Virus record (IMG/VR): IMGVR_UViG_3300024259_000010
Coordinates: 124,001-188,000 of that record
DNA length: 64,000 nucleotides
Reading direction: 5' to 3' (one strand)
In this document: positions 1-64,000 of the stretch, piece by piece
How the letters are laid out: the number at the start of each line of letters is the position of its first letter
How positions within the stretch are numbered: position 1 is the stretch's first letter
Translations under genes and position numbers: made by a program
Notes under the pieces: model-generated
Seen by the model: the letters and a program-made list of their open reading frames with translations, nothing else
Told to the model about the DNA's origin: nothing
Database searches by the model: none

Positions 1-2278
1 CACTAGTATCGTTAGCATATACAGATTTCAAACCTGGGAAATGTAAGTGTGTCATATCGTAGTACTGACAGTAGTTTACATTATTACCCCACAAGCTACG
101 CTTGGTTGGTTTGTCATATGGGAACCATGAAAGCTCACGGAACTGATCTACTTCAGAGTACGGCAATCCGTTAGGCTGCTGTTTGATGTAGGTCAAGTTA
201 TGATACTCAGCAATCTTAATTGCATACCAGATAGTGTGAGGAACATCTTTCTTGTAGTACTCGCCATTCAAGACGCCATACTGCCCGAAGATAGATCCAC
301 GACATGCACCAGTACCAAACAGTTCTGATTCAGGATTCAAGACAATCTTAGCAGTCAGCATATCACCAGTAGCGATAGACATAGCTTCATCTTGATCTGA
401 TCCAGACCATGTGGACATAACAATTTTGATATCATCACGGAATGACAAGAATGCAATAAGCTCATCTTTAAGAGCAACGCTATATCCAGTATCAATAATA
501 GTATTGAATGGGAATTTAGCTTTGTCTTCAATCTGAGGATTAAAGGTTCTGTCATAGAATTTCTCAATGAGTGCTTCAATTCTATTAGTACCGAGAGGTC
601 CACCAGTATCGTCATCCAAAGATGCGCCATCAATATCAGTATCACCATCACTACCATCAGTTAAGTAATCTGGGGTAGAGGAAACGAATTCGCTCATTCC
701 AGCTTCTCTTACAATCGCAGGAGTATTGAAACCATAATCAAGATTATCACCAAGTACTATTTCAGCATAACCAGAATAAGTAATAAGAACATCTTCTGCC
801 CATGAAATTTCATAAGTACCAGCATTGTCAATAACGTCAGTTACGAAAACTTGTGTCCCGTCAATGAGTAATTCCATTCCGATATCCGGAGATACTTCAG
901 TGGCAGTAAACTGTGAAACATCACCAGGGACATCAACAGTACAACCAGTCTCTGCGATATTAGCAACTGTCATAGTAACATTAGCACCACCATTAAGAGC
1001 AATAACTATATCAACCGAAGTACCATCTATTTCACCAGTAGTTCCAACAGGAGCATCCCACGTTAGTAAGATATTCGAGCCGTCAACTTCAACAGTATTG
1101 ATAGTAGTAGTTTCAGCATTGCCAAATGTAACAACATCGTCAATCTGTGGAGATGGAGCATGTGGTGTAAACAGATTCTTAGAAACAGTTTCAGTTACAT
1201 TACCAGTATGTTCAAAGGCATCAACAATATTGAATGCATCCACATCATTAGGATTCTCTTCATCGAAGTCACCAAGTGCAACCTCGTTATATGAGGTAGG
1301 ATCTTCAGACTTAACAATAATTTTACCGTTAAGGATATTGATCTTATATGCTTTGGTATCATCTTCTTCATAACCAACAATCGGGTTAGAGATCGAATGC
1401 CATGGATCAGCTGGTGTCTGTAAGATTTCAGCTCCACCAAGTTCTTTTTTGACGCTCAAAATAGAATCATCAAAGAATTTAGAATACATATCATCTTGAA
1501 TTTCTTTTACATAAGCAGGGTAGAAATGTGCATTGACAGGAGAAACATATGAAGCATCGAAATAACGACCAAACATATTTTCAAAGTCAACATTAATACC
1601 ATCTTCAACGGTACCGTCAATAGTAGCAAATTCAAATGAGTAAGGACTGTATTTAGTTTTTACAAAACTAAATGTGCTAAATCCATAATCTTTTTGAACA
1701 AACCCTAATTCAAGGAACGAAGATTTACTAGAATTAATTCTATCATATGCAGCTTCAATGTCAGAAGTATTGTTCCATAAACGGAATCCAAGATCATTAC
1801 CATACTTACCTTCATTAGTAACATCAAATGCCATAACAGGAACAGTGTTACCACTATTAGTAGCCTGTATGTTAGCGATCGATTCACCGACTTCAAGTTT
1901 TCTATAAGTATAAGTATAATCAACTGATCCAGAAGTTGGAATGTTACACTCTAAAACATAAGAGGCTTTGGCCATAAGCTTTGTACCAGTACCATCATTG
2001 TTACCAATACGTGTAATGAACGCGCCGTTATATGGGAATGTATTGTATAAGAACACAGACGAACGACTGAAATATTCGAGGTTTGTGTTATCAAATGTTT
2101 TTTCTCCAAAGATGCTAACAGCTTTAGCATAATTGTTACACCAGACGGGTACATTGATTGGACCCTTTTCTGTCTTCATCGCATAAATTGGGCGATGCAA
2201 GGGAAGCGTCTCTGAGCTAATAGCATCAAAAGCCGATTCATCTTTTACATTAATATTTAAATGTGGAAACACATCCAT
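1..2278 (-). CDS. Contractile tail sheath protein (phiKZ gp29-like), C-terminus beyond window edge
   Basis: Not in the ORF track because it is open at the left edge. ATG at 2278, AGGAG RBS at ~2286-2290. Hand translation begins MDVFPHLNINVKDES...LPLHRPIYAMKTEKGP...IFGEKTFD...YFS and later gives IIDTGY, ESELFGTGACRG and HFPGLKSVY, all resembling phiKZ-type sheath segments. Divergent from the baseplate block, as in phiKZ. Confidence 0.85.
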   Translation of the reverse strand, partial: MDVFPHLNINVKDESAFDAISSETLPLHRPIYAMKTEKGPINVPVWCNNYAKAVSIFGEKTFDNTNLEYFSRSSVFLYNTFPYNGAFITRIGNNDGTGTKLMAKASYVLECNIPTSGSVDYTYTYRKLEVGESIANIQATNSGNTVPVMAFDVTNEGKYGNDLGFRLWNNTSDIEAAYDRINSSKSSFLELGFVQKDYGFSTFSFVKTKYSPYSFEFATIDGTVEDGINVDFENMFGRYFDASYVSPVNAHFYPAYVKEIQDDMYSKFFDDSILSVKKELGGAEILQTPADPWHSISNPIVGYEEDDTKAYKINILNGKIIVKSEDPTSYNEVALGDFDEENPNDVDAFNIVDAFEHTGNVTETVSKNLFTPHAPSPQIDDVVTFGNAETTTINTVEVDGSNILLTWDAPVGTTGEIDGTSVDIVIALNGGANVTMTVANIAETGCTVDVPGDVSQFTATEVSPDIGMELLIDGTQVFVTDVIDNAGTYEISWAEDVLITYSGYAEIVLGDNLDYGFNTPAIVREAGMSEFVSSTPDYLTDGSDGDTDIDGASLDDDTGGPLGTNRIEALIEKFYDRTFNPQIEDKAKFPFNTIIDTGYSVALKDELIAFLSFRDDIKIVMSTWSGSDQDEAMSIATGDMLTAKIVLNPESELFGTGACRGSIFGQYGVLNGEYYKKDVPHTIWYAIKIAEYHNLTYIKQQPNGLPYSEVDQFRELSWFPYDKPTKRSLWGNNVNYCQYYDMTHLHFPGLKSVYANDTS

Positions 2279-2417
2279 AATTTTTCTCCTTTAAGTTTTA
2301 TATACATAAAGCCCTAGTCTTCATACAATGATTGTAGCTAGAGTCTATATACATACATATTATTAATAATAAATTTAGAACATTTTATGAATAACAATTA
2401 ATTTATTAGGAGATCCA

Positions 2418-3449
2418 ATGCAAAAGAACAGTATTCTCAGTACACATTTTTCAAGTATGTATAATTTACCAGCTCTCATTAAACCTGCACATGTTTGGTT
2501 ATTAGATAAAAGTAGATTAGACATGGACCAATCTGAATACAGTGAGTTGATTAATTCAATCAATCCATTACAGAAAAATCCGATCAGTGATTGCTTCCTA
2601 ACTATTAAAAGAAACAATTCTTTTAGTAATATTTATTTCATAAGTTCAGTACTTAATAAAAAATTAAGTGTTCCTGAAATCTTAACTATTAACGATCTAT
2701 CTATTTATGGTAAGCAGATTAATTATATCAAAGATCCTGATCTTAAGAAATCTTGGATTAATATTTCTGGTTCAATTAATGCACCATCTAGAAATAGATA
2801 TGGTAGTATTACAGTTGCATCAGTTAATGAAATCATGAACTCTGTGGTAAGAGCAAATCTATGTATGTCTTATGCTGATAGAAAAGAATGGACCTCTGCA
2901 TCAAACGCTGCTTTCTTAATTGAAACATATGCTACTATGATGCGTCTTGTTCTGGATAGAGCTTATCGATTAGACTTAGAGGAAAGTGTTATCTTTAAAT
3001 ATGCATTTGCGTATTATTATGCTTACCTTATTAATGACACTATGGAAGATGGTGCTCCAGTATTGTTGAAGCGGTGTACAACACTCTTCAAACATTCTAG
3101 CACATCACTTGGTGATCTTGCTGGCATGATGAAGGATACCTTAAAAGGACATCCTCCAACTATTCCATTAATCGTTGAGTTCATTAAAAAGAATGGACCA
3201 CCTCGTGTTAAGTCGTTGTCACCTGAAATGCTATACAGAGTTTTATCTGTAGCATCTAGTAATAGTGTTTCAACATGGTTAGCTATTGACTACCCACCTT
3301 ACTTAGCATACTTAATTCTGTTGACAGTATCTGGAACTAAACATCCAATCCTGTCGAATGTAATGAACAATATGTTCTCTCAAACATATGTTAAGAAACA
3401 TGTGGATGAACTGATTAAATATAACAAGACGTATATCGGAGAAAAATAA
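2418..3449 (+). CDS. Conserved jumbo-phage virion/baseplate-region protein (position of phiKZ gp28)
   Basis: 343 aa ORF with AGGAG RBS; divergent from the sheath gene; first of a three-gene block; AIDYPP motif. Assignment is mainly by synteny. Confidence 0.55.
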   Translation: MQKNSILSTHFSSMYNLPALIKPAHVWLLDKSRLDMDQSEYSELINSINPLQKNPISDCFLTIKRNNSFSNIYFISSVLNKKLSVPEILTINDLSIYGKQINYIKDPDLKKSWINISGSINAPSRNRYGSITVASVNEIMNSVVRANLCMSYADRKEWTSASNAAFLIETYATMMRLVLDRAYRLDLEESVIFKYAFAYYYAYLINDTMEDGAPVLLKRCTTLFKHSSTSLGDLAGMMKDTLKGHPPTIPLIVEFIKKNGPPRVKSLSPEMLYRVLSVASSNSVSTWLAIDYPPYLAYLILLTVSGTKHPILSNVMNNMFSQTYVKKHVDELIKYNKTYIGEK

Positions 3450-3451
3450 TC

Positions 3452-6400
3452 ATGAAGAATGTGGCCTATGCAGCAGAAGCTTTTAGGCACTATCTATCTA
3501 CAGAATTATTTGACATCTATGATCCAGTCGAATCAACCAGAGGTCTGACAATGCAAGTGTTGTCAGGCCCTCTTGGGAGTGTTCCAATTTTAAATGAAGG
3601 AGTTACTACTCATTTGTTTAACTATAATAAGAGATCCAGCGATGGTACTTATTATGAAAATTTGGAAATATTCGTAGATGATATAGGTGATTATAATAAG
3701 TGGATACTATGTAGTGTCAATAATCATGTGTTCAGTGGAACTATTTTAGATACCCCAAAGCCTGGTAATGAAATCGAAAACCATTTACCTTTAGATAGAG
3801 GAGCTGGGGAACGATACAGTAGATTGCCTAATCCAGTTATTCCAAAACTAGATGCATTTAACTTGAAAGATCTAAGTACTATATTACCGGATAACAATGT
3901 AAAAATTATATCCAAAGATGGTAAGATGTTACCATTACATAATATTAAAGTACAGCCTGATAACAGTACAGTCGATTCAGTGAGTGGTCATGTTTATATG
4001 TTAATACCATATGCACATTTTTTAAATTCAGGAACTGTATCATCTGGTAACTTCGATGATTTCTTCATGACTGTCGATAATGAGAAGAGATCATTTTCTA
4101 GAATTGTAGATACTGCCGACGGTACTGGGTTTTATACTAGTTCAGATGGATTCATGACATTCGCTGATGGTATGTTTATTAACTCCGCAGTACAGTTACC
4201 TTTAGATAAAGAAGTGATGCAGTACACTACGTACAATACCCTTGTTACTGAGGCTAGAAAAGTAGATATCATACTTAGTAATGTTTATGATGGTGATGAT
4301 ACTTTAGTACATATCGATAAATCAATTACCAATACAAGGTGTTTTTCTATTAATGACTGTGACATATTCTTATGTGATCGAGAACAGTTGAGTGAAGGAA
4401 AAGGTCTATGTATTAATAATGAGATATGGACTAGATGTACTCAGTTAACTCATAGTGATTTTCTAATACCTAATTCTATCTTAGATAGATATAAGGCATT
4501 ATTAGGAACCACTGAATTAACTATGGTTATCTATCTATATCCAGGTATAGTGTCAAGTACTATTATTGATAGTAAACATAAGATCCCTGAACTATATGAA
4601 CATAGTGATGCTGATATTGTTGATTTCTTAAAAGGTGATCATGTTGATACATTGGAATATGATTTCTGGACCATAGAGTCTCTAAGAGATTCGTATTTTA
4701 AATTCGTACAACCTGGGGTTCGACGTTTATCAGATCTTAGTGTAGATGGATTCAAAGTTGAGCAATCTAATATCCAAGCTCTATGGGATAAATTTACTTT
4801 ACATGATTTTATAGAATCAATGGGGTATTATGTATTCAATAAGGTTGTATACAAGGATAGATTCTTTTTAACAGCTGATGATATTGATTATGTGAATGGT
4901 AATATTATTATTAGTAGACCTGCTGGGTATTTAGATAAAGAAGTTAAATACATAATTAGGGAAATTGGTACTAATATTATTTTTACTCACACCTCTGTCA
5001 TGGAGAATAACGTTGATTATACTCTCTACTCTGAAAATATAATTAATGATTTTAATATCCCTGCACAATGTCATATATTGGTAGACGTAGGTATCTTAGA
5101 TCCACAACAAGAATATGTTGTAGATGTTATCGAATTAAAAGCTTCACATGTTACGTTTGTTCCACCTTCAATCGATAGTGCTACAGAACGTCTTATCATA
5201 AGGAAACATCGTAACTTTAATGTGTTTAAATTGCAATCGAATAAATTTGGTATTTATAAATGGGAATATGTTAGTGACCCATCAAATATAATAGAATTCA
5301 TCCAGATAAATGATATATCATATATTCTCTTTACTGAAACTTTTTGGTGTAAAACATATGCTGTTAGTTTTGGTGATGGGTTTGATGAGATTGATGCAAC
5401 CTTTGGTGATATCAAACAAGGTCTAAATATAAATGAGATAGTTACTGATTACTATGAAGATGGTGATCTTATTAGAACTATCAAAAGAGATGACTATGCT
5501 GATAATGTAATCGGTAAGTTTGAACTCCAAGGTGTTGATTATAAAGAACCGTGGTTCGCAAGTATGCAGAGTGGGATATGGAACAATGATGCATTGTGGG
5601 ACATGGATGCATTGTGGGATGAAGATACTGATGAATTAGTCAATGCGTATATACACGATATTGGAGTACCCGTTGAGGCTACTGATATTGTAGTTCGTAC
5701 TAAATTAAAGGCTACTCATGTAGGCGGTACTGCATTTCTAAATGATGTAGAATTCACACGATCTAGTTCATTACCACTGACATTTATTAGTGATGACACT
5801 GAAGTTGATTATGATGTTATATATAATACCATCGATGAATTATGGAATATAGTGGATAATACTGATACTTCTGCAACTGTGTTTGTTAGTAATTCAAAAC
5901 TAGGACCTTATACACCAGAAGGGTTTCCAGGTAGCGGTGAAACAATTGAGCTTGAAGAATCTGTAGGTTTCCGTTTACCAACACCTGATTACAAAATGTT
6001 GGATGCCCATTCTAAAGGATGGATTCATAATAACATTCTTTGTATTTCTAATGATGATACTTCAATTGCAATATGTGCTTATCGAGCGATGGAAGTATTT
6101 GATACATGGACTCTCCCTAATGGAGCTGAAGTAAATAATGCTGTGATTCGTGAACAGGATAGTCTCGCATTTGTATGTGAGAAAGATACTGGTATCGTAC
6201 ATGTACTGTCAATAGATGAGAACAATCTGTTTACATTTAAACACAGTATTAATTTAGCACCAGCTAACATTATGAATATAACTTGTGTTGCTGATTCAGA
6301 GAATATTATCTTAGAATTAGAATCACCAGTTGCAGATAAAGTGGCCTATTTATATAAGTATATATTTGCTAATGAATTTGTGGAATCTACATTTGAATTA

Positions 6401-7570
6401 GTCCAAGAGATTGAATCTATTAATGGTGCAGGTAGGCATCACTTTATTAGTGACCATATGACTGGTAATACATTTGTGTACACATTAGAAGGTAATAACT
6501 ACGATCTACATGTAGGATATCTTGATTATGTATGGAACGAATCTGTTTCAACATTTGAACTAACTGATGTCAAACATTATGGTTTTACAAATATACAAGA
6601 TATAGTCATTAGTGATAATACTGTATATGTGTTCAACAATGGTAATAGATTACAGCGAATCAATTGGTTTAGACATGTTGGGTTTAATCATAATAAAGAA
6701 TACACTAGTTTATCAGGGCCAACGGAAAACGATATTAGTAGTATTGCTCCATGTGGATCAAATACATTAATATGTGGTACCACGGATGATGATGTTATTA
6801 TCCTAAAAATACATGAAGATGTAGTAGAGCAAATCCGATTACTTGGCGTACCTTCACATGGAATTATAAATGCACATTGGATCAGAAATGGTTATCGTGA
6901 AGCCGATATTATTATTGATGATGATTCCGGTGGACATAGTTCTGCTATATTAAGTTGGGATATTGATATTGATGAAACTCCACCTGTTCCAGTACATAAG
7001 TTATTAACTAGTAATATTCCACACCCAGTATGTTTCTATATAAACGGTGTGACTATTCCTCCTGTACATACAGTGCTTCATGTTGATCTACATCCATATC
7101 TTATGTATGATTATGTTAATTCATATCATTATACTTTATGCGGTATTAAGATATCTTATGCTTATATGCAAGACTTTGATTATACTGATGAGTCTATACC
7201 CACGATGTTAAATAATGATACTGTGATTAATACAGATGGTACAGATAGAAATATTGATACTGATTTCAGTACTAATAACTTCGATCAACAAACTCATGAT
7301 ACAAAGGTTATAGGTTATGTAAATGATCCAATTGATACAGATGATTCAAACGATATCTTAAAATATATCGCACCTGTAAAAACATTTGATTGGATAAATG
7401 ATACTATCGAATGGACTGATGTACCGTTTAGAGTATATAAGAATTATATGGTTAATACATTTAAAATTGGTGACACTACAACAGTTGCAAATTGGAACTT
7501 ATCGTATGATAACAGCTTATATATCCCATTGTCTGCAGATGTGTTAATTCCAGAAGTGGACATAGATTAA
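3452..7570 (+). CDS. Large virion/baseplate structural protein (position of phiKZ gp27), enlarged
   Basis: 1372 aa acidic ORF starting 2 nt after the upstream stop; TQLTHSDFLIP and IPELYEHSDADIVDFL segments; synteny. Confidence 0.55.
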   Translation: MKNVAYAAEAFRHYLSTELFDIYDPVESTRGLTMQVLSGPLGSVPILNEGVTTHLFNYNKRSSDGTYYENLEIFVDDIGDYNKWILCSVNNHVFSGTILDTPKPGNEIENHLPLDRGAGERYSRLPNPVIPKLDAFNLKDLSTILPDNNVKIISKDGKMLPLHNIKVQPDNSTVDSVSGHVYMLIPYAHFLNSGTVSSGNFDDFFMTVDNEKRSFSRIVDTADGTGFYTSSDGFMTFADGMFINSAVQLPLDKEVMQYTTYNTLVTEARKVDIILSNVYDGDDTLVHIDKSITNTRCFSINDCDIFLCDREQLSEGKGLCINNEIWTRCTQLTHSDFLIPNSILDRYKALLGTTELTMVIYLYPGIVSSTIIDSKHKIPELYEHSDADIVDFLKGDHVDTLEYDFWTIESLRDSYFKFVQPGVRRLSDLSVDGFKVEQSNIQALWDKFTLHDFIESMGYYVFNKVVYKDRFFLTADDIDYVNGNIIISRPAGYLDKEVKYIIREIGTNIIFTHTSVMENNVDYTLYSENIINDFNIPAQCHILVDVGILDPQQEYVVDVIELKASHVTFVPPSIDSATERLIIRKHRNFNVFKLQSNKFGIYKWEYVSDPSNIIEFIQINDISYILFTETFWCKTYAVSFGDGFDEIDATFGDIKQGLNINEIVTDYYEDGDLIRTIKRDDYADNVIGKFELQGVDYKEPWFASMQSGIWNNDALWDMDALWDEDTDELVNAYIHDIGVPVEATDIVVRTKLKATHVGGTAFLNDVEFTRSSSLPLTFISDDTEVDYDVIYNTIDELWNIVDNTDTSATVFVSNSKLGPYTPEGFPGSGETIELEESVGFRLPTPDYKMLDAHSKGWIHNNILCISNDDTSIAICAYRAMEVFDTWTLPNGAEVNNAVIREQDSLAFVCEKDTGIVHVLSIDENNLFTFKHSINLAPANIMNITCVADSENIILELESPVADKVAYLYKYIFANEFVESTFELVQEIESINGAGRHHFISDHMTGNTFVYTLEGNNYDLHVGYLDYVWNESVSTFELTDVKHYGFTNIQDIVISDNTVYVFNNGNRLQRINWFRHVGFNHNKEYTSLSGPTENDISSIAPCGSNTLICGTTDDDVIILKIHEDVVEQIRLLGVPSHGIINAHWIRNGYREADIIIDDDSGGHSSAILSWDIDIDETPPVPVHKLLTSNIPHPVCFYINGVTIPPVHTVLHVDLHPYLMYDYVNSYHYTLCGIKISYAYMQDFDYTDESIPTMLNNDTVINTDGTDRNIDTDFSTNNFDQQTHDTKVIGYVNDPIDTDDSNDILKYIAPVKTFDWINDTIEWTDVPFRVYKNYMVNTFKIGDTTTVANWNLSYDNSLYIPLSADVLIPEVDID

Positions 7571-7580
7571 GGAATAAATT

Positions 7581-9683
7581 ATGAATGGAAAAATAAGCCC
7601 CTTAAAAACGTACAATAGTTTCGACATGGAGATGACTGCTGATTCTATTGGCCGATTGGCAAAGATACAATTGTTTACTAAACAAGTTGATCATGTACTA
7701 TCTGATTTTACTTCTGATATACCGTTTCTAACTGATGTTGACATTGTTGTCATATTAGGTGATAAAGAATTAAGTAGAGGTATTGATTATGTTATTTATG
7801 AAGAAGAAGAAAATGGTATATTTAAAACAAAGTTAAAACTTATTAATCACCAGTTGCTTATTGATACTGTGGATAATACTAAAGTCAAGATCTATATAAC
7901 ACGACGTAGTATTGATACTGCACTCGTATATAACGCCCTTGGTGATGATATTGTATCACAAGAGAATAGAGTAAATGCCCATAGAGATAATGATTACATA
8001 GCAAATGAAATTGATGGTATTACAAGGTATGTGACTTCTAATCATTTAACAGAGGTTGTAAATAATCCTAATGTTTCAGGTGTTTGGGAATTGGTTGTTA
8101 AGACGAGTTGTTCTTTTCAGTCGATCAGTGATCTGATAAAATTCCATCCTAATCCATACGCGATGATAGATGCAATTCAAGAAACCATTAATACATATGA
8201 TAAATTCAGTTCCGAATTAGGCGATGATACAATAGTAACTGAAGCCCCAAATAAGAAAATAATACTAGGGCTAGACTATATTAAAATTGTAAATCTATTA
8301 CTATCGGATGGTGGTATTGTAACAGAATTAGAAAGTATAATTAGTGCTGACTACTTAGGATTTACTAATTTCTTACTTAAGTATTCTATTACACTACAGG
8401 ATCATAAATTCTTGGATGCTAGGTTATATGATATATATATGAATCCTGATATTGATAATCCGATTAACCTCGGTGGATTGGATGGATTATTAGGCGATCT
8501 ACAATATCATATGTATCCTGGGTTTACTCATGTACATGCGATAGATACGAATGGTACTAGTGAAATTATAGGTAATGATGATGGTGATATTGTTAGCCCA
8601 CCCGCTGATGAGGAACTATGTGTAATGCCTGTAGTAAATACACCACCAGTGGCTAACGCACAAAATGTGACTACAGAGATGGATATAGATAAGGATATCG
8701 TATTGACAGGTAGTGATACAGATGTGACCGATGTATTAACATATACAGTAGATGATGAACCTACACATGGTAGTTTATCTGGTACTGAGCCTAATCTGAC
8801 GTACATACCTGATGGTGGTTATTATGGACCTGATTCTTTTACATTCATAATTAACGATGGGTATGTAGACTCACTTCCAGCGACTGTAGATATTACTGTC
8901 AATGAAGTGTTTGAAGATCCATTTGCTATTGAATATGGATTAAATAACTTTGCTGCGTCTATTGCTGCGGTAAACCAGGTAGATCAGACACTAAATATAA
9001 ACATGTCAGAAATGCCTTACATTCTTACAGGTATTACAATTGAGGATGGTTATGATGTAGAGATTGAATGTGAATGGGCTCATAATTATAATGGTAAAAC
9101 TAAGCGTACAATGTGTGCTGTTTCGAATGATCAAGTGGTAGATTGGCCGCCTACAATGCCAGATGCCCCTGAACCATATGGTGCATTAGATGTAATATAT
9201 GCTTTGGAAGAAAAGGGTGATACATATAGGTATACAAATGAGGGTAGATCTATCTGGCAGTATTCCGGATATGGTTACTTTAATGGTATGCAAACCGATG
9301 GGTTCTATCAGGAAGATGTGCGATATGTCATAGGTAAGAGTGGTACTACCATGTATAGAGGTAATGACACTACTGTAACAGGATGTACAGGTATTAGGAA
9401 TTCTAATAGAGGTATAACATTATTTGGTTCACAAATAAATGGTACTTATAGTCACCCAATACAAATGCACGGTTATGCATACAATTGTATTTTCTATTCA
9501 TTGAAGATATGGTCTAGTGATACAAGAAACGATCAAACTTTATTACATCATTTAATTGCAGTACCTTCCGGATGGACAGATGGTATTATAACAGCTACTG
9601 TTAACTGTGTTTATGATAAAGTAGATGGTGTATTCCACGAACCTGGATTCATGTCATTTGGTATTACTGAATCTATTACATAA
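7581..9683 (+). CDS. Virion structural protein (position of phiKZ gp26) with C-terminal cadherin/Ig-like and lectin-like extension
   Basis: 700 aa. VNTPPVANAQNVTT...LTGSDTD...LTYTV...PTHGSLSG..PNLTYIP...GPDSFTFIINDG is a typical bacterial Ig-like (Big_9/cadherin-like) repeat. Confidence 0.6.
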   Translation: MNGKISPLKTYNSFDMEMTADSIGRLAKIQLFTKQVDHVLSDFTSDIPFLTDVDIVVILGDKELSRGIDYVIYEEEENGIFKTKLKLINHQLLIDTVDNTKVKIYITRRSIDTALVYNALGDDIVSQENRVNAHRDNDYIANEIDGITRYVTSNHLTEVVNNPNVSGVWELVVKTSCSFQSISDLIKFHPNPYAMIDAIQETINTYDKFSSELGDDTIVTEAPNKKIILGLDYIKIVNLLLSDGGIVTELESIISADYLGFTNFLLKYSITLQDHKFLDARLYDIYMNPDIDNPINLGGLDGLLGDLQYHMYPGFTHVHAIDTNGTSEIIGNDDGDIVSPPADEELCVMPVVNTPPVANAQNVTTEMDIDKDIVLTGSDTDVTDVLTYTVDDEPTHGSLSGTEPNLTYIPDGGYYGPDSFTFIINDGYVDSLPATVDITVNEVFEDPFAIEYGLNNFAASIAAVNQVDQTLNINMSEMPYILTGITIEDGYDVEIECEWAHNYNGKTKRTMCAVSNDQVVDWPPTMPDAPEPYGALDVIYALEEKGDTYRYTNEGRSIWQYSGYGYFNGMQTDGFYQEDVRYVIGKSGTTMYRGNDTTVTGCTGIRNSNRGITLFGSQINGTYSHPIQMHGYAYNCIFYSLKIWSSDTRNDQTLLHHLIAVPSGWTDGIITATVNCVYDKVDGVFHEPGFMSFGITESIT

Positions 9684-9780
9684 ATAAATAATAACAAGCA
9701 TAGTGGATCATCCACTATGCTTGTTATATTACTTTATTCAAACATTGTATGAAAAGTAAATAATGAATTAGGAGTTATAA

Positions 9781-10461
9781 ATGGATAACAGTAAATATTT
9801 TGAGAAGAAGGGGAGATCGTATATCTTCAAAGGAGATCTCTTGGAAGTGTTTATACCTATGCGGTATGCACAACATGGTTATTTGGAAATAGGGAACAAT
9901 GTTTCTACTATTGGTATTTTTGACATGACTATTAATGGTACAATTGAAACAGGTTATCTATTAGGTGCTGTTATTGAAATGTATCCATCTGATATTGAGT
10001 CAGTAACTATTGACCAACAGAAGTATGCAAAACTTATTCTACATAAAGATGATGTATTTATTAAAGACTGTAATGTTGTTAAAGATGCTAAGATCTCATA
10101 TATTATCTTTTATGAAATGTTCCACTCAGGACACTACCCTAAGTTTTTGAAGTACTTCGATTGTATTGGTATCTTTGATAGAATTATGAAAGCTAATGGA
10201 GACTCGTTCTCAGCTGACCATATGATCTTTGAAATGATTGTATCTGTATTGTTTAGAGATACTAAGAATATGTCTACTCTATTTAGACATACTAATATGA
10301 AGGGTACTTACCAAACTATCCCTCTAAGAACTATCGCACATGTTGCACAATCTACTACAGGTAAGATCATGGGGTCTTATATGAATGAAGGGTTGGATGC
10401 AGCTATTGTCAATGCTGACGATGTTGTATCAAATGATATTGAAGATCTATTAAGGCAGTAA
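9781..10461 (+). CDS. Probable virion RNA polymerase beta' C-terminal fragment (phiKZ gp176 / SPN3US gp244-like)
   Basis: 226 aa; C-terminal STTGKIMGSYMNEGLDAAIVN...IEDLLR resembles the beta' C-terminus; lies near the prohead protease as in phiKZ-like phages; late-type motif at 9743. Confidence 0.55.
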   Translation: MDNSKYFEKKGRSYIFKGDLLEVFIPMRYAQHGYLEIGNNVSTIGIFDMTINGTIETGYLLGAVIEMYPSDIESVTIDQQKYAKLILHKDDVFIKDCNVVKDAKISYIIFYEMFHSGHYPKFLKYFDCIGIFDRIMKANGDSFSADHMIFEMIVSVLFRDTKNMSTLFRHTNMKGTYQTIPLRTIAHVAQSTTGKIMGSYMNEGLDAAIVNADDVVSNDIEDLLRQ

Positions 10462-10462
10462 T

Positions 10463-11437
10463 ATGAGGTATATATATTCCATAGATGAACGTGTAGCTCA
10501 TTATTCAGGTAACCCATATAACCATATATTCCATCGAAGTGATTTACCAAAAATGTTTGATTACCATAAATGGGCAGTATGTATGGGAGATGATATTGAC
10601 AATAGTGATATTGAAGATACAACGGAAATGAGCGATTATCATAAAAATTTGGTTGGATGTTATCATAGAATATATAATACTATTAATTCTGTAAAAAAAG
10701 AATATCCACATTTAAAAGATAAAAAAGCATTGGCTCATGTTTCAGATAATACAGCCTCATGGGAGATACCTATAATATGTAAAACCAGACCTATCGATAA
10801 TATTGGTGGTAATACTATAGCTCCTATCCGGATGACAAGAAATTATGGACATGTATTAGAATTACCTAGGATAGATTGTAAAGTATCGGAAAAAATACCT
10901 GGTGTTATGTGGCGTGGACTACTACATCTTAAAAAAAATTATAGACTGAATAACAGATTGTCTTTAATTGAGAAGTTTTATAATCATCCAAATGATCTAA
11001 TAAATATAAAACATACAGGGATACCATGTAATGAGTTTGTAGCAAGTGAAGAAGTACTTGGATATAAATTTGGTGATTATTTGAGTGTGGGAGAGATGCT
11101 CAAATATAGATTCAATGTATCTATAGAGGGTTGGGATATGGCATCTAATCTCCAGTGGATTCTTGCTAGCAACTCTATTGCTATGGCCCCTAAGATGGTT
11201 ATAGAGAGTTGGTTCATGGAGAGTAAGTTAGAACCATGGGTCCACTACATACCTATTGAAGATGATTGTTCAGATTTAATAGAGGTATATGAATGGGCAT
11301 TAATGCACCCAAATGCATGTGATGTGATTAATAGAAATGCTAAGATGTTTATGAATGAATTTGTAGATAAAAAACGTGAAAGAGAAATATTCTTTAGAGT
11401 AGTTAAGAAGTATCTTGAGAATTGTAATTTTGTTTAA
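10463..11437 (+). CDS. Glycosyltransferase family 90 (CAP10-like), paralog 1
   Basis: K..GVMWRG, R, MLKYRFNVSIEGWDMASNLQWILASNS, ESWFME..LEPWVHYIPI motifs. Confidence 0.85.
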   Translation: MRYIYSIDERVAHYSGNPYNHIFHRSDLPKMFDYHKWAVCMGDDIDNSDIEDTTEMSDYHKNLVGCYHRIYNTINSVKKEYPHLKDKKALAHVSDNTASWEIPIICKTRPIDNIGGNTIAPIRMTRNYGHVLELPRIDCKVSEKIPGVMWRGLLHLKKNYRLNNRLSLIEKFYNHPNDLINIKHTGIPCNEFVASEEVLGYKFGDYLSVGEMLKYRFNVSIEGWDMASNLQWILASNSIAMAPKMVIESWFMESKLEPWVHYIPIEDDCSDLIEVYEWALMHPNACDVINRNAKMFMNEFVDKKREREIFFRVVKKYLENCNFV

Positions 11438-11446
11438 GGGAGTAAT

Positions 11447-12385
11447 ATGAATTATAAATATACGATTGATGAGAGGGTAAATTTCTATTTAGGTAATATG
11501 GATAAAAGATGTTACGATTACATGAAGGATATTACACCACGTGTACGTAATTATATATATACTGTATTGATAGGAAATAATATTGACAACACTGAAGTAT
11601 TAACTGGTGGTAAGGGTGCATTAGTTAATTCATTTAAATATATAGAAGGCACTCTTAATAAATTAATCAACGATGGTGTATGTCCTATAGATAAAACAAT
11701 ATTGGTATATTTAGCGGATCAAAATAGATTACGAACATTCCCAATGATTGCTAAAACACGTTTGATTGATGATAATGGTAATATTACCATAGCACCTATT
11801 GGTAGAGCTAGACACTATGGTCCCGTAGCAGACCTGCCTAATATTGATTGTAAAGTTAGTGATAAATGTAATAAAATTGTCTGGAGAGGACATTGTCAAC
11901 CTATGAATAATATTATTCATATTAGACAAGAAGTGGTTTCTAAATTTGCCGAACATAAAAACTCTAATATAGATATTGGATATTCTTCGGGTGTAGCAAC
12001 TGGATCTACATTATTAAAGAATAAGATGACATTACGTGAATTGTTGAGATATAGATTTAATATATCATTGGAAGGAAATGATGTTGCTACCAACCTTAAG
12101 TGGATTCTTGCTAGTAATTCAATAGCCGTAGCTCCTAGGATGACAACCGAGGGTTGGTTTATGGAAAGTAAGTTAGAACCTTGGGTACACTATATACCTT
12201 TAGATGACGACTGTATGGATATAGAGGACAAGTTAAATTGGGGGATATCTAATCCTGATAAATGTATTGATATTAATAAAAATGCTAATAAGTTTATGTT
12301 AGAGTTCGTGGACATAGAACGTGAGAATGAAATATTCTACAGAGTCCTGAAATCATATATTGAAAACATACATATAAATATTTAA
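11447..12385 (+). CDS. Glycosyltransferase family 90 (CAP10-like), paralog 2
   Basis: KIVWRG, LLRYRFNISLEGNDVATNLKWILASNS, EGWFMESKLEPWVHYIPL; clearly paralogous to the upstream gene. Confidence 0.85.
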   Translation: MNYKYTIDERVNFYLGNMDKRCYDYMKDITPRVRNYIYTVLIGNNIDNTEVLTGGKGALVNSFKYIEGTLNKLINDGVCPIDKTILVYLADQNRLRTFPMIAKTRLIDDNGNITIAPIGRARHYGPVADLPNIDCKVSDKCNKIVWRGHCQPMNNIIHIRQEVVSKFAEHKNSNIDIGYSSGVATGSTLLKNKMTLRELLRYRFNISLEGNDVATNLKWILASNSIAVAPRMTTEGWFMESKLEPWVHYIPLDDDCMDIEDKLNWGISNPDKCIDINKNANKFMLEFVDIERENEIFYRVLKSYIENIHINI

Positions 12386-12398
12386 AAGAAAGTAATCT

Positions 12399-13145
12399 AT
12401 GTTAGATTTTATAATAACCGGCCCATCTAGATCAGGTACAACAGGGTTAACCTACCTATTAAATTCTAGCTCTGAAGTACTATGTGGTCATGAAACTCAC
12501 GTGTTGGATTATTGGGACAAAGATATATCAGATCGTATAAGAAATAATATATTAGAGAAAATGTTTTATTCTGACCGTACACCAAGCATACTTGATTTTA
12601 CACCGAAAGGTGTAACCCCAGATATGTTAAAGACAATAGTTGAGACAAGTTCTACTGGTAAAGAATTATTTGATAGATTAAACAGTATTGCAAAATGTAA
12701 TTGTGTTGGTGATAAAGTACCTGGATATATTGTAACCCTTCCACAAATTCTTAAAAATAACCCACAACTTAAATTACTGATATGTATTCGTGATGGTCGA
12801 TCTATACTGGCATCACATTTACGTGGTTTAGAACCCGGATGGGCTACAGACAATATAAAAGATGCAGAAGAGCGAATAGTTATCTTTATGAATATCATTA
12901 ATAATATTGAGAATCATGATAAAGTTATATATGTTCCATATGAACACTATACACAACATACTGATTTTTTGATTAGAAGACTTGAGTCGTTTCTTGATAC
13001 CAAACTATCTAACTGTAATACTGATAAATATCGTGACTATACAGATTGGGATGACGTGTTCAAACAGCTACCGAAAGATTATATGGATAAAGTATCTCCA
13101 GAATTTATAGAATATCAAAAGAAATTTGGATATTCTTTAGTGTAA
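12399..13145 (+). CDS. PAPS-dependent sulfotransferase
   Basis: 5'-PSB loop FIITGPSRSGTT, GDKVP, 3'-PB motif IRDGRSILAS, YE motif. Confidence 0.8.
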   Translation: MLDFIITGPSRSGTTGLTYLLNSSSEVLCGHETHVLDYWDKDISDRIRNNILEKMFYSDRTPSILDFTPKGVTPDMLKTIVETSSTGKELFDRLNSIAKCNCVGDKVPGYIVTLPQILKNNPQLKLLICIRDGRSILASHLRGLEPGWATDNIKDAEERIVIFMNIINNIENHDKVIYVPYEHYTQHTDFLIRRLESFLDTKLSNCNTDKYRDYTDWDDVFKQLPKDYMDKVSPEFIEYQKKFGYSLV

Positions 13146-13157
13146 ATAGAGGATGAT

Positions 13158-13277
13158 ATAATTTATAGATATTCATTAGAAGAACGTATTAATTTTTATT
13201 TAGGTAATATTGTGAAATGTAAAAATGTAACTATTATAAGTGATAACGATGAACATTATTTTAAGCTAAATATTTAA
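13158..13277 (+). pseudogene. Remnant of a third GT90 paralog (ATA in place of ATG, internal deletion)
   Basis: After a GAGGA RBS it reads (I)IYRYSLEERINFYLGN...KLNI*, compared with MNYKYTIDERVNFYLGN...HINI* of paralog 2; both end in AAATATTTAAAAG. Confidence 0.7.
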
Positions 13278-13342
13278 AAGCAATCGTTTTTATCTAAATC
13301 ATTGTATGGTGTAAATTAATTTTTAAAATAAAGGAATAATCT

Positions 13343-14188
13343 ATGAAAAATAAAAGTCTAGCATTCTCTGTTCAGACCATGCAAACTGTTCTCGGTAATG
13401 GACTAAAGTCTATTAAGCCAGACAAAGATGGTGTTTATAAAGGTGTACCATTAGCTGTAATTGGCAAACCATCTAGAAACAATGTTGTATACGATCAGAA
13501 TAGCTTTGTTGAATCTATCACTAATCCTAATACACGATTCTATAAGAGTTTAGTAGAAGGTGGTCTTGAAGGCGAGTGGGGTCATCCCATGAACATTGGT
13601 TTAAATAATAAAGATGCTATCATGCGTACCATGCAGATCGATGGTTCGAGAGTATCACATTACTTCACTAAAGTATATGCTAAGAAAACCAAAGATGGTG
13701 AGTACTACGTTGTATATGGTGACATTGTTCCTTTCGGACCTAATGGTCAGTACTTAGCTGCATCATTCCAAGACACTAAAAGAAATACTGCATTCTCTTT
13801 ACGCTCACTGACAACTGATCCTGAATCAATTGGTGGTGGTTTATGCCGTAAGAAGATCCTTGCATTAATTACTTTCGATGCTGTTAATACCCCTGGGTAT
13901 CAAGAAGCATGTAAATGCTTTATGGATACTGGCGAAGAATCATTTAAGTATGAACTTACTGAAGAGCAGATCGTATCTGCTGGTCTAGAAGACTTTGCTA
14001 CAGTTGAATGTGCTGAAGTTATTGGACAAGAAACTGTATCACATCAGTCTTTATTAGATTTACTAGAAACTGATAGCGTCACGCTTGCTACAAAAGAAAT
14101 CTCTGTTGTTGGAAACTTTGATAAGAAAACTGGTAGTATCCGTACTGGCACTTCTAATATCTCTGCGTTCCATGGTCTGTTCCGTTAA
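13343..14188 (+). CDS. Prohead (head maturation) protease, phiKZ gp175-like
   Basis: GEWGHP (His), AFSLRS (Ser), TFDAVNTPG (Asp); C-terminal G-x-E motifs (TGEE, AGLE, IGQE) consistent with autoprocessing. Confidence 0.85.
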   Translation: MKNKSLAFSVQTMQTVLGNGLKSIKPDKDGVYKGVPLAVIGKPSRNNVVYDQNSFVESITNPNTRFYKSLVEGGLEGEWGHPMNIGLNNKDAIMRTMQIDGSRVSHYFTKVYAKKTKDGEYYVVYGDIVPFGPNGQYLAASFQDTKRNTAFSLRSLTTDPESIGGGLCRKKILALITFDAVNTPGYQEACKCFMDTGEESFKYELTEEQIVSAGLEDFATVECAEVIGQETVSHQSLLDLLETDSVTLATKEISVVGNFDKKTGSIRTGTSNISAFHGLFR

Positions 14189-14208
14189 TATCAAATAGGT
14201 TTAAACAT

Positions 14209-14784
14209 ATGTTTAATAAATTACGATTAATGAAAAGAAAGTCTGTGAATTATCCGACGATCTCTCATCATAAAGATGAAGATGGAAAGTCAACATGGAT
14301 AATTTCCATTCGTGGAATTATTGGAGGACAAGAATTATATACTGATGTATGTAATATCTTACTAACAGCATCTGAAGATGATACTGTTATCATTACTTTA
14401 AATACTCCAGGGGGAGTGGTCTTTACTGGGCTAGCAATTATTCATGCTATGCAGAAAAGTAGAGCAACCGTAGTAACGAGAGTTATCGGAATGGCTGCAT
14501 CATGTGGAGCGTTAATCTGGTCATATGGACAAAAGTTAGAAATGTGTCCATTCTCTAGATTAATGTTTCACGCATCTTCTGGGGGATTCATGGGTAAGAC
14601 CCGTGATCAGAGAGATTATGCTGAAGTCACCGAAACTCTTATGAAGAGTATAAATCAACGTGCTTTAACTAAGAACATCATTACTGCAAAACAGTTTGAA
14701 GATATGTTTGAAGCACGTCAAGATGTATACTTAAATTCTAAGGATTTAGAAAACAATAACGTGGAGTTCAACTATGCATCTTAA
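14209..14784 (+). CDS. clpP: ClpP-like serine protease
   Basis: LNTPGG, GMAASCG (catalytic Ser), LMFH (catalytic His), D-x-Y-L near the C-terminus. Confidence 0.8.
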   Translation: MFNKLRLMKRKSVNYPTISHHKDEDGKSTWIISIRGIIGGQELYTDVCNILLTASEDDTVIITLNTPGGVVFTGLAIIHAMQKSRATVVTRVIGMAASCGALIWSYGQKLEMCPFSRLMFHASSGGFMGKTRDQRDYAEVTETLMKSINQRALTKNIITAKQFEDMFEARQDVYLNSKDLENNNVEFNYAS

Positions 14785-15580
14785 TTTAAATAAATTGAAT
14801 TCTGAAGGTAAAGCTGATATAATTGAACCATCACAAGAAGATCTGTTCTCAATCGAAGCAAATAATTCTCATGAAGATGAGCCTAAGCTAGATGTTGAAA
14901 TGGGTTTATCTGGAAACCTAGTTACAGTTGAAACAATGGAAGAAGAAGAGATCGTAGTAACACCTGTGATCGGAGTAGAAAACTTAGAGGATGAAATTCC
15001 TTTAGTATCTGCACCTGGTCCACAAGGTCTACCTACAGAACCTAAAGAGAAAGAACCTAATACTGTTTATGTTCTGACTCCAACTAAAGTACATGCTTAT
15101 CTACATGGTAAGTGTTCTGAATCTGTAGATACATTAATTCACTTATTATCGCAAGCGACTGAAGATACTGAAGCATATATTTCATATTGTTATCCAATGA
15201 TTGATATCTATGATGCATTAGAATTAGTTGGTGTAATCGGAGCTACTAAAGCAAAAGTTACTTTAGATATTATTGGTGTATCGAGTGTTGTAGATTTATT
15301 ACTATTGACGAATGAAGACTGTACTATTAATCTAGCACAGAATCTTATCGTCACTGGTATTAAAGAAGTTAGCTTTGGCTCTCTTTATAATCTAGAAGAA
15401 TCTTTGATCGCAACTAAGAATTATCAGGAGCTAGTATATACCTCACTGAAAGAGAATGGAATCTTATCGGATGATGAGATAGATACTCTATCTGCAAAAG
15501 GTGGTATGTTATATCTCGATAAGACAATAGTTGATTCACGTTCTAAGAAAACAACACCTGTTGAAGAACTCTCTGAATAA
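14774..15580 (+). CDS. Degenerate ClpP-fold protein with acidic N-terminal extension
   Basis: The C-terminal ~170 aa align by eye to the upstream ClpP (DALELVGVIGATKAKVTLDIIGVSS vs TGLAIIHAMQKSRATVVTRVIGMAAS) but lack the PGG and His motifs; overlaps the clpP stop. Confidence 0.5.
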   Translation: MHLNLNKLNSEGKADIIEPSQEDLFSIEANNSHEDEPKLDVEMGLSGNLVTVETMEEEEIVVTPVIGVENLEDEIPLVSAPGPQGLPTEPKEKEPNTVYVLTPTKVHAYLHGKCSESVDTLIHLLSQATEDTEAYISYCYPMIDIYDALELVGVIGATKAKVTLDIIGVSSVVDLLLLTNEDCTINLAQNLIVTGIKEVSFGSLYNLEESLIATKNYQELVYTSLKENGILSDDEIDTLSAKGGMLYLDKTIVDSRSKKTTPVEELSE

Positions 15581-15674
15581 ATATCATATAGCAGTGTAGG
15601 CATTTGCCTACACTGCTATATATTTACCCAAGTACACTATAGTATACTATTAAACAGATAAGGAGAAATCCTAT

Positions 15675-17771
15675 ATGATTTTATTCAAGAAGGATATTTT
15701 AACAAATAAATGTATTATCGACACTAAGACTAAGAATGTAAGTTTTCTTAAGATGTCTATGGTTTTAAAAAAACTAGGTGTTAAAAATAATTTATTTATG
15801 TTAGTATTATGTGACGAGACATTGCAAGGTATTGATCCACATAGTACTACATTGACAGAGAATCAACAATTACGTGTAGCTTATGAAGCTAAGATTAACC
15901 CGTGGTATTTCTTTCGAGAAGTAATTCGAATACCATCACAGGGTGGAGAGCCAGTTCGATACAAATTGAACAGAGCTAACTTAGCATTGATATGGTTATA
16001 CTTAAACAATGTTGATACATACTTAACTATGCCACGACAGATTGGTAAAACAGTTGGTGTTATTTCTATAACATCATACTTCATGTATGTATTAGGTCGT
16101 AACTCAAACGTAGCTATGTTTGCAAAAGATGCAGACTTGAGAACGGAGAACGTTAGACGTCTAAAGGATTCCAAAGAAGGACTCCCTCCATATATGGTAC
16201 AAGAAGGTTCGGCATATAACACTAATAACCAAGAGACAGTGGAATACAAACCACATAATACAAAGTACATTACTTTTGTTGCACAGTCTGATAAGAAGCG
16301 TGCAGCTAAACAAGGTCGTGGTGAATCTTTTGTATGGTCGCACTGGGATGAGTTAGCATTCTATATTAATAATAAACTTTCATATCCTTCAGCTATTGCA
16401 GCTTCGGAAACTGTTGGTGAATTAGCAAGAGACCAAGGACTACCTTGTGCAACATTGATTACTACAACGGCTGGATTCACATCTACTGCCGAAGGTAAGT
16501 ATGCACATAGTTTCAAATCTCAAGCATTACGTTTCTCTGAGAAACTTTATGATACAGAAGACAATGAATCTCTCAAAGAGATTGTTGAGAACTCTTCCGG
16601 TAACAACTTTGTGTATGTAGAATATAGTTACAAACAGTTAGGCAAAGATGAGAAATGGTTTAAGAATGTTACTCGTAATAAGCCACCTGAAGTGATATGT
16701 ATTGACTACTTAAATAAGTGGGTTCACGGCTCCGGAGAGTCTATCATATCAAAGCGTTTAATCGACTTACTGGAGAAGAACATAGAAGAACCGGTTTCAA
16801 TAACTATCGATAACGGAATAGTTATGCGATGGTTTGCAGAACAGACGGATCTAGATTCACCTATGATTAAAAATATTCCATTTATCTTATCTAGTGATAC
16901 ATCAGATAATATTGGAAAAGACTTTACAACTCTAGTATTAACTAATCCAAAAGATATGGCCGTTGTTATGACATGTCGATGTAATCAATCTAATATGGTA
17001 CTTGTTGCTAATGCTATATTTAATCTAATGCGCCGGTTCCCGAACTCAGTATTTATTCCTGAGAGAAATAGAGCTGCTACATTGATTGATGTTATTGTAC
17101 ATATGATAACAACCAAAACTGATTGGGACCCATTCAAACGTATATTCAATTACTACTTCCAAGATAAACATGACACTGTTAATGTTAGAAGTTTGGATAT
17201 TGAATTAGGTTCAGTTCGTAAGATGTTTGGTTTCAAGACTACAGGTGCTGAGAATTCTCGTAAGTTTATTTACAGTAAAGTTTTGAACACTACTATTGAA
17301 CGGAACTATATGCGTATCTTTGATAAAACTATTGTTGATGAGATATGTGACCTTGTAGTTCGTGATGGACGTATTGATCATTCCATGAGTGGTAACGATG
17401 ATACACTTATTGCATACTTAATAGGTTGTTGGTTCATCATGTATGGTAAGCATGTATATCTATATGGGATAGATTCTAATGATATATTATCTGTAAAAGA
17501 TGATGAAGATGCAGAAGCTGCTGAAAACACTGGTGCTATTAAAAACAGAATTGTTTATCTACAAGATAAATTATCATCTGGTGAAGTATCAGAGTTTATG
17601 AGACATGCATTTGAATCAGAACTTAAAGAATTAAAAACTTTAATACCTGAGGATGATGGATTATCATCAGACGTTGTTAGTATGGCACAGGTGGATAAAG
17701 TTAAATCTGTTGAATACAGAACACTTGACACAGGTGGATTATCTAATAAATTAGAATGTTTATTTAATTAA
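15675..17771 (+). CDS. terL: Terminase large subunit (phiKZ gp25-like)
   Basis: NPWYFFREV, Walker A MPRQIGKT, GRG, Walker B WDE, TTTAG, nuclease SDTSD and RIDH...NDD. Confidence 0.92.
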   Translation: MILFKKDILTNKCIIDTKTKNVSFLKMSMVLKKLGVKNNLFMLVLCDETLQGIDPHSTTLTENQQLRVAYEAKINPWYFFREVIRIPSQGGEPVRYKLNRANLALIWLYLNNVDTYLTMPRQIGKTVGVISITSYFMYVLGRNSNVAMFAKDADLRTENVRRLKDSKEGLPPYMVQEGSAYNTNNQETVEYKPHNTKYITFVAQSDKKRAAKQGRGESFVWSHWDELAFYINNKLSYPSAIAASETVGELARDQGLPCATLITTTAGFTSTAEGKYAHSFKSQALRFSEKLYDTEDNESLKEIVENSSGNNFVYVEYSYKQLGKDEKWFKNVTRNKPPEVICIDYLNKWVHGSGESIISKRLIDLLEKNIEEPVSITIDNGIVMRWFAEQTDLDSPMIKNIPFILSSDTSDNIGKDFTTLVLTNPKDMAVVMTCRCNQSNMVLVANAIFNLMRRFPNSVFIPERNRAATLIDVIVHMITTKTDWDPFKRIFNYYFQDKHDTVNVRSLDIELGSVRKMFGFKTTGAENSRKFIYSKVLNTTIERNYMRIFDKTIVDEICDLVVRDGRIDHSMSGNDDTLIAYLIGCWFIMYGKHVYLYGIDSNDILSVKDDEDAEAAENTGAIKNRIVYLQDKLSSGEVSEFMRHAFESELKELKTLIPEDDGLSSDVVSMAQVDKVKSVEYRTLDTGGLSNKLECLFN

Positions 17772-17866
17772 ATAAAGTTAGGTGTACTAGGATTAACCTA
17801 GTACACCTTTCTTTATATATTTCAAAACCATATTATGAACTAAATTTAATAATGTAAAAGGAAACT

Positions 17867-19117
17867 ATGAAACTATCATTAAAACAAGTTTTGTACGATA
17901 ACTTTGATTTTACTATTACTAAGAAGCAGTATCTAGATATACGTAGATATGTCTCAGAGTTTGAAATGCGTCCAACGCATATGATTGCTTTGAACACCGC
18001 CATGCTTGGTATCAGTAAAATGTTTTTCGTAGCAAAAGATGTAAATAAGTTATTTAATATTTTCGATGTAGAATTACGACACTTTAAAAAAACAGTGCAT
18101 ACTGCAGATTCAATCGATACATCAAGATCAGTTACAAGTGATCCATATAATATATTTGTTATGTGGCTATCACATAAGATTAGATTATCAAACTTATCTA
18201 TTAAAGAAAAAGAAGATATGCAATTCTTAATCTTCAAGATGTTACATTACAAATTCTTCACATCAGTTGTAAACCATAATCTTAAATATGGTGCAGATGA
18301 AGAAGTGATGTTCTATACAATTGATGAGCTTAGTGGTAAGTTCTATATCAAACAAAAAGAAACTCCTACCTGGAGACTTGTCATAGAAGCTAGAAGTAGA
18401 GACGTCATCTCTCATGGATCTATTCATAGTTCTGCATTGTCTACATTACATCCAGATGAAAAAGTTCTATATGTGATAACAGATATCCAGACTAGAATAA
18501 GAAAACAATTAGTAACTATCATCTATAAATTTCATGATAATAAAAAAGCTGGTAATAGAATTTCTGCTACTGGTATGTCTAATGAGATAGATGGTAAAAC
18601 TGTATTGAAAGTAGTTACTACTAATATTGATAGTATGGTGAATAAGATTTCGAATACTGTTTTAAACACCAATGAATTTATCGATGCTGATATGATCAAC
18701 GTTGCTGCTACTCTGACTAAGAATATAACACCTGATATGTTATCAACGTTGTTAATTAAATTCTCAGACTTAGCAACTACGCAACAGAAGAAAAAAGATC
18801 AGGAGCTTAAGAAGGGTGCTAATAATAAAACCATCCTAATAGGATACAAACTCCTTATTAGAAACATTATCCAGAAGACTTATAGACAGTGTATGTTGGA
18901 TAAAGATATTGATATGGGTTCACGTGTTCAGATCTTAAATAAAGCTCGCAACATATATAGAAGTTCACGTATTAGTGATAAAGATATTATCATTGTTAAG
19001 AACTCCGTTGGACATGTTGTTGATGAATTTAATATTAGTAGACGTGAGTCTACCAATTCTAGTTTAAAAATCGGCTTTATTATTTATATAATACTGCTAT
19101 CGTTTAAGGAAATGTAA
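17867..19117 (+). CDS. Conserved jumbo-phage virion structural protein (phiKZ gp32-like)
   Basis: 416 aa; VTSDPYN, YKFFTS, LSGKFYIK and YRSSR segments recalled from this family; late-type motif at 17829. Confidence 0.5.
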   Translation: MKLSLKQVLYDNFDFTITKKQYLDIRRYVSEFEMRPTHMIALNTAMLGISKMFFVAKDVNKLFNIFDVELRHFKKTVHTADSIDTSRSVTSDPYNIFVMWLSHKIRLSNLSIKEKEDMQFLIFKMLHYKFFTSVVNHNLKYGADEEVMFYTIDELSGKFYIKQKETPTWRLVIEARSRDVISHGSIHSSALSTLHPDEKVLYVITDIQTRIRKQLVTIIYKFHDNKKAGNRISATGMSNEIDGKTVLKVVTTNIDSMVNKISNTVLNTNEFIDADMINVAATLTKNITPDMLSTLLIKFSDLATTQQKKKDQELKKGANNKTILIGYKLLIRNIIQKTYRQCMLDKDIDMGSRVQILNKARNIYRSSRISDKDIIIVKNSVGHVVDEFNISRRESTNSSLKIGFIIYIILLSFKEM

Positions 19118-19118
19118 T

Positions 19119-20054
19119 ATGAAAATTGGAATAGAAGAAGCTACTACTGATAGTGTGTCTTTAGATATTGCTTACAATGCTTTAGTAGAAGATGCTGAGG
19201 CAGGATTTGAAGGAATGTTTGTTCAAGAGTTGTTCAATGGTGAACCATTCTCACATGCATTCCTAGCAACATTGATCCGTTTAGAAACACGTTTAAATAG
19301 AAACATAAATCAGTATGCAGAGATAACTGATAAAGTTGAAAAGAAATTAATGGAAAGTAAGTCTATTCATTTATTACGGCATAAAGATACCATAGAATTG
19401 ATCGATGGACTTGAAGCTCTTCAGGATGTGATATTAGACATTACTGGTAAGGGTACTAACTTGTCACAGAAAGACATTGTTACTGCGTTGAAAAAGCTTG
19501 GTATCGATGGTGGTAAAAATCCATATGATAGAACTAATTGGACATTAGCTTCTAGTGGAGCTGCTGTACGACTAGGCGCTGTACTACTAGGCTTTGGTGT
19601 AACAAGTGGTAATCCATTTGTATTCGTTGCTGGTGCAGTTGCTATTGCTGCTGGTAAAACAAAAAGAAGTATCCGACAATATTCTATTCAGGATAGAGGT
19701 TGGGATTTAGATAAACTTACTGATGCCAATAAGCGTACACTTTCTCTTATTGAAAATCATAAGAAGGTTATAGCTAAAATTAAAACTGCTGCTCATACTA
19801 ATGTAAGTGACAATGTTGCTGAACAAAAGAAAGATGAGTTTAAAGCTGCTGGTATAATCATGAAAAAGGTTATCAAGTTCTACAAGAAAACAATTGCGGT
19901 TGTTGCACGTGGTCTTGGTAATGCTAATATTGATAAAATTGAATTCAAACGTGGTATGAAGGATAGTCTTCTTAATAGAGATTCAGATCTTGGTGAGAAG
20001 AAAGAAGAAACTTCAGACCTCTATGATGATGGTGACGGTGGTTCTGACTGGTAA
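19119..20054 (+). CDS. Putative internal head/ejection protein
   Basis: N-terminal IGIE and AGFE cleavage-type motifs; central hydrophobic/Gly-Ala hairpin (GAAVRLGAVLLGFG...FVFVAGAVAIAAG). Confidence 0.5.
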   Translation: MKIGIEEATTDSVSLDIAYNALVEDAEAGFEGMFVQELFNGEPFSHAFLATLIRLETRLNRNINQYAEITDKVEKKLMESKSIHLLRHKDTIELIDGLEALQDVILDITGKGTNLSQKDIVTALKKLGIDGGKNPYDRTNWTLASSGAAVRLGAVLLGFGVTSGNPFVFVAGAVAIAAGKTKRSIRQYSIQDRGWDLDKLTDANKRTLSLIENHKKVIAKIKTAAHTNVSDNVAEQKKDEFKAAGIIMKKVIKFYKKTIAVVARGLGNANIDKIEFKRGMKDSLLNRDSDLGEKKEETSDLYDDGDGGSDW

Positions 20055-20102
20055 AATAAAAGTAATAGCTAGTGCATTACGCACTAGCTATTACTTTATT
20101 AC

Positions 20103-20855
20103 TTATTTGTCTATATTAGAAAGTGCTTTACCTAATACACCAAATTGTTTTTTAAGATAGTTATGATTATTATGATTAACATTAGCAAACTTTTTATACT
20201 TACTACCACCTTTAGCTAACCACTCATGTGTCTTACTAGTATGTTCATCAACTTTAAACCATAGAAGCGCTAGAGCTTCAATTTTATTTTTGTTACACCA
20301 TCCAGATTTTTTAAGAGTAATTTCAGATCCCATACCTACCATGTTTCCAACTAACTCACCTTTTACGTTAGTATATTTTGATGTACTAAGTTGTAGATTT
20401 AACATAGAGTTCGGACCTTGCGTCAACCCAACTATTTCTTTTTCATTATTAGTACCCACAGCTTCGCCCAATAAACCTACTATATAACTCCAGCTATTGA
20501 CTTCTCTAAGTAAGAGCCTGATTTCTTTAACTGACATTATTTTAAGAGTGGATTTACCATATGTTCTAACAGTGTCTTCATTAGAATAACATAATTTATA
20601 TGCAGCTGGGTTACCAAGAATATCTTTAATATACTTATCCGCAATACTAGATGTAAATCCAATATTTTTTTTAATAAGACTTTGTAGGTCTTCTATTGAG
20701 GATAATATATTTTGGGAAGTAGTATCGACACCTACAGATCTAAGCTCTTCCCCAAAAAGTTGTTCTAGCTGTGGACTCCATCCGTGTGCTTCAATACATT
20801 CTTCAAGATCCATTAAATCCAATAGACTATCTATGATAGTATGTGTATTATTCAT
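20103..20855 (-). CDS. Putative internal head protein (propeptide shared with 23568..24590)
   Basis: CIEAHG.....LFG..L motif shared with 23568..24590; SIE site; late-type motif at 20886-20894. Confidence 0.5.
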   Translation of the reverse strand: MNNTHTIIDSLLDLMDLEECIEAHGWSPQLEQLFGEELRSVGVDTTSQNILSSIEDLQSLIKKNIGFTSSIADKYIKDILGNPAAYKLCYSNEDTVRTYGKSTLKIMSVKEIRLLLREVNSWSYIVGLLGEAVGTNNEKEIVGLTQGPNSMLNLQLSTSKYTNVKGELVGNMVGMGSEITLKKSGWCNKNKIEALALLWFKVDEHTSKTHEWLAKGGSKYKKFANVNHNNHNYLKKQFGVLGKALSNIDK

Positions 20856-20938
20856 TGATCCCCTTTCATTAAATTATTTACATTTCATAGAATGATTAAA
20901 TATTAACGTATTTACCACATACTATACGGGAGATTTAT

Positions 20939-23509
20939 ATGTATATAAACAACATTGAATTGAGTATGTTTAAACCTATGATGCACGCTGGTAATAATTT
21001 TATATCTATAGATAAACTAGATATGATTACAGTGTTGGTAGGTTGCAATGGTAGTGGTAAAACTACATTGTTGAAAGAGCTTACACCCCTTCCCTCTATA
21101 TCAACTGATTATGAACTTAGTGGTTATAAACGATTAGAGATAGAACATAATGGATCTAACTATACAGTTGAATCTAGGTTTGATGGGAAGACGGGTAAAC
21201 ATAGTTTTATAAAAGACACAGAAGAATTAAATATATCTAAGAAAGCAAATGTACAACAAGATCTCTGTGAACAAGAATTGGGATTAACACCAATCATTAG
21301 ATCTATCATTACAGGATCTATCGATATATGTAATATGGGTAGAGCTGAACGCAAAGCGTTATTATTATCATGCTATCCATCTAACATGGCTTTCGTATTA
21401 CAACATTATAAGAAGATTGTTTCTGAAATGAAAACAATTAAAGATAATCTTAAGATGCTAACAGCACGAAAAGCTGAATTGGAAAGTACAAGAATATCTG
21501 AAGAGATGTACAAAGCGTTGTCATCTGATATGGAGTTCTTAGTCAAGTATCGTGAGATGGTTAACAATAAGATATTATTGATAACAGATGATATAGATCG
21601 GATGAAACAACTTCCAGAATATAATCCATCTATAGAGCCAATTGAATGTGATACTGTTCAACAACTTACTAGAGATCTTTTTAATAGAGGTGTCTCATAT
21701 AGAATACAGCATCCTGAGTTATTTAAGAAGAGTCATCAGAGTAGTGTAGCAGAGTTATCAACTACACGAGATTTCTTAAAAGATAATTCAACTAAGATCG
21801 AAGAAGATATTCAAGCTCTACATTTAGATATTGAGAAGTTCACTCGTATGAACGAGGAAGCATCTGAAGAGAAGCTTAATGATTATATTGTTCTGGCTGA
21901 GAGTTATCAAAAACAGATTAATGATATAGTTGTGGATAAACATGTTCCAGTATTAGATATGTATGTTATTAATAAACTCAATGCAGATTTAATAACACAG
22001 CATATTCAAAACATTTACACATGCTCAACTAATTCAAATGGTCATATTGATGTTGAGTTATCTAATTCATCACATAGTGATATAACAGAAAGATATTATA
22101 ACCTACAGAGAGAGATTGAAATGCTCAAGCATGATAGCTCTCAATTACTAACATCTTTAAAAAGGGCTCAGGAGAGAATTACCAAAGCTGAGAAATATTC
22201 ATTTGCTCAGGGGTGTAATTTACCATGTCAGGCTAGAGAGAAGTATTCTGAAACTATAAATAGTCTTAAGCAAGAAGAAGGTGGTCTTGTTAAAACACTA
22301 GGTAAGTTAAAAGAAGATATAGACACTAAAGAAGTACTACTGGGTGATTATGCAATTACGCTAGAAGAGTTTAAATCTATCCTTCCTTCTATAACTTATA
22401 TAGAAACTGTATTAAGGGATATTGATAGTAACTCTTATATTCTAGGTAAATCAACGTTAGCAAAAGTTTTACAGAAAAACCCCTTGTCTATAAGCAATTG
22501 TATTACTAAGCTTATTGAAAATAGCTTAGATCAGTACAAGTGTATTGAACTAGAAGATAACCTTAAAACTTTATCAGAAAAGATAACTACTTTACAAGAG
22601 ATTAGAGAGAAGACTCTGAACGTTATTGGTGACTCAATTAATGTTAAGCAAACTAAGTTAGATGAACTACTTGCTAAACATGCAACTGATGAAACTAAGA
22701 TTAATTCTATCAGTGGTCTATTGGAATTATATGAAGATATTAAAGGCATGGATGATAGTGTTAATGATATCAAAGAAATATATGAGACCAAGATCATAGC
22801 TAATATAATTAATGCTAAGATAGTATTATTAGAATCTTGCAAAAGAGACTTATTAGTATATGATAATATTATTGAAGATGAACAGCTTTCTATCAAGTCT
22901 ACTATCAAAGACAAAGAGTCTATTAAAATTAGATTGGAAGAAGAGATCGTTCCTAATATAAAAAGACTAACTGAAGAATTAAGCAAGTTGTCTTTATTAG
23001 AAAAAGCATTATCTCCAACTAAAGGTATCCCACATCTATATATGATTCGGTTCATAAACAACATACTTGTGTATACTAATAAGTTAGTAGCTAGTGTATG
23101 GAATTATGAAATGGAATTTGAACCTCTTAAAGAAGATAAAGAATTAACATTTGATTTTGAGATCAAACTTTATGAAAAGAGTAAACTAAAAGATATCAGT
23201 TGGTTGTCTAAAGGTCAGAAAGAAATGACTAACTTAGCGTTCATTATATCTCTGTACATGATTATGAATCTAGGAAAGACATATCCTTTGAAACTAGATG
23301 AGATCGATAGTGGGTTCTCACATCAACATAGAGACAAGCTTGTTAATCTAATTGCTGAGTTAATCTTTAAGAAAGATATCGAACAGATGTTTATGGTGAA
23401 TCATCATGCGTCTATTTATACTGGTATTAAGGAAGCTCGAATTGTATGCCTCAATCCAGATGGTATTATTCTTCCAGTTGATTACAATAAAGACGTAATA
23501 TTAAAATAA
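20939..23509 (+). CDS. sbcC: SbcC/Rad50-like SMC ATPase
   Basis: Walker A GCNGSGKT, long coiled coil with CNLPC zinc hook, signature LSKGQ, Walker B LKLDEID, H-loop. Confidence 0.9.
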   Translation: MYINNIELSMFKPMMHAGNNFISIDKLDMITVLVGCNGSGKTTLLKELTPLPSISTDYELSGYKRLEIEHNGSNYTVESRFDGKTGKHSFIKDTEELNISKKANVQQDLCEQELGLTPIIRSIITGSIDICNMGRAERKALLLSCYPSNMAFVLQHYKKIVSEMKTIKDNLKMLTARKAELESTRISEEMYKALSSDMEFLVKYREMVNNKILLITDDIDRMKQLPEYNPSIEPIECDTVQQLTRDLFNRGVSYRIQHPELFKKSHQSSVAELSTTRDFLKDNSTKIEEDIQALHLDIEKFTRMNEEASEEKLNDYIVLAESYQKQINDIVVDKHVPVLDMYVINKLNADLITQHIQNIYTCSTNSNGHIDVELSNSSHSDITERYYNLQREIEMLKHDSSQLLTSLKRAQERITKAEKYSFAQGCNLPCQAREKYSETINSLKQEEGGLVKTLGKLKEDIDTKEVLLGDYAITLEEFKSILPSITYIETVLRDIDSNSYILGKSTLAKVLQKNPLSISNCITKLIENSLDQYKCIELEDNLKTLSEKITTLQEIREKTLNVIGDSINVKQTKLDELLAKHATDETKINSISGLLELYEDIKGMDDSVNDIKEIYETKIIANIINAKIVLLESCKRDLLVYDNIIEDEQLSIKSTIKDKESIKIRLEEEIVPNIKRLTEELSKLSLLEKALSPTKGIPHLYMIRFINNILVYTNKLVASVWNYEMEFEPLKEDKELTFDFEIKLYEKSKLKDISWLSKGQKEMTNLAFIISLYMIMNLGKTYPLKLDEIDSGFSHQHRDKLVNLIAELIFKKDIEQMFMVNHHASIYTGIKEARIVCLNPDGIILPVDYNKDVILK

Positions 23510-23567
23510 TATATATATATAGTACTACACCATTATGGTGTAGTACTATATTATTTATTTATTCTTG

Positions 23568-24590
23568 TTATTCAGTATCAACTTTAATTGCATCGATTAT
23601 TAAAGTATATGCATTTAACATTCTACTTGCAACTGTGGTCTTTAAAGTCAAATATGTGGATATATATTTAATCACCCTAACTAATTCTCTACCTTCAGAT
23701 TCCGACTCGGAAAGGATTTTAAAAACTTTATCATTACTTAACTTATCCAATTCTTTTTGGTTATCAAGCATATTTTCGATAAATGCTATTGTCTTTTCTA
23801 TTTCAGTTTTTAATTTTAATATATCTGATTTATCTTTAATATATCTAATCCATGAAAATTGTTTATCAGATTGAATATTAGAGTTATTATAATACTCTGT
23901 CGAACTTGATTTTAGATCACGATCTTCTAGAATAGCATTCACATTACTATCATTAACATCAAACTTCCCATTTGTAATATCCTTAAATACGCTCATGATG
24001 CTTTTACTCATAACATATACACTTGTATTATCATTTTCTATTAGATTATTACCTGGAATTGGTATTTTTAAATCACTAATATCATCGACATCTAATTTAT
24101 ATTTTGCATCACTATCTAATTTAATAAGTAGTTTCATCATATCTTCATTAGAAGGTTTACCAAATTTCTTATTAAATTTATTCTGTATTAATTGTTTCTT
24201 TATTTTCATCCAATTAAAAATTTTCTTGAAAAAATTTTTAATTGCTTCAATTACCCTTTTAATAGCTTCCCATATCTTTTTAACAAAATCAGTTACAGCG
24301 CCTTCAAGTGCAATACATACTGCTTTACCATCTCTAGCTTCAAACCCATTAACATCTGTTAATTGGTCTCCGAACAATGAGATGATACTATTATCAATAC
24401 CATGTGCTTCAATAGAACATTTGATATCTTTAATATTTGTATGACTTTCAGTCATATAATCCAGATCTTTCACAGCATCTTCCAGTGCAATGTAAGATTC
24501 TAACATATCAACTTCTCTTGAAAAAACAACAGACATCGGTATAGTTTTTTCACTAAGGGGTTCTATAATTGCATCTAATCCAATATTCAT
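23568..24590 (-). CDS. phiKZ-like internal head protein
   Basis: Acidic propeptide with ALE/SIE/ALE sites, followed by the amphipathic helix DFVKKIWEAIKRVIEAIKNFFKKIFNW typical of jumbo-phage inner head proteins. Confidence 0.7.
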   Translation of the reverse strand: MNIGLDAIIEPLSEKTIPMSVVFSREVDMLESYIALEDAVKDLDYMTESHTNIKDIKCSIEAHGIDNSIISLFGDQLTDVNGFEARDGKAVCIALEGAVTDFVKKIWEAIKRVIEAIKNFFKKIFNWMKIKKQLIQNKFNKKFGKPSNEDMMKLLIKLDSDAKYKLDVDDISDLKIPIPGNNLIENDNTSVYVMSKSIMSVFKDITNGKFDVNDSNVNAILEDRDLKSSSTEYYNNSNIQSDKQFSWIRYIKDKSDILKLKTEIEKTIAFIENMLDNQKELDKLSNDKVFKILSESESEGRELVRVIKYISTYLTLKTTVASRMLNAYTLIIDAIKVDTE

Positions 24591-24680
24591 ACTATATTCC
24601 TTTTTTTATAAATTATTCTAATTGCATATAATGATTACATATATATATATTGTACTATAAATAAAATATTAGTAATTGTA

Positions 24681-25004
24681 TTACTTTATTATACTAGCTA
24701 TTTTAGATTCAATTTCTTTAGCAGGTTTCTGCTTAGACCAAGCATCTAATAATTCAATACGTAAACCATTTACAGTAGATGTAGTCATATTCACTTCTTT
24801 ATCAGATACTTCTGAATTAGAAATAATATCTGACATAATACCTAATGCCTCGGTACAATGTTTGATAGTAGTCAATACTTTTTCGATATCAACTTTTGTA
24901 GACACCTTCTTTAGTATCCATGTGAGTGTAATAGCTAATAATGTCTCAACTGGAATTTTCTTAAAGGTCATTCCTATTAATTTTAGTATTCTTACTTTCC
25001 ACAT
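24681..25004 (-). CDS. Hypothetical protein, possibly membrane-associated
   Basis: 107 aa with hydrophobic segment LLAITLTWIL; AAGGA RBS. Confidence 0.45.
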   Translation of the reverse strand: MWKVRILKLIGMTFKKIPVETLLAITLTWILKKVSTKVDIEKVLTTIKHCTEALGIMSDIISNSEVSDKEVNMTTSTVNGLRIELLDAWSKQKPAKEIESKIASIIK

Positions 25005-25186
25005 AATTTATCCTTTTCTTTATTTTTTAAGTTATTATAAAGTATGCCACAAGCATACGTTTCTTTATTAATAAGTTTAATTTTATTTAATGATGATTTG
25101 ACTTTACCATAAGTTTCATTGGGATACCGTTCCATTCTATCGGGTTTAATTATTGGAAACTTCCCACTAACATTACTTTTCTTCAT
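24992..25186 (-). CDS. Hypothetical basic protein
   Basis: 64 aa ORF overlapping both neighbours in the operon. Confidence 0.35.
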   Translation of the reverse strand: MKKSNVSGKFPIIKPDRMERYPNETYGKVKSSLNKIKLINKETYACGILYNNLKNKEKDKLCGK

Positions 25187-25544
25187 TCTTAGCTTCTTTT
25201 TCCATTTTAGCTAAGCGTGTATAATAATCGGGAAATTCAGTAAGGTGATCCAATGCTATCTTCTCAGCAATAAGAGGATTAGTAGTGTGTTCCATTTCTA
25301 CTTCTATTCCCATCTTAACTTGAGTTTTATTATGCCCGCCATAATCTTTACCCTTGGATTTACCTTCATTGAGAAAGGAGCACAATACTTCTTTAACAAT
25401 TACATTAAAAGTTTTAACATCAATACTTATAGTATCTACAAATTTCTTAATAGCGTCATCTTTAGGATATGGATTTTCCATGATCCATTTAATAACTTTA
25501 TCCTTCTTATCACTATTGTTTAATATCTCTAAACCAATTTTCAT
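25173..25544 (-). CDS. DUF5661-like protein
   Basis: MGIEVEMEHT...AEKIALDHLTEFPDYYTRLAKME motif; begins MKIGLE. Confidence 0.75.
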   Translation of the reverse strand: MKIGLEILNNSDKKDKVIKWIMENPYPKDDAIKKFVDTISIDVKTFNVIVKEVLCSFLNEGKSKGKDYGGHNKTQVKMGIEVEMEHTTNPLIAEKIALDHLTEFPDYYTRLAKMEKEAKNEEK

Positions 25545-25830
25545 AATCCCCCCTATAGTTGGTCACGTAATGATGTAAATAAAAATAGAAGACATCATTA
25601 ATGCTAGTATATTATGATCATTGCATGTACAGTGGGTATAGTCAAATGAGTTATAGGCATATATTACATTCATGTAAACGTTTACATTAAAGGGATTATT
25701 AAAAAAATTCCCTTTATTATCGTATGAATATATACGACGATCAATAACTTATAAACTAGATTTAAATAGCTACAATATAAACACATCGTCATATTTAGTA
25801 CTAATTAGTTAACTAGAAGGAAATGTACAA

Positions 25831-26244
25831 ATGAGTAAGAATAAACCCCTAGAGTGGTTGGGACAAGAACCAGTAGAAGCAAAAGACGGTCTTTTCAAAG
25901 TATCTAATAGTGGATTGAATGCTGCTAAAGATGCAGCAGGTTTGACCAAAGATGTTCGTAAAGCAATTACGGATTTTGAAGATTCATCTGATGGATCAGC
26001 TATCGCATTTTGTGGTGACCAGGTTATGAAGACTGGCAATCAGTGTACTCTTGAAGTTGGAACTGGTAACAGCAAAATTGTTTACACCATGGGTGCTAAA
26101 GGCGAAGCTCGTAATCCTAAGACTGGCGAAGTCTCTGATACATATGCACGCTTCGGAAAACGCAAACGTGGAGTTGTATCCAAAACATTGCGTGATGGTG
26201 ATCTAGCTGCTATGCAAGCTAAAATTGAAAAAGCATTAAGCTAA
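25831..26244 (+). CDS. Early protein with HU/IHF-like arm motif
   Basis: GEARNPKTGE motif; TATATTAC upstream; own terminator downstream. Confidence 0.45.
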   Translation: MSKNKPLEWLGQEPVEAKDGLFKVSNSGLNAAKDAAGLTKDVRKAITDFEDSSDGSAIAFCGDQVMKTGNQCTLEVGTGNSKIVYTMGAKGEARNPKTGEVSDTYARFGKRKRGVVSKTLRDGDLAAMQAKIEKALS

Positions 26245-26268
26245 TTCAATTACAGTATTTTATATTAG

Positions 26269-26307
26269 TAATAGTCTATGGGTAACACCATAGGCTATTA
26301 TTTTTTT
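26269..26307 (+). terminator. Intrinsic terminator
   Basis: TAATAGTCTATGG/CCATAGGCTATTA stem followed by a T run. Confidence 0.7.
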
Positions 26308-26467
26308 GTTTAAAATGTAAGTTTTTACAATGTTGTAAAAATGAAACCCCTTGTTAGGAAGGGTTTTTAAATTATTATTTAAAAAATACCATAATTATAA
26401 TATACAAATTCCACAAAACTCCACTCCGTATTCGATTTTAGTATTATAAAAGAAACGGATTATTAAA

Positions 26468-27097
26468 ATGGTTAAGAAGCAATATAGAATTTTATGTATT
26501 GACCCAGCGCTTTCAAGTTGCGGATGGTCGATCTTAGATCTGATGATCGATCAATGTAAAAAAACTTCTATACCTAAGATAGTGGTATATAGAACTAGCT
26601 GTTTCAAATCTTATAATGAAGCTATTAAAGCTGCTAATAGAGTTGAAGCTAATTTCTTTGGCAAACCAGTGTTAGGTCTGAGTATATTGATTAAGAATAT
26701 GACTCAGTTAATAGAATTGTATAAACCAGATTTTGTTGTTATTGAAGATGCGTTCTTCAATCCTAAACGACCTAATGCATATGCGTCGTTAATTTCATGC
26801 ATCGTCACAATATCACAAATGTGTCGTAACTTATTTAAGCTTCCTGTATATAGAGTTCCTACTCGTTCAGCTAAAGCATCTATTGCAATGGGTGGTGCTA
26901 AGAAAGTTGATGTTCAGAAAGCAGTATTAGAAAACCCTAACATTACCTTCAAGCAAAAGAAAAGTAGAGAGATGCTTAATGACCATGAGGCTGATAGTAT
27001 CGCAGTCGGTCATTTCTTCATAACTAGTCTACTACCTGGTATCGTACCAGAGGATTACTTCGGAACAATAGAAGCTTTGAAAGGGGCCGTGAAATGA
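26468..27097 (+). CDS. ruvC: RuvC-like Holliday junction resolvase
   Basis: ILCIDPALSSCGW, VVIED, AK..I..GGAKKVDV, DHEADSIAVG. Confidence 0.9.
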   Translation: MVKKQYRILCIDPALSSCGWSILDLMIDQCKKTSIPKIVVYRTSCFKSYNEAIKAANRVEANFFGKPVLGLSILIKNMTQLIELYKPDFVVIEDAFFNPKRPNAYASLISCIVTISQMCRNLFKLPVYRVPTRSAKASIAMGGAKKVDVQKAVLENPNITFKQKKSREMLNDHEADSIAVGHFFITSLLPGIVPEDYFGTIEALKGAVK

Positions 27098-27294
27098 AGA
27101 ATGAAATACAATGCGATTGTTGCAAACGTCCTGTGACAAAACTAACCCCCAGATACGTAGCTATTAAGAAAAAGATTTTAAATATTTGTGATACATGCAT
27201 TGCACATTATGTTACCTATGATCCAGCTGACTGGATTGAGGATGGTGACGCAACTATTATGTGTACTGGTGTAATTAAAACTGAAGATGAATAA
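27094..27294 (+). CDS. Small zinc-finger protein
   Basis: CDCC...ICDTC; ATGA-type overlap with ruvC. Confidence 0.5.
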   Translation: MKNEIQCDCCKRPVTKLTPRYVAIKKKILNICDTCIAHYVTYDPADWIEDGDATIMCTGVIKTEDE

Positions 27295-27365
27295 TTTTAA
27301 TATGTACTAAATAGGTTGGGCAACTGACCTATTTAGTGTTTATATTTTTTAAAAGGAATTTATAA

Positions 27366-28142
27366 ATGAAGTTAAGAATAGATAAACTATTTGGTAAAAA
27401 TATTAAATATATGGATTTCCCAAAAAGTGAATTAGAATCATATAGAAAAAGATTAAGCAAAGGGTTGCCTACATATACAACAAGAATATCTGCTGAACAA
27501 GGTAAATATATTGCTAATGAGATAGTTAACTCACCATTTGGCCGAATTAAAATAAATCAAGTCACTAGCTATAAGGCTGGTTCTAAACATCCATTTGAAA
27601 AAGAGTTGAGTCCAGGACAACTGGCTTCTATAAAAGGACCATTTGATATTATTAGATTCTCTCTTGTAAATGTATTTATTAAACATGGGCCTGCTAAATG
27701 GCTTAAGCTTGCACAGTTTAATTTTGACTCCACTGTTTGGAAGATTAAAGATCAACATAAATTAGATCTTAAAAAAGTAATATTGGTTATTTCAGATGTA
27801 CCTGTTGATAAAGATGGTAAGAAGTCATATGATCATATAAATGACTCACTTGGATCAGCTGCTAGTAAAGCAGTCCCACCATTTATAGTTATTCCATCTG
27901 AAGCTAAATTCATTAAGGTGATGAAACATTGGAATATACCAAAAGAAGATAAAGATGATATGCTCCAACATATAATCACACATGAGTTAATACATTTTGT
28001 AGTTGATACATATTCAGATGATAGAATCAAACGTGAAGTTAAAGCGCTTGGTAATTTTGGAACAGTATATTCAAAAGCAGTTAAGAAAGATACTGAGACA
28101 CTTGTTGAGTATCTATCACTTAAATTAATTGGAAAGATTTAA
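27366..28142 (+). CDS. Hypothetical protein with HEXXH metallopeptidase-like motif
   Basis: IITHELIH followed by a downstream ETLVE. Confidence 0.5.
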   Translation: MKLRIDKLFGKNIKYMDFPKSELESYRKRLSKGLPTYTTRISAEQGKYIANEIVNSPFGRIKINQVTSYKAGSKHPFEKELSPGQLASIKGPFDIIRFSLVNVFIKHGPAKWLKLAQFNFDSTVWKIKDQHKLDLKKVILVISDVPVDKDGKKSYDHINDSLGSAASKAVPPFIVIPSEAKFIKVMKHWNIPKEDKDDMLQHIITHELIHFVVDTYSDDRIKREVKALGNFGTVYSKAVKKDTETLVEYLSLKLIGKI

Positions 28143-28143
28143 A

Positions 28144-29082
28144 ATGAATAATATAGGAATGGAAGCATTAGATGAATATGATCCAAGCAAAGAATGGATT
28201 GGTGTTGATCTAGATAGAACACTTGCTCATTATGAGAAGTGGGTAGATATTTATACTATTGGGGAACCTATCCCTAAGATGGTAAGACGAATCAAACATT
28301 GGATACGTGAAGGTAAGACTGTAAAGATCTTTACTGCACGTGCTAGTCAAGAACCTATTGAAGATATTTCAAAAGCTATTGGAGATTGGACTGAGAAGCA
28401 TATGGGTACTCGACTTGAAGTCACATGTCGTAAAGATATGTACATGACTCAACTCTGGGATGACATTGCAGTTAGAGTAGAAGTGAATACTGGGGAAATT
28501 GATAATTCATTTAAAGAAGAGGATTCCTCTGAAAAGCCTAGTAAATCATATAGTTTCATTGGCGAGAATGTTTTCATTATAGATGTTGAGTCCATTGGTA
28601 TTCACGGTGAACCTTTCTCAGTTGCAGGGGGTATTTATAATATCAAAACAAATAAAGAAATTGAATCATTTGTATTTGGTATTCCTAGAAATATTGCTAA
28701 TGGTTTACCTAGTGATAGAAAATGGGTTGATGAAAATATTCCAGAGTTTGACTACACTAAGTCTTTTGAATCAGTAGATGAAATGTGTCAAGCATTTATG
28801 GAGAAGTGGATAGCTATCAAGAAGCAATACGATGGTATTAATATGTTCGCTGAATGCCCATGGCCAGTAGAAGGTAGATTTTTAAATACTTGTGTTAAAA
28901 CAGATATTTCAAAATATATATTTGAAGGACCATATCCATTATACGATATAACATCTATGATGGCTATAGCTGGATTAGATCCTATGGCTACCTACAAAAG
29001 AATTGAATCAGAAAAACCTGCACACAATCCTTTATCTGATATTAGATTATCATTTAGATTATTATGTCACTCTGTGAAATAA
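28144..29082 (+). CDS. HAD-family phosphatase fused to DEDDh 3'-5' exonuclease-like domain
   Basis: WIGVDLDRTL, IFTAR, K, WDD (HAD); IIDVES...E...HNPLSD (DnaQ-like). Start moved to ATG 28144 (MNNIGME). Confidence 0.7.
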   Translation: MNNIGMEALDEYDPSKEWIGVDLDRTLAHYEKWVDIYTIGEPIPKMVRRIKHWIREGKTVKIFTARASQEPIEDISKAIGDWTEKHMGTRLEVTCRKDMYMTQLWDDIAVRVEVNTGEIDNSFKEEDSSEKPSKSYSFIGENVFIIDVESIGIHGEPFSVAGGIYNIKTNKEIESFVFGIPRNIANGLPSDRKWVDENIPEFDYTKSFESVDEMCQAFMEKWIAIKKQYDGINMFAECPWPVEGRFLNTCVKTDISKYIFEGPYPLYDITSMMAIAGLDPMATYKRIESEKPAHNPLSDIRLSFRLLCHSVK

Positions 29083-29221
29083 ATAGTAATAAGTAATAGT
29101 ATACCATCACGGTATACTATTACTTTTCTATACAGGTTATTATATGATCAGTGTACTCCAATGGATTTTAGATATATATTACTTCCATAGATACAATAGT
29201 TAAATGAAAGGAACTATTATT

Positions 29222-29701
29222 ATGTACAAAACAATTATCGCACTTCTGACATTAGTTATCACAATTAACATTAATGCTGAGACGATCGGTATCCGGAACA
29301 ATAATCCGGGTAATCTGACAAAACCTACTGGAGAAGTCTGGTTGGGAACAATTGGATATGATGAACAGGGATACGTGATATTCGAGGACGTGTTCTTTGG
29401 CACGCGTGCCTTATATAAGAATTTTCAGACAAGAGTCCGTCGGACTCCTGAGATGAGCTTATATAAATATATGCGCGACGTGTATGTTCAGTCTCCCAAT
29501 GGAGTAAAAGAGGCTGCGTATATAGCTAAGAAGATGAACATTAGTCCATATACTTCATTGAAGGATATTAACATAGATGAGTTGGTTATCCATGTTGCTT
29601 GGTTCGAATCTAATCTCAGACTTAACCAAACGTGGATTGATTACGTAAAGGATCAGTTCAAGTTAGAAGGGTATAAGAATGTGGTGGCCTATAATGATTA
29701 A
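29222..29701 (+). CDS. Signal-peptide-bearing lysozyme-like protein (RNNNPGNL family)
   Basis: MYKTIIALLTLVITININA-E signal peptide; GIRNNNPGNL, FED..FG.RA and C-terminal WFES; start at 29222 follows an AAAGGA RBS. Confidence 0.7.
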   Translation: MYKTIIALLTLVITININAETIGIRNNNPGNLTKPTGEVWLGTIGYDEQGYVIFEDVFFGTRALYKNFQTRVRRTPEMSLYKYMRDVYVQSPNGVKEAAYIAKKMNISPYTSLKDINIDELVIHVAWFESNLRLNQTWIDYVKDQFKLEGYKNVVAYND

Positions 29702-29840
29702 GATTGTTAAAGATCCCACTAAGTACGACATACGGCATGTTTCTAAAACGAGACATAAACTGGGTCTTTTACTTAGTGTTAAAAAGAAGTAATTCAAATA
29801 AGACACCTCCCAATTAAGGGAGGTGTCTTATTTTTTTATT

Positions 29841-30548
29841 TTATTTGCCTTGCGGCTTAGGTAATGCGCTGGGGGCAGCACCTTTATTATAATTGTTTTG
29901 AGCGTGTAGTTCTTGTGCATCAGAGACAATAACTTTAAGTTGACTAGATAGTTTTAATACGGTTAACCCGCTTACAACGAGACCTAGGATTAAAGCTAAT
30001 GTTGTCAATAGAGTAAGAACACCCTTGGTACCGTATTTACGTCTATTAGAATCATCTGATATCGCTTTAACTTCTTCAACTAATGTATCAACTATATCAA
30101 AGTAAGGAGTCATCTTAGATACAGCTTTGGTAAACTCTTCTATACAGTGATCACATTTATTCTCTTTAGTCTCTTTTATCTTTTTAATTTCAACATAATA
30201 ATCTGCTTTGAAATCTTCAAGTTTTTTTACAAGAACTCTCAATAAAGAAACATCAATCTGAAGTTGAGTACATGCTTTAGATTTTTCTATAAGCCCTTCT
30301 ATTTTTTCTTTAATACCCTCAATGGTTTCAGTTAAATACTTTTTCTCTGTAGTTTGTAATTCGCTATACGAATCCAATTTACCAGAAAGCTTTTCAATTC
30401 CTTTTGAAATCGCATTTGCTTCAGTGGTTAATTCGGTAGTTCTAATCTCATTCCGTTCCATGGAACTAGACATAGAGTTAAAGCGCTCTTCAAGTACAGC
30501 TACTCTAGTTTTTAAGTCATTGACGGCAGCTAGTATATCATCAGCCAT
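29841..30548 (-). CDS. Coiled-coil protein with C-terminal transmembrane helix (holin-like candidate)
   Basis: RVAVLEER coiled coil; TM segment GVLTLLTTLALILGLVVSGLTVL. Confidence 0.5.
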   Translation of the reverse strand: MADDILAAVNDLKTRVAVLEERFNSMSSSMERNEIRTTELTTEANAISKGIEKLSGKLDSYSELQTTEKKYLTETIEGIKEKIEGLIEKSKACTQLQIDVSLLRVLVKKLEDFKADYYVEIKKIKETKENKCDHCIEEFTKAVSKMTPYFDIVDTLVEEVKAISDDSNRRKYGTKGVLTLLTTLALILGLVVSGLTVLKLSSQLKVIVSDAQELHAQNNYNKGAAPSALPKPQGK

Positions 30549-30572
30549 ATTAACTCCTATACATTAATATGG

Positions 30573-31496
30573 CTATGCTTGATACAATGATTTGTATACA
30601 TATGCCAGGTTGTGAGACACAGCCATAGTTCTAATTGTTGCTTTACCATAAATGATAAACAAACTATCAAGCTGTTTAATAAAACTAGCAAATGATAATA
30701 AGAACTGTTTGGATGGTACGTAATTAGATTCACCATTTTCAGATTTATCTAAAATGAACTGTGTACAAAGATCAAGTGAATCTTCAACTGCTTGGCATTG
30801 TTTCTCAACCTTGGTAATATCACCAACATAAGGAGAGATAGCTGCCAGTCCATGACGAACTGTTTTTAATTGTTCCATTGAATCAAATAACATCGAGAAT
30901 GGTTTCTTAGATCCGATCGAAGTTGTATCTTTAAATAATTTGCTCAATTTAACATCAGCGACAACAAGGGGTTTGGAAGATCGTTCTAATGAACTATTAG
31001 ACATTCTGACTACCTGTTCATGAGAGTTTGAATTCTTCGATACAGATGATAAGATAGAATCAGTAGTCTTAGATACTAATTCAAGCTGAATGGCTTTTTC
31101 AAAGTTAGTGAAGATCTCAGATGCTAATAACACGATAGTGCTATAGTCACCATTCATCCCAGTTGGGTAATCTACTTTAATGCTTTTAACATCATCGTAG
31201 TTCATCTCTTCTACTTTTTGAATAATTCTTTTTTCTTTAGTTAACCAGATATCAATATCGGTCTTATATTTATTTCTACCTAATTTAAATAGGTTGATAA
31301 TATTGTGTCTAGTATTTCTAACTGTATTAGAGATACCTTCAAAGATTTCTTTTAATGATTCTTCCGATACACCAACATCTGTAGCAGCGTCGATATAACC
31401 ATTTAACACTTCGAACCCTACATGGATTGCTTCAAGCTGGTTATTAATATCATCATCCATTAGCTCAGACATTGTGTCTGCAATTGATAAATTCAT
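30573..31496 (-). CDS. Putative head protein with cleavable propeptide
   Basis: Acidic N-terminus with VGFE and VSEE motifs; late-type motif at 31539-31547. Confidence 0.45.
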   Translation of the reverse strand: MNLSIADTMSELMDDDINNQLEAIHVGFEVLNGYIDAATDVGVSEESLKEIFEGISNTVRNTRHNIINLFKLGRNKYKTDIDIWLTKEKRIIQKVEEMNYDDVKSIKVDYPTGMNGDYSTIVLLASEIFTNFEKAIQLELVSKTTDSILSSVSKNSNSHEQVVRMSNSSLERSSKPLVVADVKLSKLFKDTTSIGSKKPFSMLFDSMEQLKTVRHGLAAISPYVGDITKVEKQCQAVEDSLDLCTQFILDKSENGESNYVPSKQFLLSFASFIKQLDSLFIIYGKATIRTMAVSHNLAYVYKSLYQA

Positions 31497-31600
31497 AATA
31501 AACTCCTATTTGTTTTTATTGTATAAATTATTTTATCACATAATATGTTGTAAAAGTATATAAGTATCTTATGGAAAACCCATAAGATACTTATATATAT

Positions 31601-33118
31601 TTAGAATGCTACAGCACTTGTATCACTTACTCCTTCAGCAGTATCAGAATAAATATCTACAACTGATCTATCTAAACCATTAATATCATCTACGATACCA
31701 ACACCTTCTTCAAATCGTTGTGCAAAGTATTTATGCTTATCTGGTGTAGTCTGGTATTTATGCTTAGCCCATTTAACAGTTAAGTATGATTGACCATTTA
31801 ATCCTTTTTCAATATACATGAATGCAAGGAAGTCCATTTCTTTAACAGCAGATTTACAATCACTTAAATGTGCTGATCCAAACTTCTTAACAACATTGGT
31901 AGTACCAGAGGTTGCTATTCTATCTGCTTCAGTATCTAATTGGAAACCAGTAATGGTCAAGATGTTATTTCTATTTGCATAGTTTTTCATCTTACATAAT
32001 AACTCTTGTCTAAGCTTAGCATTATTATCTTTACCATCTGCAGGTAATGCCATCAATCCAGCATAGTCCAAGATAGCACTATTGATAGTGTACTTATCAG
32101 CTAACTCTTCAAGCAATGCACGGTATTCATTATAACCAAATAGATCACCCTCTTTACGGTAGACTAAAAGTTTATAACCACGTTTGCTATATAGTTCAGC
32201 TGTTTTATTAATGATCTCTGTTTCAGATAGTCCATCGGGTGGCTCACCATAATGTTGAGTATAAGCAGACTTAAACCACATCATCATATTTTCATAGATC
32301 TCATTCTCTAGAGATATGAATACGATAGCGGCTTGTTTACCATTCTCTTTTCTAGGTTCATTATAGAGTGCCATCCATCTGGCGAAGTCCATAAGTATAC
32401 CAGATTTATAATGATGAGATAAAGCAGCGAAACCAATGAACTCTCCTGGAACTGGTCCCTGTGATCTACCAAACATACGATTAAGACTTTGTAGCCCAGT
32501 TGTATATCCAGTATCAATTCTCTTTTTCTTATAAGAATCGAATCCACGTTTTAAACTCTTAGCACATGACATATCAATAAAGTCAACCGATGCATCTTCT
32601 GTACTAGCAGTGTCTTCATAGGTCTTAGTTAGTTCACGGGATCTATCCAATAGTTCATTCATTAATGTTTCTTGGATAACAGTATCACTAGTGTTAATAA
32701 CTTTCTGACTAGTTCTAAATAATTTCTTTAATGAATTATTACCGTTTACCCAGATGATCCATTTTTTTACTTTTTGTTTTAAATGTTTGATAGTGTGATC
32801 TGAAACATTAGCACGCTCTGCAATGAGAGTTCCAATTCGTTCAACAATCTTAGGTGACTGTTTTACCATCGGATGCTGTTCCAGTTTTATTAGTAAGGCT
32901 TCAACGTCAGCCTTGCTGGATAGATTCACATTCTTATTTGTAACATCGGTAATGATGGACATATAGAACTTAGTCAATTCATCGTTTAATGCAGTACCTT
33001 TAGCAACCTCATCATAATAGGTTTTTACAGCACTTGCTACAATGTTTTCTGAATCTAAATCGTTAGAGTATATTGTTAAACAAAGAACTTCTAAGAAAAA
33101 CTCCGGTCCACTCTCCAT
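31601..33118 (-). CDS. dnaB: DnaB-like replicative helicase (phiKZ gp118-like)
   Basis: TGLQSLNRMFG, ALSHHYKSG (variant Walker A), ISLEN, ILDYAGL, TGFQL, KHK; divergent from the capsid block as in phiKZ. Confidence 0.85.
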   Translation of the reverse strand: MESGPEFFLEVLCLTIYSNDLDSENIVASAVKTYYDEVAKGTALNDELTKFYMSIITDVTNKNVNLSSKADVEALLIKLEQHPMVKQSPKIVERIGTLIAERANVSDHTIKHLKQKVKKWIIWVNGNNSLKKLFRTSQKVINTSDTVIQETLMNELLDRSRELTKTYEDTASTEDASVDFIDMSCAKSLKRGFDSYKKKRIDTGYTTGLQSLNRMFGRSQGPVPGEFIGFAALSHHYKSGILMDFARWMALYNEPRKENGKQAAIVFISLENEIYENMMMWFKSAYTQHYGEPPDGLSETEIINKTAELYSKRGYKLLVYRKEGDLFGYNEYRALLEELADKYTINSAILDYAGLMALPADGKDNNAKLRQELLCKMKNYANRNNILTITGFQLDTEADRIATSGTTNVVKKFGSAHLSDCKSAVKEMDFLAFMYIEKGLNGQSYLTVKWAKHKYQTTPDKHKYFAQRFEEGVGIVDDINGLDRSVVDIYSDTAEGVSDTSAVAF

Positions 33119-33182
33119 ATTTATAAACTCCTTATACCGTTATAATATAGATGAAAAAATTAATCAAGAGGTAATAATTCCA

Positions 33183-34838
33183 ATGAATAAAAAAATAATT
33201 TTAAATTGGGCCAAAGATCCTAATGGAAAAAAGAACCAATCTTCTAATTTGAAATTCGATACATGTGATCGTTTAGGTGTACTACTGAGCAAATCAATTT
33301 TGTTTAATTATATCTCAAGTATGTACTACCTTGATAATAACGTTACACAAGAATCTAGAATTTCATATAATGAAGATTCTAAATCTTTTATAAATTTAAT
33401 CTATAAGAGCCTACTCGAAGAATACAAGAGCTTACTAACTTGTAATACAGTTGAACTGGATAGTAATCTACATCCATGTGTCGTTCCTAAGTATGTTATC
33501 TTAGATGATAAACTAGAAATATTAAAACTAGTTGGAGCATTATTGGAAGTATCTAATGCCCCAGTGAGTTTCGATCTTATTAAATATATTGAATATTATG
33601 ATTTTGGTATTGCAAGTGGATTCCTAAAAGAATGGACAAGATTTAAATTAGCTGCAACTCTACAGAATAATACTGAAGAGAAAGATGTAGTTATATATTC
33701 TTCCACGTCCTTTAATATACCATTAGTATATAGACTCGGATACGATATCACATTTAATTTCACAGAATGTTTATGTGGTGAAGTTACATATAGAAAAGTT
33801 ACATATGTTGACCCAATGGCATTTATGTCAGTTGTCAATATCCCTGATGCGAACTCAGATGTATACTTGAGATTAATCGGTAATTTATATATTGGTAATG
33901 ATATGCGTATGAACAACAAATGTTTATATGAATTACTACATATTGTTTTTGTCTCTAATGTTAATTTAGATATAGCTTATAATGAGTTATCTGATTTAAA
34001 TGAAAAAGAAATCAAAGAGCTATTACAATCGTGTTATAGATCTATCTTAGAGTTCTTAAAAACTAAACATGTAAACAGTACTTTAAAGATCGGTAAGATC
34101 ACCAGTGGTATTCTAAATAGAATGGATATTAAAAATATCGAATACTACAATGAAATTCTATCGTTATTCTTACATAAGAAAGATGTGGCCTTCGAACAGT
34201 TATCTGATATCGATGGTGGTCGCTATTGTAAATATTTAGATCCAACTTCTATGTTCTTTGTAGAACCAGATAATATCTGGGCTGCTAAGGAAGATGAAAA
34301 GAAGAAAGCTAAAGACTCTGATGAAGAGGAAGATGATTCTAAAGAGGAAACTCCAAAAGAAGAAGAACCTAAAGAAGAAGAGACCGAAGAAAAGGAAACT
34401 AAAGAAGAATCAGAAGATACATCTGAGGAAAAGGAATCTAAAGAAGAAACTACTTCTGAAGAAACCACCGAAGAAGAACCTTCTGAGGATACGGCTGTAC
34501 CAGAGGATGATGAATCTGATACGGGAGAAGAAGGAGAAGGCGGAGAGGAAACACCCGAAGAAGAAAATGAACCTAATGAAGAGGTTGATTTAAAGAAAGG
34601 CGAATATTCTTTAACTATAATTGATCCAACGACTGTAAAGTTAGACGAGCATTTATACAGAAAAGAGATGGCAATTCTTATTTCTAGAGTGTTAGAAAAC
34701 CCACCAGACAACATGTCGGAAAATAACAAATTGTTCTTATCTGAATTCTACAGACAGTGGTTATATTTAATCTCTGTTGAGGATATTCACAGAATACTTG
34801 AGAATTTTTTAGATAATCTACCAGAAGTAGTGGATTAA
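33183..34838 (+). CDS. Hypothetical protein preceding MCP, with long Glu-rich tract
   Basis: Likely start is ATG 33183 (GAGG RBS); the longer ORF overlaps the dnaB start. Contains a ~100 aa E/K/D/S/T low-complexity region. Confidence 0.6.
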   Translation: MNKKIILNWAKDPNGKKNQSSNLKFDTCDRLGVLLSKSILFNYISSMYYLDNNVTQESRISYNEDSKSFINLIYKSLLEEYKSLLTCNTVELDSNLHPCVVPKYVILDDKLEILKLVGALLEVSNAPVSFDLIKYIEYYDFGIASGFLKEWTRFKLAATLQNNTEEKDVVIYSSTSFNIPLVYRLGYDITFNFTECLCGEVTYRKVTYVDPMAFMSVVNIPDANSDVYLRLIGNLYIGNDMRMNNKCLYELLHIVFVSNVNLDIAYNELSDLNEKEIKELLQSCYRSILEFLKTKHVNSTLKIGKITSGILNRMDIKNIEYYNEILSLFLHKKDVAFEQLSDIDGGRYCKYLDPTSMFFVEPDNIWAAKEDEKKKAKDSDEEEDDSKEETPKEEEPKEEETEEKETKEESEDTSEEKESKEETTSEETTEEEPSEDTAVPEDDESDTGEEGEGGEETPEEENEPNEEVDLKKGEYSLTIIDPTTVKLDEHLYRKEMAILISRVLENPPDNMSENNKLFLSEFYRQWLYLISVEDIHRILENFLDNLPEVVD

Positions 34839-35075
34839 TTTTAACATAAAAATGAATGGTATACAATACTTTATGTGTATCATTATATGCAATATAAAGA
34901 TAAAAAAATTGCATCGATGAAAATTGATGGATGTTTGCAACAGTTTATAGCTAGATCGTGTAATTAACGTGTGTGTGTTGGTGTGTGTGCTCTAGCATTG
35001 AACTTAGTAAATAAAAATTTATTTAATCACTTGCAATTAATAGTTTATATGAATAAATATAAAAAGGATAATATT

Positions 35076-37211
35076 ATGGATATTAACGCATTATTACAAA
35101 ACATCGAAGATGAATGCCGCGAAGGTAAAGTCGGTGGTGATGTTCTTACTACAGCTCGCGTTGTAAGTAAGTCTGTTACTGACTTCCTCTCTACAAATGC
35201 TGTAGGGTCTTCTTCCGAAGATTTCGTCGGACAAACTTTTAACATGAATAAAGCTTTCGGACAAGAGGAACTTGAATCCCTCGGTTCTAGCTCTATTATC
35301 GCACTCGTTGAAGAAGCTGGTGTTCCTACTCATTATAAAGCCGAAGCTGCAGCTACTGTTGCTAACCTGCTTTTCCGTGCTGCTGGTTCTTCTAGTGATT
35401 TCAATGCTGTTGTAAGCTCACAGACCAAACGTGCTGATAACGCCGGTTCGTCTGTTATTGGTATTGAACAGTTCATGCCTGAAGCAGTAAGTAACTTCTA
35501 CGTTGGCCAAGAGGCTTTCGGTGCTACTTCTGACCGTGTAATTTCTGACCTCCAGGTTGCTATTACCGTTAGCTTGCTCAAATGGCATAACACGATTACG
35601 CCTCGCGTACTCTCTAACATCCCTACAACCCAGCCTACGGTTAACTACATCCGTGAAGAACTGACTGTTTACCAACTCGAATCCGATGTTGAAAACGACC
35701 AGTCCCTGATCGACCTGTATGAAAACCCTGCTCTTGTTAGCAATGAACTGACCCGTATCATTCCTTTAGATAAGAATGATGAAGTCGGTGGTGCTGGTGG
35801 AGTCGGTGGAGCTGTTGTTTCAGATGGTATCCTCAATTTCGGCGTCGAAGCACGTCTATTGGAATTAGGTATCAAAGCTGATGTCTATGGATATAATAAA
35901 TATAATCGTACTGATATCGTTGCTGACGGTGTTAAGCTTGACACGATTCATATCAATATTACATCTGATGGTGGAACCACTGAATCGTTCGCTATTTCTA
36001 TCCCTGACAGTCGTTCACGTTTGACTCGTTCTAATAATCAGCTCAGTACTATCCGTACTGCACATATTGATTATACAACGACTCTTAACGTTAAATCTAC
36101 TGCTGACGGTGTTACAACTCCTTCTACTGAGTTGTTAGCGATTCTCGCTGCTACTGGTGATAGCCTGGTTATCAAACTTGAAGCTACTCCACGTATTGAT
36201 ATCCGTGACGGTATGGCTCATTGCTTAGGTGCATTATCTGTATCTGCTGTTTCTGATAACGGTGGCGATGCTGATAGCGCAACTACTGCTGCTCTTACTG
36301 CTTCTGATATCGAACTTAAGGGTTATTCCTTAGACGCTCGTTATGCAGAAGAAAATATGCGCAAGTCGAATATCGCTACTACTACTGAGCGTGCTCAGCT
36401 GGTATACGAAATTCCACAAGGCCGTAACTACCTCTTGGACGTTCCACTGAACGGACCACAGGTTGATCGTTCGCAGAACACTGCTAACCTTTACAATGTA
36501 TGTCGTATTGGTCAAGACAATGTAGTTCTGAAAACTATCTTGGCTGTGCTTGCTGATGTTGGTGTTGCTACTGAAGCATATGACTTAGATCCTACGCGTG
36601 AAAATCGCCCAGGTGCTATGTTCGCTGCAGGTGGACGTGTACGTCCTACGTATATCGCTGATACTCTTAACATGACTGGAATCGATTCGTTCGATGACGC
36701 TCGTCGTCAAGAAGCTATTCAGGGTCGCGTTCTAACGTACCTCAACTCTGTTGTTCAGCAGATCATGGCTACTTCGTTCTTCAGCCAACAGCTTGATGGC
36801 AATAGTGCTCCGACTTTCCGTCTGATCACTGGTCCTCAGATTCTTGGTAACATTGTTGGTGCTAAGCCAGGTGAATTCCAGGTTGAAAACGCTAATGGTG
36901 TTGAACTGACATTGAAGATGACCTCTGGCGTTGTGCTTGAGTGTGTTACTTCTACGTTTGACTTCATGCAAGATAAGATCGTTATCGTGCCGTTCCTCTC
37001 CGGAGATCCTGCATCTGATCTTAACTTTGGACATAACCGTGACTTCGGTACTGTTGTTGGTAGTTATACCCACAATGAAAACGGTGCTGCTGTACAGCGT
37101 CTGCTTGCTAATATCCGTGAGCTTCCTGTTCCTACCAATGTTATTGGTGCGATCTTGGATGTTGAAGGTATTGACATCGCTACGTTCCGTGCTGACATTG
37201 TCACGCCGTAA
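35076..37211 (+). CDS. Major capsid protein (phiKZ gp120-like)
   Basis: 711 aa from ATG 35076 (AAGGA RBS); G-x-E propeptide sites (FGQE, IGIE, VGQE); GYSLDARYAEENMR and LNFGH motifs; strongly biased high-expression codons; strong terminator; synteny with dnaB. Confidence 0.85.
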   Translation: MDINALLQNIEDECREGKVGGDVLTTARVVSKSVTDFLSTNAVGSSSEDFVGQTFNMNKAFGQEELESLGSSSIIALVEEAGVPTHYKAEAAATVANLLFRAAGSSSDFNAVVSSQTKRADNAGSSVIGIEQFMPEAVSNFYVGQEAFGATSDRVISDLQVAITVSLLKWHNTITPRVLSNIPTTQPTVNYIREELTVYQLESDVENDQSLIDLYENPALVSNELTRIIPLDKNDEVGGAGGVGGAVVSDGILNFGVEARLLELGIKADVYGYNKYNRTDIVADGVKLDTIHINITSDGGTTESFAISIPDSRSRLTRSNNQLSTIRTAHIDYTTTLNVKSTADGVTTPSTELLAILAATGDSLVIKLEATPRIDIRDGMAHCLGALSVSAVSDNGGDADSATTAALTASDIELKGYSLDARYAEENMRKSNIATTTERAQLVYEIPQGRNYLLDVPLNGPQVDRSQNTANLYNVCRIGQDNVVLKTILAVLADVGVATEAYDLDPTRENRPGAMFAAGGRVRPTYIADTLNMTGIDSFDDARRQEAIQGRVLTYLNSVVQQIMATSFFSQQLDGNSAPTFRLITGPQILGNIVGAKPGEFQVENANGVELTLKMTSGVVLECVTSTFDFMQDKIVIVPFLSGDPASDLNFGHNRDFGTVVGSYTHNENGAAVQRLLANIRELPVPTNVIGAILDVEGIDIATFRADIVTP

Positions 37212-37254
37212 ATTAATATAGTTTATTATATTAATACCTTAGTCTTGAAATGTG

Positions 37255-37298
37255 AGAGAGTAGTCTTCGGACTACTCTCTTGCATTTTTTTCTTTTTT
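37255..37298 (+). terminator. MCP terminator, UUCG tetraloop
   Basis: AGAGAGTAGTC-TTCG-GACTACTCTCT followed by T runs. Confidence 0.85.
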
Positions 37299-37369
37299 GT
37301 AGTTCATGAATTAATAGACATATATTACTTACATGTACATATAAGTTAACATATAAATAGGAGTATATA

Positions 37370-37507
37370 ATGAACGATACAGATACACCAAAAAAAGATG
37401 AAGATGTTATAGATAGGAAACTGGCGATTGGGGTTGGTATAGTTGGTATGATCGCTACAGCTTTTGCTGGAGCAATGACCACATGGGCGATTATGTATAA
37501 AGAGTAA
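37370..37507 (+). CDS. 45-aa single-pass membrane protein (early)
   Basis: Not in the ORF track. AGGAG RBS; MNDTDTPKKDEDVIDRKLAIGVGIVGMIATAFAGAMTTWAIMYKE*; own TATATTAC promoter motif and terminator. Confidence 0.7.
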   Translation: MNDTDTPKKDEDVIDRKLAIGVGIVGMIATAFAGAMTTWAIMYKE

Positions 37508-37513
37508 TGAATT

Positions 37514-37540
37514 AAAAAGAACCTTCGGGTTCTTTTTTTT
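37514..37540 (+). terminator. Intrinsic terminator, UUCG tetraloop
   Basis: AAAAAGAACC-TTCG-GGTTCTTTTTTTT. Confidence 0.85.
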
Positions 37541-37626
37541 GTAGTTCATTGTTTTATAGATATATATTACATGTATAGAATCCCAATATAAAGTTTTAAA
37601 TAAACAAATCAAACAGGAGAAACAAA

Positions 37627-38085
37627 ATGAAAAATGGTAAAGTATTTATTATCCCTAATGGTATTTCAGAAGAAGGCGCAGACTATAACCTTAAGCAGAC
37701 CAATGACATCATGACAGCATTTGGTCTAGATGAACAAACGGTAACACCATCCGGTCACAAAGGATGGCCTCATCATTATTCTGATCCACTCGTACAAGTG
37801 TGGTGGACTGATGGACTCGAACATAAAGAGGAAGAGAATTACAGTGAAAACTGGACTGATCATGGTGTAGCTTTAGATGGTGAAGAAATGCGTGGGACAC
37901 GACGTGTCCCTTATGCTATCCCTCTTTCACTTATTGTTGATAAGAAAGAAGGTGACATTCTTAAAGTGACCATTCATGGTCATGATGTAGAAGTGGTCTG
38001 TCAGCAAGCAGGTTTCCGTCATGCGAGTCATGGAACATTTGAAGAAGTTCTTCAGGGACTCCTAGACCGTCGTGAAGCGGCATAA
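37627..38085 (+). CDS. Hypothetical early protein
   Basis: 152 aa; AGGAG RBS; TATATTAC at 37563; terminator at 38097-38132. Confidence 0.7.
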   Translation: MKNGKVFIIPNGISEEGADYNLKQTNDIMTAFGLDEQTVTPSGHKGWPHHYSDPLVQVWWTDGLEHKEEENYSENWTDHGVALDGEEMRGTRRVPYAIPLSLIVDKKEGDILKVTIHGHDVEVVCQQAGFRHASHGTFEEVLQGLLDRREAA

Positions 38086-38178
38086 GAACAAATAAGAATA
38101 AGAGTAGCTAACAACTACTCTTATTTTTTTTTATTATTTTGATGGGATATATTATACTCAGATTAGAGGAGATCAAAT

Positions 38179-39619
38179 ATGGATAAGAAACCTGTTTACC
38201 AGTTCTTACATTCCACATACTGGAAGAAGAAAGGTAATGATGAAGATGCAGTCGTTGCCTGTCTCAAAGATGTAGATACTGGGAAAACTAAATTAGAAGT
38301 TATCACCAACCCAAAACGTAGTATTGGTATAACCAGAAAAGGGTTACAGGAATCTACTAATACTAAAAAGATTTGTGAAGATAATAACAATCTAGATATT
38401 TACACAATTGATAATAAAGATTTACGGGATGAGCTACAAGAAAAGTTACTTGGTTACAGTGGTGGTTATACATCACTCAAGAAACTTATTAACTCCCCAT
38501 ATGTATATGGAGCTGATATTGACATTTCTGTACTTATTAAACAACACTTTCTAAAGCAGTCAGATCGTACTGCTAAAAGCTTCAGGGTAGGTGGTCTGGA
38601 CATCGAAACCTCTGTTTTAGGGGGTAGAGAAATCCTAATGATTACATACGTTTCACCGGAGCTAAAAGTCTTTACTGCAGTTCTAGACTCATTCGTTGAA
38701 AACGTTTCTATCGATTCTATTAAAGAAAAGTTTAAAAAAGAATTAGCTGAGTTCAAAGGAAAGCTAAATAAAGAAACTTTAAAGATATTTGATGAGTATG
38801 CATCTGATATCATGCCCAATATTAATATCACTTACCATAAGACTGAAGTAGATGTCATCACTTGGATCTTTAAAATGATTCATGCGGATAAACCTGACTT
38901 CATTTCAATTTGGAACATGGGTTACGATATCCCATATATGCTAGATCGTCTGAGAGTACATAATGTATTCCCACATAAGATCATGTGTCATCCAGAAGTA
39001 CCATGGCAATATCGTATATGTTCATATAAAGCAGATCGTAATCCTAACGTAAGTCACTTCTCATATAAATGGGATGTGTTTGAATTATCTGGTTACAGTC
39101 AGTTCTATGACTCAATGTGTCTATTCAGTCGAATCCGTAAACATGAAGGTGTTGAGGATAGTTATAAACTCGAAGCTATTGCTAAGAAGATAACTGGTGC
39201 TGGAAAGATGGACAATGATAATGCTAATCACTATACCATGCAAACAGAGAAACCCGGTGAGTATGTTGTCTACAATATTTTTGATAGTTTGTTACTACCT
39301 CTAATTGAAAAGAGATGTAAAGATATTGAATCTATGATGATGTTACTTGAGGATACTAGTATTGATAGTTTCGCTCAACAGACAACTCAATTGAAAAACT
39401 GGTTCTATCGGTATTGTAAAGATAAAGGTAAAATGCCTGCTTCTTGGTATGGTAAGATTGAACATGAAACAGATGGTATGTTACATAACACAGGTGGTAA
39501 TGTATTAGCTCCAGGGCTAGCATGGCGAACTGGTGTGAATAAGATTAAAGAATTATTATCTTGTTCTAAAAACATTTTATCTAAACTTATTATTCTAGCA
39601 TGTGATATTGACGTTGCCT
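38179..39619 (+). CDS. Family B DNA polymerase, exonuclease-containing subunit (phiKZ gp82-like), exon 1
   Basis: ExoI LDIETS, ExoII WNMGYDIPY, YKLEAIA, ExoIII YNIFD; ends at CDIDVA, the first half of polymerase motif A. Confidence 0.85.
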
Positions 39620-40618
39620 TTTGTTTGAAAAAAAACATTGGGGCCTTGTAGTAGTAATACTATAATGAAAATTTCCTTAATTGACTGGAACCCACATAAT
39701 CAAATAAACTACAACATAACCAGTAATGGTAAGTGTGAATGTTTTAAAATTATTTGTTGTGGCAATCAGCAGCGAAGCTGTTACTGTAGTTACAGTAACC
39801 TTACTATGTAAATAGATAAGCCTATGTGATACATAGGGTGAACGTTCAGAGACTATCCCGACAGGGAGTACACCTTTCATAGGGTGGAAATAGGAAACAT
39901 CCTACGGGATGATAATATAGTCCAAATTCTCAAATAATCATACAGATGTATTTCAGTGTAGTTTAAGTATATATTACTTAAATAGTAAGGAGATATAAAT
40001 ATGTATGAGATAGATACTTATAGTTATGAAGAAAAAGTATCATTATACGAACATGGTTTCCCGGATTACATCCTGACAATAGATGGTAGAGTATGGACGA
40101 ATAAACAACGTCGATGGTTGACTATTGATAAAGGAGGGTGTGTACTTTTAGCTTATGGTCCACAACAATACAGTAGAGTAAGTGTACGAGTATTGGTAGG
40201 TAATATATTTATTAACCCACCAGTGTTCAACAACCATTGTCAACCACTTTGGTTCAATGTTGATTATTACATTTATTCTGATGGTAAAGTGTGGAGTTGT
40301 TTCTCTGCTAAATGGTTGTTGCCAAACTTAGTAAAGCAATATCATTATATTAATATAAGTGGTAGTGCGTATTTACTAAATAGATTGGTAGCACAGACAT
40401 ACGTACCCAATCCAGATAATAAACCAGAAGTGAATCATAAGAATGGAATTAAAATAGATAATCGTGCAGAGAACCTTGAATGGTGTACGAGATCTGAGAA
40501 TATGATTCATGCGTATAATAATGGATATCTTGATGATAGTCTTGCGAAAGCACAGGCTGCCAGATAAGATATTTAAAATTAAGATAGATTGTTCTATCTT
40601 TTTTTGTTTGAGAATTAG
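39620..40618 (+). mobile_element. Group I self-splicing intron carrying an HNH homing endonuclease
   Basis: Exon 1 ends in U39619 and the intron ends in G40618. Core elements: AATTGACTGGAA (P), AATCAGCAG (Q), GTTCAGAGACTA (R), AATATAGTCC (S). The guide CATTG-GGGC pairs with 5' exon GCCU and 3' exon CAATG. Splicing restores DIDVA-S-MYPS in frame. Confidence 0.92.
40001..40567 (+). CDS. Intron-encoded HNH homing endonuclease
   Basis: [40 protein letters not shown]; two NUMOD4-like (Y.I..DG.VW) repeats. Confidence 0.9.
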
Positions 40619-40833
40619 CAATGTACCCCTCCATTATGGCGGCGTGTAATTTCTGTAAGGATAGTAAAATCTTAACAGTGCTTAATATTCAGAATATGCG
40701 TTCCATTGATATTGTAGATTTCTTAGGTCATGCTTCTGCGCCCGAAGAGAACTCAGTTTATCTATGTCATAAGTATTTAAAGTTACCAGACTATAAAGAA
40801 ATGTTAGAAGCGTTCGAGAAGGAGAAGACATAA
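40619..40833 (+). CDS. Family B DNA polymerase subunit, exon 2
   Basis: (S)MYPSIMAACN..KD completes motif A; the spliced CDS is 1656 nt (551 aa). Confidence 0.85.
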
Positions 40834-41006
40834 TGTCTGAAGATGAGAAAGTTATTGTTGATCAAGCAAGAGAGATTATTCGATTAAAAGGAGTTGTAAA
40901 AGAGAATAATAATGCATTCTCTTCTATTAAAGGTATTTTAGATAATATACCTGGTAAGACTTCTGAGATGAATCGTATTTATAATCAGATTCCAAAGATT
41001 GATTAA
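40833..41006 (+). CDS. 57-aa hypothetical protein
   Basis: TAATG coupling to the polymerase stop; AGGAG RBS; MSEDEKVIVDQAREIIRLKG... Confidence 0.55.
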   Translation: MSEDEKVIVDQAREIIRLKGVVKENNNAFSSIKGILDNIPGKTSEMNRIYNQIPKID

Positions 41007-41343
41007 TATGAAAATTAAATCAGTTTGGTTCTGGAGACACTGGATTCCATTCAGAGAGAAGCTTGGTATACTAATGCCAACTTTCTTTCCGAATAAACCA
41101 GCTTGGTCGATCGAGTTTAAAGAAGATACTAGTAATCAAATATATGAGTACTTCTCTAGATGGTGTAAAGATATTGAGGAACATACTAGACTTAATGATG
41201 ATGACGATGAACATCCTACTATTATTAGTATAGATCCTGGTAAGTTAATGTTAACCGGTGTTGATATGTCACCTACACCAGCTATGAAGAAATTCATTTT
41301 TACATTTAACAATATGAATACTAATGAAAACTCTACAACTTAA
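40999..41343 (+). CDS. Hypothetical protein
   Basis: ORF within a coupled operon (ATG likely at 41008). Confidence 0.5.
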   Translation: MINMKIKSVWFWRHWIPFREKLGILMPTFFPNKPAWSIEFKEDTSNQIYEYFSRWCKDIEEHTRLNDDDDEHPTIISIDPGKLMLTGVDMSPTPAMKKFIFTFNNMNTNENSTT

Positions 41344-41893
41344 TAATTGTGGTGATCTAGACTTAGTAGCATTCACAGGACATAGACCTTGTAAACTTGG
41401 TGGGTATGATGAAGATAATTATCGCATTGTAGAAGTCAAGAAAATATTACGCAAAGCTATAATAGAACGTATTGAAGATGGATGTGATGGGTTTATTAGT
41501 GGTATGGCAATGGGTGTTGACATATGGGCTGCTGAGATAGTTTTAGAGCTTAAAGAAAAATACCCACATATTAAACTAGTAGCTGCTGTCCCATTTGAAG
41601 GACAACAAAAGATGTGGCCCTATCCATCACAGGAAAGATGGAGAAATGTACTAGGTGCGGCTGACCATGTTGAATATGTATGTGATCCAGGGTATGCTCC
41701 TTGGAAGATGCAGAAACGTAATGAGTGGATGGTTAATAGTGCTAAGTGGTTGATAGCTATTTGGGATGGTACTAAAGGTGGGACTGGTAATTGTGTAGCA
41801 TATGCTAAGAAGAACAATATTGAGATTGTACATAAAGTCCCCCCAAGAGAATTAACATATCCCCATGTAGATATTAATGTAAAGGATGATTAA
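41324..41893 (+). CDS. YspA/DUF1273 SLOG-family protein
   Basis: VAFTGHRP, FISGMAMGVDIWAAE, MQKRNEWMV, IAIWDG..GGTGNCV. Confidence 0.85.
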   Translation: MKTLQLNNCGDLDLVAFTGHRPCKLGGYDEDNYRIVEVKKILRKAIIERIEDGCDGFISGMAMGVDIWAAEIVLELKEKYPHIKLVAAVPFEGQQKMWPYPSQERWRNVLGAADHVEYVCDPGYAPWKMQKRNEWMVNSAKWLIAIWDGTKGGTGNCVAYAKKNNIEIVHKVPPRELTYPHVDINVKDD

Positions 41894-42087
41894 TGTTATC
41901 ATATTCAAAATACACAATTGGTCGTGAGTTACGATTCACATGGGTGCCAACTAAATTAGAATCAGGTAGTATAGTGTGGGGTACTTGGGTAGAGCGAAGT
42001 GTAGTATATATGCGAGTACATCTACTTAAGTTTATAAAGTTTACTATAACTTTAAAATATATTTATAATATTAGAAATGGGGCTTAA
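41893..42087 (+). CDS. Hypothetical protein
   Basis: 64 aa; TAATG-coupled on both sides. Confidence 0.45.
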   Translation: MLSYSKYTIGRELRFTWVPTKLESGSIVWGTWVERSVVYMRVHLLKFIKFTITLKYIYNIRNGA

Positions 42088-42602
42088 TGGAAATTGGAAT
42101 AGGAGATCTTAAAGAAGGCGAGTACGATAGTACCGAAGATACAAAAAAACATATCGCTAATGTAGCAGGTAAAATCATGCGAATGATTGATGCTCTTACC
42201 AATCGTGCTAAAGTACATGACAAGAGTAAATTGGAGTCTCCTGAGAAAGAAGACTTCGATAAGTTTACCCCACGTCTTGCAGGTATGGATTATGGTGGAG
42301 ATGAATATAAACAGTGTTTGAAAGATATGGAACCTACCATAGCTCATCACCATGCTAATAATAGACATCATCCTGAGTTCCATGAAAATGGAATCGCTGA
42401 TATGAATCTTATTGATGTCTTTGAGATGTTTGCTGACTGGTGCGCTGCTACTGAACGCCATGATACTGGGAACATCTTTAAGTCTATTGAGCTTAACCAG
42501 AAACGCTTTGGTTATAGTGATGAATTAGCCGCTATTATGGTTAACACAGCTAAGTCTATGAAAATGGGTAAAGGTGCTGATGAGAAACCTGAAGTGGATT
42601 AA
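42087..42602 (+). CDS. DUF5662-like HD-type protein
   Basis: HDKSKLE, HH..NNRHHPE, MNLIDVFEMFADW. Confidence 0.75.
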   Translation: MEIGIGDLKEGEYDSTEDTKKHIANVAGKIMRMIDALTNRAKVHDKSKLESPEKEDFDKFTPRLAGMDYGGDEYKQCLKDMEPTIAHHHANNRHHPEFHENGIADMNLIDVFEMFADWCAATERHDTGNIFKSIELNQKRFGYSDELAAIMVNTAKSMKMGKGADEKPEVD

Positions 42603-42819
42603 GAAATTAGATATGTTCTTATTTAGAATCGTTTGGAGAAAACGTCTAGAAGGAAGAACATTAGTTAATACACGAACATGGAAGACGGCTGTCGTTGACA
42701 CTAAAGGTGGTCAACGGCAAGTCGTCACATGGATTCTACCATAATGGTTCTATAAACTTACAAGCATATATTATTTAAATGTAACTACAGATTTAAATAA
42801 CAAGAAAGGGTCAACAAAT

Positions 42820-44253
42820 ATGAGTATGAAATTACTCCCGCTTATGGACTATGAAGCTCTATATCAAAAATCACCCAATGCTAAAATCATTCCTGCTGAT
42901 GTATCATCGTTTACTTCTAAGAAACAAGTAACTGAATTTACTAAGCATATCTTCATGGATGGTGATATTGGTGTTGGGTTAGACGCTACATGTGAGTGTG
43001 GTAATCTGACAGGGTTATACTTGTTAGGAAAAGAATGTAATTTTTGTAAGACTGAGGTAAAGCGTCCTACAGCTACAGATGTTGCTTTTAATAGTTGGAT
43101 TGAAATTCCAATGTTCTTACCACCATTACTACAACCAGCCGCTCACCGTATCTTAAAGAAATGGATGGGAACTGGATGTAACAGAGAACAGTTGTTAACA
43201 TCACTGTTAACAGTTGGGTCACAATTACCAGAACCTATTGCTGAGTTCTATACACCTGGTGTATGGTCTTTCTATAATAACTTTGATAAATTAATCGAGT
43301 TCTTATTGACAGAGTATCGCCCACTACGTGAACCACAAAAAGGTGTTAAGACTGTAAATGAGAAATCTATACATATCCGTAAGTTTATCAAGATGTATAG
43401 AAAGAGATTATTTACACGTCACTTCCCTGTCATGGATAAAAGTATGCATGTTGTTAATGCACAAGGTACAATGAGTTTCGTTGATACTTCTGTACAGTGT
43501 ATTATGAAAACAGTTATTGAACTTGCAACTATTCATTATAATTATGTTGAATCTAAAAATATGCCGGAGATCGAAAGATGTGCGGTTGATATGATATCAG
43601 CTTATTATGAATATAGTGAGATCATTCTTACAACTAAAGTACAGAAGAAGTTCGGATTAATCCGCAGACATATTCTAGGAGCAAAATGTCATCTCACTTT
43701 CCGAGGTGTTATTGTTCCTATTGTAGATGCTGCAGACGGGGATGAACTTTATCTACCATGGGGTATTGGTGTACAGCAACATAAATTAGAGATTATCAAT
43801 ATCTTAGTTAATAGAAAAGGTCACACCCCACATCAGGCTCAGTTAATATTTGAGAAAGCCAAATATAAGTATGATCCTGAAGTAGATGCAATCATCGACA
43901 TATTAATTAAGGAATGTCCTTACAAAGGATTCCCATGTATCTTAGGACGTAATCCAACACTTAACCATGGAGCCATGCAAATGTTCTTCGTAACAAGGGT
44001 TAAGAAGGATGCGGATGATGATACAATATCAATGAGTCCACTGTGTCTGAGAGCACCTAATGCTGACTTTGATGGTGATGCTTTATATGGAAGTATGATT
44101 AAAGAAATGGGTGAAGTTCCATTCTTTATGAACATGCATCCTATGACCACTATGTTAACAGAAGAAGAATTATCAATATCTTCCAATGTACATATTGGTG
44201 AGCAATGCTGTGTACAATTAACCAGTTGGTTAAATCAACCAATTGTAGGATAA
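42820..44253 (+). CDS. Multisubunit RNA polymerase beta' N-terminal subunit, probably non-virion RNAP (phiKZ gp55-like)
   Basis: N-terminal zinc site CECG...CNFC; KFGLIRRHILG, FRGVI, RNPTL; catalytic NADFDGD; early-type promoter motif upstream. Confidence 0.88.
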   Translation: MSMKLLPLMDYEALYQKSPNAKIIPADVSSFTSKKQVTEFTKHIFMDGDIGVGLDATCECGNLTGLYLLGKECNFCKTEVKRPTATDVAFNSWIEIPMFLPPLLQPAAHRILKKWMGTGCNREQLLTSLLTVGSQLPEPIAEFYTPGVWSFYNNFDKLIEFLLTEYRPLREPQKGVKTVNEKSIHIRKFIKMYRKRLFTRHFPVMDKSMHVVNAQGTMSFVDTSVQCIMKTVIELATIHYNYVESKNMPEIERCAVDMISAYYEYSEIILTTKVQKKFGLIRRHILGAKCHLTFRGVIVPIVDAADGDELYLPWGIGVQQHKLEIINILVNRKGHTPHQAQLIFEKAKYKYDPEVDAIIDILIKECPYKGFPCILGRNPTLNHGAMQMFFVTRVKKDADDDTISMSPLCLRAPNADFDGDALYGSMIKEMGEVPFFMNMHPMTTMLTEEELSISSNVHIGEQCCVQLTSWLNQPIVG

Positions 44254-44384
44254 GTTAAAATCAACACATAACCCAAAAAGGGTTATGTGTTTTTTTCATC
44301 GCTTTTATAAAACTATATTATGTATATAGAATATATATTCAATGGAATATAATCAATAACAACCATTAAAATAGGAGTAGTACA

Positions 44385-44939
44385 ATGAACCCACACAGAA
44401 CATCAACATTGTCAATAGCTAACGTCGAACGGAACATCGATGGTGGCAAAACAGTGTTGACCAAATTACTAGAAAAACTCAGATCAATGCACAAGGGTAT
44501 GTGTATGGATGTGAAAAATTGTGAATGTGTCAGAAATGACATGAGCATGTTCTATGAGGAAGATGATGTAAAACAAGACGTCATCGCAATTGATATGGAT
44601 TTACATAACTTTAATAATATCGCACTGTTTAGTAAATGTTGTATGGACGATTGGATCAACTTATTCTCTAAATGTATTTCATTGATTGATAATACTTTAG
44701 ATCCGATTGTACACCACTACAAAACAGGTAATTGTTATCTGACGAATTATGAACTCGAAAAAGCCATAATTCTCGCTGCTGACATTTGCACCGATCTCTA
44801 TAGTATTACACTTGGGTATCCAGAGTATACTAAGGACCCTGAAGTTATAGAACTATTTTCATCATATGCCAGATTTATAAAGTATCTAAAATGTGTTAAT
44901 CAATGTGTTGTTGATGATGTAGTAGATGCTGTAGCATAA
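44385..44939 (+). CDS. Hypothetical protein
   Basis: 184 aa; AGGAG RBS. Confidence 0.55.
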   Translation: MNPHRTSTLSIANVERNIDGGKTVLTKLLEKLRSMHKGMCMDVKNCECVRNDMSMFYEEDDVKQDVIAIDMDLHNFNNIALFSKCCMDDWINLFSKCISLIDNTLDPIVHHYKTGNCYLTNYELEKAIILAADICTDLYSITLGYPEYTKDPEVIELFSSYARFIKYLKCVNQCVVDDVVDAVA

Positions 44940-44980
44940 AAAGGACTTAGCCCTATTTCATATAGGGTTATTTTTTTACC

Positions 44981-45769
44981 ATGAATACTATATATAAATG
45001 TAAGACTGTTAAAGATGTAATAGAAGTATTAAACATTAAGAATGTTAAACATTATGATATCATTAAAGATGTTGTTTTAATTAACATGCACAATGAACCT
45101 TATAGATTATCAGATATATATAGAAATATTAAAAGTGCTATAAAATCAGTATTATCTGAACCAAAACACGATCGTACTATTGGTTACAAATATGCATCAT
45201 GTATAAAAGTAAGTGGTATAGAAAATAGTGATAAGTTATTTAAAAGTATTGTAAAACAGAATGTTAAATACAGTAAACCTAAAGTAAATGAAATTGTTAT
45301 TGCACTTCGATTATCAGATAAACCAAATAGTATTAAAGATACATTTGATAAGTCTATTAATAAGATATTGGATATATGTGGAGATATTGATAGTAAGAAA
45401 ATAACTATAATGATAGGGTTACATTATCCATCGTTAGATGTTATGAATGAAGAGAGTCTCATATCAGATATTAGAACTTTAGATAATATCATTTCAGTGT
45501 TTGTTAAACATCGGTATAAAGTATCTATTAGATCAAATAGGAATCCAGATAAAGATTTCTATTACATGTGTCATGCTAATTTTTTTATATCAACTGAAAG
45601 TGGATTTGGTGCATTAGCTGGTTTTTTTAATGAAACAGAATCTAAATGGATAGTGAATTCAACCAGATCTACTAATAGACTATTCTTAGGTGGATATGAT
45701 TACACATGTGGTATTCATAGAAGGCAGCCGATACGGAAAAAGACAAGGAGTACTAAGTTACTCTATTAA
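44981..45769 (+). CDS. Possible GT11/fucosyltransferase-like glycosyltransferase
   Basis: IVIALRLSD (cf. HxRxGD) and DKDFYYMCHANFFISTESGFGALA (cf. D...M......I...S.FS). Confidence 0.4.
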   Translation: MNTIYKCKTVKDVIEVLNIKNVKHYDIIKDVVLINMHNEPYRLSDIYRNIKSAIKSVLSEPKHDRTIGYKYASCIKVSGIENSDKLFKSIVKQNVKYSKPKVNEIVIALRLSDKPNSIKDTFDKSINKILDICGDIDSKKITIMIGLHYPSLDVMNEESLISDIRTLDNIISVFVKHRYKVSIRSNRNPDKDFYYMCHANFFISTESGFGALAGFFNETESKWIVNSTRSTNRLFLGGYDYTCGIHRRQPIRKKTRSTKLLY

Positions 45770-45831
45770 ACATTATATAGTAAATAGTTAGGGGCCACAA
45801 GTTTTGAATATCAAAAAGAAAGAAAATTATC

Positions 45832-46479
45832 ATGACCGCAAGTAATAGTAAATTAGGAATTGTAAAGAAGGCAACACATGTTCTTGTTAAACAAGATGAT
45901 GTAACTGCATTGTTAGCAGAAGAAGGTGTGTACGATCCGGATAATGAGAACCATACTTTTAAAGCAGCATTGCTTGTTAAGATGGTTGGAGATATGGGAA
46001 CGATTGCTCTTCCTCCAGGTGGTATCACAGTTGACTCCGTAGAACTTAAAGATGCTATTGATGATATTAGATTATCCATCATTGATTTCATCACAGGTAA
46101 TCCTACTGGTAAGAATGCTATCCCTACAATTGGTGTAGATGGGTTTGGTAATCCATTAGTTAAAGTAATGCCGAATGTTGTTAATCTAGATGATGTTACC
46201 GATGATCAAGATGGTACATCAGTAGACATCTCAAACTTTTCCGATATGTCAGTAATGATTTCTACTGGTACTGCTGGTGTAGATAATGCAACCGGTAAAG
46301 TAATTGTAGAGGTGAGCCATGATGAAGTAATATGGGCTCCAGTATCTGAACAAGAATTTGCTGATGAACCAGGTGTTGTTAATGTAGCATCTATCCCAGC
46401 ACCTTGGCTCTTTGTAAGAACTCGTACTGTTGATTTAACAGCAGGTGAAATTACAACACAGATCTGTGCTAAAAACTAA
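45832..46479 (+). CDS. Virion accessory/fibre-associated protein
   Basis: Acidic, beta-rich; C-terminal VEVSHD...W...FVR motif; heads the fibre operon. Confidence 0.45.
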   Translation: MTASNSKLGIVKKATHVLVKQDDVTALLAEEGVYDPDNENHTFKAALLVKMVGDMGTIALPPGGITVDSVELKDAIDDIRLSIIDFITGNPTGKNAIPTIGVDGFGNPLVKVMPNVVNLDDVTDDQDGTSVDISNFSDMSVMISTGTAGVDNATGKVIVEVSHDEVIWAPVSEQEFADEPGVVNVASIPAPWLFVRTRTVDLTAGEITTQICAKN

Positions 46480-46502
46480 ACCCCTTAATAGGAGGCATAA
46501 AA

Positions 46503-49500
46503 ATGATTTTAATTAATGGCATCCAACAGGGCGGCGCGGGACTAGATCCCGTAGATGAAGCAAAGGTTGACAACATCACTGTTGAAAACCCAGTTAATCT
46601 CGATGATGTAGTAGCTGAAACAGATGCTAATACTAACCATGCTGATGGTCCTGTTACGGATCATACGGATGTATCAAATGCAGGTAGTGGAGCTATTATT
46701 ACAGTAGCTGAGCGTAATGCTATTACAGAAAATAGTGGTAAAGTATCTGCTGATGAATCAGTTGAAACACATAGTGATATTTCTTCCAAAGGAAGTGGAG
46801 CTATTATTACTGATCAAGAGAGAATTGACTTAGGTATTGCTAAAGATGCGAGTCATACTGAACATGTAGCAGATGATGTTGAATGGTCTACTGAACATGA
46901 GCATGTGAATAGTATGAAGGATGTTATTGATCATGTCTGGAGTGCAGGTGCATGTGGTGGTGTGGATAACTTTAAAATTACTAAAATAGGTAGTGGTGGA
47001 GTTACTGTAACTGACGGTTATGCGGTATTAAGAAATGATGTAACATCTCACGCATCATTAGATGGATATCATATACCGGCTTCAGGAGATATTTATGTTG
47101 CCAATAATAAGACAAGTATTATCTATATTGACCAAGCGACACAATCTGTATTACATACGGATGCGATTGATCAAGTTATGATGAATAATCAGAGAACTAT
47201 TATCTATGCTGTTAATAGAGTTGATGATGCTTTAAATATTGTAGACTTCAGAGCTTATAACGTAGATTATCTTAGAAAAAATTCACTCAAAGACTGGAGT
47301 GTTAATGGTATTGAATATGGTGGTGGCGCTTTTGTAACAGATGGTGCAGTCACACATACAATGCAAATCTCTTCTGGTTTATTTTTCTTATTAAATACTG
47401 TATTAACTACCCCTGAAATAAATACCGACGTTACCCATGTGGATAATGATCCATTAGTAGATATATTTGATTATGTTTATACTGATGGTGATGGTGATTG
47501 GGATCGTAATCCAGGATCTACAGTAATTAACAAGTTACAATATGATACAGGAACTGGGTTAGCCAATATTGGTAATAAAGATTTTGGTTGCCATTATGTA
47601 TATACAGTGTTGAATTCTCCTAGCCATTACGTAGTTGTATTAGGCAAAGGGTCATATTCTTCATATGCTGATGCGATTGCTACTCCAGTACCATCTGGAT
47701 CATTAGTACCACCAGATCTGGCAAAACCATCTACAGCTACACATATTGCAACTATTATTACTAAACAAGATAATACATGGTTCTATGATGTATTGACACC
47801 TTTCTATGATAATTTAGTGTCATCTTTTAATTTACCTATTACTCATAATGAGCATAATGGTATTCAAGGTGGTGATGATGTCAATAAAGAATATTATCAT
47901 ATAACTGAAGCTCAAGAAGCTGCCATTGGCGGAAGTATTGCTAAAACAGCCTTAATAACTGTAGCATCTGCTGTTGACTTGAATGACATGCCCGTGTCTG
48001 AAGATCAACAAGCTGCTATTAATAATGCTGTTGTAGGTATGTATGATCATATAGGTGGTTATAATGGTACTACTAATGTTCCTTCATTGGATGATCGTAA
48101 TGATCCAGGTACTCCTATTATAGCAGATATTCTTAAAGGACATACTTATACTGTTGAAGTAGAAGGTACGTTCTTTGGTGAATCAGTTGAAGTCGGTGAT
48201 CACATTATTTCAAATCAAGATGATCCATCTGAATTATCACATTGGTCTAGAGTTAATAAGAACATTAGTTTTGGTTCAACCCAAGGAACAGCTTGTGAAG
48301 GTAATGATGGTCGTTTACCATCTGTTAATGAAAAAGCTGCTATGAAAGGTACTGAAGTAGGTGATCCTCCTTCAGCTACAAATGAATTCATTACTAATGA
48401 TGATGCTCGATTATCTGATGATCGTGATCCTAATACCCATGCTGGTAATCATATATCCGGTGGAGAAGATCCAATACGTGAAGCTACTAATGGGCAGAAT
48501 GGATTAGCAACAGCTTCTCATATTCAAAAGATAGAAGCTAGTTATTCTGTTAAGCATTCACATGTTAATAAGGTTAACCTTGATACTATTGATCAGAATA
48601 TGGCTAAAGCGGATTCTCCTGAGTTTGCAGGGGCTACTATCGGTGGTGTTAACTTCAATGATACTCTTGCATTAATGCATAATCCAACAGGGTTTGACCG
48701 TATGAATGTTGCATCATATGGAACACTTACATTAAACGGTGGTACCACTAGAACAGTTACGCATGGTCTTAATGGTCAGGATATTGAATACTATAGACAT
48801 GGTGTTAAAATATCTAAAACTGAAGCTCAGGTAACTACACAATTCCCTAATACCGAAGGACTATGGTTTATCTATTATAATGAAACTGATACATTAGTGA
48901 TAACACAGACTCCTTGGAATGTTGCGGCTGATCATCATGTGTTTGTAGCTATCCTATATTGGGATGCTGTAAATGAAGTAGGTGTTCTTGGTGAAGAGCG
49001 TCATGGACTGATGGACCCCTATACTCATGATATTATGCATCATGGAATTGGTTCATTGCACCGTGGTGGATTTGATCCAACCTTTACAATAGGTAATGGT
49101 AGTGCAGATGCACATTGTGAGATCCAAGGATTCACAGCCGGTTCATTCTCAGATGAAGATATTATCAATGTCAACGATGAACAGACTACATATGAAGTAT
49201 GGTGGAAAGAGGGATCAGAGACCGCTCCAGTATGGAGATGGGAAACTGCTTCAGCTGCTGCTGTAAGTATGGCTGGCTCTAGACCATATTGGAATCAGTT
49301 AACGGGTGGTACATGGCAACGTACTGAGATGACTGATAATGATTATATGTGTATGCATCCTATTGCACTTAATCGTTATGGTGTTACTAATAAAGTAATT
49401 CTCATTATGGGTGAAAATCTATACGAGACTGCTGCTGAAGCACGTGTTGCTGCACCTGGTGAATTAAATACGATTAGATTCGGTAGTTTGCCTTCACCTG

Positions 49501-49949
49501 AAACAATGCCAATTGGTACTTATATTGTTCATGCTAGAAATAAAAATAATAATGTTTATAACGCAGCTATTGTATTAACGGATGATGGTAGAGAGTTTAT
49601 CGATTACCGTGGACGTAATTCAGTCGGTGATGATAGTGGTAATTCTGGTACATTATCTAAAACTGTTGTTCCTGGAACAACGTATACGTTGATACCAACT
49701 GACAATGGTAAGATAATTGAATTCACTAGTGCTACTGCTGTTACCTTAACAGTCCCAGTTGATTTATCTTCTACATTTAATTGTACAATACTTCAGTCTG
49801 GTGCTGGACAGATAACTATTGTTGATGATGGAACTTCTACTGTTAACAATGCAGATAACTTCTTTACTACTGAAAAGCCATATGTGTTTGTTTCACTATT
49901 GCATCTAGGTAGTAATAACTTCGTCATTGACGGGAGGTTAATACCATGA
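46503..49949 (+). CDS. Tail fibre-like protein
   Basis: 1148 aa, G/T/N/D-rich mosaic; duplicated H.D.S..GSGAIIT..ER motif; GNDGRL/DARLSD..DP..H segments; C-terminal TYTL..TDNGKII...GAGQITI domain common in phage fibres. Confidence 0.7.
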   Translation: MILINGIQQGGAGLDPVDEAKVDNITVENPVNLDDVVAETDANTNHADGPVTDHTDVSNAGSGAIITVAERNAITENSGKVSADESVETHSDISSKGSGAIITDQERIDLGIAKDASHTEHVADDVEWSTEHEHVNSMKDVIDHVWSAGACGGVDNFKITKIGSGGVTVTDGYAVLRNDVTSHASLDGYHIPASGDIYVANNKTSIIYIDQATQSVLHTDAIDQVMMNNQRTIIYAVNRVDDALNIVDFRAYNVDYLRKNSLKDWSVNGIEYGGGAFVTDGAVTHTMQISSGLFFLLNTVLTTPEINTDVTHVDNDPLVDIFDYVYTDGDGDWDRNPGSTVINKLQYDTGTGLANIGNKDFGCHYVYTVLNSPSHYVVVLGKGSYSSYADAIATPVPSGSLVPPDLAKPSTATHIATIITKQDNTWFYDVLTPFYDNLVSSFNLPITHNEHNGIQGGDDVNKEYYHITEAQEAAIGGSIAKTALITVASAVDLNDMPVSEDQQAAINNAVVGMYDHIGGYNGTTNVPSLDDRNDPGTPIIADILKGHTYTVEVEGTFFGESVEVGDHIISNQDDPSELSHWSRVNKNISFGSTQGTACEGNDGRLPSVNEKAAMKGTEVGDPPSATNEFITNDDARLSDDRDPNTHAGNHISGGEDPIREATNGQNGLATASHIQKIEASYSVKHSHVNKVNLDTIDQNMAKADSPEFAGATIGGVNFNDTLALMHNPTGFDRMNVASYGTLTLNGGTTRTVTHGLNGQDIEYYRHGVKISKTEAQVTTQFPNTEGLWFIYYNETDTLVITQTPWNVAADHHVFVAILYWDAVNEVGVLGEERHGLMDPYTHDIMHHGIGSLHRGGFDPTFTIGNGSADAHCEIQGFTAGSFSDEDIINVNDEQTTYEVWWKEGSETAPVWRWETASAAAVSMAGSRPYWNQLTGGTWQRTEMTDNDYMCMHPIALNRYGVTNKVILIMGENLYETAAEARVAAPGELNTIRFGSLPSPETMPIGTYIVHARNKNNNVYNAAIVLTDDGREFIDYRGRNSVGDDSGNSGTLSKTVVPGTTYTLIPTDNGKIIEFTSATAVTLTVPVDLSSTFNCTILQSGAGQITIVDDGTSTVNNADNFFTTEKPYVFVSLLHLGSNNFVIDGRLIP

Positions 49950-51997
49950 GATTAGGAAACTTACCTATAGCGAGTACCAAGACAACACTTAAGACTGGAT
50001 TAGTTGGATGGTGGTTAATGGATAAGATCGTAGGTGGTAAGGTTCAGGACCTTAGTGGTAATGGCCACGATGCCACCGTTGTAGGTGATGTTGAAGACGG
50101 GCATAGAGGGTTACATGGAGGCTCCCTCTATTTCCCCGGAACCAACGATCGCTTAGTAGTAGCACATACTGCAAAACTTGCAATAACAGGAAGTATTACA
50201 ATATCCTATTGGGTAAATATAGATAAGGGTGAAACTGGTGATCAGATGGTACTATCTAAAAGTGCTGGTTTTGAACCAGGTGGATACCAATCATATATGA
50301 ATGGTGGTCTTGAAGGTTATGGTATGCGATTTGGTCGCGGTAATGATCTTCCTGATCCTGATGATAGTAGTGAACGTAGGAATTGTGATCTATTAAATCA
50401 TACTGGAGTATGGGCCAACTATTCAGTATCATGTACTTCAGTAGGGGATGTTCATACATTAAGATTCTTTATCAATGGGGTATTCTCCAATGAAGATGTG
50501 TTTACTGAACCGGTTATTGACAGGGGTAATGATCTATGGATAGGTGAATCCCCAGGCGGTAGTCGTGATTTTAATGGACACTTAGCTGACTTACGTATAT
50601 GGAATCGAGCATTGACTGATACTGAAATGGAAATTGTATATAACGATATTAACTATAATATTAGACCTGCTTTGAAACTTAAGCTTAATGATGTTGATGA
50701 AACAAACAGGCTTCTTGATAATGCTTACCGTAGTAGTGAAGTTTTGATTAACTCTACTGAACCGGAAGATATGGTGGGGCATCCTGGTATATTCGGTAAT
50801 GACTTATGTTTTAAATTTGATAACAATGATGACTTTTTAAGCATAATTCCATCTACTACAATATTTGATTGTTTACTTGGTGATTTCACATTCTTAGGGT
50901 GGTTTAATACAACGGCTGGTTCTGTTACTAATGAAGTTCTGATAGCACAGGCTAAAGATGATGGTGATATTACTCCAGCACCTATATCTATAGAAGTGAA
51001 TACTAATGATGTATTAACAATGAGATTCGGTGATGGTATTGATTCTACTACTTCAACAGGGACTTCTCTTGTGACTCGTGGTAGATGGGAACATATAGCA
51101 GTTGTAGTATCAGGAACGTCAGTATATTTTTATATTAATACTGTTCTCGATGCTAGTGGTGCTATAACTAATACTAAAACTAGAGCATTTGGTGAGCAAG
51201 AACTGCGTATAGGTATAAGACAACTTGCTAGAGACTTCGGTGGATTTATGGATCATCTTGAACTACATCCTAGTGCATGGTCACAAGATAGTATTCAAGA
51301 AGATTATAATGAAACTGATTCACTTGGATCATATGGTGATCTGGAATGTTGGTATAAGTTAAATGAAGAGTCTGGAACAGTTGCAGAAGATTATTCAAAG
51401 AACCACAATAACTTAAATATATCAAGTGGTGTAACTATTAATCAACCTGGTCAAATATATAAATCATATGAAATGGATGGATCGGTTAATTCTGTAGTTC
51501 AAGCAACTGGTCTTTCTGGATTACCAGCTATTGGTACTGGGGATTATACAATATCTCTGTGGATGAAAATAAATGGTACCCCGGCTGATAGTACTCAATC
51601 ATTACTTGCATTTGGTGGGTTTTCAAATGGACTAGTGTTGCGATATATTGTAAGTGGTGAAGGCACAACTGGTTACTTTAGTATGTCTGAAAACACTAGA
51701 GGTGAAAATAGTCCAAGTAGAGCAGGTCTTAATGATAATGTATGGCATCATGTATGTGTTATAAGATACAATGGGCTTATATCTTATCATATAGATAATG
51801 TATTAGAAGGTACGGATGAGTCCGATGATGGTTCTGGTGACACTAATGACATTACTGTCGCCCCTACACTTATTGAACTTGGTAGAAATGGTGCTGGTAA
51901 TCAGGAACTTGATGGTTGGATAGATGATGTACGTTTCTATTCTAAAGCATTAACTAATTACCAGATTCAACAACTGTCAGAAATGAGCGAACCTTAA
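49946..51997 (+). CDS. Triple LamG/concanavalin-like domain protein
   Basis: Three repeats with GLVGWW/LECWYKL...D.SGN, TIS.W, WHHV and F.G..DD.R...AL. Confidence 0.85.
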   Translation: MRLGNLPIASTKTTLKTGLVGWWLMDKIVGGKVQDLSGNGHDATVVGDVEDGHRGLHGGSLYFPGTNDRLVVAHTAKLAITGSITISYWVNIDKGETGDQMVLSKSAGFEPGGYQSYMNGGLEGYGMRFGRGNDLPDPDDSSERRNCDLLNHTGVWANYSVSCTSVGDVHTLRFFINGVFSNEDVFTEPVIDRGNDLWIGESPGGSRDFNGHLADLRIWNRALTDTEMEIVYNDINYNIRPALKLKLNDVDETNRLLDNAYRSSEVLINSTEPEDMVGHPGIFGNDLCFKFDNNDDFLSIIPSTTIFDCLLGDFTFLGWFNTTAGSVTNEVLIAQAKDDGDITPAPISIEVNTNDVLTMRFGDGIDSTTSTGTSLVTRGRWEHIAVVVSGTSVYFYINTVLDASGAITNTKTRAFGEQELRIGIRQLARDFGGFMDHLELHPSAWSQDSIQEDYNETDSLGSYGDLECWYKLNEESGTVAEDYSKNHNNLNISSGVTINQPGQIYKSYEMDGSVNSVVQATGLSGLPAIGTGDYTISLWMKINGTPADSTQSLLAFGGFSNGLVLRYIVSGEGTTGYFSMSENTRGENSPSRAGLNDNVWHHVCVIRYNGLISYHIDNVLEGTDESDDGSGDTNDITVAPTLIELGRNGAGNQELDGWIDDVRFYSKALTNYQIQQLSEMSEP

Positions 51998-52010
51998 TAT
52001 TAAATAATAT

Positions 52011-52042
52011 CATAGATCTACAGCCTAGGCTGTAGATCTATG
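52011..52042. repeat. Perfect 32-bp palindrome
   Basis: CATAGATCTACAGCCT|AGGCTGTAGATCTATG with no spacer. Confidence 0.95.
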
Positions 52043-52112
52043 GTGTATTACCGTTTATTGAAAATCATATTATGTCGATATAAAAACTTACAAAATTTAT
52101 GGGGGTAAATTT

Positions 52113-52325
52113 ATGAGTAAAGATAATGGTGAAAGAGCAATAGCTGAGGCACGTATTATATGCTCATGGATAGATAGTCATATGAATCAATTTGCTAACT
52201 GTCCACAAAGTGATTTTATAAAAGAGAAAATTAAAAAAGATTTAGAGTGTATTAAACGGAGTTGTACACAGTCAACATACAAATGGTACGCACATGTATA
52301 TAAAGCTATATTGGATGTAGAATAA
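52113..52325 (+). CDS. Hypothetical protein
   Basis: 70 aa; GGGGG RBS; late-type motif at 52066. Confidence 0.5.
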   Translation: MSKDNGERAIAEARIICSWIDSHMNQFANCPQSDFIKEKIKKDLECIKRSCTQSTYKWYAHVYKAILDVE

Positions 52326-52381
52326 TTTATCTAATATATAGTATACTAAGAATTTATAAATAAGAAAAGGAAAGGGACATT

Positions 52382-55300
52382 ATGAGGAAGTATTTAAATA
52401 AAGCCTTACTGACATCTATTATGTTTATTAGCATGATGAGCAGTAATGGTTATGGGCAAACACCATATACAGATGGTATGCCTATTACAGATATTGCAAA
52501 TAAACAACCTATGAGTATTATATCTGGTAAGATTAATTATGGTTGGGATCAACTATATAACTTATCTCAAGGACAAGGAGCATCCGGTCTAAGAATCGAT
52601 GCATTGGAAGCTCAAACAAATTACTGGAACTCGGTGTCTAATAATGTGACACAGAATTATGAAGCTGCTGATACATTATTAGATAATTCTAAACTTAATA
52701 TCACTAATGGTGTATTTGTTACATCACTGAGTTCTACTGATGGTAGTGAGGTAGTTAGTTTATCCCCAAGTGAGGTATCTGTATTTAACGGAACTAGTGG
52801 AAGTAAACTAACAGACTTAGATATATCTATTACTGATGGTAGTGATAGAGCATCATTGACTCCAGGTACTCTCGCTTTAGATAATTTATTTATATTACAA
52901 ACAACTTCTAGTAAATTAGAAGTAAGTAAAAATGATCCAAACTATACCACACAGATTAATGGTGATGTGCAGATTAGTAAAGGTGATGCTTCTCTAGATT
53001 CATTAACAATGGGATATTGGACTATCAATAATTGGTATGACATTATAGGACCAATACCGCTGCAATATACTATTGAAAGAGGTATATGGGCAGGTCAAGT
53101 ATTATATTGGACAGCTACTACTCAGGGGAGACCAACCTATAATAATAATGATGTAACATTATACTGGGATGGGGAAAAGTGGAGACTGACCGACAATGGA
53201 GCGATTTATTATGTATGTACTTCCAACACACAACATCCACCATGGGACCATGAATGGAATGCAGTACCATCAGGTTTAACATATAATCCTACAACAAGTC
53301 CTTTACTCACACGGCAATTAAACTCTAAACAGGAGATGATGAATGTTGTAGACAGTAAAGTAGATATGTTAAATGGTACTGCTACTAATCTAACTGTCGA
53401 TACATTATTAACAGCAGACGATGTTATTATAACTGAAAGTGCTCTTATTGACGGTGTAGATATAAAAGATTATGCAGTGTATATTGAAGATGATCCTGAG
53501 AACTGGGCGAAGTTAACAAGTGAAAAACTACGAATAGATTCAGTTATTGAAGAATGGGAACTTCCAACTGAAACCAATCGGATGGATCTGACATCAAGTG
53601 GTATTGGGATAGATGATTATACGAATGATAAACATGCTTCTTTTAACCCAAGTGCGGTAACCTTTGGTACGACTACTGATTCCGCTACTTTATCAGCATC
53701 CCACCTAGCATTGGGACACAATGATACTTCTGTAGAATCAGATGGTACTGATGTAATGATAGGTAATACATACATAGATACTATAATCAAAGCTAATAGT
53801 TTGGTTGATATACAAGCAAGTGTTGATATCATGGATGATCTTACTGTAGACGACCGATCATACTTCTATGGTACTGTAAATTTCAAAGATACTGTATGGT
53901 TAACCGATGGTGATAATGGTGGTCAAGTATGGATGCAAGATACTAGAGTTACTCTGGTCGATGTTGCATTTACTACATCCGATGGATTATGTACGTTCGT
54001 TGTTCCTGATCATGGGTTAAATAATAACAATAATACAGATGTAGCTATATTAGCTAGTAATCAAAATGATCTACCAATTGGTGTTCAATACGTTATTGAT
54101 GTCTTGGATAACAATACGTTTACAGTTCCTGCTGGTGCTGGTGCTGATGGATTAGGTGGTACTGCTGATATAAATGAAGATGGTAAAACAGCATATGTAT
54201 ATAATTCATGGACTGACAGACATAGTTTTAACAGCCCTGTAACATTCGACGTAAATCATCAGGTGACTATGGAAGGACCTGTTGTTATTGCTGAAGCAAC
54301 ACTCGATGATCTCTATGTAAAAGGTAGTACTTATCTCAATTCCGATAGAGGTACTGGTAATGTAATATTACGAGGCCAAAGTGTTGTGTTAGATAATCAA
54401 GCATTTACTTCTGGAATGGGTGATGATATCCTAGTTGCAAAAACAGACCATGGATTAATTAGTGGTGACAATGTCAATGTTACATTGTCAAGTAATACTG
54501 GAGATCTACCAAATGGTGCATATGGTGTGTATGTACTCAATGACAATATGTTTATGGTAGACTCTGGTGGTGTTATCAATGGTGAAGGTGGTACAGCAAC
54601 TTTCACTGAACAAGATTCAACTCCATATCAATATGTTAATGCCTATGATAAACATTACTTTTATAGTGAAGTGGATTTTTCAGAACCAGTTACTATTAGT
54701 GAAGTGGATTTTTCAGAACCAGTTACTATTAGTGAAGGGACACTTGGCAATATTACATTAAGTGATGATATAGATGCTGCTGAATATAATATTGAAAATG
54801 TTGATGATATGGATGTCACTACGGTTTCAGTAGATGGCTATACTGTTGCAGATATCGATTCATTTGATTTACTATTAGGTAATTCTTCTTTGGGGACTAA
54901 GATTGATTCAAATAGCTCTGGTATTGAAATGGATCATAATGTTAAAATGAATTTCCAACTTAATGTGGCAGGTAAATCAACATTTAATTATCTCAATGGA
55001 TATAATGATTTCAAAATTAGAAACTATACTTCGGATGAAGTAGATGCACCATTCACATCTGTTGTAGGTAATACAGTAACATTTAATTATTATCACGGTT
55101 TGCAGAATGGTGATCAAATTCGTATTCAGAATTCATCTGCTGAAAATGAACTACCAAATGGATACTACAACATATCTCGAATAGATAGTAGTACCTTTAC
55201 CGTTGATGCTGGCCAGCCTGGTACTGGAGCAGCTGGTACTGCAGATGTAGCAGAAGAAAGTAAAGATGTACTTTTCTACGATGTAGGTGATGATGAATTC

Positions 55301-55951
55301 ACATTCAATAGTCCCGTATCATTTGGATATGGTCATCAGGTAACTATAGATGGACCTATTGATATAAATGACGGTCTTACATTAGGTGGTGATATAGATG
55401 CTGCTGTATATGATATTAATAATGTTGGTGAGTTACAAGCTACATCTTTAGAAGCTTCAGATTCCACTGGTTATTTACTTACGTCTGTAGTTGGAGGCGA
55501 GGGTGATATACGTTGGGTACCAGGAACAGTAGGAGGTCTTGCAACAATTGACTTCCGTATTGAACCTAATAACAATGATGATGGTAATTATAGATTCGGC
55601 TTGTCTTCTGGTAGCACAGGGGCTAATTCCATTGAGATATTCTCACCAAATAGTGCAATTAAAAATACTAGATTATCTTGTGGTAATATCACATATATTA
55701 ATGGTAATACAGACTTAAATAGAGCAGCTCAAACTGTTGTCATAGGAGCCACTTCTGGTACTGACAATACTGATACTCTATTGGAAGTAAAGTCAACACC
55801 TGATTTACCGGGTTGTTTCTTATTACCACGAATGAGCACAGCTGATCGCGATACATATATAAGTTCACCAACTGCAGGACATATGATATTTAATACAACA
55901 ACCACAAAAGCTGAAGTGTACGATGGTTCTACATGGCAAGCTTGTTGGTAA
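52382..55951 (+). CDS. Large fibre/adhesin-like protein with N-terminal signal peptide
   Basis: MRKYLNKALLTSIMFISMMSSNGYG-Q leader; three HGL..GD.V......LPNG.Y.....D..TFTV repeats; C-terminal LLPRMSTADRD...P.AG.MIFNTT....EVYDG..W domain. Confidence 0.65.
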   Translation: MRKYLNKALLTSIMFISMMSSNGYGQTPYTDGMPITDIANKQPMSIISGKINYGWDQLYNLSQGQGASGLRIDALEAQTNYWNSVSNNVTQNYEAADTLLDNSKLNITNGVFVTSLSSTDGSEVVSLSPSEVSVFNGTSGSKLTDLDISITDGSDRASLTPGTLALDNLFILQTTSSKLEVSKNDPNYTTQINGDVQISKGDASLDSLTMGYWTINNWYDIIGPIPLQYTIERGIWAGQVLYWTATTQGRPTYNNNDVTLYWDGEKWRLTDNGAIYYVCTSNTQHPPWDHEWNAVPSGLTYNPTTSPLLTRQLNSKQEMMNVVDSKVDMLNGTATNLTVDTLLTADDVIITESALIDGVDIKDYAVYIEDDPENWAKLTSEKLRIDSVIEEWELPTETNRMDLTSSGIGIDDYTNDKHASFNPSAVTFGTTTDSATLSASHLALGHNDTSVESDGTDVMIGNTYIDTIIKANSLVDIQASVDIMDDLTVDDRSYFYGTVNFKDTVWLTDGDNGGQVWMQDTRVTLVDVAFTTSDGLCTFVVPDHGLNNNNNTDVAILASNQNDLPIGVQYVIDVLDNNTFTVPAGAGADGLGGTADINEDGKTAYVYNSWTDRHSFNSPVTFDVNHQVTMEGPVVIAEATLDDLYVKGSTYLNSDRGTGNVILRGQSVVLDNQAFTSGMGDDILVAKTDHGLISGDNVNVTLSSNTGDLPNGAYGVYVLNDNMFMVDSGGVINGEGGTATFTEQDSTPYQYVNAYDKHYFYSEVDFSEPVTISEVDFSEPVTISEGTLGNITLSDDIDAAEYNIENVDDMDVTTVSVDGYTVADIDSFDLLLGNSSLGTKIDSNSSGIEMDHNVKMNFQLNVAGKSTFNYLNGYNDFKIRNYTSDEVDAPFTSVVGNTVTFNYYHGLQNGDQIRIQNSSAENELPNGYYNISRIDSSTFTVDAGQPGTGAAGTADVAEESKDVLFYDVGDDEFTFNSPVSFGYGHQVTIDGPIDINDGLTLGGDIDAAVYDINNVGELQATSLEASDSTGYLLTSVVGGEGDIRWVPGTVGGLATIDFRIEPNNNDDGNYRFGLSSGSTGANSIEIFSPNSAIKNTRLSCGNITYINGNTDLNRAAQTVVIGATSGTDNTDTLLEVKSTPDLPGCFLLPRMSTADRDTYISSPTAGHMIFNTTTTKAEVYDGSTWQACW
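54664..54737 (+). repeat. Exact 33-bp in-frame tandem duplication (SEVDFSEPVTI x2)
   Basis: TAGTGAAGTGGATTTTTCAGAACCAGTTACTAT twice, plus a partial third copy. Confidence 0.95.
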
Positions 55952-56002
55952 CACATAACTTAAATAAACAAATTGTTAAACTAGAAAGAAAAGGAATAGA
56001 AA

Positions 56003-56407
56003 ATGAAGAAATTAATTATTATTGGATTGATGGCACTTATCGGCGGTGGATTATTTGGAGATGTTTACCCAGCTCCTACTAACACTACATTCACATTAAC
56101 CGTAACTGCTTTTGATGTCCGTAAGACTGAAGCTAATGTAGATGGCTCATGGGATATCATTACTGATGTTGTATTGGATAAAGAATTATCTAATGCTGAT
56201 GAAGAAGGTTCTAATGAATCTGTTAAGGTCCGCACTATCCGTGCTGATGTTACAGTATTTGCAGAAGAGATTGCTACAGCTGCTGGTATTGACATTGAAG
56301 TCGAAGGATGGGAAGCATTGTTAACCACAAAGCCATATGCTGAAGTTCGAGTAGCTGTCATTACTGCCGCTCAGATGAAAGTCATTGCTCTTGTAATGGC
56401 TCCCTAG
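56003..56407 (+). CDS. Signal-peptide-bearing hypothetical protein
   Basis: MKKLIIIGLMALIGGGLFG-D leader; acidic mature part. Confidence 0.65.
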   Translation: MKKLIIIGLMALIGGGLFGDVYPAPTNTTFTLTVTAFDVRKTEANVDGSWDIITDVVLDKELSNADEEGSNESVKVRTIRADVTVFAEEIATAAGIDIEVEGWEALLTTKPYAEVRVAVITAAQMKVIALVMAP

Positions 56408-56418
56408 TGTGAACTAAA

Positions 56419-56817
56419 ATGATAAAAAAGTATTACAAATGGACATTGGAAGATGGTGATGTCACTATTATAATACCTGATAAATATAAATTACCAGACT
56501 TCGAGAATGAATGGGTCACGATCAAGGATAATGTGATGACTATTCGAAATGGTTATTCATGGGATGGATGTAGTCCTAAAAGAATACTATTTGGAAAACT
56601 CATTGTAGGAACTTGGGATGGACCCATTGATCCGGGGACTGGTAAACAAGTAGCTTATATACCTAGCTTAGTACATGATATATTATGTCAATTTGAAATT
56701 GGTACTCGTAAGAGAGCTGATCGTATATTTAGATATTTACTAGATCTTGTGGATTTTAAATTCAAAAGATTGTATTATAGGGCTGTAAGAATATTTGGAT
56801 TCTTTGTATCATTTTAA
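56419..56817 (+). CDS. DUF1353-like protein
   Basis: GYSWDGCS, SLVHDILCQ, RKRADRIF, YYRAVRIFG. Confidence 0.75.
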   Translation: MIKKYYKWTLEDGDVTIIIPDKYKLPDFENEWVTIKDNVMTIRNGYSWDGCSPKRILFGKLIVGTWDGPIDPGTGKQVAYIPSLVHDILCQFEIGTRKRADRIFRYLLDLVDFKFKRLYYRAVRIFGFFVSF

Positions 56818-56907
56818 TATTACAAAAGACACGTAGTGGTTAATTTCACTACGTGTCTTTATTTCCTTTTTATTTGGATTCAGTACGGATATCTTGAATG
56901 TGATTAA

Positions 56908-57012
56908 ATGGTGATTCCAAGAGTAGAAAAAGTAATAATAACAGGGCTAAATTTTGAAGTAGATCATGTAATCCGATTTAGATACATATTAGTATTGTTT
57001 ATAAAATACTGA
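56908..57012 (+). pseudogene. Possible relic of an HNH endonuclease
   Basis: 34-codon frame containing TGLNFEVDHVI, then diverging. Confidence 0.4.
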
Positions 57013-57052
57013 AGGTAGTTATGGTATGAGTTGGAAAATAGATTGAAGGGAA

Positions 57053-59308
57053 ATGGAATATATGAATACTCTTAATATTGAAAATAAAATTATCAAACGT
57101 GATGGATCTGTTGTGGAATACGATGGTTCTAAAATCACAAAAGCTGTTTTAAAAGCAATCGAAAATGTTTCACAGGAGAATGTAGAAACTAATTACAAAT
57201 TAGCTGAAGAGATCTCAGCTGCAGTAGAGAATGTTATTAAATGGAAGTTTGTTTCCATTGATGATAATATTGAAAATATCAACATTGAAGAAATTCAGAA
57301 TATTGTAGAACAACAGATGATGTCTATGGGACACTTTGATATTGGACGTTCGTTCATTGTACATCGTGAAGAACAGAAGCAAAAGCGTAATACACGACTA
57401 CGCCCCGACATTACAGCTATTGAGGACTATGTATTTACTAGTAAGTATGCGCGTTATATCCCAGAGCTTAATCGTCGTGAAACATTTGAAGAAACATGTA
57501 CTCGTGTAAAAGATATGTTCATCAAACAATATCCTAATATTGAAGATGATATTGAATGGGCATTTGAACGTGTGCTTGATAAACAATGCCTACCTTCTAT
57601 GCGTGCTATGCAATTTGGTGGTGTTCCAGTAGAACGTCATAATGCAAGATTGTACAACTGTAGTTTCTCATTATGTGATAGAGTTGATTTCTTTAAAGAA
57701 TCTATGTACTTATTACTATGTGGAGTTGGTGTTGGATTTAGTGTTGAGTTTGAACATGTTGAAAAGATTCCTAAGCTTGCACAGTCACTTGATAAACATG
57801 ATGTTAAACATCATATCATTGCTGATAGTATTGAAGGTTGGGCTGATGCAATTAGTGAACTTGTCGACAGTTATATCAAAGGAACATATGTTGAATTCTC
57901 ATATGCTGAGATTCGTCCATTCGGAGCTGCTATCTCATCTGGTGGAAGAGCACCCGGTCATGTTGCATTAAAGAACTCTATTGAAAAATGTCGATTAGTT
58001 CTTGATGGTGCATTAGGTCGTCAGTTGAAACCTATTGAATGTTATGACATGATTATGCATAGTGCCGATGCTGTACTAGCTGGTGGTGTGAGACGTAGTG
58101 CTTGTATTTGTTTGTTCTCCCAAGATGATGGTGAGATGATCAATGCTAAACGTGATAATTGGTTTGAAACTAATCCACAACGTGCTCGTTCTAATAACTC
58201 TGTTAAGCTCATCCGTAAAGATGTAACTAAAGCACAGTTCATGCGTGTGTTCCAGAAGCAGAAAGAATGGGGTGAACCTGGATTCTTCTTTGCTAACGAT
58301 CTTAATCATGGAACTAACCCTTGTTGTGAAATTGGACTCGATCCTACATTGGAAACAGAAGATGGATTAGTTACTGGTTGGCAGTTCTGTAACCTGACTG
58401 AGATCAATGGTAGTAAGTTAGTTAACGTAGATGCTTTTAGAGAAGCAGTTACAGCAGCTACTATTATTGGAACATGTCAAGCAGGATTTACAAGCTTCCC
58501 ATATCTAGGAAGTGTTACTGAAGATATTTGTAAACGTGATGCTCTATTGGGTGTATCTATTACAGGTATGATGGAACATCCTGATGTAGCATTAGATCCT
58601 GATACTCAGAAGATGATGGCTTTGTATGCAGTTGGTGTAAATGATAAGATGTCTAAGAAGATTAATATCAATCAAGCTAAACGTATTACTTGTGTTAAAC
58701 CAGCTGGGACTACATCATTAGTATTAGGAACAGCTTCTGGTATTCATCCTCGACATGCTCGTAGATACTTCAGACGTGTTCAAGCAAGTATTGCAGATCC
58801 TGTCTACAAACACTTCAAAGCAGCTAATCCACATATGTGTGAAGCATCTGTTTATAGTGCTAATCAAACTGATGATGTTATTTCATTCTGTATTGAATCT
58901 AGCCCTGATGCGATCCTACGTAAAGATGTTTCTGCTCTTGATCTACTTGGTCATGTTTTGAACACTCAGAACAACTGGGTTAAGTATGGTAATACTGTCG
59001 ATATGGATGGTCTAAATCATAACGTTTCCAACACCGTTACAGTAGCTGAAGGCGATTGGGATAAAGTATCGGAATTCATCTGGAACAACCGTAGCGACTT
59101 TACAGGTGTTACAACACTAGCTGACTTTGGTGACAAGATGTACCAACAAGCTCCACATGAAGAAGTCACTACAAATGGTGATGAGAAAACATGGGGCGAT
59201 ACTATCTCTAAATTCAATAAAGTGGACTACACTGAATTGAAAGAACAAGAGGATGTCACAACATTAAATAAAGAAATTGCATGTGCCGGTGGTAAGTGTG
59301 ATATCTAA
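57053..59308 (+). CDS. nrdJ: Class II (adenosylcobalamin-dependent) ribonucleotide reductase with ATP cone
   Basis: IIKRDG ATP cone, KYARY, LPSMR, YNC, VLAGGVRRSA, RSNNS, GEPG, TNPCCEI, CNLTE, TCVKPAGT, C-terminal CAGGKC. Confidence 0.9.
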   Translation: MEYMNTLNIENKIIKRDGSVVEYDGSKITKAVLKAIENVSQENVETNYKLAEEISAAVENVIKWKFVSIDDNIENINIEEIQNIVEQQMMSMGHFDIGRSFIVHREEQKQKRNTRLRPDITAIEDYVFTSKYARYIPELNRRETFEETCTRVKDMFIKQYPNIEDDIEWAFERVLDKQCLPSMRAMQFGGVPVERHNARLYNCSFSLCDRVDFFKESMYLLLCGVGVGFSVEFEHVEKIPKLAQSLDKHDVKHHIIADSIEGWADAISELVDSYIKGTYVEFSYAEIRPFGAAISSGGRAPGHVALKNSIEKCRLVLDGALGRQLKPIECYDMIMHSADAVLAGGVRRSACICLFSQDDGEMINAKRDNWFETNPQRARSNNSVKLIRKDVTKAQFMRVFQKQKEWGEPGFFFANDLNHGTNPCCEIGLDPTLETEDGLVTGWQFCNLTEINGSKLVNVDAFREAVTAATIIGTCQAGFTSFPYLGSVTEDICKRDALLGVSITGMMEHPDVALDPDTQKMMALYAVGVNDKMSKKININQAKRITCVKPAGTTSLVLGTASGIHPRHARRYFRRVQASIADPVYKHFKAANPHMCEASVYSANQTDDVISFCIESSPDAILRKDVSALDLLGHVLNTQNNWVKYGNTVDMDGLNHNVSNTVTVAEGDWDKVSEFIWNNRSDFTGVTTLADFGDKMYQQAPHEEVTTNGDEKTWGDTISKFNKVDYTELKEQEDVTTLNKEIACAGGKCDI

Positions 59309-59486
59309 GTTATATAACTTTATAACTAGACCAGATACCACATCATTATTTGGAAAAGTATTTCCATTGTGGTTATCCCTTATATGGGACATAGGGATTA
59401 TGATATCTCTATTTCTTATATTTTGGGGTGGTATGCTTGGTTTCGGAATAGTAGCTTTGAAATTTTTCCCAATCCTAGGAGGATAA
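59277..59486 (+). CDS. Small membrane protein
   Basis: Hydrophobic ORF filling the gap between nrdJ and the next gene; start uncertain. Confidence 0.35.
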   Translation: MHVPVVSVISKLYNFITRPDTTSLFGKVFPLWLSLIWDIGIMISLFLIFWGGMLGFGIVALKFFPILGG

Positions 59487-59487
59487 T

Positions 59488-59958
59488 ATGAAAGAAAATA
59501 TGTATAATAAAAAACAGATAGCTGATTTCTTAAAGAAGCAGTTCCCAAGTAGTACAACTAAGATTGTACTTGAAGATGATCTTTATGAGATCTTACCTAA
59601 GAAGTTTTTCAAATTAAGTTTAATGCAGAGAATCCTAGGAGTGAAAGCTTGGGAGTATGCATTGGGTGGAGCAGATTGTGGTAAACGTGCTGTTAGATTA
59701 TGCGCATACTACTTCTCTAAGTTCCATGATAAAGGTGGTGTTAAGTTTTTCCAAGAAGGATTAATGCCTGCACCGATTGTTGGTATTGTTAAGTACAAAC
59801 GTGAACGTCAACAAGATTGGCATATCATTCTAGCTACAGTTCTTGTAGAAGATGGTAAAATGAAACTCATGTTTATAGAACGCAAAAAAGATCATTTATG
59901 GTATCCTACTCTTAGTGATACTGAGATGAGATCTATTAAATATTTCCATTCGTATTAA
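59488..59958 (+). CDS. Hypothetical protein (possible Cys-His-Glu transglutaminase-like fold)
   Basis: GADCGKRA...WHII...FIE spacing; GGAGG RBS. Confidence 0.45.
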   Translation: MKENMYNKKQIADFLKKQFPSSTTKIVLEDDLYEILPKKFFKLSLMQRILGVKAWEYALGGADCGKRAVRLCAYYFSKFHDKGGVKFFQEGLMPAPIVGIVKYKRERQQDWHIILATVLVEDGKMKLMFIERKKDHLWYPTLSDTEMRSIKYFHSY

Positions 59959-60025
59959 TTAATTTGTTATAGGTTTAATACATTATATAGATTTAATAGA
60001 ATCGTATTAATAAGGAGAAAGTAAC

Positions 60026-60604
60026 ATGGAAGAACCTGCAGTTGAAGAAGTACAGGAACTTAACGTAGAAGAAATTGTTGATAACGTATCACCTGTTGAA
60101 AATAAAGAAGAAGATGATGGAACAGGTTTCCCATTGTTAGAAGATATGTCTTTTCTAGAATCAGGTGGTGTTGACAAAGATGGTAATCCAGTTGTTGACC
60201 AAGCGGCTCTACAAAAGCAGCTCGAAGAATCTAAACGTTCTACTCTATTGAAAATGGAACACATTGAACAAACGATCACTGATGTACCTAGACCATCATC
60301 ATGGACTGAAGCACATAAGTATGCGGATATCATTATACGAGTAATGGATATGAAGCAACAATATGGTGAAGGCCCAACTGGTGATCCATCAGCTGTAATT
60401 AAACTCATGCCTAAAGATATCGCCGATAGAGATCTTAAGGAAGAGTATCAAAAAGTTGAAGCTAAAGAATCTGACCTCAGTTTTCGTGGTCGTGAGTTAA
60501 TCAGTAAGTTGTATTTCATTTATGGTAAACGCACATATGCTAATATTGTAAGATCTGCCGCTAACACAGCAAAGGTAAATCTAGTTAAAAAATGGTGGGA
60601 GTAG
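60026..60604 (+). CDS. Hypothetical protein upstream of uvsX
   Basis: 192 aa, acidic N-terminus; AAGGAG RBS. Confidence 0.6.
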   Translation: MEEPAVEEVQELNVEEIVDNVSPVENKEEDDGTGFPLLEDMSFLESGGVDKDGNPVVDQAALQKQLEESKRSTLLKMEHIEQTITDVPRPSSWTEAHKYADIIIRVMDMKQQYGEGPTGDPSAVIKLMPKDIADRDLKEEYQKVEAKESDLSFRGRELISKLYFIYGKRTYANIVRSAANTAKVNLVKKWWE

Positions 60605-60605
60605 T

Positions 60606-61985
60606 ATGAGTAATAACGTATTCGAGTCACTATATGGAGATAGTCCTCCATTAACATTATTTAACACAGGTACATTGTTCGACCTTATGGCTGGAGCATA
60701 TACTGTAGGCTCGGATGGTAAGTTTTATCTAAATGGGGGTTTAGGTAATTTTATCACCGGTCTCCATGGAAGAGGTAATACTTTTAAAAGTACTCTTACT
60801 GATGCTCTTGTTATGGGTGTTCTTCGTAACTATGATGATGTTCAATGCTTCTGTGTTGATACTGAACATAGTAAAGATAAAGCACGCATCATGTCCTTTG
60901 TTAATAGTGGTATATTTGAACCTACAGATGTATCAGATAGATTCCATCTTAAAGCTGGTCCTGAATGGACTATCAATAAAGTATGGGATTTAGTTAAGCA
61001 AGTTTGTGAACTAAAGGCTAAGAATAAAAAAGCTCTTTATCAGAAAACTAACTTCCTAGATTATCATGGTAAACAGATGAATGTCTGGTCACCAACTATT
61101 ATCTGGATCGATAGTTTCTCTCAACTTAAATCTGATGCAGAAGGTGATATCCTCGGATTGGATGCTGATGCTAAATCAAAGAAAGATGAGCGTGAAATAG
61201 AGAATAAGAAAAATAAGACTCTCTATATGGATGATGGTAATAAGAAGACTATGTTGATGGCCGCATTAAATAAGATGTGTGCTGAGTATGGTATCATCAT
61301 TACAACCACTGCTCATACTGGTGATAACTTTGCTATGGATGGTGCACCACCTTCTAAAGAGTTATTACATCAGAAACAAAAAGATAAGATCAAAGGAGTT
61401 GGATCTAAGTTCACAACATTGACACATGTTCTTACTCAGGTACAATCCTGTAAGTTCTGTCAAGACAGTGCTAAGAAAGCTCTTTACTGTGATGGTGCAA
61501 CTGCTGATCAAGATCTAAATGAATTAAGTGTTGTTATCAGTAGAAACAAAGTAGGTGCAAGTGGTATCTCTGTTCCATTCGTTGTATCCCAAGCACATGG
61601 ATTGTTAAACGATGTTAGCAATCTTAACTTCTTGAGAACATATGGATATGAAGGTTTGACTGGCGGTGCTAGTAAACCTAACAATAGTTGTTCATGGTTG
61701 CCCGAAACTACCTTCACTCGAAACAATGTTAGAGAGAAGTTTAGAGGCGATTACCAACTATGTCGTGCAATGGAATTAGTTGCAAGATATAGATATATTC
61801 AATTATCATGGAATCTAAGTAAACTACCTATTGATTTCACTCGACCACCCGAACAAGTATTCGACCTATTGACCAAGTCTTCAATGAAGATGGAAGATAT
61901 TTTGAATACTACATCTAATTGGTCCTTTAAGAAACGTGATCGTGAGTTCATGACTCTGTTCGACATTATTGGACAAATCAAATAA
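60606..61985 (+). CDS. uvsX: UvsX/RecA-like recombinase (phiKZ gp152-like)
   Basis: NTGTLFD, Walker A GRGNTFKST, VDTE, IIWIDSFS, TAH, RNKVGASG. Confidence 0.85.
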   Translation: MSNNVFESLYGDSPPLTLFNTGTLFDLMAGAYTVGSDGKFYLNGGLGNFITGLHGRGNTFKSTLTDALVMGVLRNYDDVQCFCVDTEHSKDKARIMSFVNSGIFEPTDVSDRFHLKAGPEWTINKVWDLVKQVCELKAKNKKALYQKTNFLDYHGKQMNVWSPTIIWIDSFSQLKSDAEGDILGLDADAKSKKDEREIENKKNKTLYMDDGNKKTMLMAALNKMCAEYGIIITTTAHTGDNFAMDGAPPSKELLHQKQKDKIKGVGSKFTTLTHVLTQVQSCKFCQDSAKKALYCDGATADQDLNELSVVISRNKVGASGISVPFVVSQAHGLLNDVSNLNFLRTYGYEGLTGGASKPNNSCSWLPETTFTRNNVREKFRGDYQLCRAMELVARYRYIQLSWNLSKLPIDFTRPPEQVFDLLTKSSMKMEDILNTTSNWSFKKRDREFMTLFDIIGQIK

Positions 61986-61992
61986 ATTATAT

Positions 61993-62032
61993 CTACAGTA
62001 CTACGGGAAACCGTAGTACTGTAGTTCTTTTT
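61993..62032 (+). terminator. Intrinsic terminator, GAAA tetraloop
   Basis: CTACAGTACTACGG-GAAA-CCGTAGTACTGTAG followed by TTCTTTTT. Confidence 0.8.
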
Positions 62033-62092
62033 AGTTCAGATATATATTACTTATTTAGATTAACTAATTTAAATAAATAAGAAAGGTATATT

Positions 62093-62551
62093 ATGAAAAT
62101 TATTAAGAACATTGCGCGGTTGATTTTAATGGATATGGCTATGTTATTGTTCAAGAACAATAGCGGATTCGTAGAAGCTATTCTAATGCAGTACTGTGGG
62201 GTTACAGAAGGAGCATGTTGTTTAGTAGGTTTCTTTGTCAAACAACATATCATATGTAATGTGAAAGACGAGCAGACGGCTCATGCATTTCTATTACATG
62301 AGGAAGGGCATAAGGATTTGATACTTCGAATCCGAATGCAGGTATTAAAAGGTAAAGCAGCACCTGGTATAGTGCTCGATTTAGAAGAAGAGATGATAGC
62401 CGATAACTATGCTACCAAGCGTGGATATGGTAAACCCATATTAGATGCATTAAACAACCTATTAATGGGCAATACTGCTGACATTAGTGAAGGATGTATT
62501 GATCTTCTGACAACACGACGGAATAATATCTTATCGCAATTGTTGGTATGA
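62093..62551 (+). CDS. Early protein with HEXXH metallopeptidase-like motif
   Basis: FLLHEEGH...EEEMIADNYA (M48-like); TATATTAC at 62043. Confidence 0.65.
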   Translation: MKIIKNIARLILMDMAMLLFKNNSGFVEAILMQYCGVTEGACCLVGFFVKQHIICNVKDEQTAHAFLLHEEGHKDLILRIRMQVLKGKAAPGIVLDLEEEMIADNYATKRGYGKPILDALNNLLMGNTADISEGCIDLLTTRRNNILSQLLV

Positions 62552-62678
62552 TATGACATTAATATGTGTAACAAAAGAGAGAGAGTGTAAACTCTCTTTT
62601 TTTTCTTTTTATCAATTTTTGAAAAACCTATACTTGCCATTATATGTATATAAATTTATAAAAGCAAAAGGAGAGGCT

Positions 62679-64000
62679 ATGTTCGAAGTCATAAGCTCAG
62701 TCCCTGATATATTTAACACTGCTATCTATACTGTAGCTAGGCAGGCGTTTAATGAATTCACAGAACGTGCTGGTATTGCAGGATATTTTAAAAACAATAT
62801 TAACTATAATTCACTTGGTACTAGTGTGTCAGGTTCTAATGATATTGGTGGTTTACCACTGATGCAACAGAATAGAGCAGATATTGCTATTCAATATAAT
62901 TTTGGATTATTAGAACAACATTATGAAGTTGGTAAAACATCCGATGAGTATCAACAATCATTATCACATCTAAACCATGCTAATTACAAAGTTATTTTCA
63001 CTGAACCACTTGATAGGATTTCAATTATTGAATACGATAGACCATTAACTATTACTCTCAGTTGTGTATTATTTCTAAATGATCTAGTTAGCGCTACAGA
63101 TGTACAACAGCGTCTACAATCTATTTTCACTAACGGTGTCATAACACATGATATCATGTACTCATATTTCTTACCGCCTAATGTTTATGTGAGATTATAT
63201 GAACTGTATAAGTTTGCAGGAAATGATCCTCAGGATTTCATGGCACATATTGCTAAGTTCTCAGGTGATAGAATTATGAAGACTGTCAATAGACATGATA
63301 ATTCAGATAGTGCATTATCTGTTAAGAAAACAAAGACAGGCATTGTATCTAGTATTGAACCTATACAGGGGACACCCACCCCAGTTGGTAATGAAAACTC
63401 TCCTGATATGTATGAGATGTCGTTATCAATAAATACACAATTATCCATGTCTAATCTAATAGGTATTTCATATCCTATCGTTATAGATAATAAATTGGTA
63501 CCAAGAGAATATATAACTTTAAAAGATACTCATATATTCACTCCACCTAATACTACACATCCATACTTCTCTGTAGATAAATATATTAATTTATTGAAAG
63601 ATGAAATGACAGTACCAGAGAAACCAGTACACATACCTTGGTATGATAAATGGACTCCACCTGTAATCAAGATAATGCATAAGTATAAACCTTTTTTTAT
63701 CTCTGTTGTGCTTCTTGATAATATCGCTGATGATAATGCTTTTACTGATATTGATTTAGATGGTGACTTAGGAGGTGTTACATTAATACCTAGTGTTGTC
63801 AATGCCATTAGAGATCAGGGTGATAGTAGTTTATATCTAATTGAAAATATAAATATTAGTTTATATAGAAATGATATAATGGTAGAACCATCGACATTAG
63901 AATTTGTAAACGGCACCACACTTCGTATTCATAATAGAAATACCAATGGTGTATATCGATTAGTAATATCAGCCACTGACGTTATTCTAGGTTCTCTTCG
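62679..64000 (+). CDS. phiKZ-like virion structural protein, C-terminus beyond window
   Basis: ATG at 62679 with AGGAG RBS and late-type motif at 62638; frame appears open to the window end (MFEVISSVPDIFN...). Confidence 0.55.
   Translation, partial: MFEVISSVPDIFNTAIYTVARQAFNEFTERAGIAGYFKNNINYNSLGTSVSGSNDIGGLPLMQQNRADIAIQYNFGLLEQHYEVGKTSDEYQQSLSHLNHANYKVIFTEPLDRISIIEYDRPLTITLSCVLFLNDLVSATDVQQRLQSIFTNGVITHDIMYSYFLPPNVYVRLYELYKFAGNDPQDFMAHIAKFSGDRIMKTVNRHDNSDSALSVKKTKTGIVSSIEPIQGTPTPVGNENSPDMYEMSLSINTQLSMSNLIGISYPIVIDNKLVPREYITLKDTHIFTPPNTTHPYFSVDKYINLLKDEMTVPEKPVHIPWYDKWTPPVIKIMHKYKPFFISVVLLDNIADDNAFTDIDLDGDLGGVTLIPSVVNAIRDQGDSSLYLIENINISLYRNDIMVEPSTLEFVNGTTLRIHNRNTNGVYRLVISATDVILGSL

What the first reader, a model, noticed from the sequence alone, without database searches (positions are those of the whole stretch)
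10463..13277. Glycosylation-sulfation cassette (GT90 x2, sulfotransferase, decayed GT90) embedded in virion morphogenesis genes
Seen: two tandem CAP10/GT90 paralogs, a PAPS-dependent sulfotransferase and a third GT90 remnant sit with 1-13 nt gaps directly behind the probable vRNAP fragment gene, downstream of the late-type motif at 9743 and just before the prohead protease. Known: the gp176-like and gp175-like genes are neighbours in phiKZ/SPN3US, so this looks like an insertion; GT90 includes protein O-glucosyl/xylosyltransferases. Inference: a late-expressed pathway that builds a sulfated glycan on virion proteins (shielding, adhesion, mimicry of sulfated polysaccharide) or remodels the host surface receptor. 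I know of no described phage system that combines GT90 with a sulfotransferase.
Basis: partly seen in the sequence, partly recalled or inferred. Interest (0 to 1): 0.85.

Follow-up and report, generated by a model that had tools for sequence, protein, structure and literature searches.

The report
Phage glycosyltransferase-sulfotransferase cassette in head genes
An uncultured phiKZ-like giant phage carries, wedged between two normally adjacent head-assembly genes, two sugar-adding enzymes and a sulfate-adding enzyme that probably build a small sulfated sugar decoration; what they decorate (most likely the virus particle) has not been shown.

Summary
Window 10463-13277 encodes two intact GT90 paralogs (42% identical), an intact PAPS-type sulfotransferase (Sulfotransfer_3) and a short dead 5' stub of a third GT90 (ATG changed to ATA). 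They sit 0-13 nt apart between a phiKZ gp176-like virion protein and the S80 prohead protease. The gp176-like gene is not an RNA polymerase fragment.

In 6 of 7 metagenomic relatives, and in cultured phages, those two flanking genes are adjacent. The cassette is therefore an insertion. One relative carries different enzyme cargo at the same junction.

The closest known homolog of the sulfotransferase lies in an unrelated T4-like phage. There it is 1 nt downstream of a GT90 and just upstream of gp15 and the portal gene. GT90-ST thus recurs as a linked pair inside virion gene blocks. Other viral relatives of the sulfotransferase sit among glycan-building genes. Viral GT90s otherwise occur almost only in giant eukaryotic viruses.

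Best reading: soluble, late-expressed enzymes make a sulfated glycan, most likely on virion proteins. Host envelope glycans remain a serious rival, and the target is untested. This is a new variant of virus-encoded glycosylation and is of moderate to high interest.

The parts
9691..9727 (.). 17-bp-stem hairpin (terminator-like) that closes the upstream operon, just before the promoter-like motif
   Evidence: 17 pairs, 6 GC, loop 3, T-rich tail; sequence
9743..9751 (+). Promoter-like motif CATTGTATG, followed by GTAAATAAT, 30 nt upstream of the gp176-like start codon. Proposed start of the transcription unit that includes the cassette.
   Evidence: The same class (TCATTnTATG) lies about 30-45 nt upstream of the starts at 2418, 13343, 17867, 20855(-), 24590(-) and 31496(-). 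Assigning it to 'late' rests on analogy with phiKZ TATG late promoters (own knowledge).
9781..10461 (+). phiKZ gp176-like virion structural protein (226 aa), the conserved left flank
   Evidence: PHROG 2926 at 2.5e-47; 161 phage records match it, annotated 'virion structural protein'; no Pfam RNA polymerase domain
10463..11437 (+). GT90a, glycosyltransferase family 90 (324 aa)
   Evidence: PF05686 at 4.5e-16; 42% identical to GT90b; carries all family-invariant residues; no transmembrane segment
11447..12385 (+). GT90b, glycosyltransferase family 90 (312 aa)
   Evidence: PF05686 at 2e-18; AF2 model pLDDT 89.4; Foldseek POGLUT2/POGLUT1/Rumi, E 8e-15 to 2e-10, TM 0.68-0.72; family profile against POGLUT2, E 4e-25
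12399..13145 (+). PAPS-type sulfotransferase, Sulfotransfer_3 (248 aa)
   Evidence: PF13469 at 2.9e-13; invariant R11, G13, E32, P108, R131, S139 and near-invariant K106; AF2 pLDDT 92.5; Foldseek TPST1/2, Stf9, CurM/OLS sulfotransferases
13146..13277 (+). Dead 5' stub of a third GT90 paralog. The start codon is ATA; about 20-27 codons are recognisable, followed by unrelated sequence up to a stop.
13300..13308 (+). Second exact copy of CATTGTATG (followed by GTAAATTAAT), 34 nt upstream of the protease start. Relative L002 has no such motif in its 38-nt gp176-like/protease spacer.
13343..14188 (+). phiKZ gp175-type prohead protease (Peptidase_S80), the conserved right flank
   Evidence: PF20034 at 1.7e-31; PHROG 3014; 46% identical to the L002 ortholog

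Best explanation
This is a three-gene accessory module (GT90a, GT90b and a PAPS-dependent sulfotransferase, plus the stub of a third GT90). It was inserted into the head-morphogenesis operon of an uncultured phiKZ-like (chimallivirus-type) jumbo phage, between the gp176-like virion protein gene and the prohead protease gene.

Shown:
- All three proteins are intact and predicted to be soluble.
- They keep the invariant residues of their families.
- The cassette has the phage's own base composition.
- The GT90-ST pair recurs in an unrelated T4-like phage, next to gp15 and the portal gene.

Inferred:
- The genes are co-transcribed with virion genes from a TATG-type (late-like) promoter.
- The two diverged GT90s each add a sugar from a host UDP-sugar. 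Their acceptor-side N-domains are 20% identical, against 59% in the donor-side C-domains.
- The sulfotransferase then sulfates that glycan using host PAPS.
- The acceptor is most likely one or more virion proteins made at the same time, giving the particle a small anionic glycan coat.

My confidence that this is a working sulfated-glycan module is about 0.75. My confidence that the acceptor is the virion is about 0.45, and that is the figure given as the overall confidence.
For: Enzyme identity and integrity.

Soluble proteins (maximum 19-residue hydropathy below 1.0), with GC, GC3 and codon use like the rest of the window.

Insertion at a conserved junction:
- gp176-like and the protease are adjacent in L016 and L018-L022 (6 of 7 relatives).
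- L002 has a 38-nt spacer.
- Cultured phages such as FLC8 show the same adjacency.

One transcription unit: a hairpin at 9691-9727, then the motif at 9743, with no terminator and no copy of the TATG-type motif (one mismatch allowed) until 13300.

Linkage:
- The best sulfotransferase homolog among 1.8 billion representatives (cluster of P0123/P0271, 33% identity) lies on L050. The order there is GT90 (PF05686, 2.9e-15), a 1-nt gap, the sulfotransferase, T4 gp15, then the T4 portal.
- None of 80 bacterial GT90 loci, and none of 20 giant-virus GT90 loci (17 from IMG/VR plus L004, L005 and L007), has this sulfotransferase family within 5-10 kb.

The sulfotransferase acts on glycans:
- Its relatives in viral contigs are flanked by GT2, GT1/4 and GT9 glycosyltransferases, polysaccharide deacetylase, pyruvyl transferase and methyltransferases.
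- In one metagenomic contig with no phage genes, probably bacterial, it sits in a polysaccharide-type gene cluster.

Virion context recurs: relatives lie next to head-tail adaptor and Neck1 genes (L045), a terminase-like gene (L051), a tailspike (L012), and gp15 plus portal (L050).

Precedents:
- Mycobacteriophage capsid and tail-tube glycosylation (Freeman 2023, as summarised in PMC12619734).
- Giant-virus fibril glycosylation clusters that include a sulfotransferase (PMC10117803).
- The nearest full-length GT90 relatives are in giant-virus contigs.
Against: - No acceptor was identified. No Ser/Thr-rich acceptor-like segment was found in the window's structural proteins.
- Bacterial members of this GT90 subfamily are named LPS-related. 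One sits in an all-glycosyltransferase polysaccharide cluster, which suits a glycan or lipid-linked acceptor as well as a protein.
- One phage relative of the sulfotransferase (L010) lies among early-type genes (rIIB, NUDIX, DHFR).
- No PAPS or nucleotide-sugar synthesis genes are in the window. The pathway would depend on a host that makes PAPS, and the host is unknown.
- Late timing rests on a motif analogy only.
- The junction also takes unrelated cargo in L017. The position may therefore reflect a permissive insertion site rather than function.
Confidence: 0.45

Rival explanations
1. Host envelope remodelling. The enzymes act at the cytoplasmic face on LPS core, O-antigen or capsule intermediates. 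They add sulfated sugars that change the receptor, for example to stop progeny or competitors adsorbing to infected cells and debris.
For: Bacterial homologs of this GT90 subfamily are widespread in diderm bacteria, with at least 589 species-representative hits. They are named LpsA or LPS-related. One sits in an all-glycosyltransferase polysaccharide locus. Sulfotransferase relatives occur in a polysaccharide-type gene cluster on a probably bacterial contig (L014), and one viral locus contains a GT9 heptosyltransferase.
Against: The cassette has no membrane protein, flippase or initiating transferase, and all three proteins are predicted soluble. It lies in a virion-gene operon of a lytic-type jumbo phage. 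Remodelling the surface late in infection gives little time for export. The GT90-ST pair is absent from 80 bacterial GT90 loci.
Confidence: 0.25
2. The sulfotransferase is a tyrosylprotein-sulfotransferase-like enzyme that sulfates tyrosines on phage or host proteins, independently of the GT90s.
For: The best solved-structure matches, by sequence and by fold, are human and tick TPST1/2 (E 0.007; Foldseek E 6e-10). Motifs are shared: GxxRSGTT, CGxET and RDGR...S.
Against: Identity is only about 20%, and TM-scores are no better than for the CurM/OLS sulfotransferases (0.67-0.68). A glutamate base and the PAPS loops are common to carbohydrate sulfotransferases (own knowledge). Homologs are consistently next to glycan-building genes, not peptide substrates.
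Confidence: 0.07
3. DNA or nucleotide hypermodification: glycosylation, and possibly sulfation, of modified bases to evade restriction.
For: Phage glycosyltransferases commonly glycosylate DNA (Pyle 2024, as cited in PMC12619734). PMC10829341 cites Iyer 2013 for glycosyl/sulfo-transferase base-modification systems. One sulfotransferase relative sits among early genes next to a GT1 gene (L010).
Against: No hydroxymethylase, TET/JBP or thymidylate-synthase-like gene is in the window. The cassette lies in a virion operon rather than a replication block. The GT90 family has no known DNA-modifying member (own knowledge). No sulfated DNA base is known (own knowledge).
Confidence: 0.05
4. Functionally neutral or decaying hitch-hiker cargo at a permissive insertion hotspot.
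For: A third GT90 copy has already decayed. The same junction holds unrelated cargo in L017. Six of seven relatives do without any insert.
Against: The three ORFs are intact with every family-invariant residue. Composition is fully ameliorated. Identical proteins occur on four contigs. The GT90-ST linkage is conserved at about 33% protein identity in another phage lineage, which implies long-term selection on the pair.
Confidence: 0.06

Closest known systems
Mycobacteriophage virion glycosylation (Freeman et al. 2023, Cell Host Microbe; summarised in PMC12619734 and PMC11256854)
   Same: Phage-encoded cytoplasmic glycosyltransferases sit among structural genes. Their proposed or shown product is O-glycans on capsid and tail proteins that alter surface recognition.
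   Different: Those phages are actinobacteriophages and are not known (own knowledge) to use GT90, and no sulfotransferase is involved. Here the host is unknown, the phage is phiKZ-like, the enzymes are GT90, and a sulfation step is added. Glycosylation has not been shown here.
Megavirinae fibril glycosylation clusters with sulfotransferase (Moumouvirus australiensis ma457-ma468, Cotonvirus; Notaro et al. 2022, PMC10117803)
   Same: A virus-encoded glycosyltransferase-plus-sulfotransferase cluster is proposed to put sulfated sugars on virion surface structures. GT90-like proteins are common in giant viruses. One giant-virus contig has a GT90 and a Sulfotransfer_2 gene 1.4 kb apart.
   Different: Those are eukaryotic giant viruses that also encode SAT/APS kinase and nucleotide-sugar pathways. 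Here neither was found in the 64 kb examined. The sulfotransferase family (Sulfotransfer_3) and the compact 3-gene layout also differ. Sulfation is unproven there too.
Eukaryotic GT90 protein O-glucosyl/xylosyltransferases (POGLUT1/Rumi, POGLUT2)
   Same: Same fold across the whole length (TM 0.68-0.72). Shared donor-side motifs WRG and PWVHYIP.
   Different: About 15% identity. The phage, bacterial and giant-virus subfamily has its own EGNDVATNLKW...SNS motif. There are no EGF-repeat substrates in bacteria, and the N-terminal acceptor domain is not alignable by sequence.
Tyrosylprotein sulfotransferases TPST1/2 and bacterial Sulfotransfer_3 enzymes (Stf9, CurM/OLS sulfotransferase domains)
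   Same: Same fold and PAPS-binding loops, with a Glu aligned to the TPST catalytic base.
   Different: Only about 20% identity. The protein is a much shorter 248-aa core, and its genomic partners are glycan enzymes. It is not filed as a TPST.
Temperate-phage seroconversion cassettes (Gtr-type O-antigen glucosylation)
   Same: A phage-borne glycosyltransferase module that could alter host surface glycans.
   Different: Gtr systems use membrane proteins (flippase, bactoprenol glycosyltransferase, serotype-specific membrane glycosyltransferase; own knowledge). None is present here, and all three proteins are predicted soluble.

Membership tests
Glycosyltransferase family 90 (Pfam PF05686 / CAZy GT90) | Significant match to the family profile, above the curated cut-off | tested here: met
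   59.2 and 67.0 bits against a cut-off of 24
Glycosyltransferase family 90 (Pfam PF05686 / CAZy GT90) | GT-B two-domain fold superimposable on solved GT90 enzymes | tested here: met
   GT90b model pLDDT 89.4. POGLUT2, POGLUT1 and Rumi are the only strong PDB hits, E 8e-15 to 2e-10, TM 0.68-0.72.
Glycosyltransferase family 90 (Pfam PF05686 / CAZy GT90) | Conserved donor-side motifs (WRG..., PWVHYxP) | tested here: met
   Alignments to POGLUT1/2. R147, G148, W237, E240 and H248 are invariant or nearly so in 55 homologs, including both paralogs.
Glycosyltransferase family 90 (Pfam PF05686 / CAZy GT90) | N-domain catalytic Asp equivalent to the POGLUT1 base | tested here: inconclusive
   D91 is invariant in the family alignment. 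However, sequence-profile alignments to the POGLUTs cover only the C-domain, and no residue-level structural superposition was available.
Glycosyltransferase family 90 (Pfam PF05686 / CAZy GT90) | Sugar transfer from a UDP-sugar | not testable with these tools
   Needs an enzyme assay
PAPS-dependent sulfotransferase (Pfam PF13469 Sulfotransfer_3) | Profile match above the curated cut-off | tested here: met
   51.0 bits against 27; also Sulfotransfer_1, 23.2 against 22
PAPS-dependent sulfotransferase (Pfam PF13469 Sulfotransfer_3) | 5'-phosphosulfate loop (GxxRSGTT) and 3'-phosphate motif (RDGR...S) | tested here: met
   Residues 8-15 and 131-139. R11, G13, R131 and S139 are invariant in 53 homologs. 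They align to the same motifs in TPST1.
PAPS-dependent sulfotransferase (Pfam PF13469 Sulfotransfer_3) | Catalytic base | tested here: met
   E32 is invariant. It aligns with the second Glu of CGEET in TPST1. That this Glu is the TPST base is from own knowledge.
PAPS-dependent sulfotransferase (Pfam PF13469 Sulfotransfer_3) | Sulfotransferase fold | tested here: met
   pLDDT 92.5. 98 PDB hits at E<=1e-3; all 50 listed are sulfotransferase-fold proteins.
Tyrosylprotein sulfotransferase (TPST) | Close sequence or structure kinship, with peptide-binding and dimer elements | tested here: inconclusive
   It is the best PDB hit, but weak (E 0.007, about 20% identity, TM 0.54-0.62). The peptide groove was not examined.
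Tyrosylprotein sulfotransferase (TPST) | Genomic association with peptide or protein substrates rather than glycan enzymes | tested here: not met
   The neighbours of homologs are glycosyltransferases, polysaccharide deacetylase, pyruvyl transferase and methyltransferases.
Phage virion-glycosylation systems (mycobacteriophage type) | Glycosyltransferase genes embedded among virion structural genes | tested here: met
   The cassette lies between the gp176-like virion protein and the prohead protease. In L050 the pair lies next to gp15 and the portal.
Phage virion-glycosylation systems (mycobacteriophage type) | Glycans demonstrably attached to capsid or tail proteins | not testable with these tools
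   Needs virion mass spectrometry. No Ser/Thr-rich acceptor segment was seen in the window proteins.
Giant-virus glycosylation clusters with sulfate metabolism (Megavirinae) | Glycosyltransferase(s) plus sulfotransferase in one cluster | tested here: met
   compared with PMC10117803
Giant-virus glycosylation clusters with sulfate metabolism (Megavirinae) | Virus-encoded SAT/APS kinase and nucleotide-sugar synthesis genes | tested here: not met
   None among the ORFs of the 64-kb window that were scanned (the 39 ORFs of 114 aa or more and the 10). The remaining ~172 kb of the contig were not examined.
Gtr-type seroconversion cassette | Membrane-embedded flippase and glycosyltransferase components | tested here: not met
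   The maximum 19-residue Kyte-Doolittle hydropathy is 0.75-0.93 for the three cassette proteins, so no transmembrane segment is predicted.

The most novel reading that the evidence does not exclude
A mobile two-enzyme unit (GT90 plus a dedicated Sulfotransfer_3 sulfotransferase) moves between unrelated tailed-phage lineages and lands in their virion gene blocks. It decorates phage particles with sulfated O-glycans. That would be the first sulfated glycoconjugate on a bacterial virus, functionally parallel to giant-virus fibril glycans and possibly sharing ancestry with giant-virus GT90s.
Probability: 0.35. Interest if true: 0.8.

Novelty: new variant of a known kind. Interest (0 to 1): 0.6.

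Why it matters
Glycosylated phage virions are so far documented mainly in mycobacteriophages, and sulfated glycans on any phage are undocumented. A compact, intact GT90-GT90-sulfotransferase cassette in the head operon of a phiKZ-like jumbo phage gives a concrete candidate for charged glycan coats on phage particles. The recurrence of the same GT90-ST pair in a T4-like phage strengthens the case.

Such coats could affect adsorption, adhesion to mucus or particles, recognition by grazers or immune systems, and colloidal behaviour. The cassette also links phage and giant-virus glycosylation toolkits. Finally, it marks the gp176-like/protease junction as an accessory-gene hotspot in this phage group. 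The three genes are small and soluble, so biochemical tests are straightforward.

Tried and rejected
- DNA search of the region against GenBank phages found no match. tblastn of the sulfotransferase and of two phage relatives against cultured phages found none.
- The only 'phage' GT90 hit in that collection (MT836857) is an all-glycosyltransferase polysaccharide cluster, probably bacterial.
- The word-indexed protein search for the sulfotransferase gave only 2 hits. The exhaustive search was needed.
- NCBIfam gave no names.
- GT90 phylogeny could not resolve a donor. The window pair is a firm clade (100/99). Its link to the L050 GT90 (20/71), and to the giant-virus and bacterial groups, is unsupported.
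- The 291-aa genes upstream of the sulfotransferase in L010 and L012 are not GT90. They give weak GT-A-type matches (GT2, CAP59) and are unrelated to each other.
- A scan for Ser/Thr-rich acceptor segments in the window proteins found nothing convincing.
- CATTGTATG with one mismatch is not enriched window-wide (27 matches against 32 expected). Only its position upstream of starts is suggestive.
- The sigma-70-type scan was not above chance.
The single metagenome scan found only the window's own contig.
- Iyer 2013 and Freeman 2023 are not held in the library.
- The 'vRNAP fragment' label for 9781-10461 was rejected.


Full report
**What is in the sequence.** The window matches IMG/VR contig IMGVR_UViG_3300024259_000010 (235,833 bp; JGI record Ga0233437_1000081). 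On the + strand there are three tightly packed ORFs: 10463-11437 (324 aa), 11447-12385 (312 aa) and 12399-13145 (248 aa). The gaps are 1, 9 and 13 nt. Pfam assigns the first two to Glyco_transf_90 (4.5e-16 and 2e-18) and the third to Sulfotransfer_3 (2.9e-13), all above curated cut-offs. The two GT90s are 42% identical.

Directly after the sulfotransferase stop, 13146-13277 reads in frame as a peptide matching the first ~20 residues of both GT90s (E 3e-7 and 1e-3). The DNA alignment also covers the preceding stop and ribosome-binding region and shows ATA in place of ATG. Its scores exceed all 500 shuffles.

**Context.** The left neighbour (9781-10461) is PHROG 2926 'virion structural protein' (2.5e-47). 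It matches the protein annotated that way in 161 cultured jumbo phages and has no polymerase domain. The right neighbour is the phiKZ-type S80 prohead protease (1.7e-31). It is followed by a ClpP-like protease, a 268-aa ORF and the large terminase. Elsewhere the window holds the phiKZ major capsid protein (34971-37211), a vertex protein (2418-3449), internal head protein, a split RNA polymerase piece and replication genes. This is an uncultured phiKZ-like jumbo phage of about 32% GC with no close cultured relative.

**It is an insertion.** A protease profile recovered seven related contigs.
- In six of them the gp176-like gene ends 20-50 nt before the protease gene.
- In L002 the spacer is 38 nt, and the protease ortholog is 46% identical.
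- Cultured phages such as Burkholderia phage FLC8 show the same adjacency.
- The seventh relative, L017, has a different 2.3-kb insert at the same junction: a GNAT acetyltransferase, an unknown 258-aa protein and a C92-amidase-like protein.

The junction is therefore a hotspot for enzyme cargo. The cassette's GC, GC3 and codon usage fall within the range of the other window genes, so it is not a recent arrival. The identical arrangement is seen on four contigs.

**Transcription (inferred).** A 17-bp-stem hairpin at 9691-9727 is followed by CATTGTATG...GTAAATAAT at 9743, 30 nt before the gp176-like start. An exact second copy sits at 13300, before the protease. No terminator-like site, and no copy of this motif with one mismatch allowed, lies between them. 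The same motif class (TCATTnTATG) lies about 30-45 nt upstream of several other gene starts. A second class (ATATATTAC) precedes other genes. By analogy with phiKZ, whose late promoters centre on TATG and whose early promoters contain TATATTAC (own knowledge), the cassette would be co-transcribed late with virion genes. This has not been demonstrated.

**The enzymes look functional.**
- In a 55-sequence GT90 alignment both paralogs carry all invariant residues (D91, K140, R147, G210, D212, S223, S225, W237, E240, H248).
- The GT90b model (pLDDT 89.4) matches POGLUT2, POGLUT1 and Rumi over its whole length (TM 0.68-0.72, E down to 8e-15). These are the only strong PDB hits. The family profile hits POGLUT2 at 4e-25.
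- The paralogs are 59% identical in the C-terminal donor-side region (196-312) but 20% in residues 21-95 of the acceptor-side domain. This fits two steps or two acceptors.
- The sulfotransferase keeps the PAPS loops and the putative base (R11, G13, E32, K106, R131, S139). Its model has pLDDT 92.5.
- The nearest solved relatives of the sulfotransferase are TPST1/2, then Stf9 and the CurM/OLS sulfotransferase domains.
- None of the three proteins has a hydrophobic segment.

**Relatives and linkage.** GT90 is rare in tailed phages.
- The one GenBank 'phage' hit is really a polysaccharide gene cluster.
- BFVD lists one uncultured Caudovirales entry among many giant-virus proteins.
- IMG/VR hits are giant-virus MAGs, or contigs with giant-virus hallmarks.
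- The best full-length homologs (33-35% identity) sit on giant-virus contigs. One has a Sulfotransfer_2 gene 1.4 kb away.
- Bacterial homologs are abundant in diderm bacteria and cover only the C-terminal two-thirds.
- The tree shows the two window paralogs as a firm pair on a long branch, but no supported donor.

The sulfotransferase is isolated: only 17 of 1.8 billion representatives score below 1e-10. The key result is that its closest relative (33% identity) lies on L050, a T4-like phage fragment. The gene order there is GT90 (2.9e-15), a 1-nt gap, the sulfotransferase, gp15, then the portal.

By contrast, none of 80 bacterial GT90 loci, none of 20 giant-virus GT90 loci and none of 11 other sulfotransferase loci shows this pairing. 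The caveat is that only this sulfotransferase family was profiled. The GT90-ST pair therefore behaves as a linked unit in two unrelated phage lineages, both times inside virion genes.

**What the sulfotransferase family does elsewhere.** Its relatives on viral contigs sit in several kinds of neighbourhood.
- Directly beside glycosyltransferases: L010, L012, L044 and L051.
- Among GT2, GT1/4, GT9, polysaccharide deacetylase, pyruvyl transferase and methyltransferase genes.
- In a polysaccharide-type gene cluster on a probably bacterial contig (L014).
- Next to virion genes: head-tail adaptor and Neck1 (L045), a terminase-like gene (L051) and a tailspike (L012).
- One relative is in an early-type region (L010).

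This favours a carbohydrate acceptor over tyrosine, despite the TPST resemblance.

**Mechanism proposed.**
- Shown: intact, soluble GT90 x2 and a sulfotransferase, inserted as a unit; linkage conserved.
- Inferred: late co-expression with virion proteins; the GT90s add one or two sugars from host UDP-sugars; the sulfotransferase sulfates the product with host PAPS.
- Most likely acceptor: virion protein(s).
- Main rival: host LPS or capsule intermediates. Bacterial GT90s live in such loci.
- Minor rivals: tyrosine sulfation, DNA modification, or neutral cargo.
- Gaps: no PAPS or nucleotide-sugar genes are in the window, and the rest of the genome was not examined. No acceptor-like Ser/Thr-rich segment was found.

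**Comparison with the known.** Virion glycosylation by phage glycosyltransferases is established for mycobacteriophages (Freeman 2023, via PMC12619734). Giant-virus fibril glycosylation clusters that include a sulfotransferase and SAT/APS kinase have been described, with sulfation proposed but unverified (PMC10117803). Full-text searches found no paper describing GT90 in phages, or a GT90-plus-sulfotransferase system in phages. I therefore rate this as a new variant of a known kind. The enzymes and the general idea are familiar. The GT90-ST unit, its recurrence in phage virion modules and its presence in a phiKZ-like phage are new. The biological target remains untested.

Noticed in passing
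L017:3634-5968 (IMGVR_UViG_3300031741_000001): A relative of the window phage has a different three-gene insert at the same gp176-like/protease junction: a GNAT acetyltransferase (2.8e-16), an unknown 258-aa protein, and a 352-aa protein with a Peptidase_C92 amidase match and a faint SET match. The junction appears to be an accessory-enzyme hotspot.
   Followed up: partly
L050:3-4407 (JGI 3300008470, Ga0115371_10871737): A T4-like phage fragment carries GT90, sulfotransferase, gp15 and portal in one tight co-directional block. Its sulfotransferase is the closest known relative of the window's. The contig is only 4.5 kb and the GT90 is cut at the contig end.
   Followed up: partly
window 2381, 9743, 13300, 17825-17835, 20886(-), 24625(-), 31540(-); and upstream of 29204, 37627, 40001, 62093: There are two recurrent upstream motif classes. 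TCATTnTATG (often followed by GTAAAT) lies about 30-45 nt before several starts. ATATATTAC lies before others. They resemble phiKZ late (TATG) and early (TATATTAC) promoters (own knowledge).
   Followed up: partly
window 49946-51997: A 683-aa protein has three Laminin_G_3 (concanavalin-A-like lectin) domains (2.6e-55). It lies between two ORFs of more than 1100 aa with no family match. It could be a glycan-binding fibre or baseplate component.
   Followed up: no
L005:5002-8096 (ENA ERZ23498944 scaffold_574): A giant-virus contig (TopoII, Pox_A32, VLTF3) has a GT90 gene and a Sulfotransfer_2 gene 1.4 kb apart. This is an independent pairing of GT90 with a different sulfotransferase family.
   Followed up: no
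L041 (GenBank MT836857.1, 'UNVERIFIED: Bacteriophage sp.'): The 8.4-kb record consists entirely of glycosyltransferase genes (GT2, GT4, Branch/GT14, GT92-like, GT11, GT90, GT8, GT2). It looks like a bacterial surface-polysaccharide locus rather than phage DNA.
   Followed up: yes
window 14209-14784; L020/L021 6913-7398 and 8185-8706: A ClpP-like protease gene directly follows the S80 prohead protease in the window phage and in all seven relatives. Two relatives have two ClpP-like copies.
   Followed up: no
window 9691-9727 and 15585-15622: Two long (17-pair) near-perfect hairpins bracket the block from the gp176-like gene to the 268-aa ORF, just before the terminase gene. They may delimit one transcription unit.
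   Followed up: no
L045, L048, L049 (IMG/VR contigs): Three viral contigs share a layout in which a ~270-aa sulfotransferase is flanked by small ORFs. In L045 these give methyltransferase-like PHROG matches (6.7e-06 and 2.9e-05), and the block sits just upstream of head-tail adaptor and Neck1 genes. L048 and L049 were compared by ORF sizes only. This is another modification cassette in a structural module.
   Followed up: partly

What the first reader, a model, noticed from the sequence alone, without database searches (positions are those of the whole stretch)
14209..15580. Active ClpP plus degenerate ClpP-like partner between head protease and terminase
Seen: an intact ClpP (Ser and His motifs) overlaps a second ORF whose C-terminal part parallels it but lacks PGG and the His, and which has a ~95 aa acidic leader containing IGVE. 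The phage already has a gp175-type head protease immediately upstream. Known: ClpP/ClpR and ClpP1/P2 hetero-oligomers exist in cyanobacteria, plastids and actinobacteria. Inference: a phage-encoded heteromeric Clp core, possibly switched on or packaged through head-protease cleavage of the leader, that clears propeptides or hijacks host ClpX/ClpC.
Basis: partly seen in the sequence, partly recalled or inferred. Interest (0 to 1): 0.7.

Follow-up and report, generated by a model that had tools for sequence, protein, structure and literature searches.

The report
Phage ClpP with a dead ClpP partner
An uncultured marine giant phage related to phiKZ carries, next to its head-maturation protease, an intact ClpP-type peptidase and a catalytically dead ClpP copy whose acidic leader looks like a cleavage site for that protease; this three-gene set is kept across a whole clade and seems undescribed.

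Summary
ORF 14209-14784 is a ClpP-family peptidase with an invariant Gly-Gly/Ser/His/Asp set. ORF 14774-15580 overlaps it by 11 nt.

The second ORF has no Pfam or PHROG hit, yet its residues about 96-258 are a ClpP fold:
- Profile-profile comparison with the active family: 99% probability, E 6.6e-18.

All catalytic positions are lost in 29 family representatives. The only invariant residue of that family is Glu69, in a leader motif [G/S]-x-E. Prohead proteases of the S80 family cut after this kind of site. V-I-G-x-E recurs in this phage's major capsid protein, in the tail of its S80 protease and in two further proteins that phiKZ-type phages carry in the virion.

The order S80, ClpP, dead ClpP is kept in 11 of 11 metagenomic lineages, and the last two genes overlap in 10. 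A complex model supports binding (0.64; best control 0.01).

Most likely this is a virus-encoded pair like ClpP/ClpR, brought to the prohead and matured through the dead subunit's leader. What it degrades is not known. Use of host ClpX has no support. I rate it a new variant of a known kind.

The parts
13343..14188 (+). S80 (phiKZ gp175-type) prohead protease, 281 aa. Its C-terminal tail carries two conserved [G/S/A]-x-E sites, including V-I-G-Q-E at aa 226-230 (14018-14032).
   Evidence: PF20034 E 1.7e-31 and phrog_3014 E 2.3e-34. Tail motifs are conserved in 8 lineages. Coordinates checked.
14209..14784 (+). Catalytically intact ClpP-family serine peptidase, 191 aa, basic (pI 8.4). Oxyanion G68-G69 (14410-14415), Ser98 (14500-14502), His121 (14569-14571), Asp172 (14722-14724). 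It has no acidic leader.
   Evidence: PF00574 at 73.2 bits; phrog_1827 E 8.2e-34. PDB ClpP chains reach E 3e-13. G68, G69, S98 and H121 are invariant and D172 nearly so in 16 relatives and in 11 syntenic lineages.
14774..15580 (+). Catalytically dead ClpP-fold paralogue (pseudo-ClpP), 268 aa. It overlaps the ClpP gene by 11 nt.
   Evidence: No Pfam, PHROG or PDB sequence hit on its own. A family of 34 representatives was found by exhaustive HMMER. hhalign against the active family gives 99.0% probability, E 6.6e-18.
14774..14980 (+). Acidic N-terminal leader (aa 1-69, pI 4.06), proposed propeptide. It is predicted mostly disordered.
   Evidence: Composition. pLDDT is below 60 over residues 1-90. 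The leader is acidic in all 29 family members.
14912..14938 (+). Conserved leader motif G-x-L-x-x-[VI]-[ED]-[DE]-[LI] (here GNLVTVETM, aa 47-55). Candidate docking or targeting element.
   Evidence: G47 and L49 are each kept in 27 of 29 members. The leader HMM hits no other ORF in the 235.8-kb genome.
14966..14980 (+). V-I-G-V-E (aa 65-69), the proposed S80 cleavage site, with the cut after Glu69.
   Evidence: E69 is the only invariant column of the 29-member alignment, and position 67 is G or S in 28 of 29. S80 proteases cut after Glu at A/S-x-E (PMC10052503, PMC5694885). V-I-G-x-E occurs 5 times in this genome against 1.26 expected.
15059..15547 (+). ClpP-fold domain (aa 96-258) without catalytic residues. 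Val172 (15287-15289) stands in place of Ser and Thr194 (15353-15355) in place of His. The near-invariant His123 (15140-15142) lies in the predicted interface.
15675..17771 (+). Large terminase subunit of phiKZ type; marks the head and packaging block.
   Evidence: phrog_32359 E 3.3e-45. About 32% identity to phiKZ-like terminases over 95% of the length.
35454..35468 (+). V-I-G-I-E at aa 162-166 of the phiKZ-type major capsid protein ORF (34971-37211). Candidate maturation site with the same motif as the ORF3 leader.
   Evidence: PF25620 PhiKZ_MCP E 1.5e-18. Motif.

Best explanation
The locus encodes a three-gene protease cassette of an uncultured marine phiKZ-like jumbo phage: an S80 prohead protease, an active ClpP-family peptidase (ORF2), and a catalytically dead ClpP-fold paralogue (ORF3) with a roughly 69-aa acidic propeptide.

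Shown: ORF3 is homologous to ORF2 and adopts the ClpP fold. It has lost the Gly-Gly, Ser, His and Asp positions across its whole family. ORF2 keeps all of them. The three genes are always adjacent, and the last two are translationally coupled.

Inferred, in decreasing order of confidence:
1. ORF2 and ORF3 assemble side by side in ClpP-type rings, as ClpP and ClpR do.
2. The ORF3 leader is cut after the invariant Glu69 by the adjacent S80 protease. This marks ORF3 as a prohead protein that carries the leaderless ORF2 along with it. ORF3 would thus be the targeting and assembly subunit and ORF2 the catalytic one.
3. Inside the maturing head the chamber works without an ATPase as a second-stage peptidase. 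It would shred the many propeptide and core fragments released by S80 so that they can leave the capsid.
For: Homology and fold:
- A profile of 29 dead members against ORF2 alone gives 96.4% probability, E 1.4e-9.
- The same profile against 16 active relatives gives 99.0%, E 6.6e-18 over 153 columns.
- The AF2 model has pLDDT above 90 over aa 91-258.
- A first, shallow model built from only two sequences already hit only ClpP.

Dead against active: at the Ser-, His- and Asp-equivalent columns the family has I/V/A/P, S/G/K/A/T and K/S/N/D. ORF2 relatives keep G68, G69, S98 and H121 invariant.

Partnership:
- The order S80-ClpP-pseudoClpP is found in 11 of 11 lineages, down to 16% pairwise identity.
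- The junction between the last two genes overlaps by 1-14 nt in 10 of 11.
- The complex model scores 0.64 in the median (runs 0.64, 0.63, 0.68) against a best control of 0.01. That mark was reached by 58 of 80 solved complexes and 2 of 110 mismatched pairs. Partner pLDDT is 81-83, and the runs agree in 60-95% of contacts.
- The near-invariant His123 of ORF3 touches the conserved P-T-I-S segment of ORF2.

Leader as S80 substrate:
- E69 is the only invariant residue of the family and sits in [G/S]-x-E.
- S80 enzymes cut after Glu at A-x-E or S-x-E, and apart from the protease's own C-terminal self-cleavage they remove N-terminal propeptides (PMC10052503, PMC5694885).
- The S80 tails in this clade keep two sites of the same kind, where homologues are known to autoprocess (PMC5694885).
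- V-I-G-x-E occurs 5 times in the genome against 1.26 expected. The five are in the capsid protein, the S80 tail, ORF3, an RNA-polymerase beta-like subunit and a head-tail joining virion protein.

Head context: virion protein phrog_2926, terminase, and a weak phiKZ inner-body Pfam hit in one relative.
Against: No experiment or proteome exists for this clade. It is known only from metagenomes.

The complex prediction may succeed from memory of solved ClpP rings. ORF2-ORF2 and ORF3-ORF3 controls could not be run, so separate homo-oligomers are not excluded.

The three-residue cleavage motif is short. Its enrichment is modest (5 observed; 5 was also the maximum seen in 200 shuffles). Whether the RNA-polymerase subunit is the virion-packaged one was not tested.

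The leader HMM matches no other protein of the genome, so it is not a shared capsid-targeting signal.

Cultured phiKZ-like phages mature their heads without any ClpP, so the pair is not generally needed for that process.

One low-depth contig from another sample carries a stop at Gly69 of ORF2. This could be an error or a natural knockout.
Confidence: 0.5

Rival explanations
1. The pair acts in the host cytoplasm as a phage-made Clp core that docks onto host ClpX, ClpA or ClpC and redirects host ATP-dependent proteolysis. The leader would be a regulatory or auto-inhibitory extension unrelated to head assembly.
For: ORF2 is a bona fide ClpP-family member. Many phages carry single ClpP genes outside head modules, for example XacN1 and Vibrio Straboviridae phages, where the gene lies among replication genes. 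PHROG labels the family 'ATP-dependent protease'.
Against: The Pfam match of ORF2 begins at model position 26, so the part of ClpP that forms the axial loops facing the unfoldase is not matched. In the complex model the first 21 residues of ORF2 pack onto ORF3 instead. The genome encodes no AAA_2 or Clp ATPase. The position between prohead protease and terminase is fixed in 11 of 11 lineages. The invariant [G/S]-x-E in the leader is unexplained by this reading.
Confidence: 0.15
2. ORF3 is an exapted structural head protein (scaffold, core or inner-body component) that happens to derive from a duplicated ClpP. It does not work with ORF2, which forms its own homo-oligomeric peptidase.
For: ORF3 has lost all catalytic residues and evolves faster than ORF2 (mean pairwise identity 0.23 against 0.33). 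It carries a propeptide-like leader as phiKZ-type internal head proteins do (PMC5694885). Homo-oligomers could not be tested.
Against: The core and the interface helices stay conserved: His123 is near-invariant and lies in the predicted contact. The genes are strictly adjacent and overlap the ClpP gene in 10 of 11 lineages. The heterodimer prediction lies well above its controls. Pairwise divergences of ORF2 and ORF3 track each other more closely (r 0.87) than either tracks S80 (0.73, 0.77), although this largely reflects shared descent.
Confidence: 0.15
3. ORF3 is a zymogen-type regulator. Its subunits, with the acidic leader, hold the ORF2 chamber closed or inactive in the cytoplasm, and S80 cleavage switches the peptidase on only where S80 is active. 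Head targeting would come by other means.
For: The charges are complementary: the leader has pI 4.1, ORF2 has pI 8.4 and its first 30 residues have pI 10. There is a conserved leader motif upstream of the cut site that is unique to this family. The cellular ClpP of E. coli is itself made with a propeptide (general knowledge).
Against: There is no direct evidence for inhibition. The leader is predicted disordered with low confidence, and its contacts were not modelled. This reading overlaps the best explanation rather than excluding it.
Confidence: 0.12
4. ORF3 is a poison subunit that enters host ClpP rings and blocks host proteolysis, for instance to protect phage proteins. ORF2 would supply a phage-controlled replacement.
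For: ORF3 is a dead subunit of the same fold as host ClpP. Mixed rings of active and inactive subunits are known in cells (ClpP/ClpR, general knowledge).
Against: ORF3 is far closer to the phage ClpP-like family (E 6.6e-18) than to any cellular ClpP (best PDB sequence hit E 4.7e-4). The reading gives no rationale for the S80-type site or for the head-module position.
Confidence: 0.04

Closest known systems
ClpP/ClpR mixed proteolytic cores of cyanobacteria, plastids and apicoplasts (for example the Chlamydomonas plastid Clp core, PDB 7EKO/7EKQ)
   Same: An active ClpP-family subunit is paired with a paralogue of the same fold that lacks the catalytic triad. The genes are co-inherited. A Chlamydomonas plastid Clp-core subunit (deposited as a proteolytic subunit) is the best PDB sequence hit of the ORF3 family profile and ranks high by fold.
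   Different: The origin is independent: ORF3 is nearest to phage ClpP-likes, not to ClpR. It is virus-encoded and sits in a head-assembly block. The dead subunit carries a long acidic leader with a prohead-protease site. No dedicated AAA+ partner is encoded, and the N-terminal part of the ClpP model is not matched in ORF2. Mixed rings have not been demonstrated here.
ClpP1/ClpP2 hetero-complexes (Mycobacterium, Listeria, Pseudomonas; for example PDB 9NDJ, 4RYF, 4U0G)
   Same: Two ClpP paralogues encoded together and working as one barrel. These structures are among the top fold matches.
   Different: By general knowledge both subunits are catalytically competent in those systems and form separate homo-heptameric rings that stack. 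Here one partner is dead, and the model places the two side by side.
ClpP-like (clan SK) prohead proteases of HK97- and lambda-type phages and stand-alone phage 'ATP-dependent Clp protease' genes (phrog_1827, phrog_94, phrog_1684)
   Same: ORF2 matches these PHROGs (E 8e-34 to 1e-21). Fifteen of the 34 members of alignment A2, which includes two active ClpP-like outliers, match phrog_1827. In the dead members that were looked at individually the match is weak (E 1e-3 to 1e-7). Such proteases work in proheads without an ATPase.
   Different: In those phages the ClpP-like enzyme is the sole prohead protease, and by general knowledge it is often fused to scaffold or capsid protein. Here the prohead protease is an S80 (assemblin/T4 gp21-like) enzyme, and the ClpP-like pair is additional. 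XacN1 and Vibrio phages have a single ClpP with no dead partner.
Propeptide-bearing head proteins of phiKZ, 201phi2-1 and SPN3US processed by the S80 protease (gp175/gp245)
   Same: An N-terminal propeptide ends in small residue-x-Glu. The gene lies in the head block beside the S80 gene. The same motif occurs in the capsid protein and in the protease tail (PMC10052503, PMC5694885).
   Different: In the literature read here, no processed head protein of those phages is described as a ClpP homologue. Three cultured phiKZ-like genomes have no ClpP domain at all. Cleavage here is predicted, not measured.

Membership tests
ClpP family (MEROPS S14 / Pfam PF00574) - for ORF2 | Significant match to the family profile | tested here: met
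   73.2 bits against a cut-off of 20.2, E 3.3e-20. PDB ClpP chains reach E 3e-13.
ClpP family (MEROPS S14 / Pfam PF00574) - for ORF2 | Ser-His-Asp triad and Gly-Gly oxyanion motif | tested here: met
   G68, G69, S98, H121 and D172 are present. The first four are invariant and D172 is kept in at least 90% of 16 relatives and in 10 of 11 syntenic lineages.
ClpP family (MEROPS S14 / Pfam PF00574) - for ORF2 | N-terminal axial loops and docking surface for a Clp AAA+ unfoldase | tested here: inconclusive
   The Pfam match starts at model position 26, and ORF2's first 39 residues are unmatched and basic. The phage has no AAA_2 ATPase. Docking pockets were not modelled.
ClpP family (MEROPS S14 / Pfam PF00574) - for ORF2 | Heptameric rings stacked into a tetradecameric chamber | not testable with these tools
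   The size limit of the complex tool allowed only a 1:1 model.
ClpR-type inactive ClpP paralogue - for ORF3 | ClpP fold | tested here: met
ClpR-type inactive ClpP paralogue - for ORF3 | Loss of catalytic residues | tested here: met
   Val172, Thr194 and Gly244 stand at the Ser, His and Asp positions. No conserved Ser, His or Asp at these columns in 29 members.
ClpR-type inactive ClpP paralogue - for ORF3 | Co-assembly with an active ClpP in one complex | tested here: inconclusive
   The model supports binding: 0.64 against a best control of 0.01. That mark was reached by 58 of 80 solved complexes and 2 of 110 mismatched pairs. Partner pLDDT 81-83; runs agree in at least 60% of contacts. The result may reflect memory of ClpP rings, and there is no biochemical test.
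ClpR-type inactive ClpP paralogue - for ORF3 | Common descent with cyanobacterial or plastid ClpR | tested here: not met
   The nearest relatives are phage ClpP-likes. The best cellular hit in the PDB is only E 4.7e-4. The resemblance is convergent architecture.
Substrates of S80 prohead proteases - for ORF3 | N-terminal propeptide ending in small residue-x-Glu | tested here: met
   [G/S]67-x-E69. E69 is kept in 29 of 29 and is the only invariant column. Motif definition from PMC10052503 and PMC5694885.
Substrates of S80 prohead proteases - for ORF3 | Actual cleavage and presence in proheads or virions | not testable with these tools
   The clade is known only from metagenomes. No member was found in 50,697 GenBank phage records with five diverse queries.

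The most novel reading that the evidence does not exclude
A virus builds its own ATP-independent ClpP-type degradation chamber from one live and one dead subunit. It loads the chamber into the prohead through the dead subunit's propeptide and uses it as a second-stage shredder of the fragments made by the prohead protease. Alternatively, it delivers the chamber with the DNA into the next host cell as an ejected protease. Either way this would be the first compartmentalised protease shown to work inside, or travel in, a phage capsid, and a defined example of a pseudo-enzyme serving as the targeting subunit of its active paralogue.
Probability: 0.3. Interest if true: 0.8.

Novelty: new variant of a known kind. 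Interest (0 to 1): 0.62.

Why it matters
Giant phiKZ-type heads undergo thousands of cleavages per capsid, and how the released propeptides are cleared is an open point (PMC9026906, PMC5694885). A conserved ClpP plus pseudo-ClpP pair attached to the prohead protease gene offers a concrete, testable candidate for that clearing step in one clade.

It is also a natural case of a dead enzyme retained as partner of its active paralogue, and it arose independently of ClpR. The family (34 representatives at 50% identity) is invisible to Pfam and PHROG searches with the window's own protein. It is absent from cultured phage genomes, so it is currently unannotated in metagenomes.

The [G/S]-x-E leader gives a simple handle for experiments. 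The S80 protease, ORF2 and ORF3 can all be expressed in E. coli.

Tried and rejected
- Direct searches with ORF3 found nothing: Pfam, PHROGs, PDB sequences; tblastn and blastn against GenBank phages; the ESM Atlas, whose own model has pLDDT 0.38 and gave meaningless hits.
- The word-indexed protein search found a single homologue. Only the exhaustive HMMER search opened up the family.
- IMG/VR pattern scans returned no relatives. Two scans could not be run because no stretch was conserved enough.
- tblastn of four further family members against GenBank phages gave no match.
- ORF3 as small terminase subunit: rejected. It has a ClpP fold, and other genes separate it from the terminase in several lineages.
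- ORF2-ORF3 as one gene joined by frameshift: rejected. The junctions are start-stop overlaps of 1-14 nt or a 14-nt gap, with a Shine-Dalgarno sequence here.
- The extra 267-aa gene after the pseudo-ClpP in L011 as a third paralogue: rejected (hhalign probability 0.1%).
- The leader as a shared capsid-targeting signal: not supported. The leader HMM hits only ORF3 in the genome.
- Population SNPs are too few to measure selection on ORF3: 2 synonymous changes and 4 non-synonymous changes at 3 codons.
- The paper that first defined the phiKZ cleavage motif (PMC3323674) is not held. The motif is cited from later open papers.
- Literature searches for phage ClpP/ClpR pairs found nothing relevant.
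Full report
**1. What is there**

The window is bases 124001-188000 of a 235,833-bp viral record from IMG/VR, estimated 91% complete. GC content is about 33%.

The stretch in question holds four co-directional genes:
- 13343-14188: a Peptidase_S80 prohead protease of the phiKZ gp175 type (PF20034 E 1.7e-31; phrog_3014 E 2.3e-34).
- 14209-14784: ORF2, 191 aa.
- 14774-15580: ORF3, 268 aa.
- 15675-17771: a large terminase, about 32% identical to those of phiKZ-like phages over 95% of its length.

Further downstream the window holds a phiKZ-type major capsid protein (34971-37211, PF25620 E 1.5e-18). The phage is therefore a distant relative of the phiKZ group. The same stretch occurs in several seawater metagenomes. 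Contigs from four runs cover it without insertions or deletions.

**2. ORF2 is an intact ClpP-family peptidase**

ORF2 scores 73.2 bits on Pfam CLP_protease against a cut-off of 20.2 and E 8.2e-34 on phrog_1827. It aligns to solved ClpP chains at up to E 3e-13.

G68-G69, S98, H121 and D172 are present. G68, G69, S98 and H121 are invariant, and D172 nearly so, in 16 relatives and in 11 syntenic lineages.

The Pfam match starts only at model position 26. The first 39 residues are unmatched and basic. In cellular ClpP that part forms the axial loops facing the unfoldase (general knowledge). The phage genome holds no AAA_2 or Clp-type ATPase.

**3. ORF3 is a dead ClpP paralogue**

On its own ORF3 hits nothing in Pfam, PHROGs or PDB sequences. 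It resembles ORF2 only faintly: BLASTP E 0.004, 20% identity over 59 aa, in register.

An exhaustive HMMER search of 1.84 billion representative proteins found 34 relatives. Two of them (P0028, P0033) are ordinary active ClpP-likes.

A profile of the 29 full-length, leader-bearing relatives, with those two active outliers, a fragment and two atypical members (P0011, P0034) left out, gives:
- against ORF2 alone: 96.4% probability, E 1.4e-9;
- against the ORF2 family: 99.0% probability, E 6.6e-18 over 153 columns;
- best PDB sequence hit: a Chlamydomonas plastid Clp-core subunit, E 4.7e-4.

At the columns matching ORF2's Gly-Gly, Ser98, His121 and Asp172, ORF3 has M-I, Val172, Thr194 and Gly244. 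The family shows no conserved catalytic residue there.

**4. The leader**

Residues 1-95 are acidic (pI 4.05) and predicted mostly disordered. All family members have such an acidic leader.

Two elements in it are conserved:
- G-x-L-x-x-[VI]-[ED]-[DE]-[LI] at residues 47-55, with G47 and L49 each kept in 27 of 29 members;
- [G/S]67-x-E69 some 12 residues later.

E69 is the only invariant column of the whole alignment.

S80 prohead proteases cut after Glu. SPN3US gp245 cuts at A-x-E, with Val preferred at P4 and Ser at P1'. phiKZ gp175 cuts, for example, at SLE-13 and SQE-122. Apart from the protease's own C-terminal self-cleavage, they remove N-terminal propeptides, and they trim their own C-terminal tails (PMC10052503, PMC5694885).

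In this clade the S80 tails keep two sites of the same kind in 8 of 8 lineages, here G-E-E and V-I-G-Q-E.

In this genome V-I-G-x-E occurs five times, against 1.26 expected from shuffled proteins; the maximum in 200 shuffles was 5. The five sites are:
- capsid protein, aa 162;
- S80 tail, aa 226;
- ORF3, aa 65;
- an RNA-polymerase beta-like subunit, aa 21 (phrog_3295);
- a head-tail joining virion protein, aa 24.

These are all proteins that phiKZ-type phages carry in the virion. Whether this RNA-polymerase subunit belongs to the packaged enzyme was not tested.

This is coherent circumstantial evidence that ORF3 is a substrate of the neighbouring protease and hence a prohead protein. It is not proof. 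The leader HMM finds no second protein in the genome, so the upstream motif is specific to this family.

**5. The pair is a conserved unit**

Contigs encoding eleven different family members, down to 16% pairwise identity and including the weakest hit P0034, all show S80, then ClpP, then pseudo-ClpP. A twelfth short contig shows the same order.

The ClpP and pseudo-ClpP genes overlap by 1-14 nt in 10 of 11 lineages. Here a GGAG precedes the ORF3 start.

Mean pairwise identities are 0.44 for S80, 0.33 for ClpP and 0.23 for pseudo-ClpP.

The cassette appears confined to this uncultured clade:
- Three cultured phiKZ-like genomes with the closest terminases have no ClpP domain.
- Five diverse family members find nothing in 50,697 GenBank phage records.
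- Other phages with a ClpP similar to ORF2 (XacN1, Vibrio Straboviridae) have a single gene among replication genes.

**6. Do the two bind?**

A complex model of ORF2 with ORF3 residues 91-268 scored 0.64 (three runs: 0.64, 0.63, 0.68) against a best control of 0.01. That mark was reached by 58 of 80 solved complexes and 2 of 110 mismatched pairs. These counts hold only roughly, because my own alignments were used. Partner pLDDT was 81-83, and the runs agreed in 60-95% of contacts.

The interface pairs the beta-sheet edge and the first 21 residues of ORF2 with ORF3 helices 115-132 and 146-157. This looks like the lateral contact within a ClpP ring (general knowledge). The near-invariant His123 of ORF3 touches the conserved P-T-I-S of ORF2.

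Both proteins have the ClpP fold, so the pass may reflect memory of solved rings. Homo-oligomer controls could not be run.

**7. Interpretation**

The firm result is a virus-encoded pair of an active ClpP-like peptidase and its dead paralogue, fixed next to the S80 prohead protease gene.

The most likely mechanism is that the two assemble together. The leader of the dead subunit is cut by S80 after Glu69 and marks the complex as a prohead component. The leaderless catalytic subunit is carried along. The chamber then degrades peptides without an ATPase during head maturation.

The proposed clearing of propeptide fragments fits an acknowledged need in these phages (PMC5694885, PMC9026906), but it is inference.

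Rivals, each given with its test in the rival section:
- a cytoplasmic core that uses host unfoldases;
- an exapted structural protein unrelated to ORF2;
- a zymogen-type regulator;
- a poison subunit for host ClpP.

**8. Comparison and novelty**

In architecture this is closest to ClpP/ClpR cores. It is not a member of the ClpR lineage, because the dead subunit arose from phage ClpP-likes.

It differs from ClpP-type prohead proteases of HK97-like phages, because here the prohead protease is an S80 enzyme and the ClpP pair is extra.

I found no description of such a pair in the held literature. I rate it a new variant of a known kind, of moderate to high interest.

Noticed in passing
window 10463-13145: Two paralogous glycosyltransferase family 90 genes (10463-11437 and 11447-12385; PF05686 E 4.5e-16 and 2e-18) and a sulfotransferase (12399-13145; PF13469 E 2.9e-13) sit between the conserved virion protein phrog_2926 (9781-10461) and the S80 protease. 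In most relatives the homologue of about 225 aa directly precedes S80. L002 has one 292-aa gene there, and two other contigs also hold a single extra gene. This looks like a lineage-specific insertion of sugar- or sulfate-modifying enzymes into the head block.
   Followed up: partly
window 14413: One low-depth contig (depth about 4) from another seawater run reads G>T here. That turns the invariant Gly69 codon of the ClpP gene into a stop (GGA>TGA). It may be an assembly error or a natural knockout variant. All other variants in the three genes are substitutions, mostly synonymous in S80 (10 of 11).
   Followed up: partly
G000:C1:208856-210937 and G000:C1:188062-189666 (outside the window; loci L026, L027): An RNA-polymerase beta-like subunit (phrog_3295 E 1.3e-134) and a head-tail joining virion protein (PF24214 E 1.4e-35) carry V-I-G-L-E at aa 21-25 and V-I-G-V-E at aa 24-28. 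This suggests short N-terminal propeptides removed by the S80 protease.
   Followed up: partly
window 34971-37211: The capsid protein ORF as listed starts at a GTG. The first ATG codons are at residues 27 and 36, so the true start is probably later. Besides V-I-G-I-E (aa 162-166) there is a second candidate site, V-G-Q-E, at aa 178-181.
   Followed up: no
L024:5001-6134 (P0011): One family member is 377 aa long. It has an extra N-terminal segment of about 110 aa ahead of the usual leader and dead ClpP domain, in the same S80-ClpP context.
   Followed up: no
L023:4328-5008: In the most divergent lineage the active ClpP is longer (226 aa), and my alignment shows Asn at the Asp172 column. This may be an alignment artefact. 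The gene upstream of S80 in that contig has a weak phiKZ inner-body protein Pfam hit (PF12699).
   Followed up: no
L022:2367-3110 (P0028) and P0033: The two active ClpP-likes nearest to the dead family are stand-alone genes. P0028 lies downstream of a PhoH-like gene with no S80 on its contig; the context of P0033 was not looked up. Both have long C-terminal extensions, Gln- and Glu-rich in P0028.
   Followed up: no
window 3452-9683: A 1372-aa ORF has no PHROG hit. A 700-aa ORF has a bacterial Ig-like Big_9 / cadherin-like domain (E 1.6e-11). Both lie just upstream of the head block.
   Followed up: no

Follow-up and report, generated by a model that had tools for sequence, protein, structure and literature searches.

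The window, the 64,000-nucleotide stretch of DNA from an uncultured phiKZ-like giant phage that was analyzed, contains four genes whose products begin almost identically. As the initial annotation had claimed, near-identical starts sit on four unrelated bodies: MKIGIEE (19119+), MNIGLDA (24590-), MKIGLEI (25544-) and MNNIGMEA (28144+) were all found at their coordinates (4/4), each at an ATG with a purine-rich ribosome-binding site 6 to 12 nt 5' of it (Table 1). Scanning all six frames of the window gave no other open reading frame start of the form M-x(1,2)-I-G-[ILMVF]-[ED]. No similarity was found among the four bodies, either pairwise or by profile; they are an ORFan, an internal head protein of the phiKZ_IP family (IP), a DUF5661 protein, and a HAD phosphatase fused to a DEDDh exonuclease, so that the labels first given to the last three (inner head protein, DUF5661 and HAD-exonuclease) hold. 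With the sequence available outside the window, about 127 of the 237 kb of the genome were covered. Two more tagged IP paralogues were encoded there (MKLGLES and MKIGIEQ), and about 63 kb of further sequence of the same genome held no additional non-IP tag. The tag is thus carried by six proteins, three of which are not IP paralogues. Five of the six have the G-x-E form of a small residue (S/A/G), any residue and Glu, including all three non-IP carriers; the window's IP has G-L-D.

Table 1. Tagged starts and head-related genes in the window.
Feature	Position (nt)	Strand	Remarks
Peptidase_S80 (phiKZ gp175-type) prohead protease, presumed tag reader	13343..14188	+	phrog_3014, 2e-34; PF20034 on identical contig gene
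Second protease gene, ClpP/S49-like	14209-14784		adjoins S80 gene
Acidic 268-aa protein, 3' of the two protease genes	14774..15580	+	VIGVE69 (nt 14966-14980); no family match
Tag MKIGIE codons	19119..19136	+	start of 311-aa gene 19119-20054
250-aa protein with IP-family block IEAHG..L..LFGEEL, without tag	20103..20855	-	hhalign probability 88%, E=3e-6
Tag MNIGLD codons	24573..24590	-	start of phiKZ_IP-family gene 23568-24590, 340 aa
Tag MKIGLE codons	25527..25544	-	start of DUF5661 gene 25173-25544, 123 aa
Tag MNNIGME codons	28144..28164	+	start of HAD-DEDDh fusion gene 28144-29082, 312 aa
phiKZ-type major capsid protein	35049..37211	+	PF25620, E=1.4e-18
DUF5662 protein, start MEIGIGD	42087..42602	+	near match, left out of tag count; Pfam domain from residue 12

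The ORFan encoded at 19119 has a Gly/Ala-rich hydrophobic stretch, and its own sequence was the sole match among 5.8 billion proteins. Its gene is the last of a unit consisting of TerL, a head protein and 19119, with a late-promoter-like motif upstream of 17867. We considered this protein as a hidden IP paralogue and found no support for the idea past the tag (only residues 1 to 12 aligned with the IP profile, at a probability of 1.5%); leads from the protein atlas were at chance level. The DUF5661 gene (E=1.3e-16) heads a minus-strand unit that is closed by the IP gene. Capture of an IP gene 5' end by this gene was considered and rejected: the intergenic core is shared with a related locus, L131, but homology does not extend to the start and its ribosome-binding site. 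Contexts of DUF5661 elsewhere give a mixed answer on whether it is a head protein in general: in a Chaseviridae phage it is part of a DUF2213 head-module protein, in Kyanoviridae it is beside or fused to the large terminase, but in one 120-kb contig it is among replication genes. In the 28144+ protein, the N-terminal part is a capless HAD phosphatase with a DxDxT motif, whose nearest folds include polynucleotide 3'-phosphatases, and the second part folds as a DEDDh exonuclease (pLDDT 95; match to RNase T, E=6e-7). Its gene lies in a RuvC/repair operon without a late-promoter-like motif.

For both enzymes the tag lies outside the conserved fold, and the expectation that homologues from elsewhere would lack it was borne out. 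HAD homologues start just before WIGVDLDGTLA, and the tag of the HAD-exonuclease sits in a flexible 17-residue extension before the first strand of the fold, with residues 1 to 10 unstructured in the AF2 model; none of the 119 DUF5661 homologues listed carries the tag. At L131, whose RuvC is 62% identical to that of the phage studied here, the HAD-exonuclease and DUF5661 genes are both absent at the syntenic places. Both are therefore accessory genes.

To compare the tag with chance, we counted the motif against several nulls, including shuffled N-termini as the initial annotation had proposed, and found it enriched. Composition alone predicted 0.02 matches in 55 proteins, against 4 observed. 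A conservative, look-elsewhere-corrected test that allowed any reduced-alphabet 4-mer gave 12/3000 under a column-shuffle null; a cruder statistic, the largest shared 4-mer, was not significant alone (4 to 17% of nulls reached 4). When a motif derived from external IP homologues was tried on the phage's 94 non-IP proteins, 3 matched; at least 3 matches were reached in 4/20,000 column shuffles and 0/20,000 internal-window nulls. Position was also skewed among 109 proteins, with 7 of 14 occurrences of IG.E falling at residues 1 to 30, against 1.2 expected (p=6e-5), and VIG.E occurring 5 times (0.8 expected), always at propeptide-like positions of head- or virion-type proteins. Tag codons vary between phages (ATT/CTA/CTT, GGA/GGT and ATA/TTT/TTG), indicating conservation at the protein level. 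These data support the tag as a nonrandom signal at that level.

The tag could be traced to the IP family. Although the match of the 24590- protein to PF12699 was weak (24.2 bits, below the cutoff of 27), its similarity to a PF12699-annotated paralogue was strong (E=1e-20), and 21 of the 29 members of its family matched PF12699; a 298-aa IP paralogue matched the family profile at a probability of 86%. HMMER searches of 1.8 billion representatives found 35 IP homologues, most of which belong to PF12699, as do the 24590- protein and its two out-of-window paralogues but not the three non-IP carriers. Gly4 was present in all 20 aligned metagenomic homologues, which have the consensus start MxLGxExL. 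The start M-K-[LI]-G-[LI]-E is a feature of this metagenomic subgroup; published starts of phiKZ and SPN3US members differ from it. Distant IP members begin MKIISLE or MKIVSIE, with Ser instead of Gly at P3, which is still within the S/A/G-x-E cleavage motif of phiKZ gp175-type proteases. The 250-aa protein with the IP-family block (Table 1) is untagged, and hence the tag is not universal in the wider family. By these comparisons, the tag is the ancestral N-terminus of phiKZ_IP-like internal head proteins. The claim that it had been grafted onto unrelated proteins accordingly stood for the three non-IP carriers but not in the sense of a free-floating element, since the tag is an IP start and at least three of its carriers are IP paralogues. 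In other phages' loci with tagged IPs (L131, L167, L176 and L177), we found no tagged non-IP protein; the tag was on IPs only.

Searches for closer relatives returned little. Matches listed for ATGAAAATTGGNNTNGA in an IMG/VR DNA scan were scattered, apparently by chance, and the source contig was not among them; 19119, the 416-aa head protein, the vertex protein and RuvC, each used singly as a query against IMG/VR, returned the source contig only, as did a RuvC alignment. Among cultured phages, megablast gave no match, tblastn gave none for 19119 or an IP paralogue, and a capsid-protein search at an overly stringent E-value was likewise empty. No tagged gene lay near TerL in 33 TerL-anchored metagenome loci; at about 30% identity, these are too diverged to show whether orthologues keep the tag.

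We then compared the tag with presumed sites of the phage's own S80 head protease. The [IVAF]-G-x-E sites previously noted in four proteins are all present: FGQE73, VIGIE140|Q (nt 35454-35468) and VGQE155 in the N-terminal region of the capsid protein, the candidate self-cleavage sites AGLE216 and VIGQE230 (VIGQE, nt 14018-14032) in the C-terminal tail of the protease, VIGVE69 in the 14774..15580 protein, and VGFE29 in the 31496- protein. Related proteases also have tails with G-x-E or A-x-E sites, and the 14774..15580 protein may, from its sequence, be a scaffold-like protease substrate. V-I-G-x-E recurs in the capsid propeptide, the protease tail, the scaffold-like protein, a head-tail joining protein and an RNA polymerase beta-like subunit; the site in the last is PEVIGLE|NL here and PEIIGME|AL in a distant 230-kb phage. 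The I-G-x-E end of the tag resembles these recurrent sites, although one tag ends in Asp and the specificity of the protease here is deduced from such likeness. The proposal that the tag is a cleavage address was therefore upheld in part: its form fits a likely S80 site, and V-I-G-x-E stands at propeptide-like positions, but the window's IP ends its tag in Asp. S80-type prohead proteases are not known to cut after Asp. Given that only 13 of 21 Gly-bearing IP family members have an acidic P1 and that the window's IP has Asp, cleavage cannot be the sole conserved function. In addition, IALE97|G, within a conserved block of the family, is the probable maturation site of the window's IP; its propeptide would span about 97 residues, with the tag at its start and more sites downstream, and so cleavage of the tag would not be what frees the mature protein. 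By analogy with phiKZ gp93, the IP propeptide beyond the tag may carry a capsid-binding part that is absent from the three non-IP proteins.

The protease family is shared with phiKZ, 201phi2-1 and SPN3US (gp175/gp245), and much of the substrate rule is alike, with a small P3 and Glu at P1; SPN3US also favors a hydrophobic P4 (Val). These phages likewise have IP paralogues with cleaved N-termini, a protease C-terminal tail that is self-cut (SPN3US gp245 removes a 64-residue tail; PMC10052503), and a capsid protein propeptide of similar length (the cut in phiKZ is at E163|N164; PMC11297242). However, their known N-terminal cuts fall at residues 12 to 24 or 111 to 275 (e.g., phiKZ gp93 at SLE-13 and gp162 at E17; PMC11297242), compared to a putative cut at residue 6 here; the short propeptides known in this phage group measure 13 to 24 residues rather than 6, and the shared starts reported are between paralogues rather than unrelated folds. 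SPN3US gp53 and gp54, for example, are identical over their first 15 residues, which the authors compared with the capsid-targeting sequence (CTS) of T4 (PMC5694885), and a T4-CTS-like role of propeptides in phiKZ-like heads has been suggested only (PMC5694885, PMC10052503). The substrates in the reports cited here include no HAD, exonuclease or DUF5661 protein. In T4 itself, the CTS is found on IPI-III and Alt, as related in a later account (Mullaney and Black 1996, via PMC5694885). The CTS is, like the tag, a short N-terminal peptide common to different proteins (head-internal ones in T4, IP and non-IP ones here). It ends in a site of the phage's own prohead protease (hydrophobic-x-Glu), and the tag ends in a candidate S80 site; one CTS carrier is an injected enzyme (Alt), and the sequence is transferable onto foreign proteins. 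The two differ in that the CTS is 10 to 20 residues long and ends in L/I-x-E, while the tag has 6 to 7 residues and Gly as its P3; the phage here encodes a phiKZ-like S80 protease; and targeting and removal, shown by experiment for the CTS, are predicted for the tag.

The tag might function only in the IP family and be, on the three non-IP proteins, a functionless leftover of recombination with an IP gene 5' end (19119 perhaps being a very diverged IP paralogue) or a coincidence helped by AT-rich codon bias at gene starts. The restriction of the tag to IPs in related loci is as this would predict; 19119 has a typical IP length and lies in a late-type unit, with a ribosome-binding site and start (TTAAGGAAATGTAATATGAAAATTGGA) resembling those of IP genes; positions 2 and 3 of this phage's proteins are most often K, N or I; and the crude 4-mer statistic is unremarkable. 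Against it are the 3 of 94 non-IP matches to an externally derived motif, a count reached in 4 of 20,000 shuffles that kept the composition of each position, and the fit of the DUF5661 protein and HAD-exonuclease to the family consensus at position 8 (Leu/Ile) as well. The DNA directly 5' of the DUF5661 and HAD-exonuclease starts is not homologous to IP-gene upstream DNA, and all three non-IP tags have kept Glu. On balance, we regard this explanation as rather unlikely.

Two further readings place the signal at another level or with another partner. In one, AUGAAAAUUGGA... at the start codon would be a translation-initiation context or the site of a translational regulator, comparable to T4 RegA operators. 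The nucleotide strings within the phage are very alike (ATGAAAATTGGAATAGAA, ATGAATATTGGATTAGAT and ATGAAAATTGGTTTAGAG), and four to six short examples are too few to separate the codon from the residue level. Nevertheless, homologues from phages of 43 to 49% GC keep the residues with other codons (ATGAAACTAGGATTTGAG and ATGAAACTTGGTTTTGAG), the HAD-exonuclease copy sits one codon further in, with ATA and ATG among its codons, only a generic ribosome-binding site is conserved upstream of the ATG, and these residues appear again at internal, propeptide positions; we thus consider an mRNA-level role most improbable. In the other reading, the tag would be recognized by the ClpP/S49-like protease, as a degron, or serve a sorting step peculiar to nucleus-forming jumbo phages. 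Gly4 is more conserved than Glu, suggesting binding over cutting, the gene of the second protease adjoins that of the S80 enzyme, and the HAD-exonuclease works on DNA, as do its operon partners (RuvC). This reading also appears very unlikely, in that IPs belong to the head, the motif coincides with the V-I-G-x-E sites that recur in head proteins, no ATPase partner was seen for the ClpP-like protein, and we know of no linear import signal for phage nuclei.

The explanation that we favor, and to which we give an even chance, is that M-[KN]-I-G-[ILM]-E is a protein-level signal, the IP start in the form of an S80 site, and that the non-IP carriers are likewise incorporated into proheads, similar to T4 CTS proteins. 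We read the lineage as having extended a T4-CTS-like protease-site tag to accessory proteins because of the enrichment, the conservation in the IP family, the fit to the S80 site (P4 Ile, P3 Gly, P1 Glu), the tagless homologues and the absences at L131. The S80 protease would most likely dock on the exposed N-terminal tag in the prohead and clip it after Glu, and the same enzyme would also act on V-I-G-x-E in its own tail and in three further proteins, namely the capsid protein, the head-tail joining protein and the RNA polymerase beta-like subunit. The 19119 ORFan, the DUF5661 protein and the HAD-exonuclease would enter proheads as its substrates. We infer the cutting of these sites and of the tag, and entry into the head that is driven by the tag and not by other parts of the proteins. 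The location of the HAD-exonuclease gene in a RuvC/repair unit and the confinement of the tag to IPs in related loci count against this explanation, as do the non-acidic P1 in part of the IP family, the longer short propeptides known in this phage group and the lack of further non-IP tags in about 63 kb more of the genome. The stronger claim, that a six-residue N-terminal protease-site peptide suffices for loading and that the PNKP-like 3'-phosphatase-DEDDh fusion and the DUF5661 protein are packaged, injected cargo, seems to us doubtful.

With its invariant Gly, its match to a protease site and its unrelated enzyme carriers, the tag is a concrete, mutable candidate packaging signal for phiKZ-like heads, which hold dozens of internal and ejected proteins, and a possible sequence-based predictor of cargo in uncultured jumbo phages. 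If it is merely a family relic, it would still be a useful signature of one IP subfamily. Packaging of the enzyme carriers, if real, would make them new injected effectors that act at the very onset of infection, and if six residues are enough for loading, jumbo-phage heads would have in the tag a cargo code that is both minimal and portable.

The four near-identical protein starts that the initial annotation had read as a shared N-terminal tag, M-x(1,2)-I-G-[ILM]-[ED], are genuine: each is an ATG with a good ribosome-binding site, and a six-frame scan of the window returned these four motif-fitting ORF starts only (see the table). The bodies of the four proteins are mutually unrelated: the 24590- product is a member of the phiKZ_IP family of internal head proteins (IP; PF12699), the 25544- product is a DUF5661 protein, the 28144+ product is a two-module fusion, and the 19119 product is an ORFan. 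Among the 55 proteins of the window, IG[ILMV][ED] occurs 10 times (4 of the 10 being the tagged starts), and the secondary sites noted initially in the capsid protein, the protease, and the 14774 and 31496- proteins were all found in the sequence. Two near matches, excluded from the tag count, lie side by side: a 64-amino-acid protein (41893-42087, +) with IGRE at residues 9 to 12 and a DUF5662 protein (42087-42602, +) whose start, MEIGIGD, precedes its domain.

Tagged starts, VIG.E sites, and head genes (L-numbers are metagenome loci)
Feature	Position	Strand	Remarks
MKIGIEE start	19119	+	
MNIGLDA start	24590	-	
MKIGLEI start	25544	-	
MNNIGMEA start	28144	+	
Tagged IP paralogue MKLGLES	L130:10001-10954		same genome; best homologue of the window's IP
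Tagged paralogue MKIGIEQ	L130:11225-12121		adjoins the MKLGLES paralogue; matches the family profile
VIG.E site, capsid protein	E140		
VIG.E site, protease tail	E230		
VIG.E site, acidic 14774 protein	E69		
VIG.E site KVIGVE28-KA, 534-aa head-tail joining protein (PF24214)	L127:11970-13574		candidate cut point after E28
VIG.E site PEVIGLE-NL, RNA polymerase beta-like subunit	L170:4730-6811		E25; same genome, outside the window
Prohead protease, Peptidase_S80/gp175 type	13343-14188	+	phrog_3014; PF20034 on the contig copy
Capsid protein, phiKZ type	35049-37211	+	PF25620

By its marker genes, the source phage is a distant phiKZ-like jumbo phage of 33% GC. In addition to the tabulated protease and capsid protein, it encodes a phiKZ vertex protein, sheath, large terminase, a phrog_2921 head protein, and split RNA polymerase subunits. 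The parent contig (IMGVR_UViG_3300024259_000010 = Ga0233437_1000081) is 235,833 bp long, and a second copy of the same phage is an ENA contig of 236,983 bp (ERZ27250158 k141_234539); no close relative was found among cultured phages or other IMG/VR contigs. Directly 3′ of the S80 protease gene, the 14209-14784 (+) gene encodes a ClpP/S49-type protease (phrog_1827, 8e-34) that also matches head-maturation-protease PHROGs, and it overlaps the start of the gene for the acidic 268-aa protein (14774); adjoining genes of two unrelated protease families are unusual for a phiKZ-like head module. Between virion genes and the protease, 10463-13145 (+) holds two Glyco_transf_90 paralogues along with a sulfotransferase (Pfam hits on the contig copy), a hint that virion or host surface components are glycosylated or sulfated.

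The tag had been assumed to be a minimal sequence grafted onto enzymes. Instead, conservation among IP homologues, together with tagged paralogues in the same genome, indicates that it is the start ancestral to one IP subfamily, found beyond the window too. Queried with the IP-like protein, an exhaustive HMMER search recovered 35 homologues of about 300 to 350 residues. Alignment of 20 of these gave the start consensus M-[KND]-[LIV]-G-[LIF]-x-x-L, with Gly4 as the sole invariant column, and Glu or Asp follows two residues after the Gly in 13 of the 21 Gly-carrying members. Distant members start MKIISLE or MKIVSIE, and the Ser that replaces Gly at P3 still fits the S/A/G-x-E rule of phiKZ-type proteases (PMC5694885). 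Codons vary from phage to phage; thus, the tag is conserved at the protein level. In the IPs, it opens a propeptide of ~97 residues, the end of which is a site of the conserved form [AST]-x-E (IALE97 in the window's IP). A 250-aa protein (20103-20855) has the IP-family block IEAHG..LFGEEL and no tag.

Composition alone predicts 0.02 tagged starts. Taking the maximum count of N-termini with one reduced-alphabet 4-mer in common, a deliberately crude measure, gave an unremarkable value; in a rarity-weighted pattern test, the null of which retains position-specific composition, 12 of 3000 nulls were as extreme. Because the motif can be defined from outside the genome, from the IP homologues, a cleaner test of chance than these could be made: 3 of the phage's 94 non-IP proteins match, and at least 3 matches were reached in 4 of 20,000 column shuffles and 0 of 20,000 internal-window samples. 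In these proteins the tag is therefore enriched over shuffled N-termini, a comparison that the initial annotation had proposed; the tag observation is confirmed and is not due to chance.

The initial annotation had also proposed to check homologues of the DUF5661 and HAD proteins for the tag, and they lack it. DUF5661 homologues 55 to 60% identical to the phage protein (25173-25544, -) start MDKLTQxILxEQE or with a longer extension, and none of the 119 homologues listed is tagged; this N-terminal segment is positionally homologous across the homologues, with the Gly and Glu peculiar to this phage. The homologues in other phages (proteins P0052-P0170) have either the MDKLTQxILxEQE start or an extension of ~40 residues ending EILLEDE; both endings are of a hydrophobic-x-Glu form reminiscent of T4-type sites. 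Elsewhere, DUF5661 lies inside a DUF2213 head-module protein (Vibrio phage VPs20), beside or fused with the large terminase (Kyanoviridae), or among replication genes (a 120-kb contig). The halves of the fusion protein (28144-29082) exist separately as ~175-aa proteins in many metagenomic contigs. One is a PNKP-like, capless HAD phosphatase, its nearest folds including T4 and mammalian polynucleotide 3′-phosphatases, and the other has a DEDDh exonuclease fold (RNase T/DexA-like). The product is probably a nucleic-acid 3′-end healing and trimming enzyme. HAD homologues start a few residues ahead of WIGVDLDGTLA; this phage's protein has an additional MNNIGMEALDEYDPSKE, and in a structure model its first ten residues are unstructured.

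A closer relative (L131, a 7.7-kb contig; RuvC 62% identical) retains the neighbor genes and has an IP starting MKIGLEN, and it lacks the DUF5661 and HAD-exonuclease genes, which are therefore lineage-specific additions. Simple capture of the 5′ end of an IP gene could have tagged both, but this is not supported, since the sequence flanking the two ribosome-binding sites shows no homology to the starts of IP genes; a 6-codon element is short, which limits this homology test. The 19119 product, which has an IP-like length, an IP-like ribosome-binding site and start, and a late-promoter-like motif in its unit, may be a very diverged IP paralogue. Its gene (19119-20054, +) also encodes a Gly/Ala-rich hydrophobic stretch at residues ~143 to 180 (LASSGAAVRLGAVLLGFGVTSGNPFVFVAGAVAIAAG) and an acidic tail, and the product might be a membrane-active ejection protein.

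Sites resembling the tag were sought in about 127 kb of the genome (109 proteins). IG.E occurs 14 times, near the expected number; however, 7 of the 14 lie within the first 30 residues versus 1.2 expected (P = 6 × 10−5), and VIG.E occurs 5 times versus 0.8 expected. The polymerase site is kept as PEIIGME-AL in a distant 230-kb phage (L167:15582-17657, -), where IGMEAL is identical to six residues of the HAD-exonuclease start. This conservation suggests that the RNA polymerase beta-like subunit is processed and virion packaged, with a propeptide of ~25 residues; the head-tail joining protein's N-terminal part up to E28 is likewise a candidate short propeptide. Another candidate is LLGIE21-SS in an 867-aa protein (L129:3741-6344, left of the window). 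These positions agree with what experiments on relatives have shown: in phiKZ, the capsid protein is cleaved at E163, gp93 at residue 13, and gp162 at residue 17 (PMC11297242), and the vRNAP beta subunit of 201phi2-1 is processed (PMC5694885). The SPN3US protease loses a 64-residue C-terminal tail (PMC10052503), and the S80 protease here is predicted to shed 65 or 51 residues; the tails of two related proteases contain G-x-E or A-x-E sites. The SPN3US protease prefers Val at P4 (PMC10052503); the sites here have Ile. The protease of this phage would thus cut after [V]-I-G-x-E, and the tag would be such a site at the extreme N-terminus.

Upstream of head and virion genes (9781, 13343, 17867, 20103-, 24590-, 30573-, and 52113) lies aTCATTnTATG, which resembles the TATG late promoters of phiKZ. 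Other genes (29204, 37627, 40001, and 62093) are preceded by a second recurrent motif, ATATATATTAC, which might be a sign of early genes. The DUF5661 gene has an imperfect motif ahead of it, and for the HAD-exonuclease unit none was seen. An intergenic core at ~25651-25730, kept in L131, contains a hairpin, AAAGGGAATTTTTTTAATAATCCCTTT, with TAATATATG after it; this core probably acts as a bidirectional terminator plus a promoter between the divergent units.

Several observations run counter to a head address. P1 Glu is not universal in the IP family (the window's IP has Asp), and the HAD-exonuclease gene sits in a RuvC/zinc-finger unit devoid of a late-type motif. Residues 14 to 84 of phiKZ gp93 have a capsid-binding function (PMC11297242); by analogy, capsid binding in the IPs may reside within the ~97-residue propeptide, a part missing from the three non-IP carriers. 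Four other phages have loci with tagged IPs, and no tagged non-IP protein was found there; no further non-IP carrier was seen in an extra ~63 kb of this genome. The cargo-loading and injected-effector model proposed initially is plausible but unproven. These comparisons best support reading the shared start as an N-terminal protease-site tag like the T4 CTS, ancestral to one IP subfamily and, in this lineage, carried by three other proteins as well. Short cleaved N-termini and common starts of IP paralogues are already known in this phage group; what is new here is a 6-residue version common to unrelated folds.

What the first reader, a model, noticed from the sequence alone, without database searches (positions are those of the whole stretch)
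39613..40625. Group I intron splits DNA polymerase motif A, with splice sites predictable to the base
Seen: the pol ORF drifts into nonsense after DIDVA and resumes ~1 kb later at MYPS. Joining T39619 to C40619 gives GCC TCA ATG (DIDVASMYPS). P1 (GCCU/GGGC with a U-G pair), P10 (CAUUG/CAAUG), P/Q/R/S and the terminal G are all present. The HNH ORF lies 3' of the catalytic core, in the P9 region. Automated annotation would report two broken genes.
Basis: seen in the sequence. Interest (0 to 1): 0.6.

Follow-up and report, generated by a model that had tools for sequence, protein, structure and literature searches.

The report
Self-splicing intron in phage DNA polymerase

Summary
Confirmed. The window is part of a 235,833-bp uncultivated phiKZ-like jumbo phage. 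Its DNA polymerase N-subunit gene runs 38179-39619, is interrupted by 999 nt (39620-40618), and resumes at 40619-40833. Rfam's group I model matches 39617-39945 (48.7 bits, just under the cut-off of 50; E 2e-12 for the genome). The guide sequence 39636-39644 pairs with the last four exon-1 bases (P1, U-G at the splice site) and the first five exon-2 bases (P10). G40618 is the terminal G. Joining gives codon T|CA, a Ser, completing D-x-x-S-M-Y-P-S with the spacing seen in uninterrupted orthologs.

Decisive evidence: four related phage contigs carry ORF-less homologous introns at the same position. Their P1 guide changes in step with the exon codon (five different pairs), and 33 of 57 predicted core pairs show compensatory changes.

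A 13-bp long-range helix loops out a 188-aa ORF whose confident half matches only I-HmuI, the SPO1 polymerase-intron endonuclease.

Splicing and cleavage are inferred; no reads could be obtained. The kind is well known: SPO1, Bastille, and E. coli phage Goslar, whose intron sits 13 nt upstream in the same motif. I file it as a new member of a known kind, with modest interest.

The parts
38179..39619 (+). Exon 1 of the DNA polymerase N-subunit gene (exonuclease domain up to DIDVA plus the first base of the Ser codon)
   Evidence: phrog_3011 DNA polymerase positions 16-497 of 576, E 1.9e-80; Pfam DNA_pol_B_exo1; aligned to uninterrupted orthologs
39616..39644 (+). P1 stem-loop: GCCU 39616-39619 pairs with GGGC 39641-39644 (U39619-G39641 wobble at the 5' splice site). 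Inner stem 39622-39626 / 39633-39637. Internal guide sequence 39636-39644
   Evidence: P1 covaries with the exon codon in five homologous introns
39620..40618 (+). Group I intron, 999 nt, subgroup IA-like (has P7.1 and P7.2)
   Evidence: RF00028 48.7 bits, E 2.2e-12 for the genome; homologous same-site introns score 57.2, 50.7 and 33.7 bits; 33 of 57 consensus pairs have compensatory changes
39647..39664 (+). P2 hairpin, 7 bp with a GUAA loop
   Evidence: pair probabilities 0.95-0.99; covaries in relatives, all with GNRA loops
39672..39677 (+). P3 5' strand UUUCCU, pairs with 39892-39897 AGGAAA
   Evidence: columns 63-68 / 329-334; four different covarying versions among the five introns
39682..39771 (+). 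P4 (39682-39688 / 39766-39771, A39684 bulged) and P5 (39692-39696 / 39758-39762), with a P5a hairpin at 39719-39730. Contains the classical P and Q elements
39772..39845 (+). P6 (39772-39774 / 39843-39845) with two inserted hairpins, 39780-39799 and 39821-39837
39851..39922 (+). P7 (GACUA 39851-39855 / UAGUC 39918-39922) enclosing P7.1 39856-39867, P7.2 39871-39886, the P3 3' strand 39892-39897 and P8 39898-39911. Contains the R and S elements
   Evidence: P7 covaries (GAUCA/UGAUC in L006, GGUCA/UGACC in L301)
39925..39937 (+). 5' strand of a 13-bp long-range helix (P9 / P9.0), partner 40604-40616
   Evidence: In the MFE of the full precursor, with pair probabilities about 1; a helix this long between two so-placed 20-mers occurs in about 2 of 10,000 random trials
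40001..40567 (+). Intron ORF, 188 aa, HNH endonuclease; Shine-Dalgarno AAGGAG at 39987-39992
   Evidence: Pfam HNH_3 37.3 bits (cut-off 24.8), phrog_59 and phrog_959; only PDB match by sequence and by fold is I-HmuI 1U3E
40581..40600 (+). 8-bp hairpin followed by a U run; resembles the P9 hairpin of the ORF-less relative L005
   Evidence: pair probabilities 0.85-1.0
40604..40618 (+). 3' strand of the long-range helix (40604-40616), then A40617 and the terminal G40618
40619..40833 (+). Exon 2: CA completes the Ser codon, then MYPS... 70 codons and a stop. The first five bases form P10 with 39636-39640
   Evidence: phrog_3011 positions 500-568 of 576; tblastn to relatives' exon 2; P10 is identical in all five introns

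Best explanation
Bases 39620-40618 are a group I (subgroup IA-like) self-splicing intron in the gene for the N-terminal subunit of this jumbo phage's two-part family B DNA polymerase. That subunit carries the exonuclease domain plus motif A.

Proposed mechanism:
1. The pre-mRNA folds so that guide sequence 39636-39644 holds the end of exon 1 (P1, U39619-G39641).
2. An external guanosine bound in P7 attacks after U39619.
3. The guide then aligns exon 2 (P10). G40618 enters the G site, and the exons are ligated.
4. The ligated mRNA has a TCA Ser codon, giving D-I-D-V-A-S-M-Y-P-S and a protein of about 551 aa.

A 13-bp helix (39925-39937 / 40604-40616) loops out 666 nt and brings the 3' splice site back to the core. 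That loop encodes an I-HmuI-like HNH endonuclease. By analogy, the enzyme nicks or cuts intronless polymerase alleles of co-infecting relatives near the insertion site, so that repair copies the intron in (homing).

Shown here: sequence, structure, covariation, homology. Inferred: catalysis, timing, endonuclease target and activity.
For: - **Ribozyme match.** RF00028 covers 39617-39945 over the full model length, E 2.2e-12 for the genome.
- **P1 and P10.** Together they form a contiguous 9-nt complement of the ligated junction.
- **Covariation at the splice site.** Five same-site introns have covarying P1: GCCU/GGGC, AGGU/GCCU, UCCU/GGGA, AAGU/GCUU, ACGU/GCGU. P10 and the Ser junction are invariant.
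- **Core covariation.** The RNAalifold consensus recovers P2, P3, P4, P5a, P6, P7.1 and P8, with 33 of 57 pairs compensatory. P7 also covaries.
- **Intronless alleles.** They have the same spacing and align to RB69 motif A.
- **Exon matches.** The two exons cover phrog_3011 positions 16-497 and 500-568.
- **Long-range helix.** Pair probability is about 1 and chance is about 2e-4.
- **Endonuclease.** HNH_3 scores above its cut-off. Catalytic H146, N158 and N167 are invariant in a 28-sequence alignment. The fold matches I-HmuI at Foldseek E 7.8e-6.
- **Precedent.** The Goslar phage's DNAP-N gene has an HNH-bearing intron in the same motif.
Against:
- The Rfam score is 1.3 bits below the curated cut-off.
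- The P4-P6 periphery differs from the four relatives: no P5 extension and an enlarged P6. Activity therefore cannot be read across from them directly.
- The first 87 residues of the endonuclease are modelled poorly (pLDDT below 50), and the protein lacks I-HmuI's C-terminal DNA-binding region. Its target and activity are unknown.
Confidence: 0.93

Rival explanations
1. The intron is a decayed, non-splicing relic. The polymerase N-subunit would then be made as two separate polypeptides (a 490-aa product ending at 39651 and a 70-aa product from ATG 40621), or the gene is dead.
For: The Rfam score is slightly under the cut-off. Exon 2 happens to begin with ATG. A relative (L016) has this gene divided into two ORFs, with its own ribosome-binding site and no ribozyme match. 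The polymerase is already a two-gene enzyme in this lineage.
Against: All core helices, the junction sequences, the U-G pair and the terminal G are intact, and they fit the covariation pattern of four relatives. The split would fall inside the catalytic motif rather than beside it as in L016. There is no Shine-Dalgarno sequence in front of 40621; the bases there form the 3' strand of the long-range helix.
Confidence: 0.04
2. It is a group I intron but splices at neighbouring positions, for example after U39620 or at another G near 40612.
For: Four U residues follow GCC (39619-39622), and U39620 could also pair with G40 of the guide.
Against: Only the pairing 39619/40619 keeps the frame and avoids a stop. 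Using G40612 gives UAA, and splicing after U39620 would need a non-G last base. All five homologs use the same register, with the wobble G immediately 3' of the P10 strand.
Confidence: 0.02
3. It is not an RNA element at all: an intein, a frameshift or assembly error, or a free-standing HNH gene inserted between two genes.
For: HNH genes are often free-standing in phages. A second HNH_3 gene sits elsewhere in this genome with no ribozyme match.
Against: The pol frame meets a stop 11 codons into the insert, at 39651. The insert has a full ribozyme match and covarying helices. ORF-less versions of the same insert interrupt the same codon in four other contigs.
Confidence: 0.01

Closest known systems
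Escherichia phage Goslar DNAP-N (gp068) intron with homing endonuclease gp069 (bioRxiv 10.64898/2026.10.01.755736; NC_048170)
   Same: Same gene family (N-subunit of the split family B polymerase of phiKZ-like phages) and same motif. A group I ribozyme is present (RF00028 44.7 bits), with an HNH_3-type endonuclease ORF. The host gene was annotated as truncated.
   Different: The insertion site is VAD|LDISSSYPN, 13 nt upstream of the window's site. The Goslar intron is 1762 nt, and its ORF (with NUMOD1) lies 5' of the core rather than 3' of it. The two look like independent insertions.
Bacillus phage SPO1 / SP82 DNA polymerase intron with I-HmuI / I-HmuII, and Bastille I-BasI (cited in PMC11620839 and PMC12908238)
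   Same: A group I intron in a phage DNA polymerase gene, encoding an HNH endonuclease. I-HmuI is the only solved structure that matches the window's ORF by sequence (E 8e-6) and by fold.
   Different: From my own knowledge, not tested here: the host gene there is a family A polymerase. The window's protein lacks I-HmuI residues 113-174 (the C-terminal DNA-binding part) and instead has 87 unmatched N-terminal residues.
PhiPA3 gp210 intron endonuclease (PMC11620839)
   Same: An HNH endonuclease inside a group I intron that interrupts a conserved essential gene of a phiKZ-like phage. It was shown to cut the intronless allele of a co-infecting relative.
   Different: The host gene there is an RNA polymerase subunit. 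No functional data exist for the window.
ORF-less same-site introns in uncultivated phage contigs L005, L006, L009, L301
   Same: Same insertion position, same P10 and same core. Intron identity to the window is 47-58% over aligned columns.
   Different: They are 313-357 nt with no ORF. They have a large P5 extension and a simple P6, whereas the window has a short P5 region and two extra P6 hairpins.
Phage T4 nrdD (sunY) intron
   Same: A subgroup IA phage intron with its ORF downstream of the catalytic core (recalled from memory, not tested here).
   Different: Different host gene and a different endonuclease family; no sequence comparison was made.

Membership tests
Group I intron (Rfam RF00028) | Match to the covariance model at or above the curated gathering score (50 bits) | tested here: inconclusive
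   48.7 bits, full-length match 1-253, E 2.2e-12 for the genome. Same-site homologs score 57.2 and 50.7 (above the cut-off) and 33.7.
Group I intron | P1 formed by the internal guide sequence and the exon-1 end, with a U-G wobble at the 5' splice site | tested here: met
   GCCU 39616-39619 / GGGC 39641-39644; five covarying versions in homologs.
Group I intron | Terminal G, and P10 between the guide and the start of exon 2 | tested here: met
   G40618; CAUUG 39636-39640 / CAAUG 40619-40623, 5 of 5, identical in five introns.
Group I intron | Conserved core P3-P8, including the P3/P7 pseudoknot and the P4-P6 domain, supported by covariation | tested here: met
   RNAalifold on five sequences gives 57 pairs, 33 with compensatory changes; P3 has four versions. 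P7 was checked separately and has three versions.
Group I intron, subgroup IA | Extra hairpins P7.1 / P7.2 between P7 and P3' | tested here: met
   39856-39867 and 39871-39886, present in all five introns. No subgroup-specific models were available.
Group I intron | Guanosine-dependent self-splicing | not testable with these tools
Needs an experiment.
HNH homing endonuclease, I-HmuI-like | HNH catalytic motif | tested here: met
   Pfam HNH_3 37.3 bits against a cut-off of 24.8. H146, N158, N167 and H170 are invariant in 28 relatives.
HNH homing endonuclease, I-HmuI-like | Fold of the N-terminal sheet plus HNH module | tested here: met
   Model residues 88-188 have pLDDT above 90. The only significant PDB match is 1U3E: E 7.8e-6, 104 columns, 31% identity.
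HNH homing endonuclease, I-HmuI-like | C-terminal helical / helix-turn-helix DNA-binding region of I-HmuI | tested here: not met
   The match stops at I-HmuI residue 112 of 174 and the ORF ends 5 residues later. I therefore say it shares the catalytic module, not the full I-HmuI architecture.
HNH homing endonuclease | Site-specific cleavage of the intronless allele, and homing | not testable with these tools
   Inferred from location and family only.
Family B DNA polymerase motif A (DxxSLYPS) | The interrupted stretch is homologous to motif A of a solved family B polymerase | tested here: met
   The intronless relative L008 (LDVSSMYPS...NISKET) aligns to RB69 polymerase 410-442. That stretch alone scores weakly, but the whole-protein hit has E 3e-4 and the order exonuclease domain then motif A is kept.

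The most novel reading that the evidence does not exclude
This intron lineage has lived at one codon of polymerase motif A through deep divergence of a clade of uncultivated phiKZ-like phages. Exon-1 proteins are only 35-39% identical, and intron and exon divergence track each other. The window's copy is the only one of the five clear same-site introns with a detected endonuclease ORF. If so, its HNH enzyme would be a live weapon that cuts the polymerase active-site codons of intronless or ORF-less co-infecting relatives, as shown for PhiPA3 gp210. Together with Goslar's independent intron 13 nt away, motif A of this split polymerase would be a recurrent battleground for mobile introns.
Probability: 0.25. 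Interest if true: 0.5.

Novelty: new member of a known kind. Interest (0 to 1): 0.3.

Why it matters
- **Annotation.** Without the splice, this phage appears to lack an intact polymerase catalytic motif, and gene callers would emit a truncated gene plus a 70-aa orphan. This has already happened for Goslar gp068 and BpSp gp207/gp206.
- **A clean comparative example.** The five same-site introns show a guide sequence tracking synonymous and non-synonymous drift of its host codon.
- **Codon constraint.** The intron fixes the Ser-Met codons as T|CA ATG, whereas intronless alleles use AGT, TCG or AGC for that Ser.
- **A candidate enzyme.** The endonuclease may be a new site-specific nicking or cutting enzyme aimed at a polymerase active-site sequence.
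- **No new principle.** None of this changes how such elements are understood to work.

Tried and rejected
- **Default Rfam scan** (gathering threshold) of the whole window found nothing. The match appears only with E-value thresholds.
- **Megablast** of the locus against GenBank phages found no match.
I did not try to get reads another way.
- **Pattern scan for the P7-P7.1 element** hit more than 115 viral contigs, but they are introns at other sites. It was useful only to show that the core type is widespread.
- **Guide-plus-P4 pattern scan** found L301 in viral contigs. In metagenomes it found L326 and L369 (same exon context as L301), L376, and the window's own contig.
- **10-nt direct repeat** at both intron ends (39619-39628 / 40602-40611): I rejected it as a target-site duplication. 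By my rough estimate (not run as a computation), a few such repeats are expected by chance in 1 kb of 33% G+C sequence. The 3' copy is explained as the strand of the long-range helix.
- **Sigma-70 promoter and terminator scan** of 37900-41100 was at background.
- **The large protein searches** were not used, because the family scans left no protein open.
Full report
**Context.** The window is bases 124001-188000 of a 235,833-bp IMG/VR virus record, estimated 91% complete. Three features mark it as a phiKZ-like jumbo phage:
- a major head protein of phrog_3231;
- a phiKZ-type RNA polymerase beta-prime fragment, phrog_2987, E 1e-84, at 42820-44253;
- a two-gene family B DNA polymerase.

It is far from anything cultured. 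The best GenBank phage matches to exon 1 are 25-29% identical at the protein level, and there is no nucleotide match.

**Observation.** The frame from ATG 38179 matches the phage family 'DNA polymerase' phrog_3011 at positions 16-497 of 576 (E 1.9e-80) and Pfam DNA_pol_B_exo1. It reads ..DIDVA at 39604-39618, then runs 11 unrelated codons to a stop at 39651. A 70-codon frame starting MYPS at 40621 matches positions 500-568 of the same family. Between them lies a 188-aa ORF (40001-40567) with an HNH_3 domain. Orthologs in Vibrio phage pir03, Serratia phage Totoro and Erwinia phage Phobos are single uninterrupted genes of 575-595 aa. They read DID-I-T-S-G-YPN, DID-V-K-S-S-YPS and DAD-L-T-Q-A-YPS at this point. 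Exactly one residue is therefore missing between DIDVA and MYPS. T39619 + CA 40619-40620 supplies a Ser, the commonest residue there.

**Ribozyme.** Rfam's group I model matches 39617-39945 end to end at 48.7 bits. That is 1.3 bits under the curated cut-off, so the default scan was blank. The E-value is 4.9e-11 locally and 2.2e-12 for the genome, and this is the genome's only such match. Mapped by hand, and confirmed by folding and comparison:

| Element | Coordinates |
|---|---|
| P1 | 39616-39619 / 39641-39644, U39619-G39641 wobble |
| Inner P1 stem | 39622-39626 / 39633-39637 |
| P10 | 39636-39640 / 40619-40623 |
| P2 | 39647-39664, GUAA loop |
| P3 | 39672-39677 / 39892-39897 |
| P4 | 39682-39688 / 39766-39771 |
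| P5 | 39692-39696 / 39758-39762 |
| P6 | 39772-39774 / 39843-39845, with two extra hairpins |
| P7 | 39851-39855 / 39918-39922 |
| P7.1 and P7.2 | 39856-39867 and 39871-39886 |
| P8 | 39898-39911 |
| Terminal G | 40618 |

The P7.1 / P7.2 pair is the hallmark of subgroup IA, the type usual in phages. The guide sequence 39636-39644 is a contiguous complement of the ligated junction.

**Comparative proof.** The nearest relatives of exon 1 in IMG/VR (34-39% protein identity) fall into two classes.
- **Uninterrupted:** L007 (DVDVVSDYPS), L008 and L010 (DLDVSSMYPS), L011-L015, L017.
- **Interrupted at the same place:** L005, L006 and L009 break off there and carry RF00028 matches of 57.2, 33.7 and 50.7 bits. 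A pattern scan added L301.

These four introns are 313-357 nt and have no ORF. All five, including the window, splice after a U that is the first base of a TCA Ser codon. All end in G and share P10 CAUUG/CAAUG. The three exon bases before the U differ, and the guide changes to match:

| Intron | Exon end / guide | Residue before the splice |
|---|---|---|
| window | GCCU / GGGC | Ala |
| L005 | AGGU / GCCU | Arg |
| L006 | UCCU / GGGA | Ser |
| L009 | AAGU / GCUU | Lys |
| L301 | ACGU / GCGU | Thr |

(All.) P7 also covaries: GACUA/UAGUC, GAUCA/UGAUC and GGUCA/UGACC. An RNAalifold consensus of the five cores recovers P2, P3, P4, a P5a hairpin, P6, P7.1 and P8. Of its 57 pairs, 33 have compensatory double changes. 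This fixes the splice sites to the base as well as sequence alone can. Divergence of intron cores (47-58% identity to the window; 71% for the closest pair, L005 and L009) tracks that of the flanking exons (58-67%; 76% for L005 and L009). That fits long co-residence better than recent transfer.

**The 3' domain and the ORF.** Folding the whole precursor (39613-40625) gives a 13-bp helix between 39925-39937, which starts three bases after P7, and 40604-40616, which ends two bases before G40618. Pair probabilities are about 1. Between two random 20-mers of this composition, a helix that long arises in about 2 of 10,000 trials. It closes a 666-nt loop that holds two things:
- the ORF, with Shine-Dalgarno AAGGAG at 39987-39992;
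- an 8-bp hairpin (40581-40600) that resembles the P9 hairpin of ORF-less L005.

The ORF is looped out, so the 3' splice site sits next to the core. In the MFE, the ORF's ribosome-binding site and AUG are paired with 39938-39954, which could mask translation in the precursor. This is untested.

**The endonuclease.**
- Pfam HNH_3 scores 37.3 bits against a cut-off of 24.8. phrog_59 and phrog_959 match at E 1e-29 to 1e-32.
- The only PDB sequence match is I-HmuI (1U3E), E 8e-6: residues 88-183 align to I-HmuI 12-112.
- An AlphaFold model built on 28 relatives is confident for residues 88-188 (pLDDT above 90) and poor for 1-87.
- Its only significant Foldseek match is again 1U3E: E 7.8e-6, 31% identity.
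- H146, N158, N167 and H170 are invariant.
- It lacks I-HmuI's C-terminal DNA-binding region. By eye, residues 20-45 resemble a second copy of the N-terminal sheet motif; this was not tested.
- Relatives of this ORF sit 3' of group I cores in other viral contigs, such as L026 and L038.

**The host gene.** The intronless relative L008 aligns LDVSSMYPS..NISKET to RB69 polymerase 410-442, which is motif A with the catalytic Asp. The insertion is therefore within the codon equivalent to RB69 Ser414 (numbering from my own knowledge of RB69). The rest of the polymerase (Pfam divDNApol PF20286, E 8e-92, 687 aa, uninterrupted) is a separate gene about 85 kb away, at genome coordinates 77180-79240 on the minus strand. 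This matches the DNAP-N / DNAP-C arrangement described for Chimalliviridae (bioRxiv 10.64898/2026.10.01.755736).

**What is known.** Group I introns with HNH nicking endonucleases in phage polymerase genes are classical: SPO1, SP82, Bastille and Pf-WMP3, all cited in PMC12908238 and PMC11620839. In phiKZ-like phages, the PhiPA3 intron endonuclease gp210 was shown to attack a co-infecting relative (PMC11620839). The closest case is E. coli phage Goslar. [quoted passage not shown] I located its junction at VAD|LDISSSYPN, 13 nt upstream of the window's site, with the ORF 5' of the core. It is the same motif but a different, apparently independent intron. The P3-P5a part of the window's core is 71-79% identical to introns in phiKZ (between gp179 and gp178), phiR1-37, Listeria phage LPJP1, PBS1 and BpSp.

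**Verdict.** Both the observation and the interpretation are correct. This is a new member of a well-known kind. Confidence is 0.93 that it is a functional group I intron with these splice sites. Interest is 0.3.

Noticed in passing
L016:5330-5620 (IMGVR_UViG_3300037553_000311): In this relative, the polymerase N-subunit gene is divided into two ORFs just upstream of an intact motif A (..GICLDI stop; then GGAGA, ATG, ..CDFKSAYPC..). The gap is about 190 nt and has no ribozyme match. It is possibly a further natural split of the enzyme, or the footprint of a lost element.
   Followed up: partly
L019:4965-5289 (also L020, L021) and L218:3501-3792 (Bacillus phage BpSp): The same gene family carries group I introns at two other sites. 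One is after ..VDQMLNYAG in L019-L021 (RF00028 67.1 bits). The other is between BpSp gp207 and gp206, which are annotated as two 'B-family DNA-polymerase' CDSs. With the Goslar site and the window's site, that makes at least four insertion sites in one gene family.
   Followed up: partly
L376:3310-3880 (metagenome contig Ga0256837_1001065): A sixth same-site intron (exon ..GDLDVA, P1 GCGU/GCGC), about 560 nt long. Its exon 2 starts CGAUG, and the base before it is A, with the G one position further up. The usual terminal-G rule and the reading frame disagree by one base. I cannot tell whether this is an assembly error or a real variant.
   Followed up: partly
window 39938-40008: In the minimum-energy fold of the precursor, the HNH ORF's Shine-Dalgarno sequence (39987-39992) and start codon (40001-40003) are paired with 39938-39954. 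This could be translational masking of the endonuclease in unspliced RNA.
   Followed up: no
window 39619-39628 and 40602-40611: An exact 10-nt direct repeat (TTTTGTTTGA) sits at the two ends of the intron. By my rough estimate (no simulation run), a few repeats of this length are expected by chance in 1 kb of this composition. The 3' copy is part of the long-range helix.
   Followed up: yes
genome G000:C1:53562-53699 (outside the window): A second HNH_3 ORF (180-aa frame, 23.9 bits, just under the cut-off) with no group I match anywhere else in the genome. It is probably a free-standing endonuclease gene.
   Followed up: no
window 38094-38128: A 13-14-bp inverted repeat with T runs on both strands, 50 nt upstream of the polymerase start codon. 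It looks like a bidirectional terminator between the preceding gene (37627-38085) and the polymerase gene.
   Followed up: no
L217:3001-3130 (phiKZ AF399011 186515-186644): The phiKZ stretch most similar to the window's intron core lies in the unannotated gap between PHIKZ179 and PHIKZ178. The GenBank record shows no feature there.
   Followed up: no
intron-bearing versus intronless alleles: The five clear same-site intron-bearing alleles (L376 excepted) spell Ser-Met as T|CA ATG, fixed by the splice-site U and P10. Intronless alleles use AGT, TCG or AGC for that Ser. This is a visible codon-usage footprint of the intron on its host gene.
   Followed up: partly
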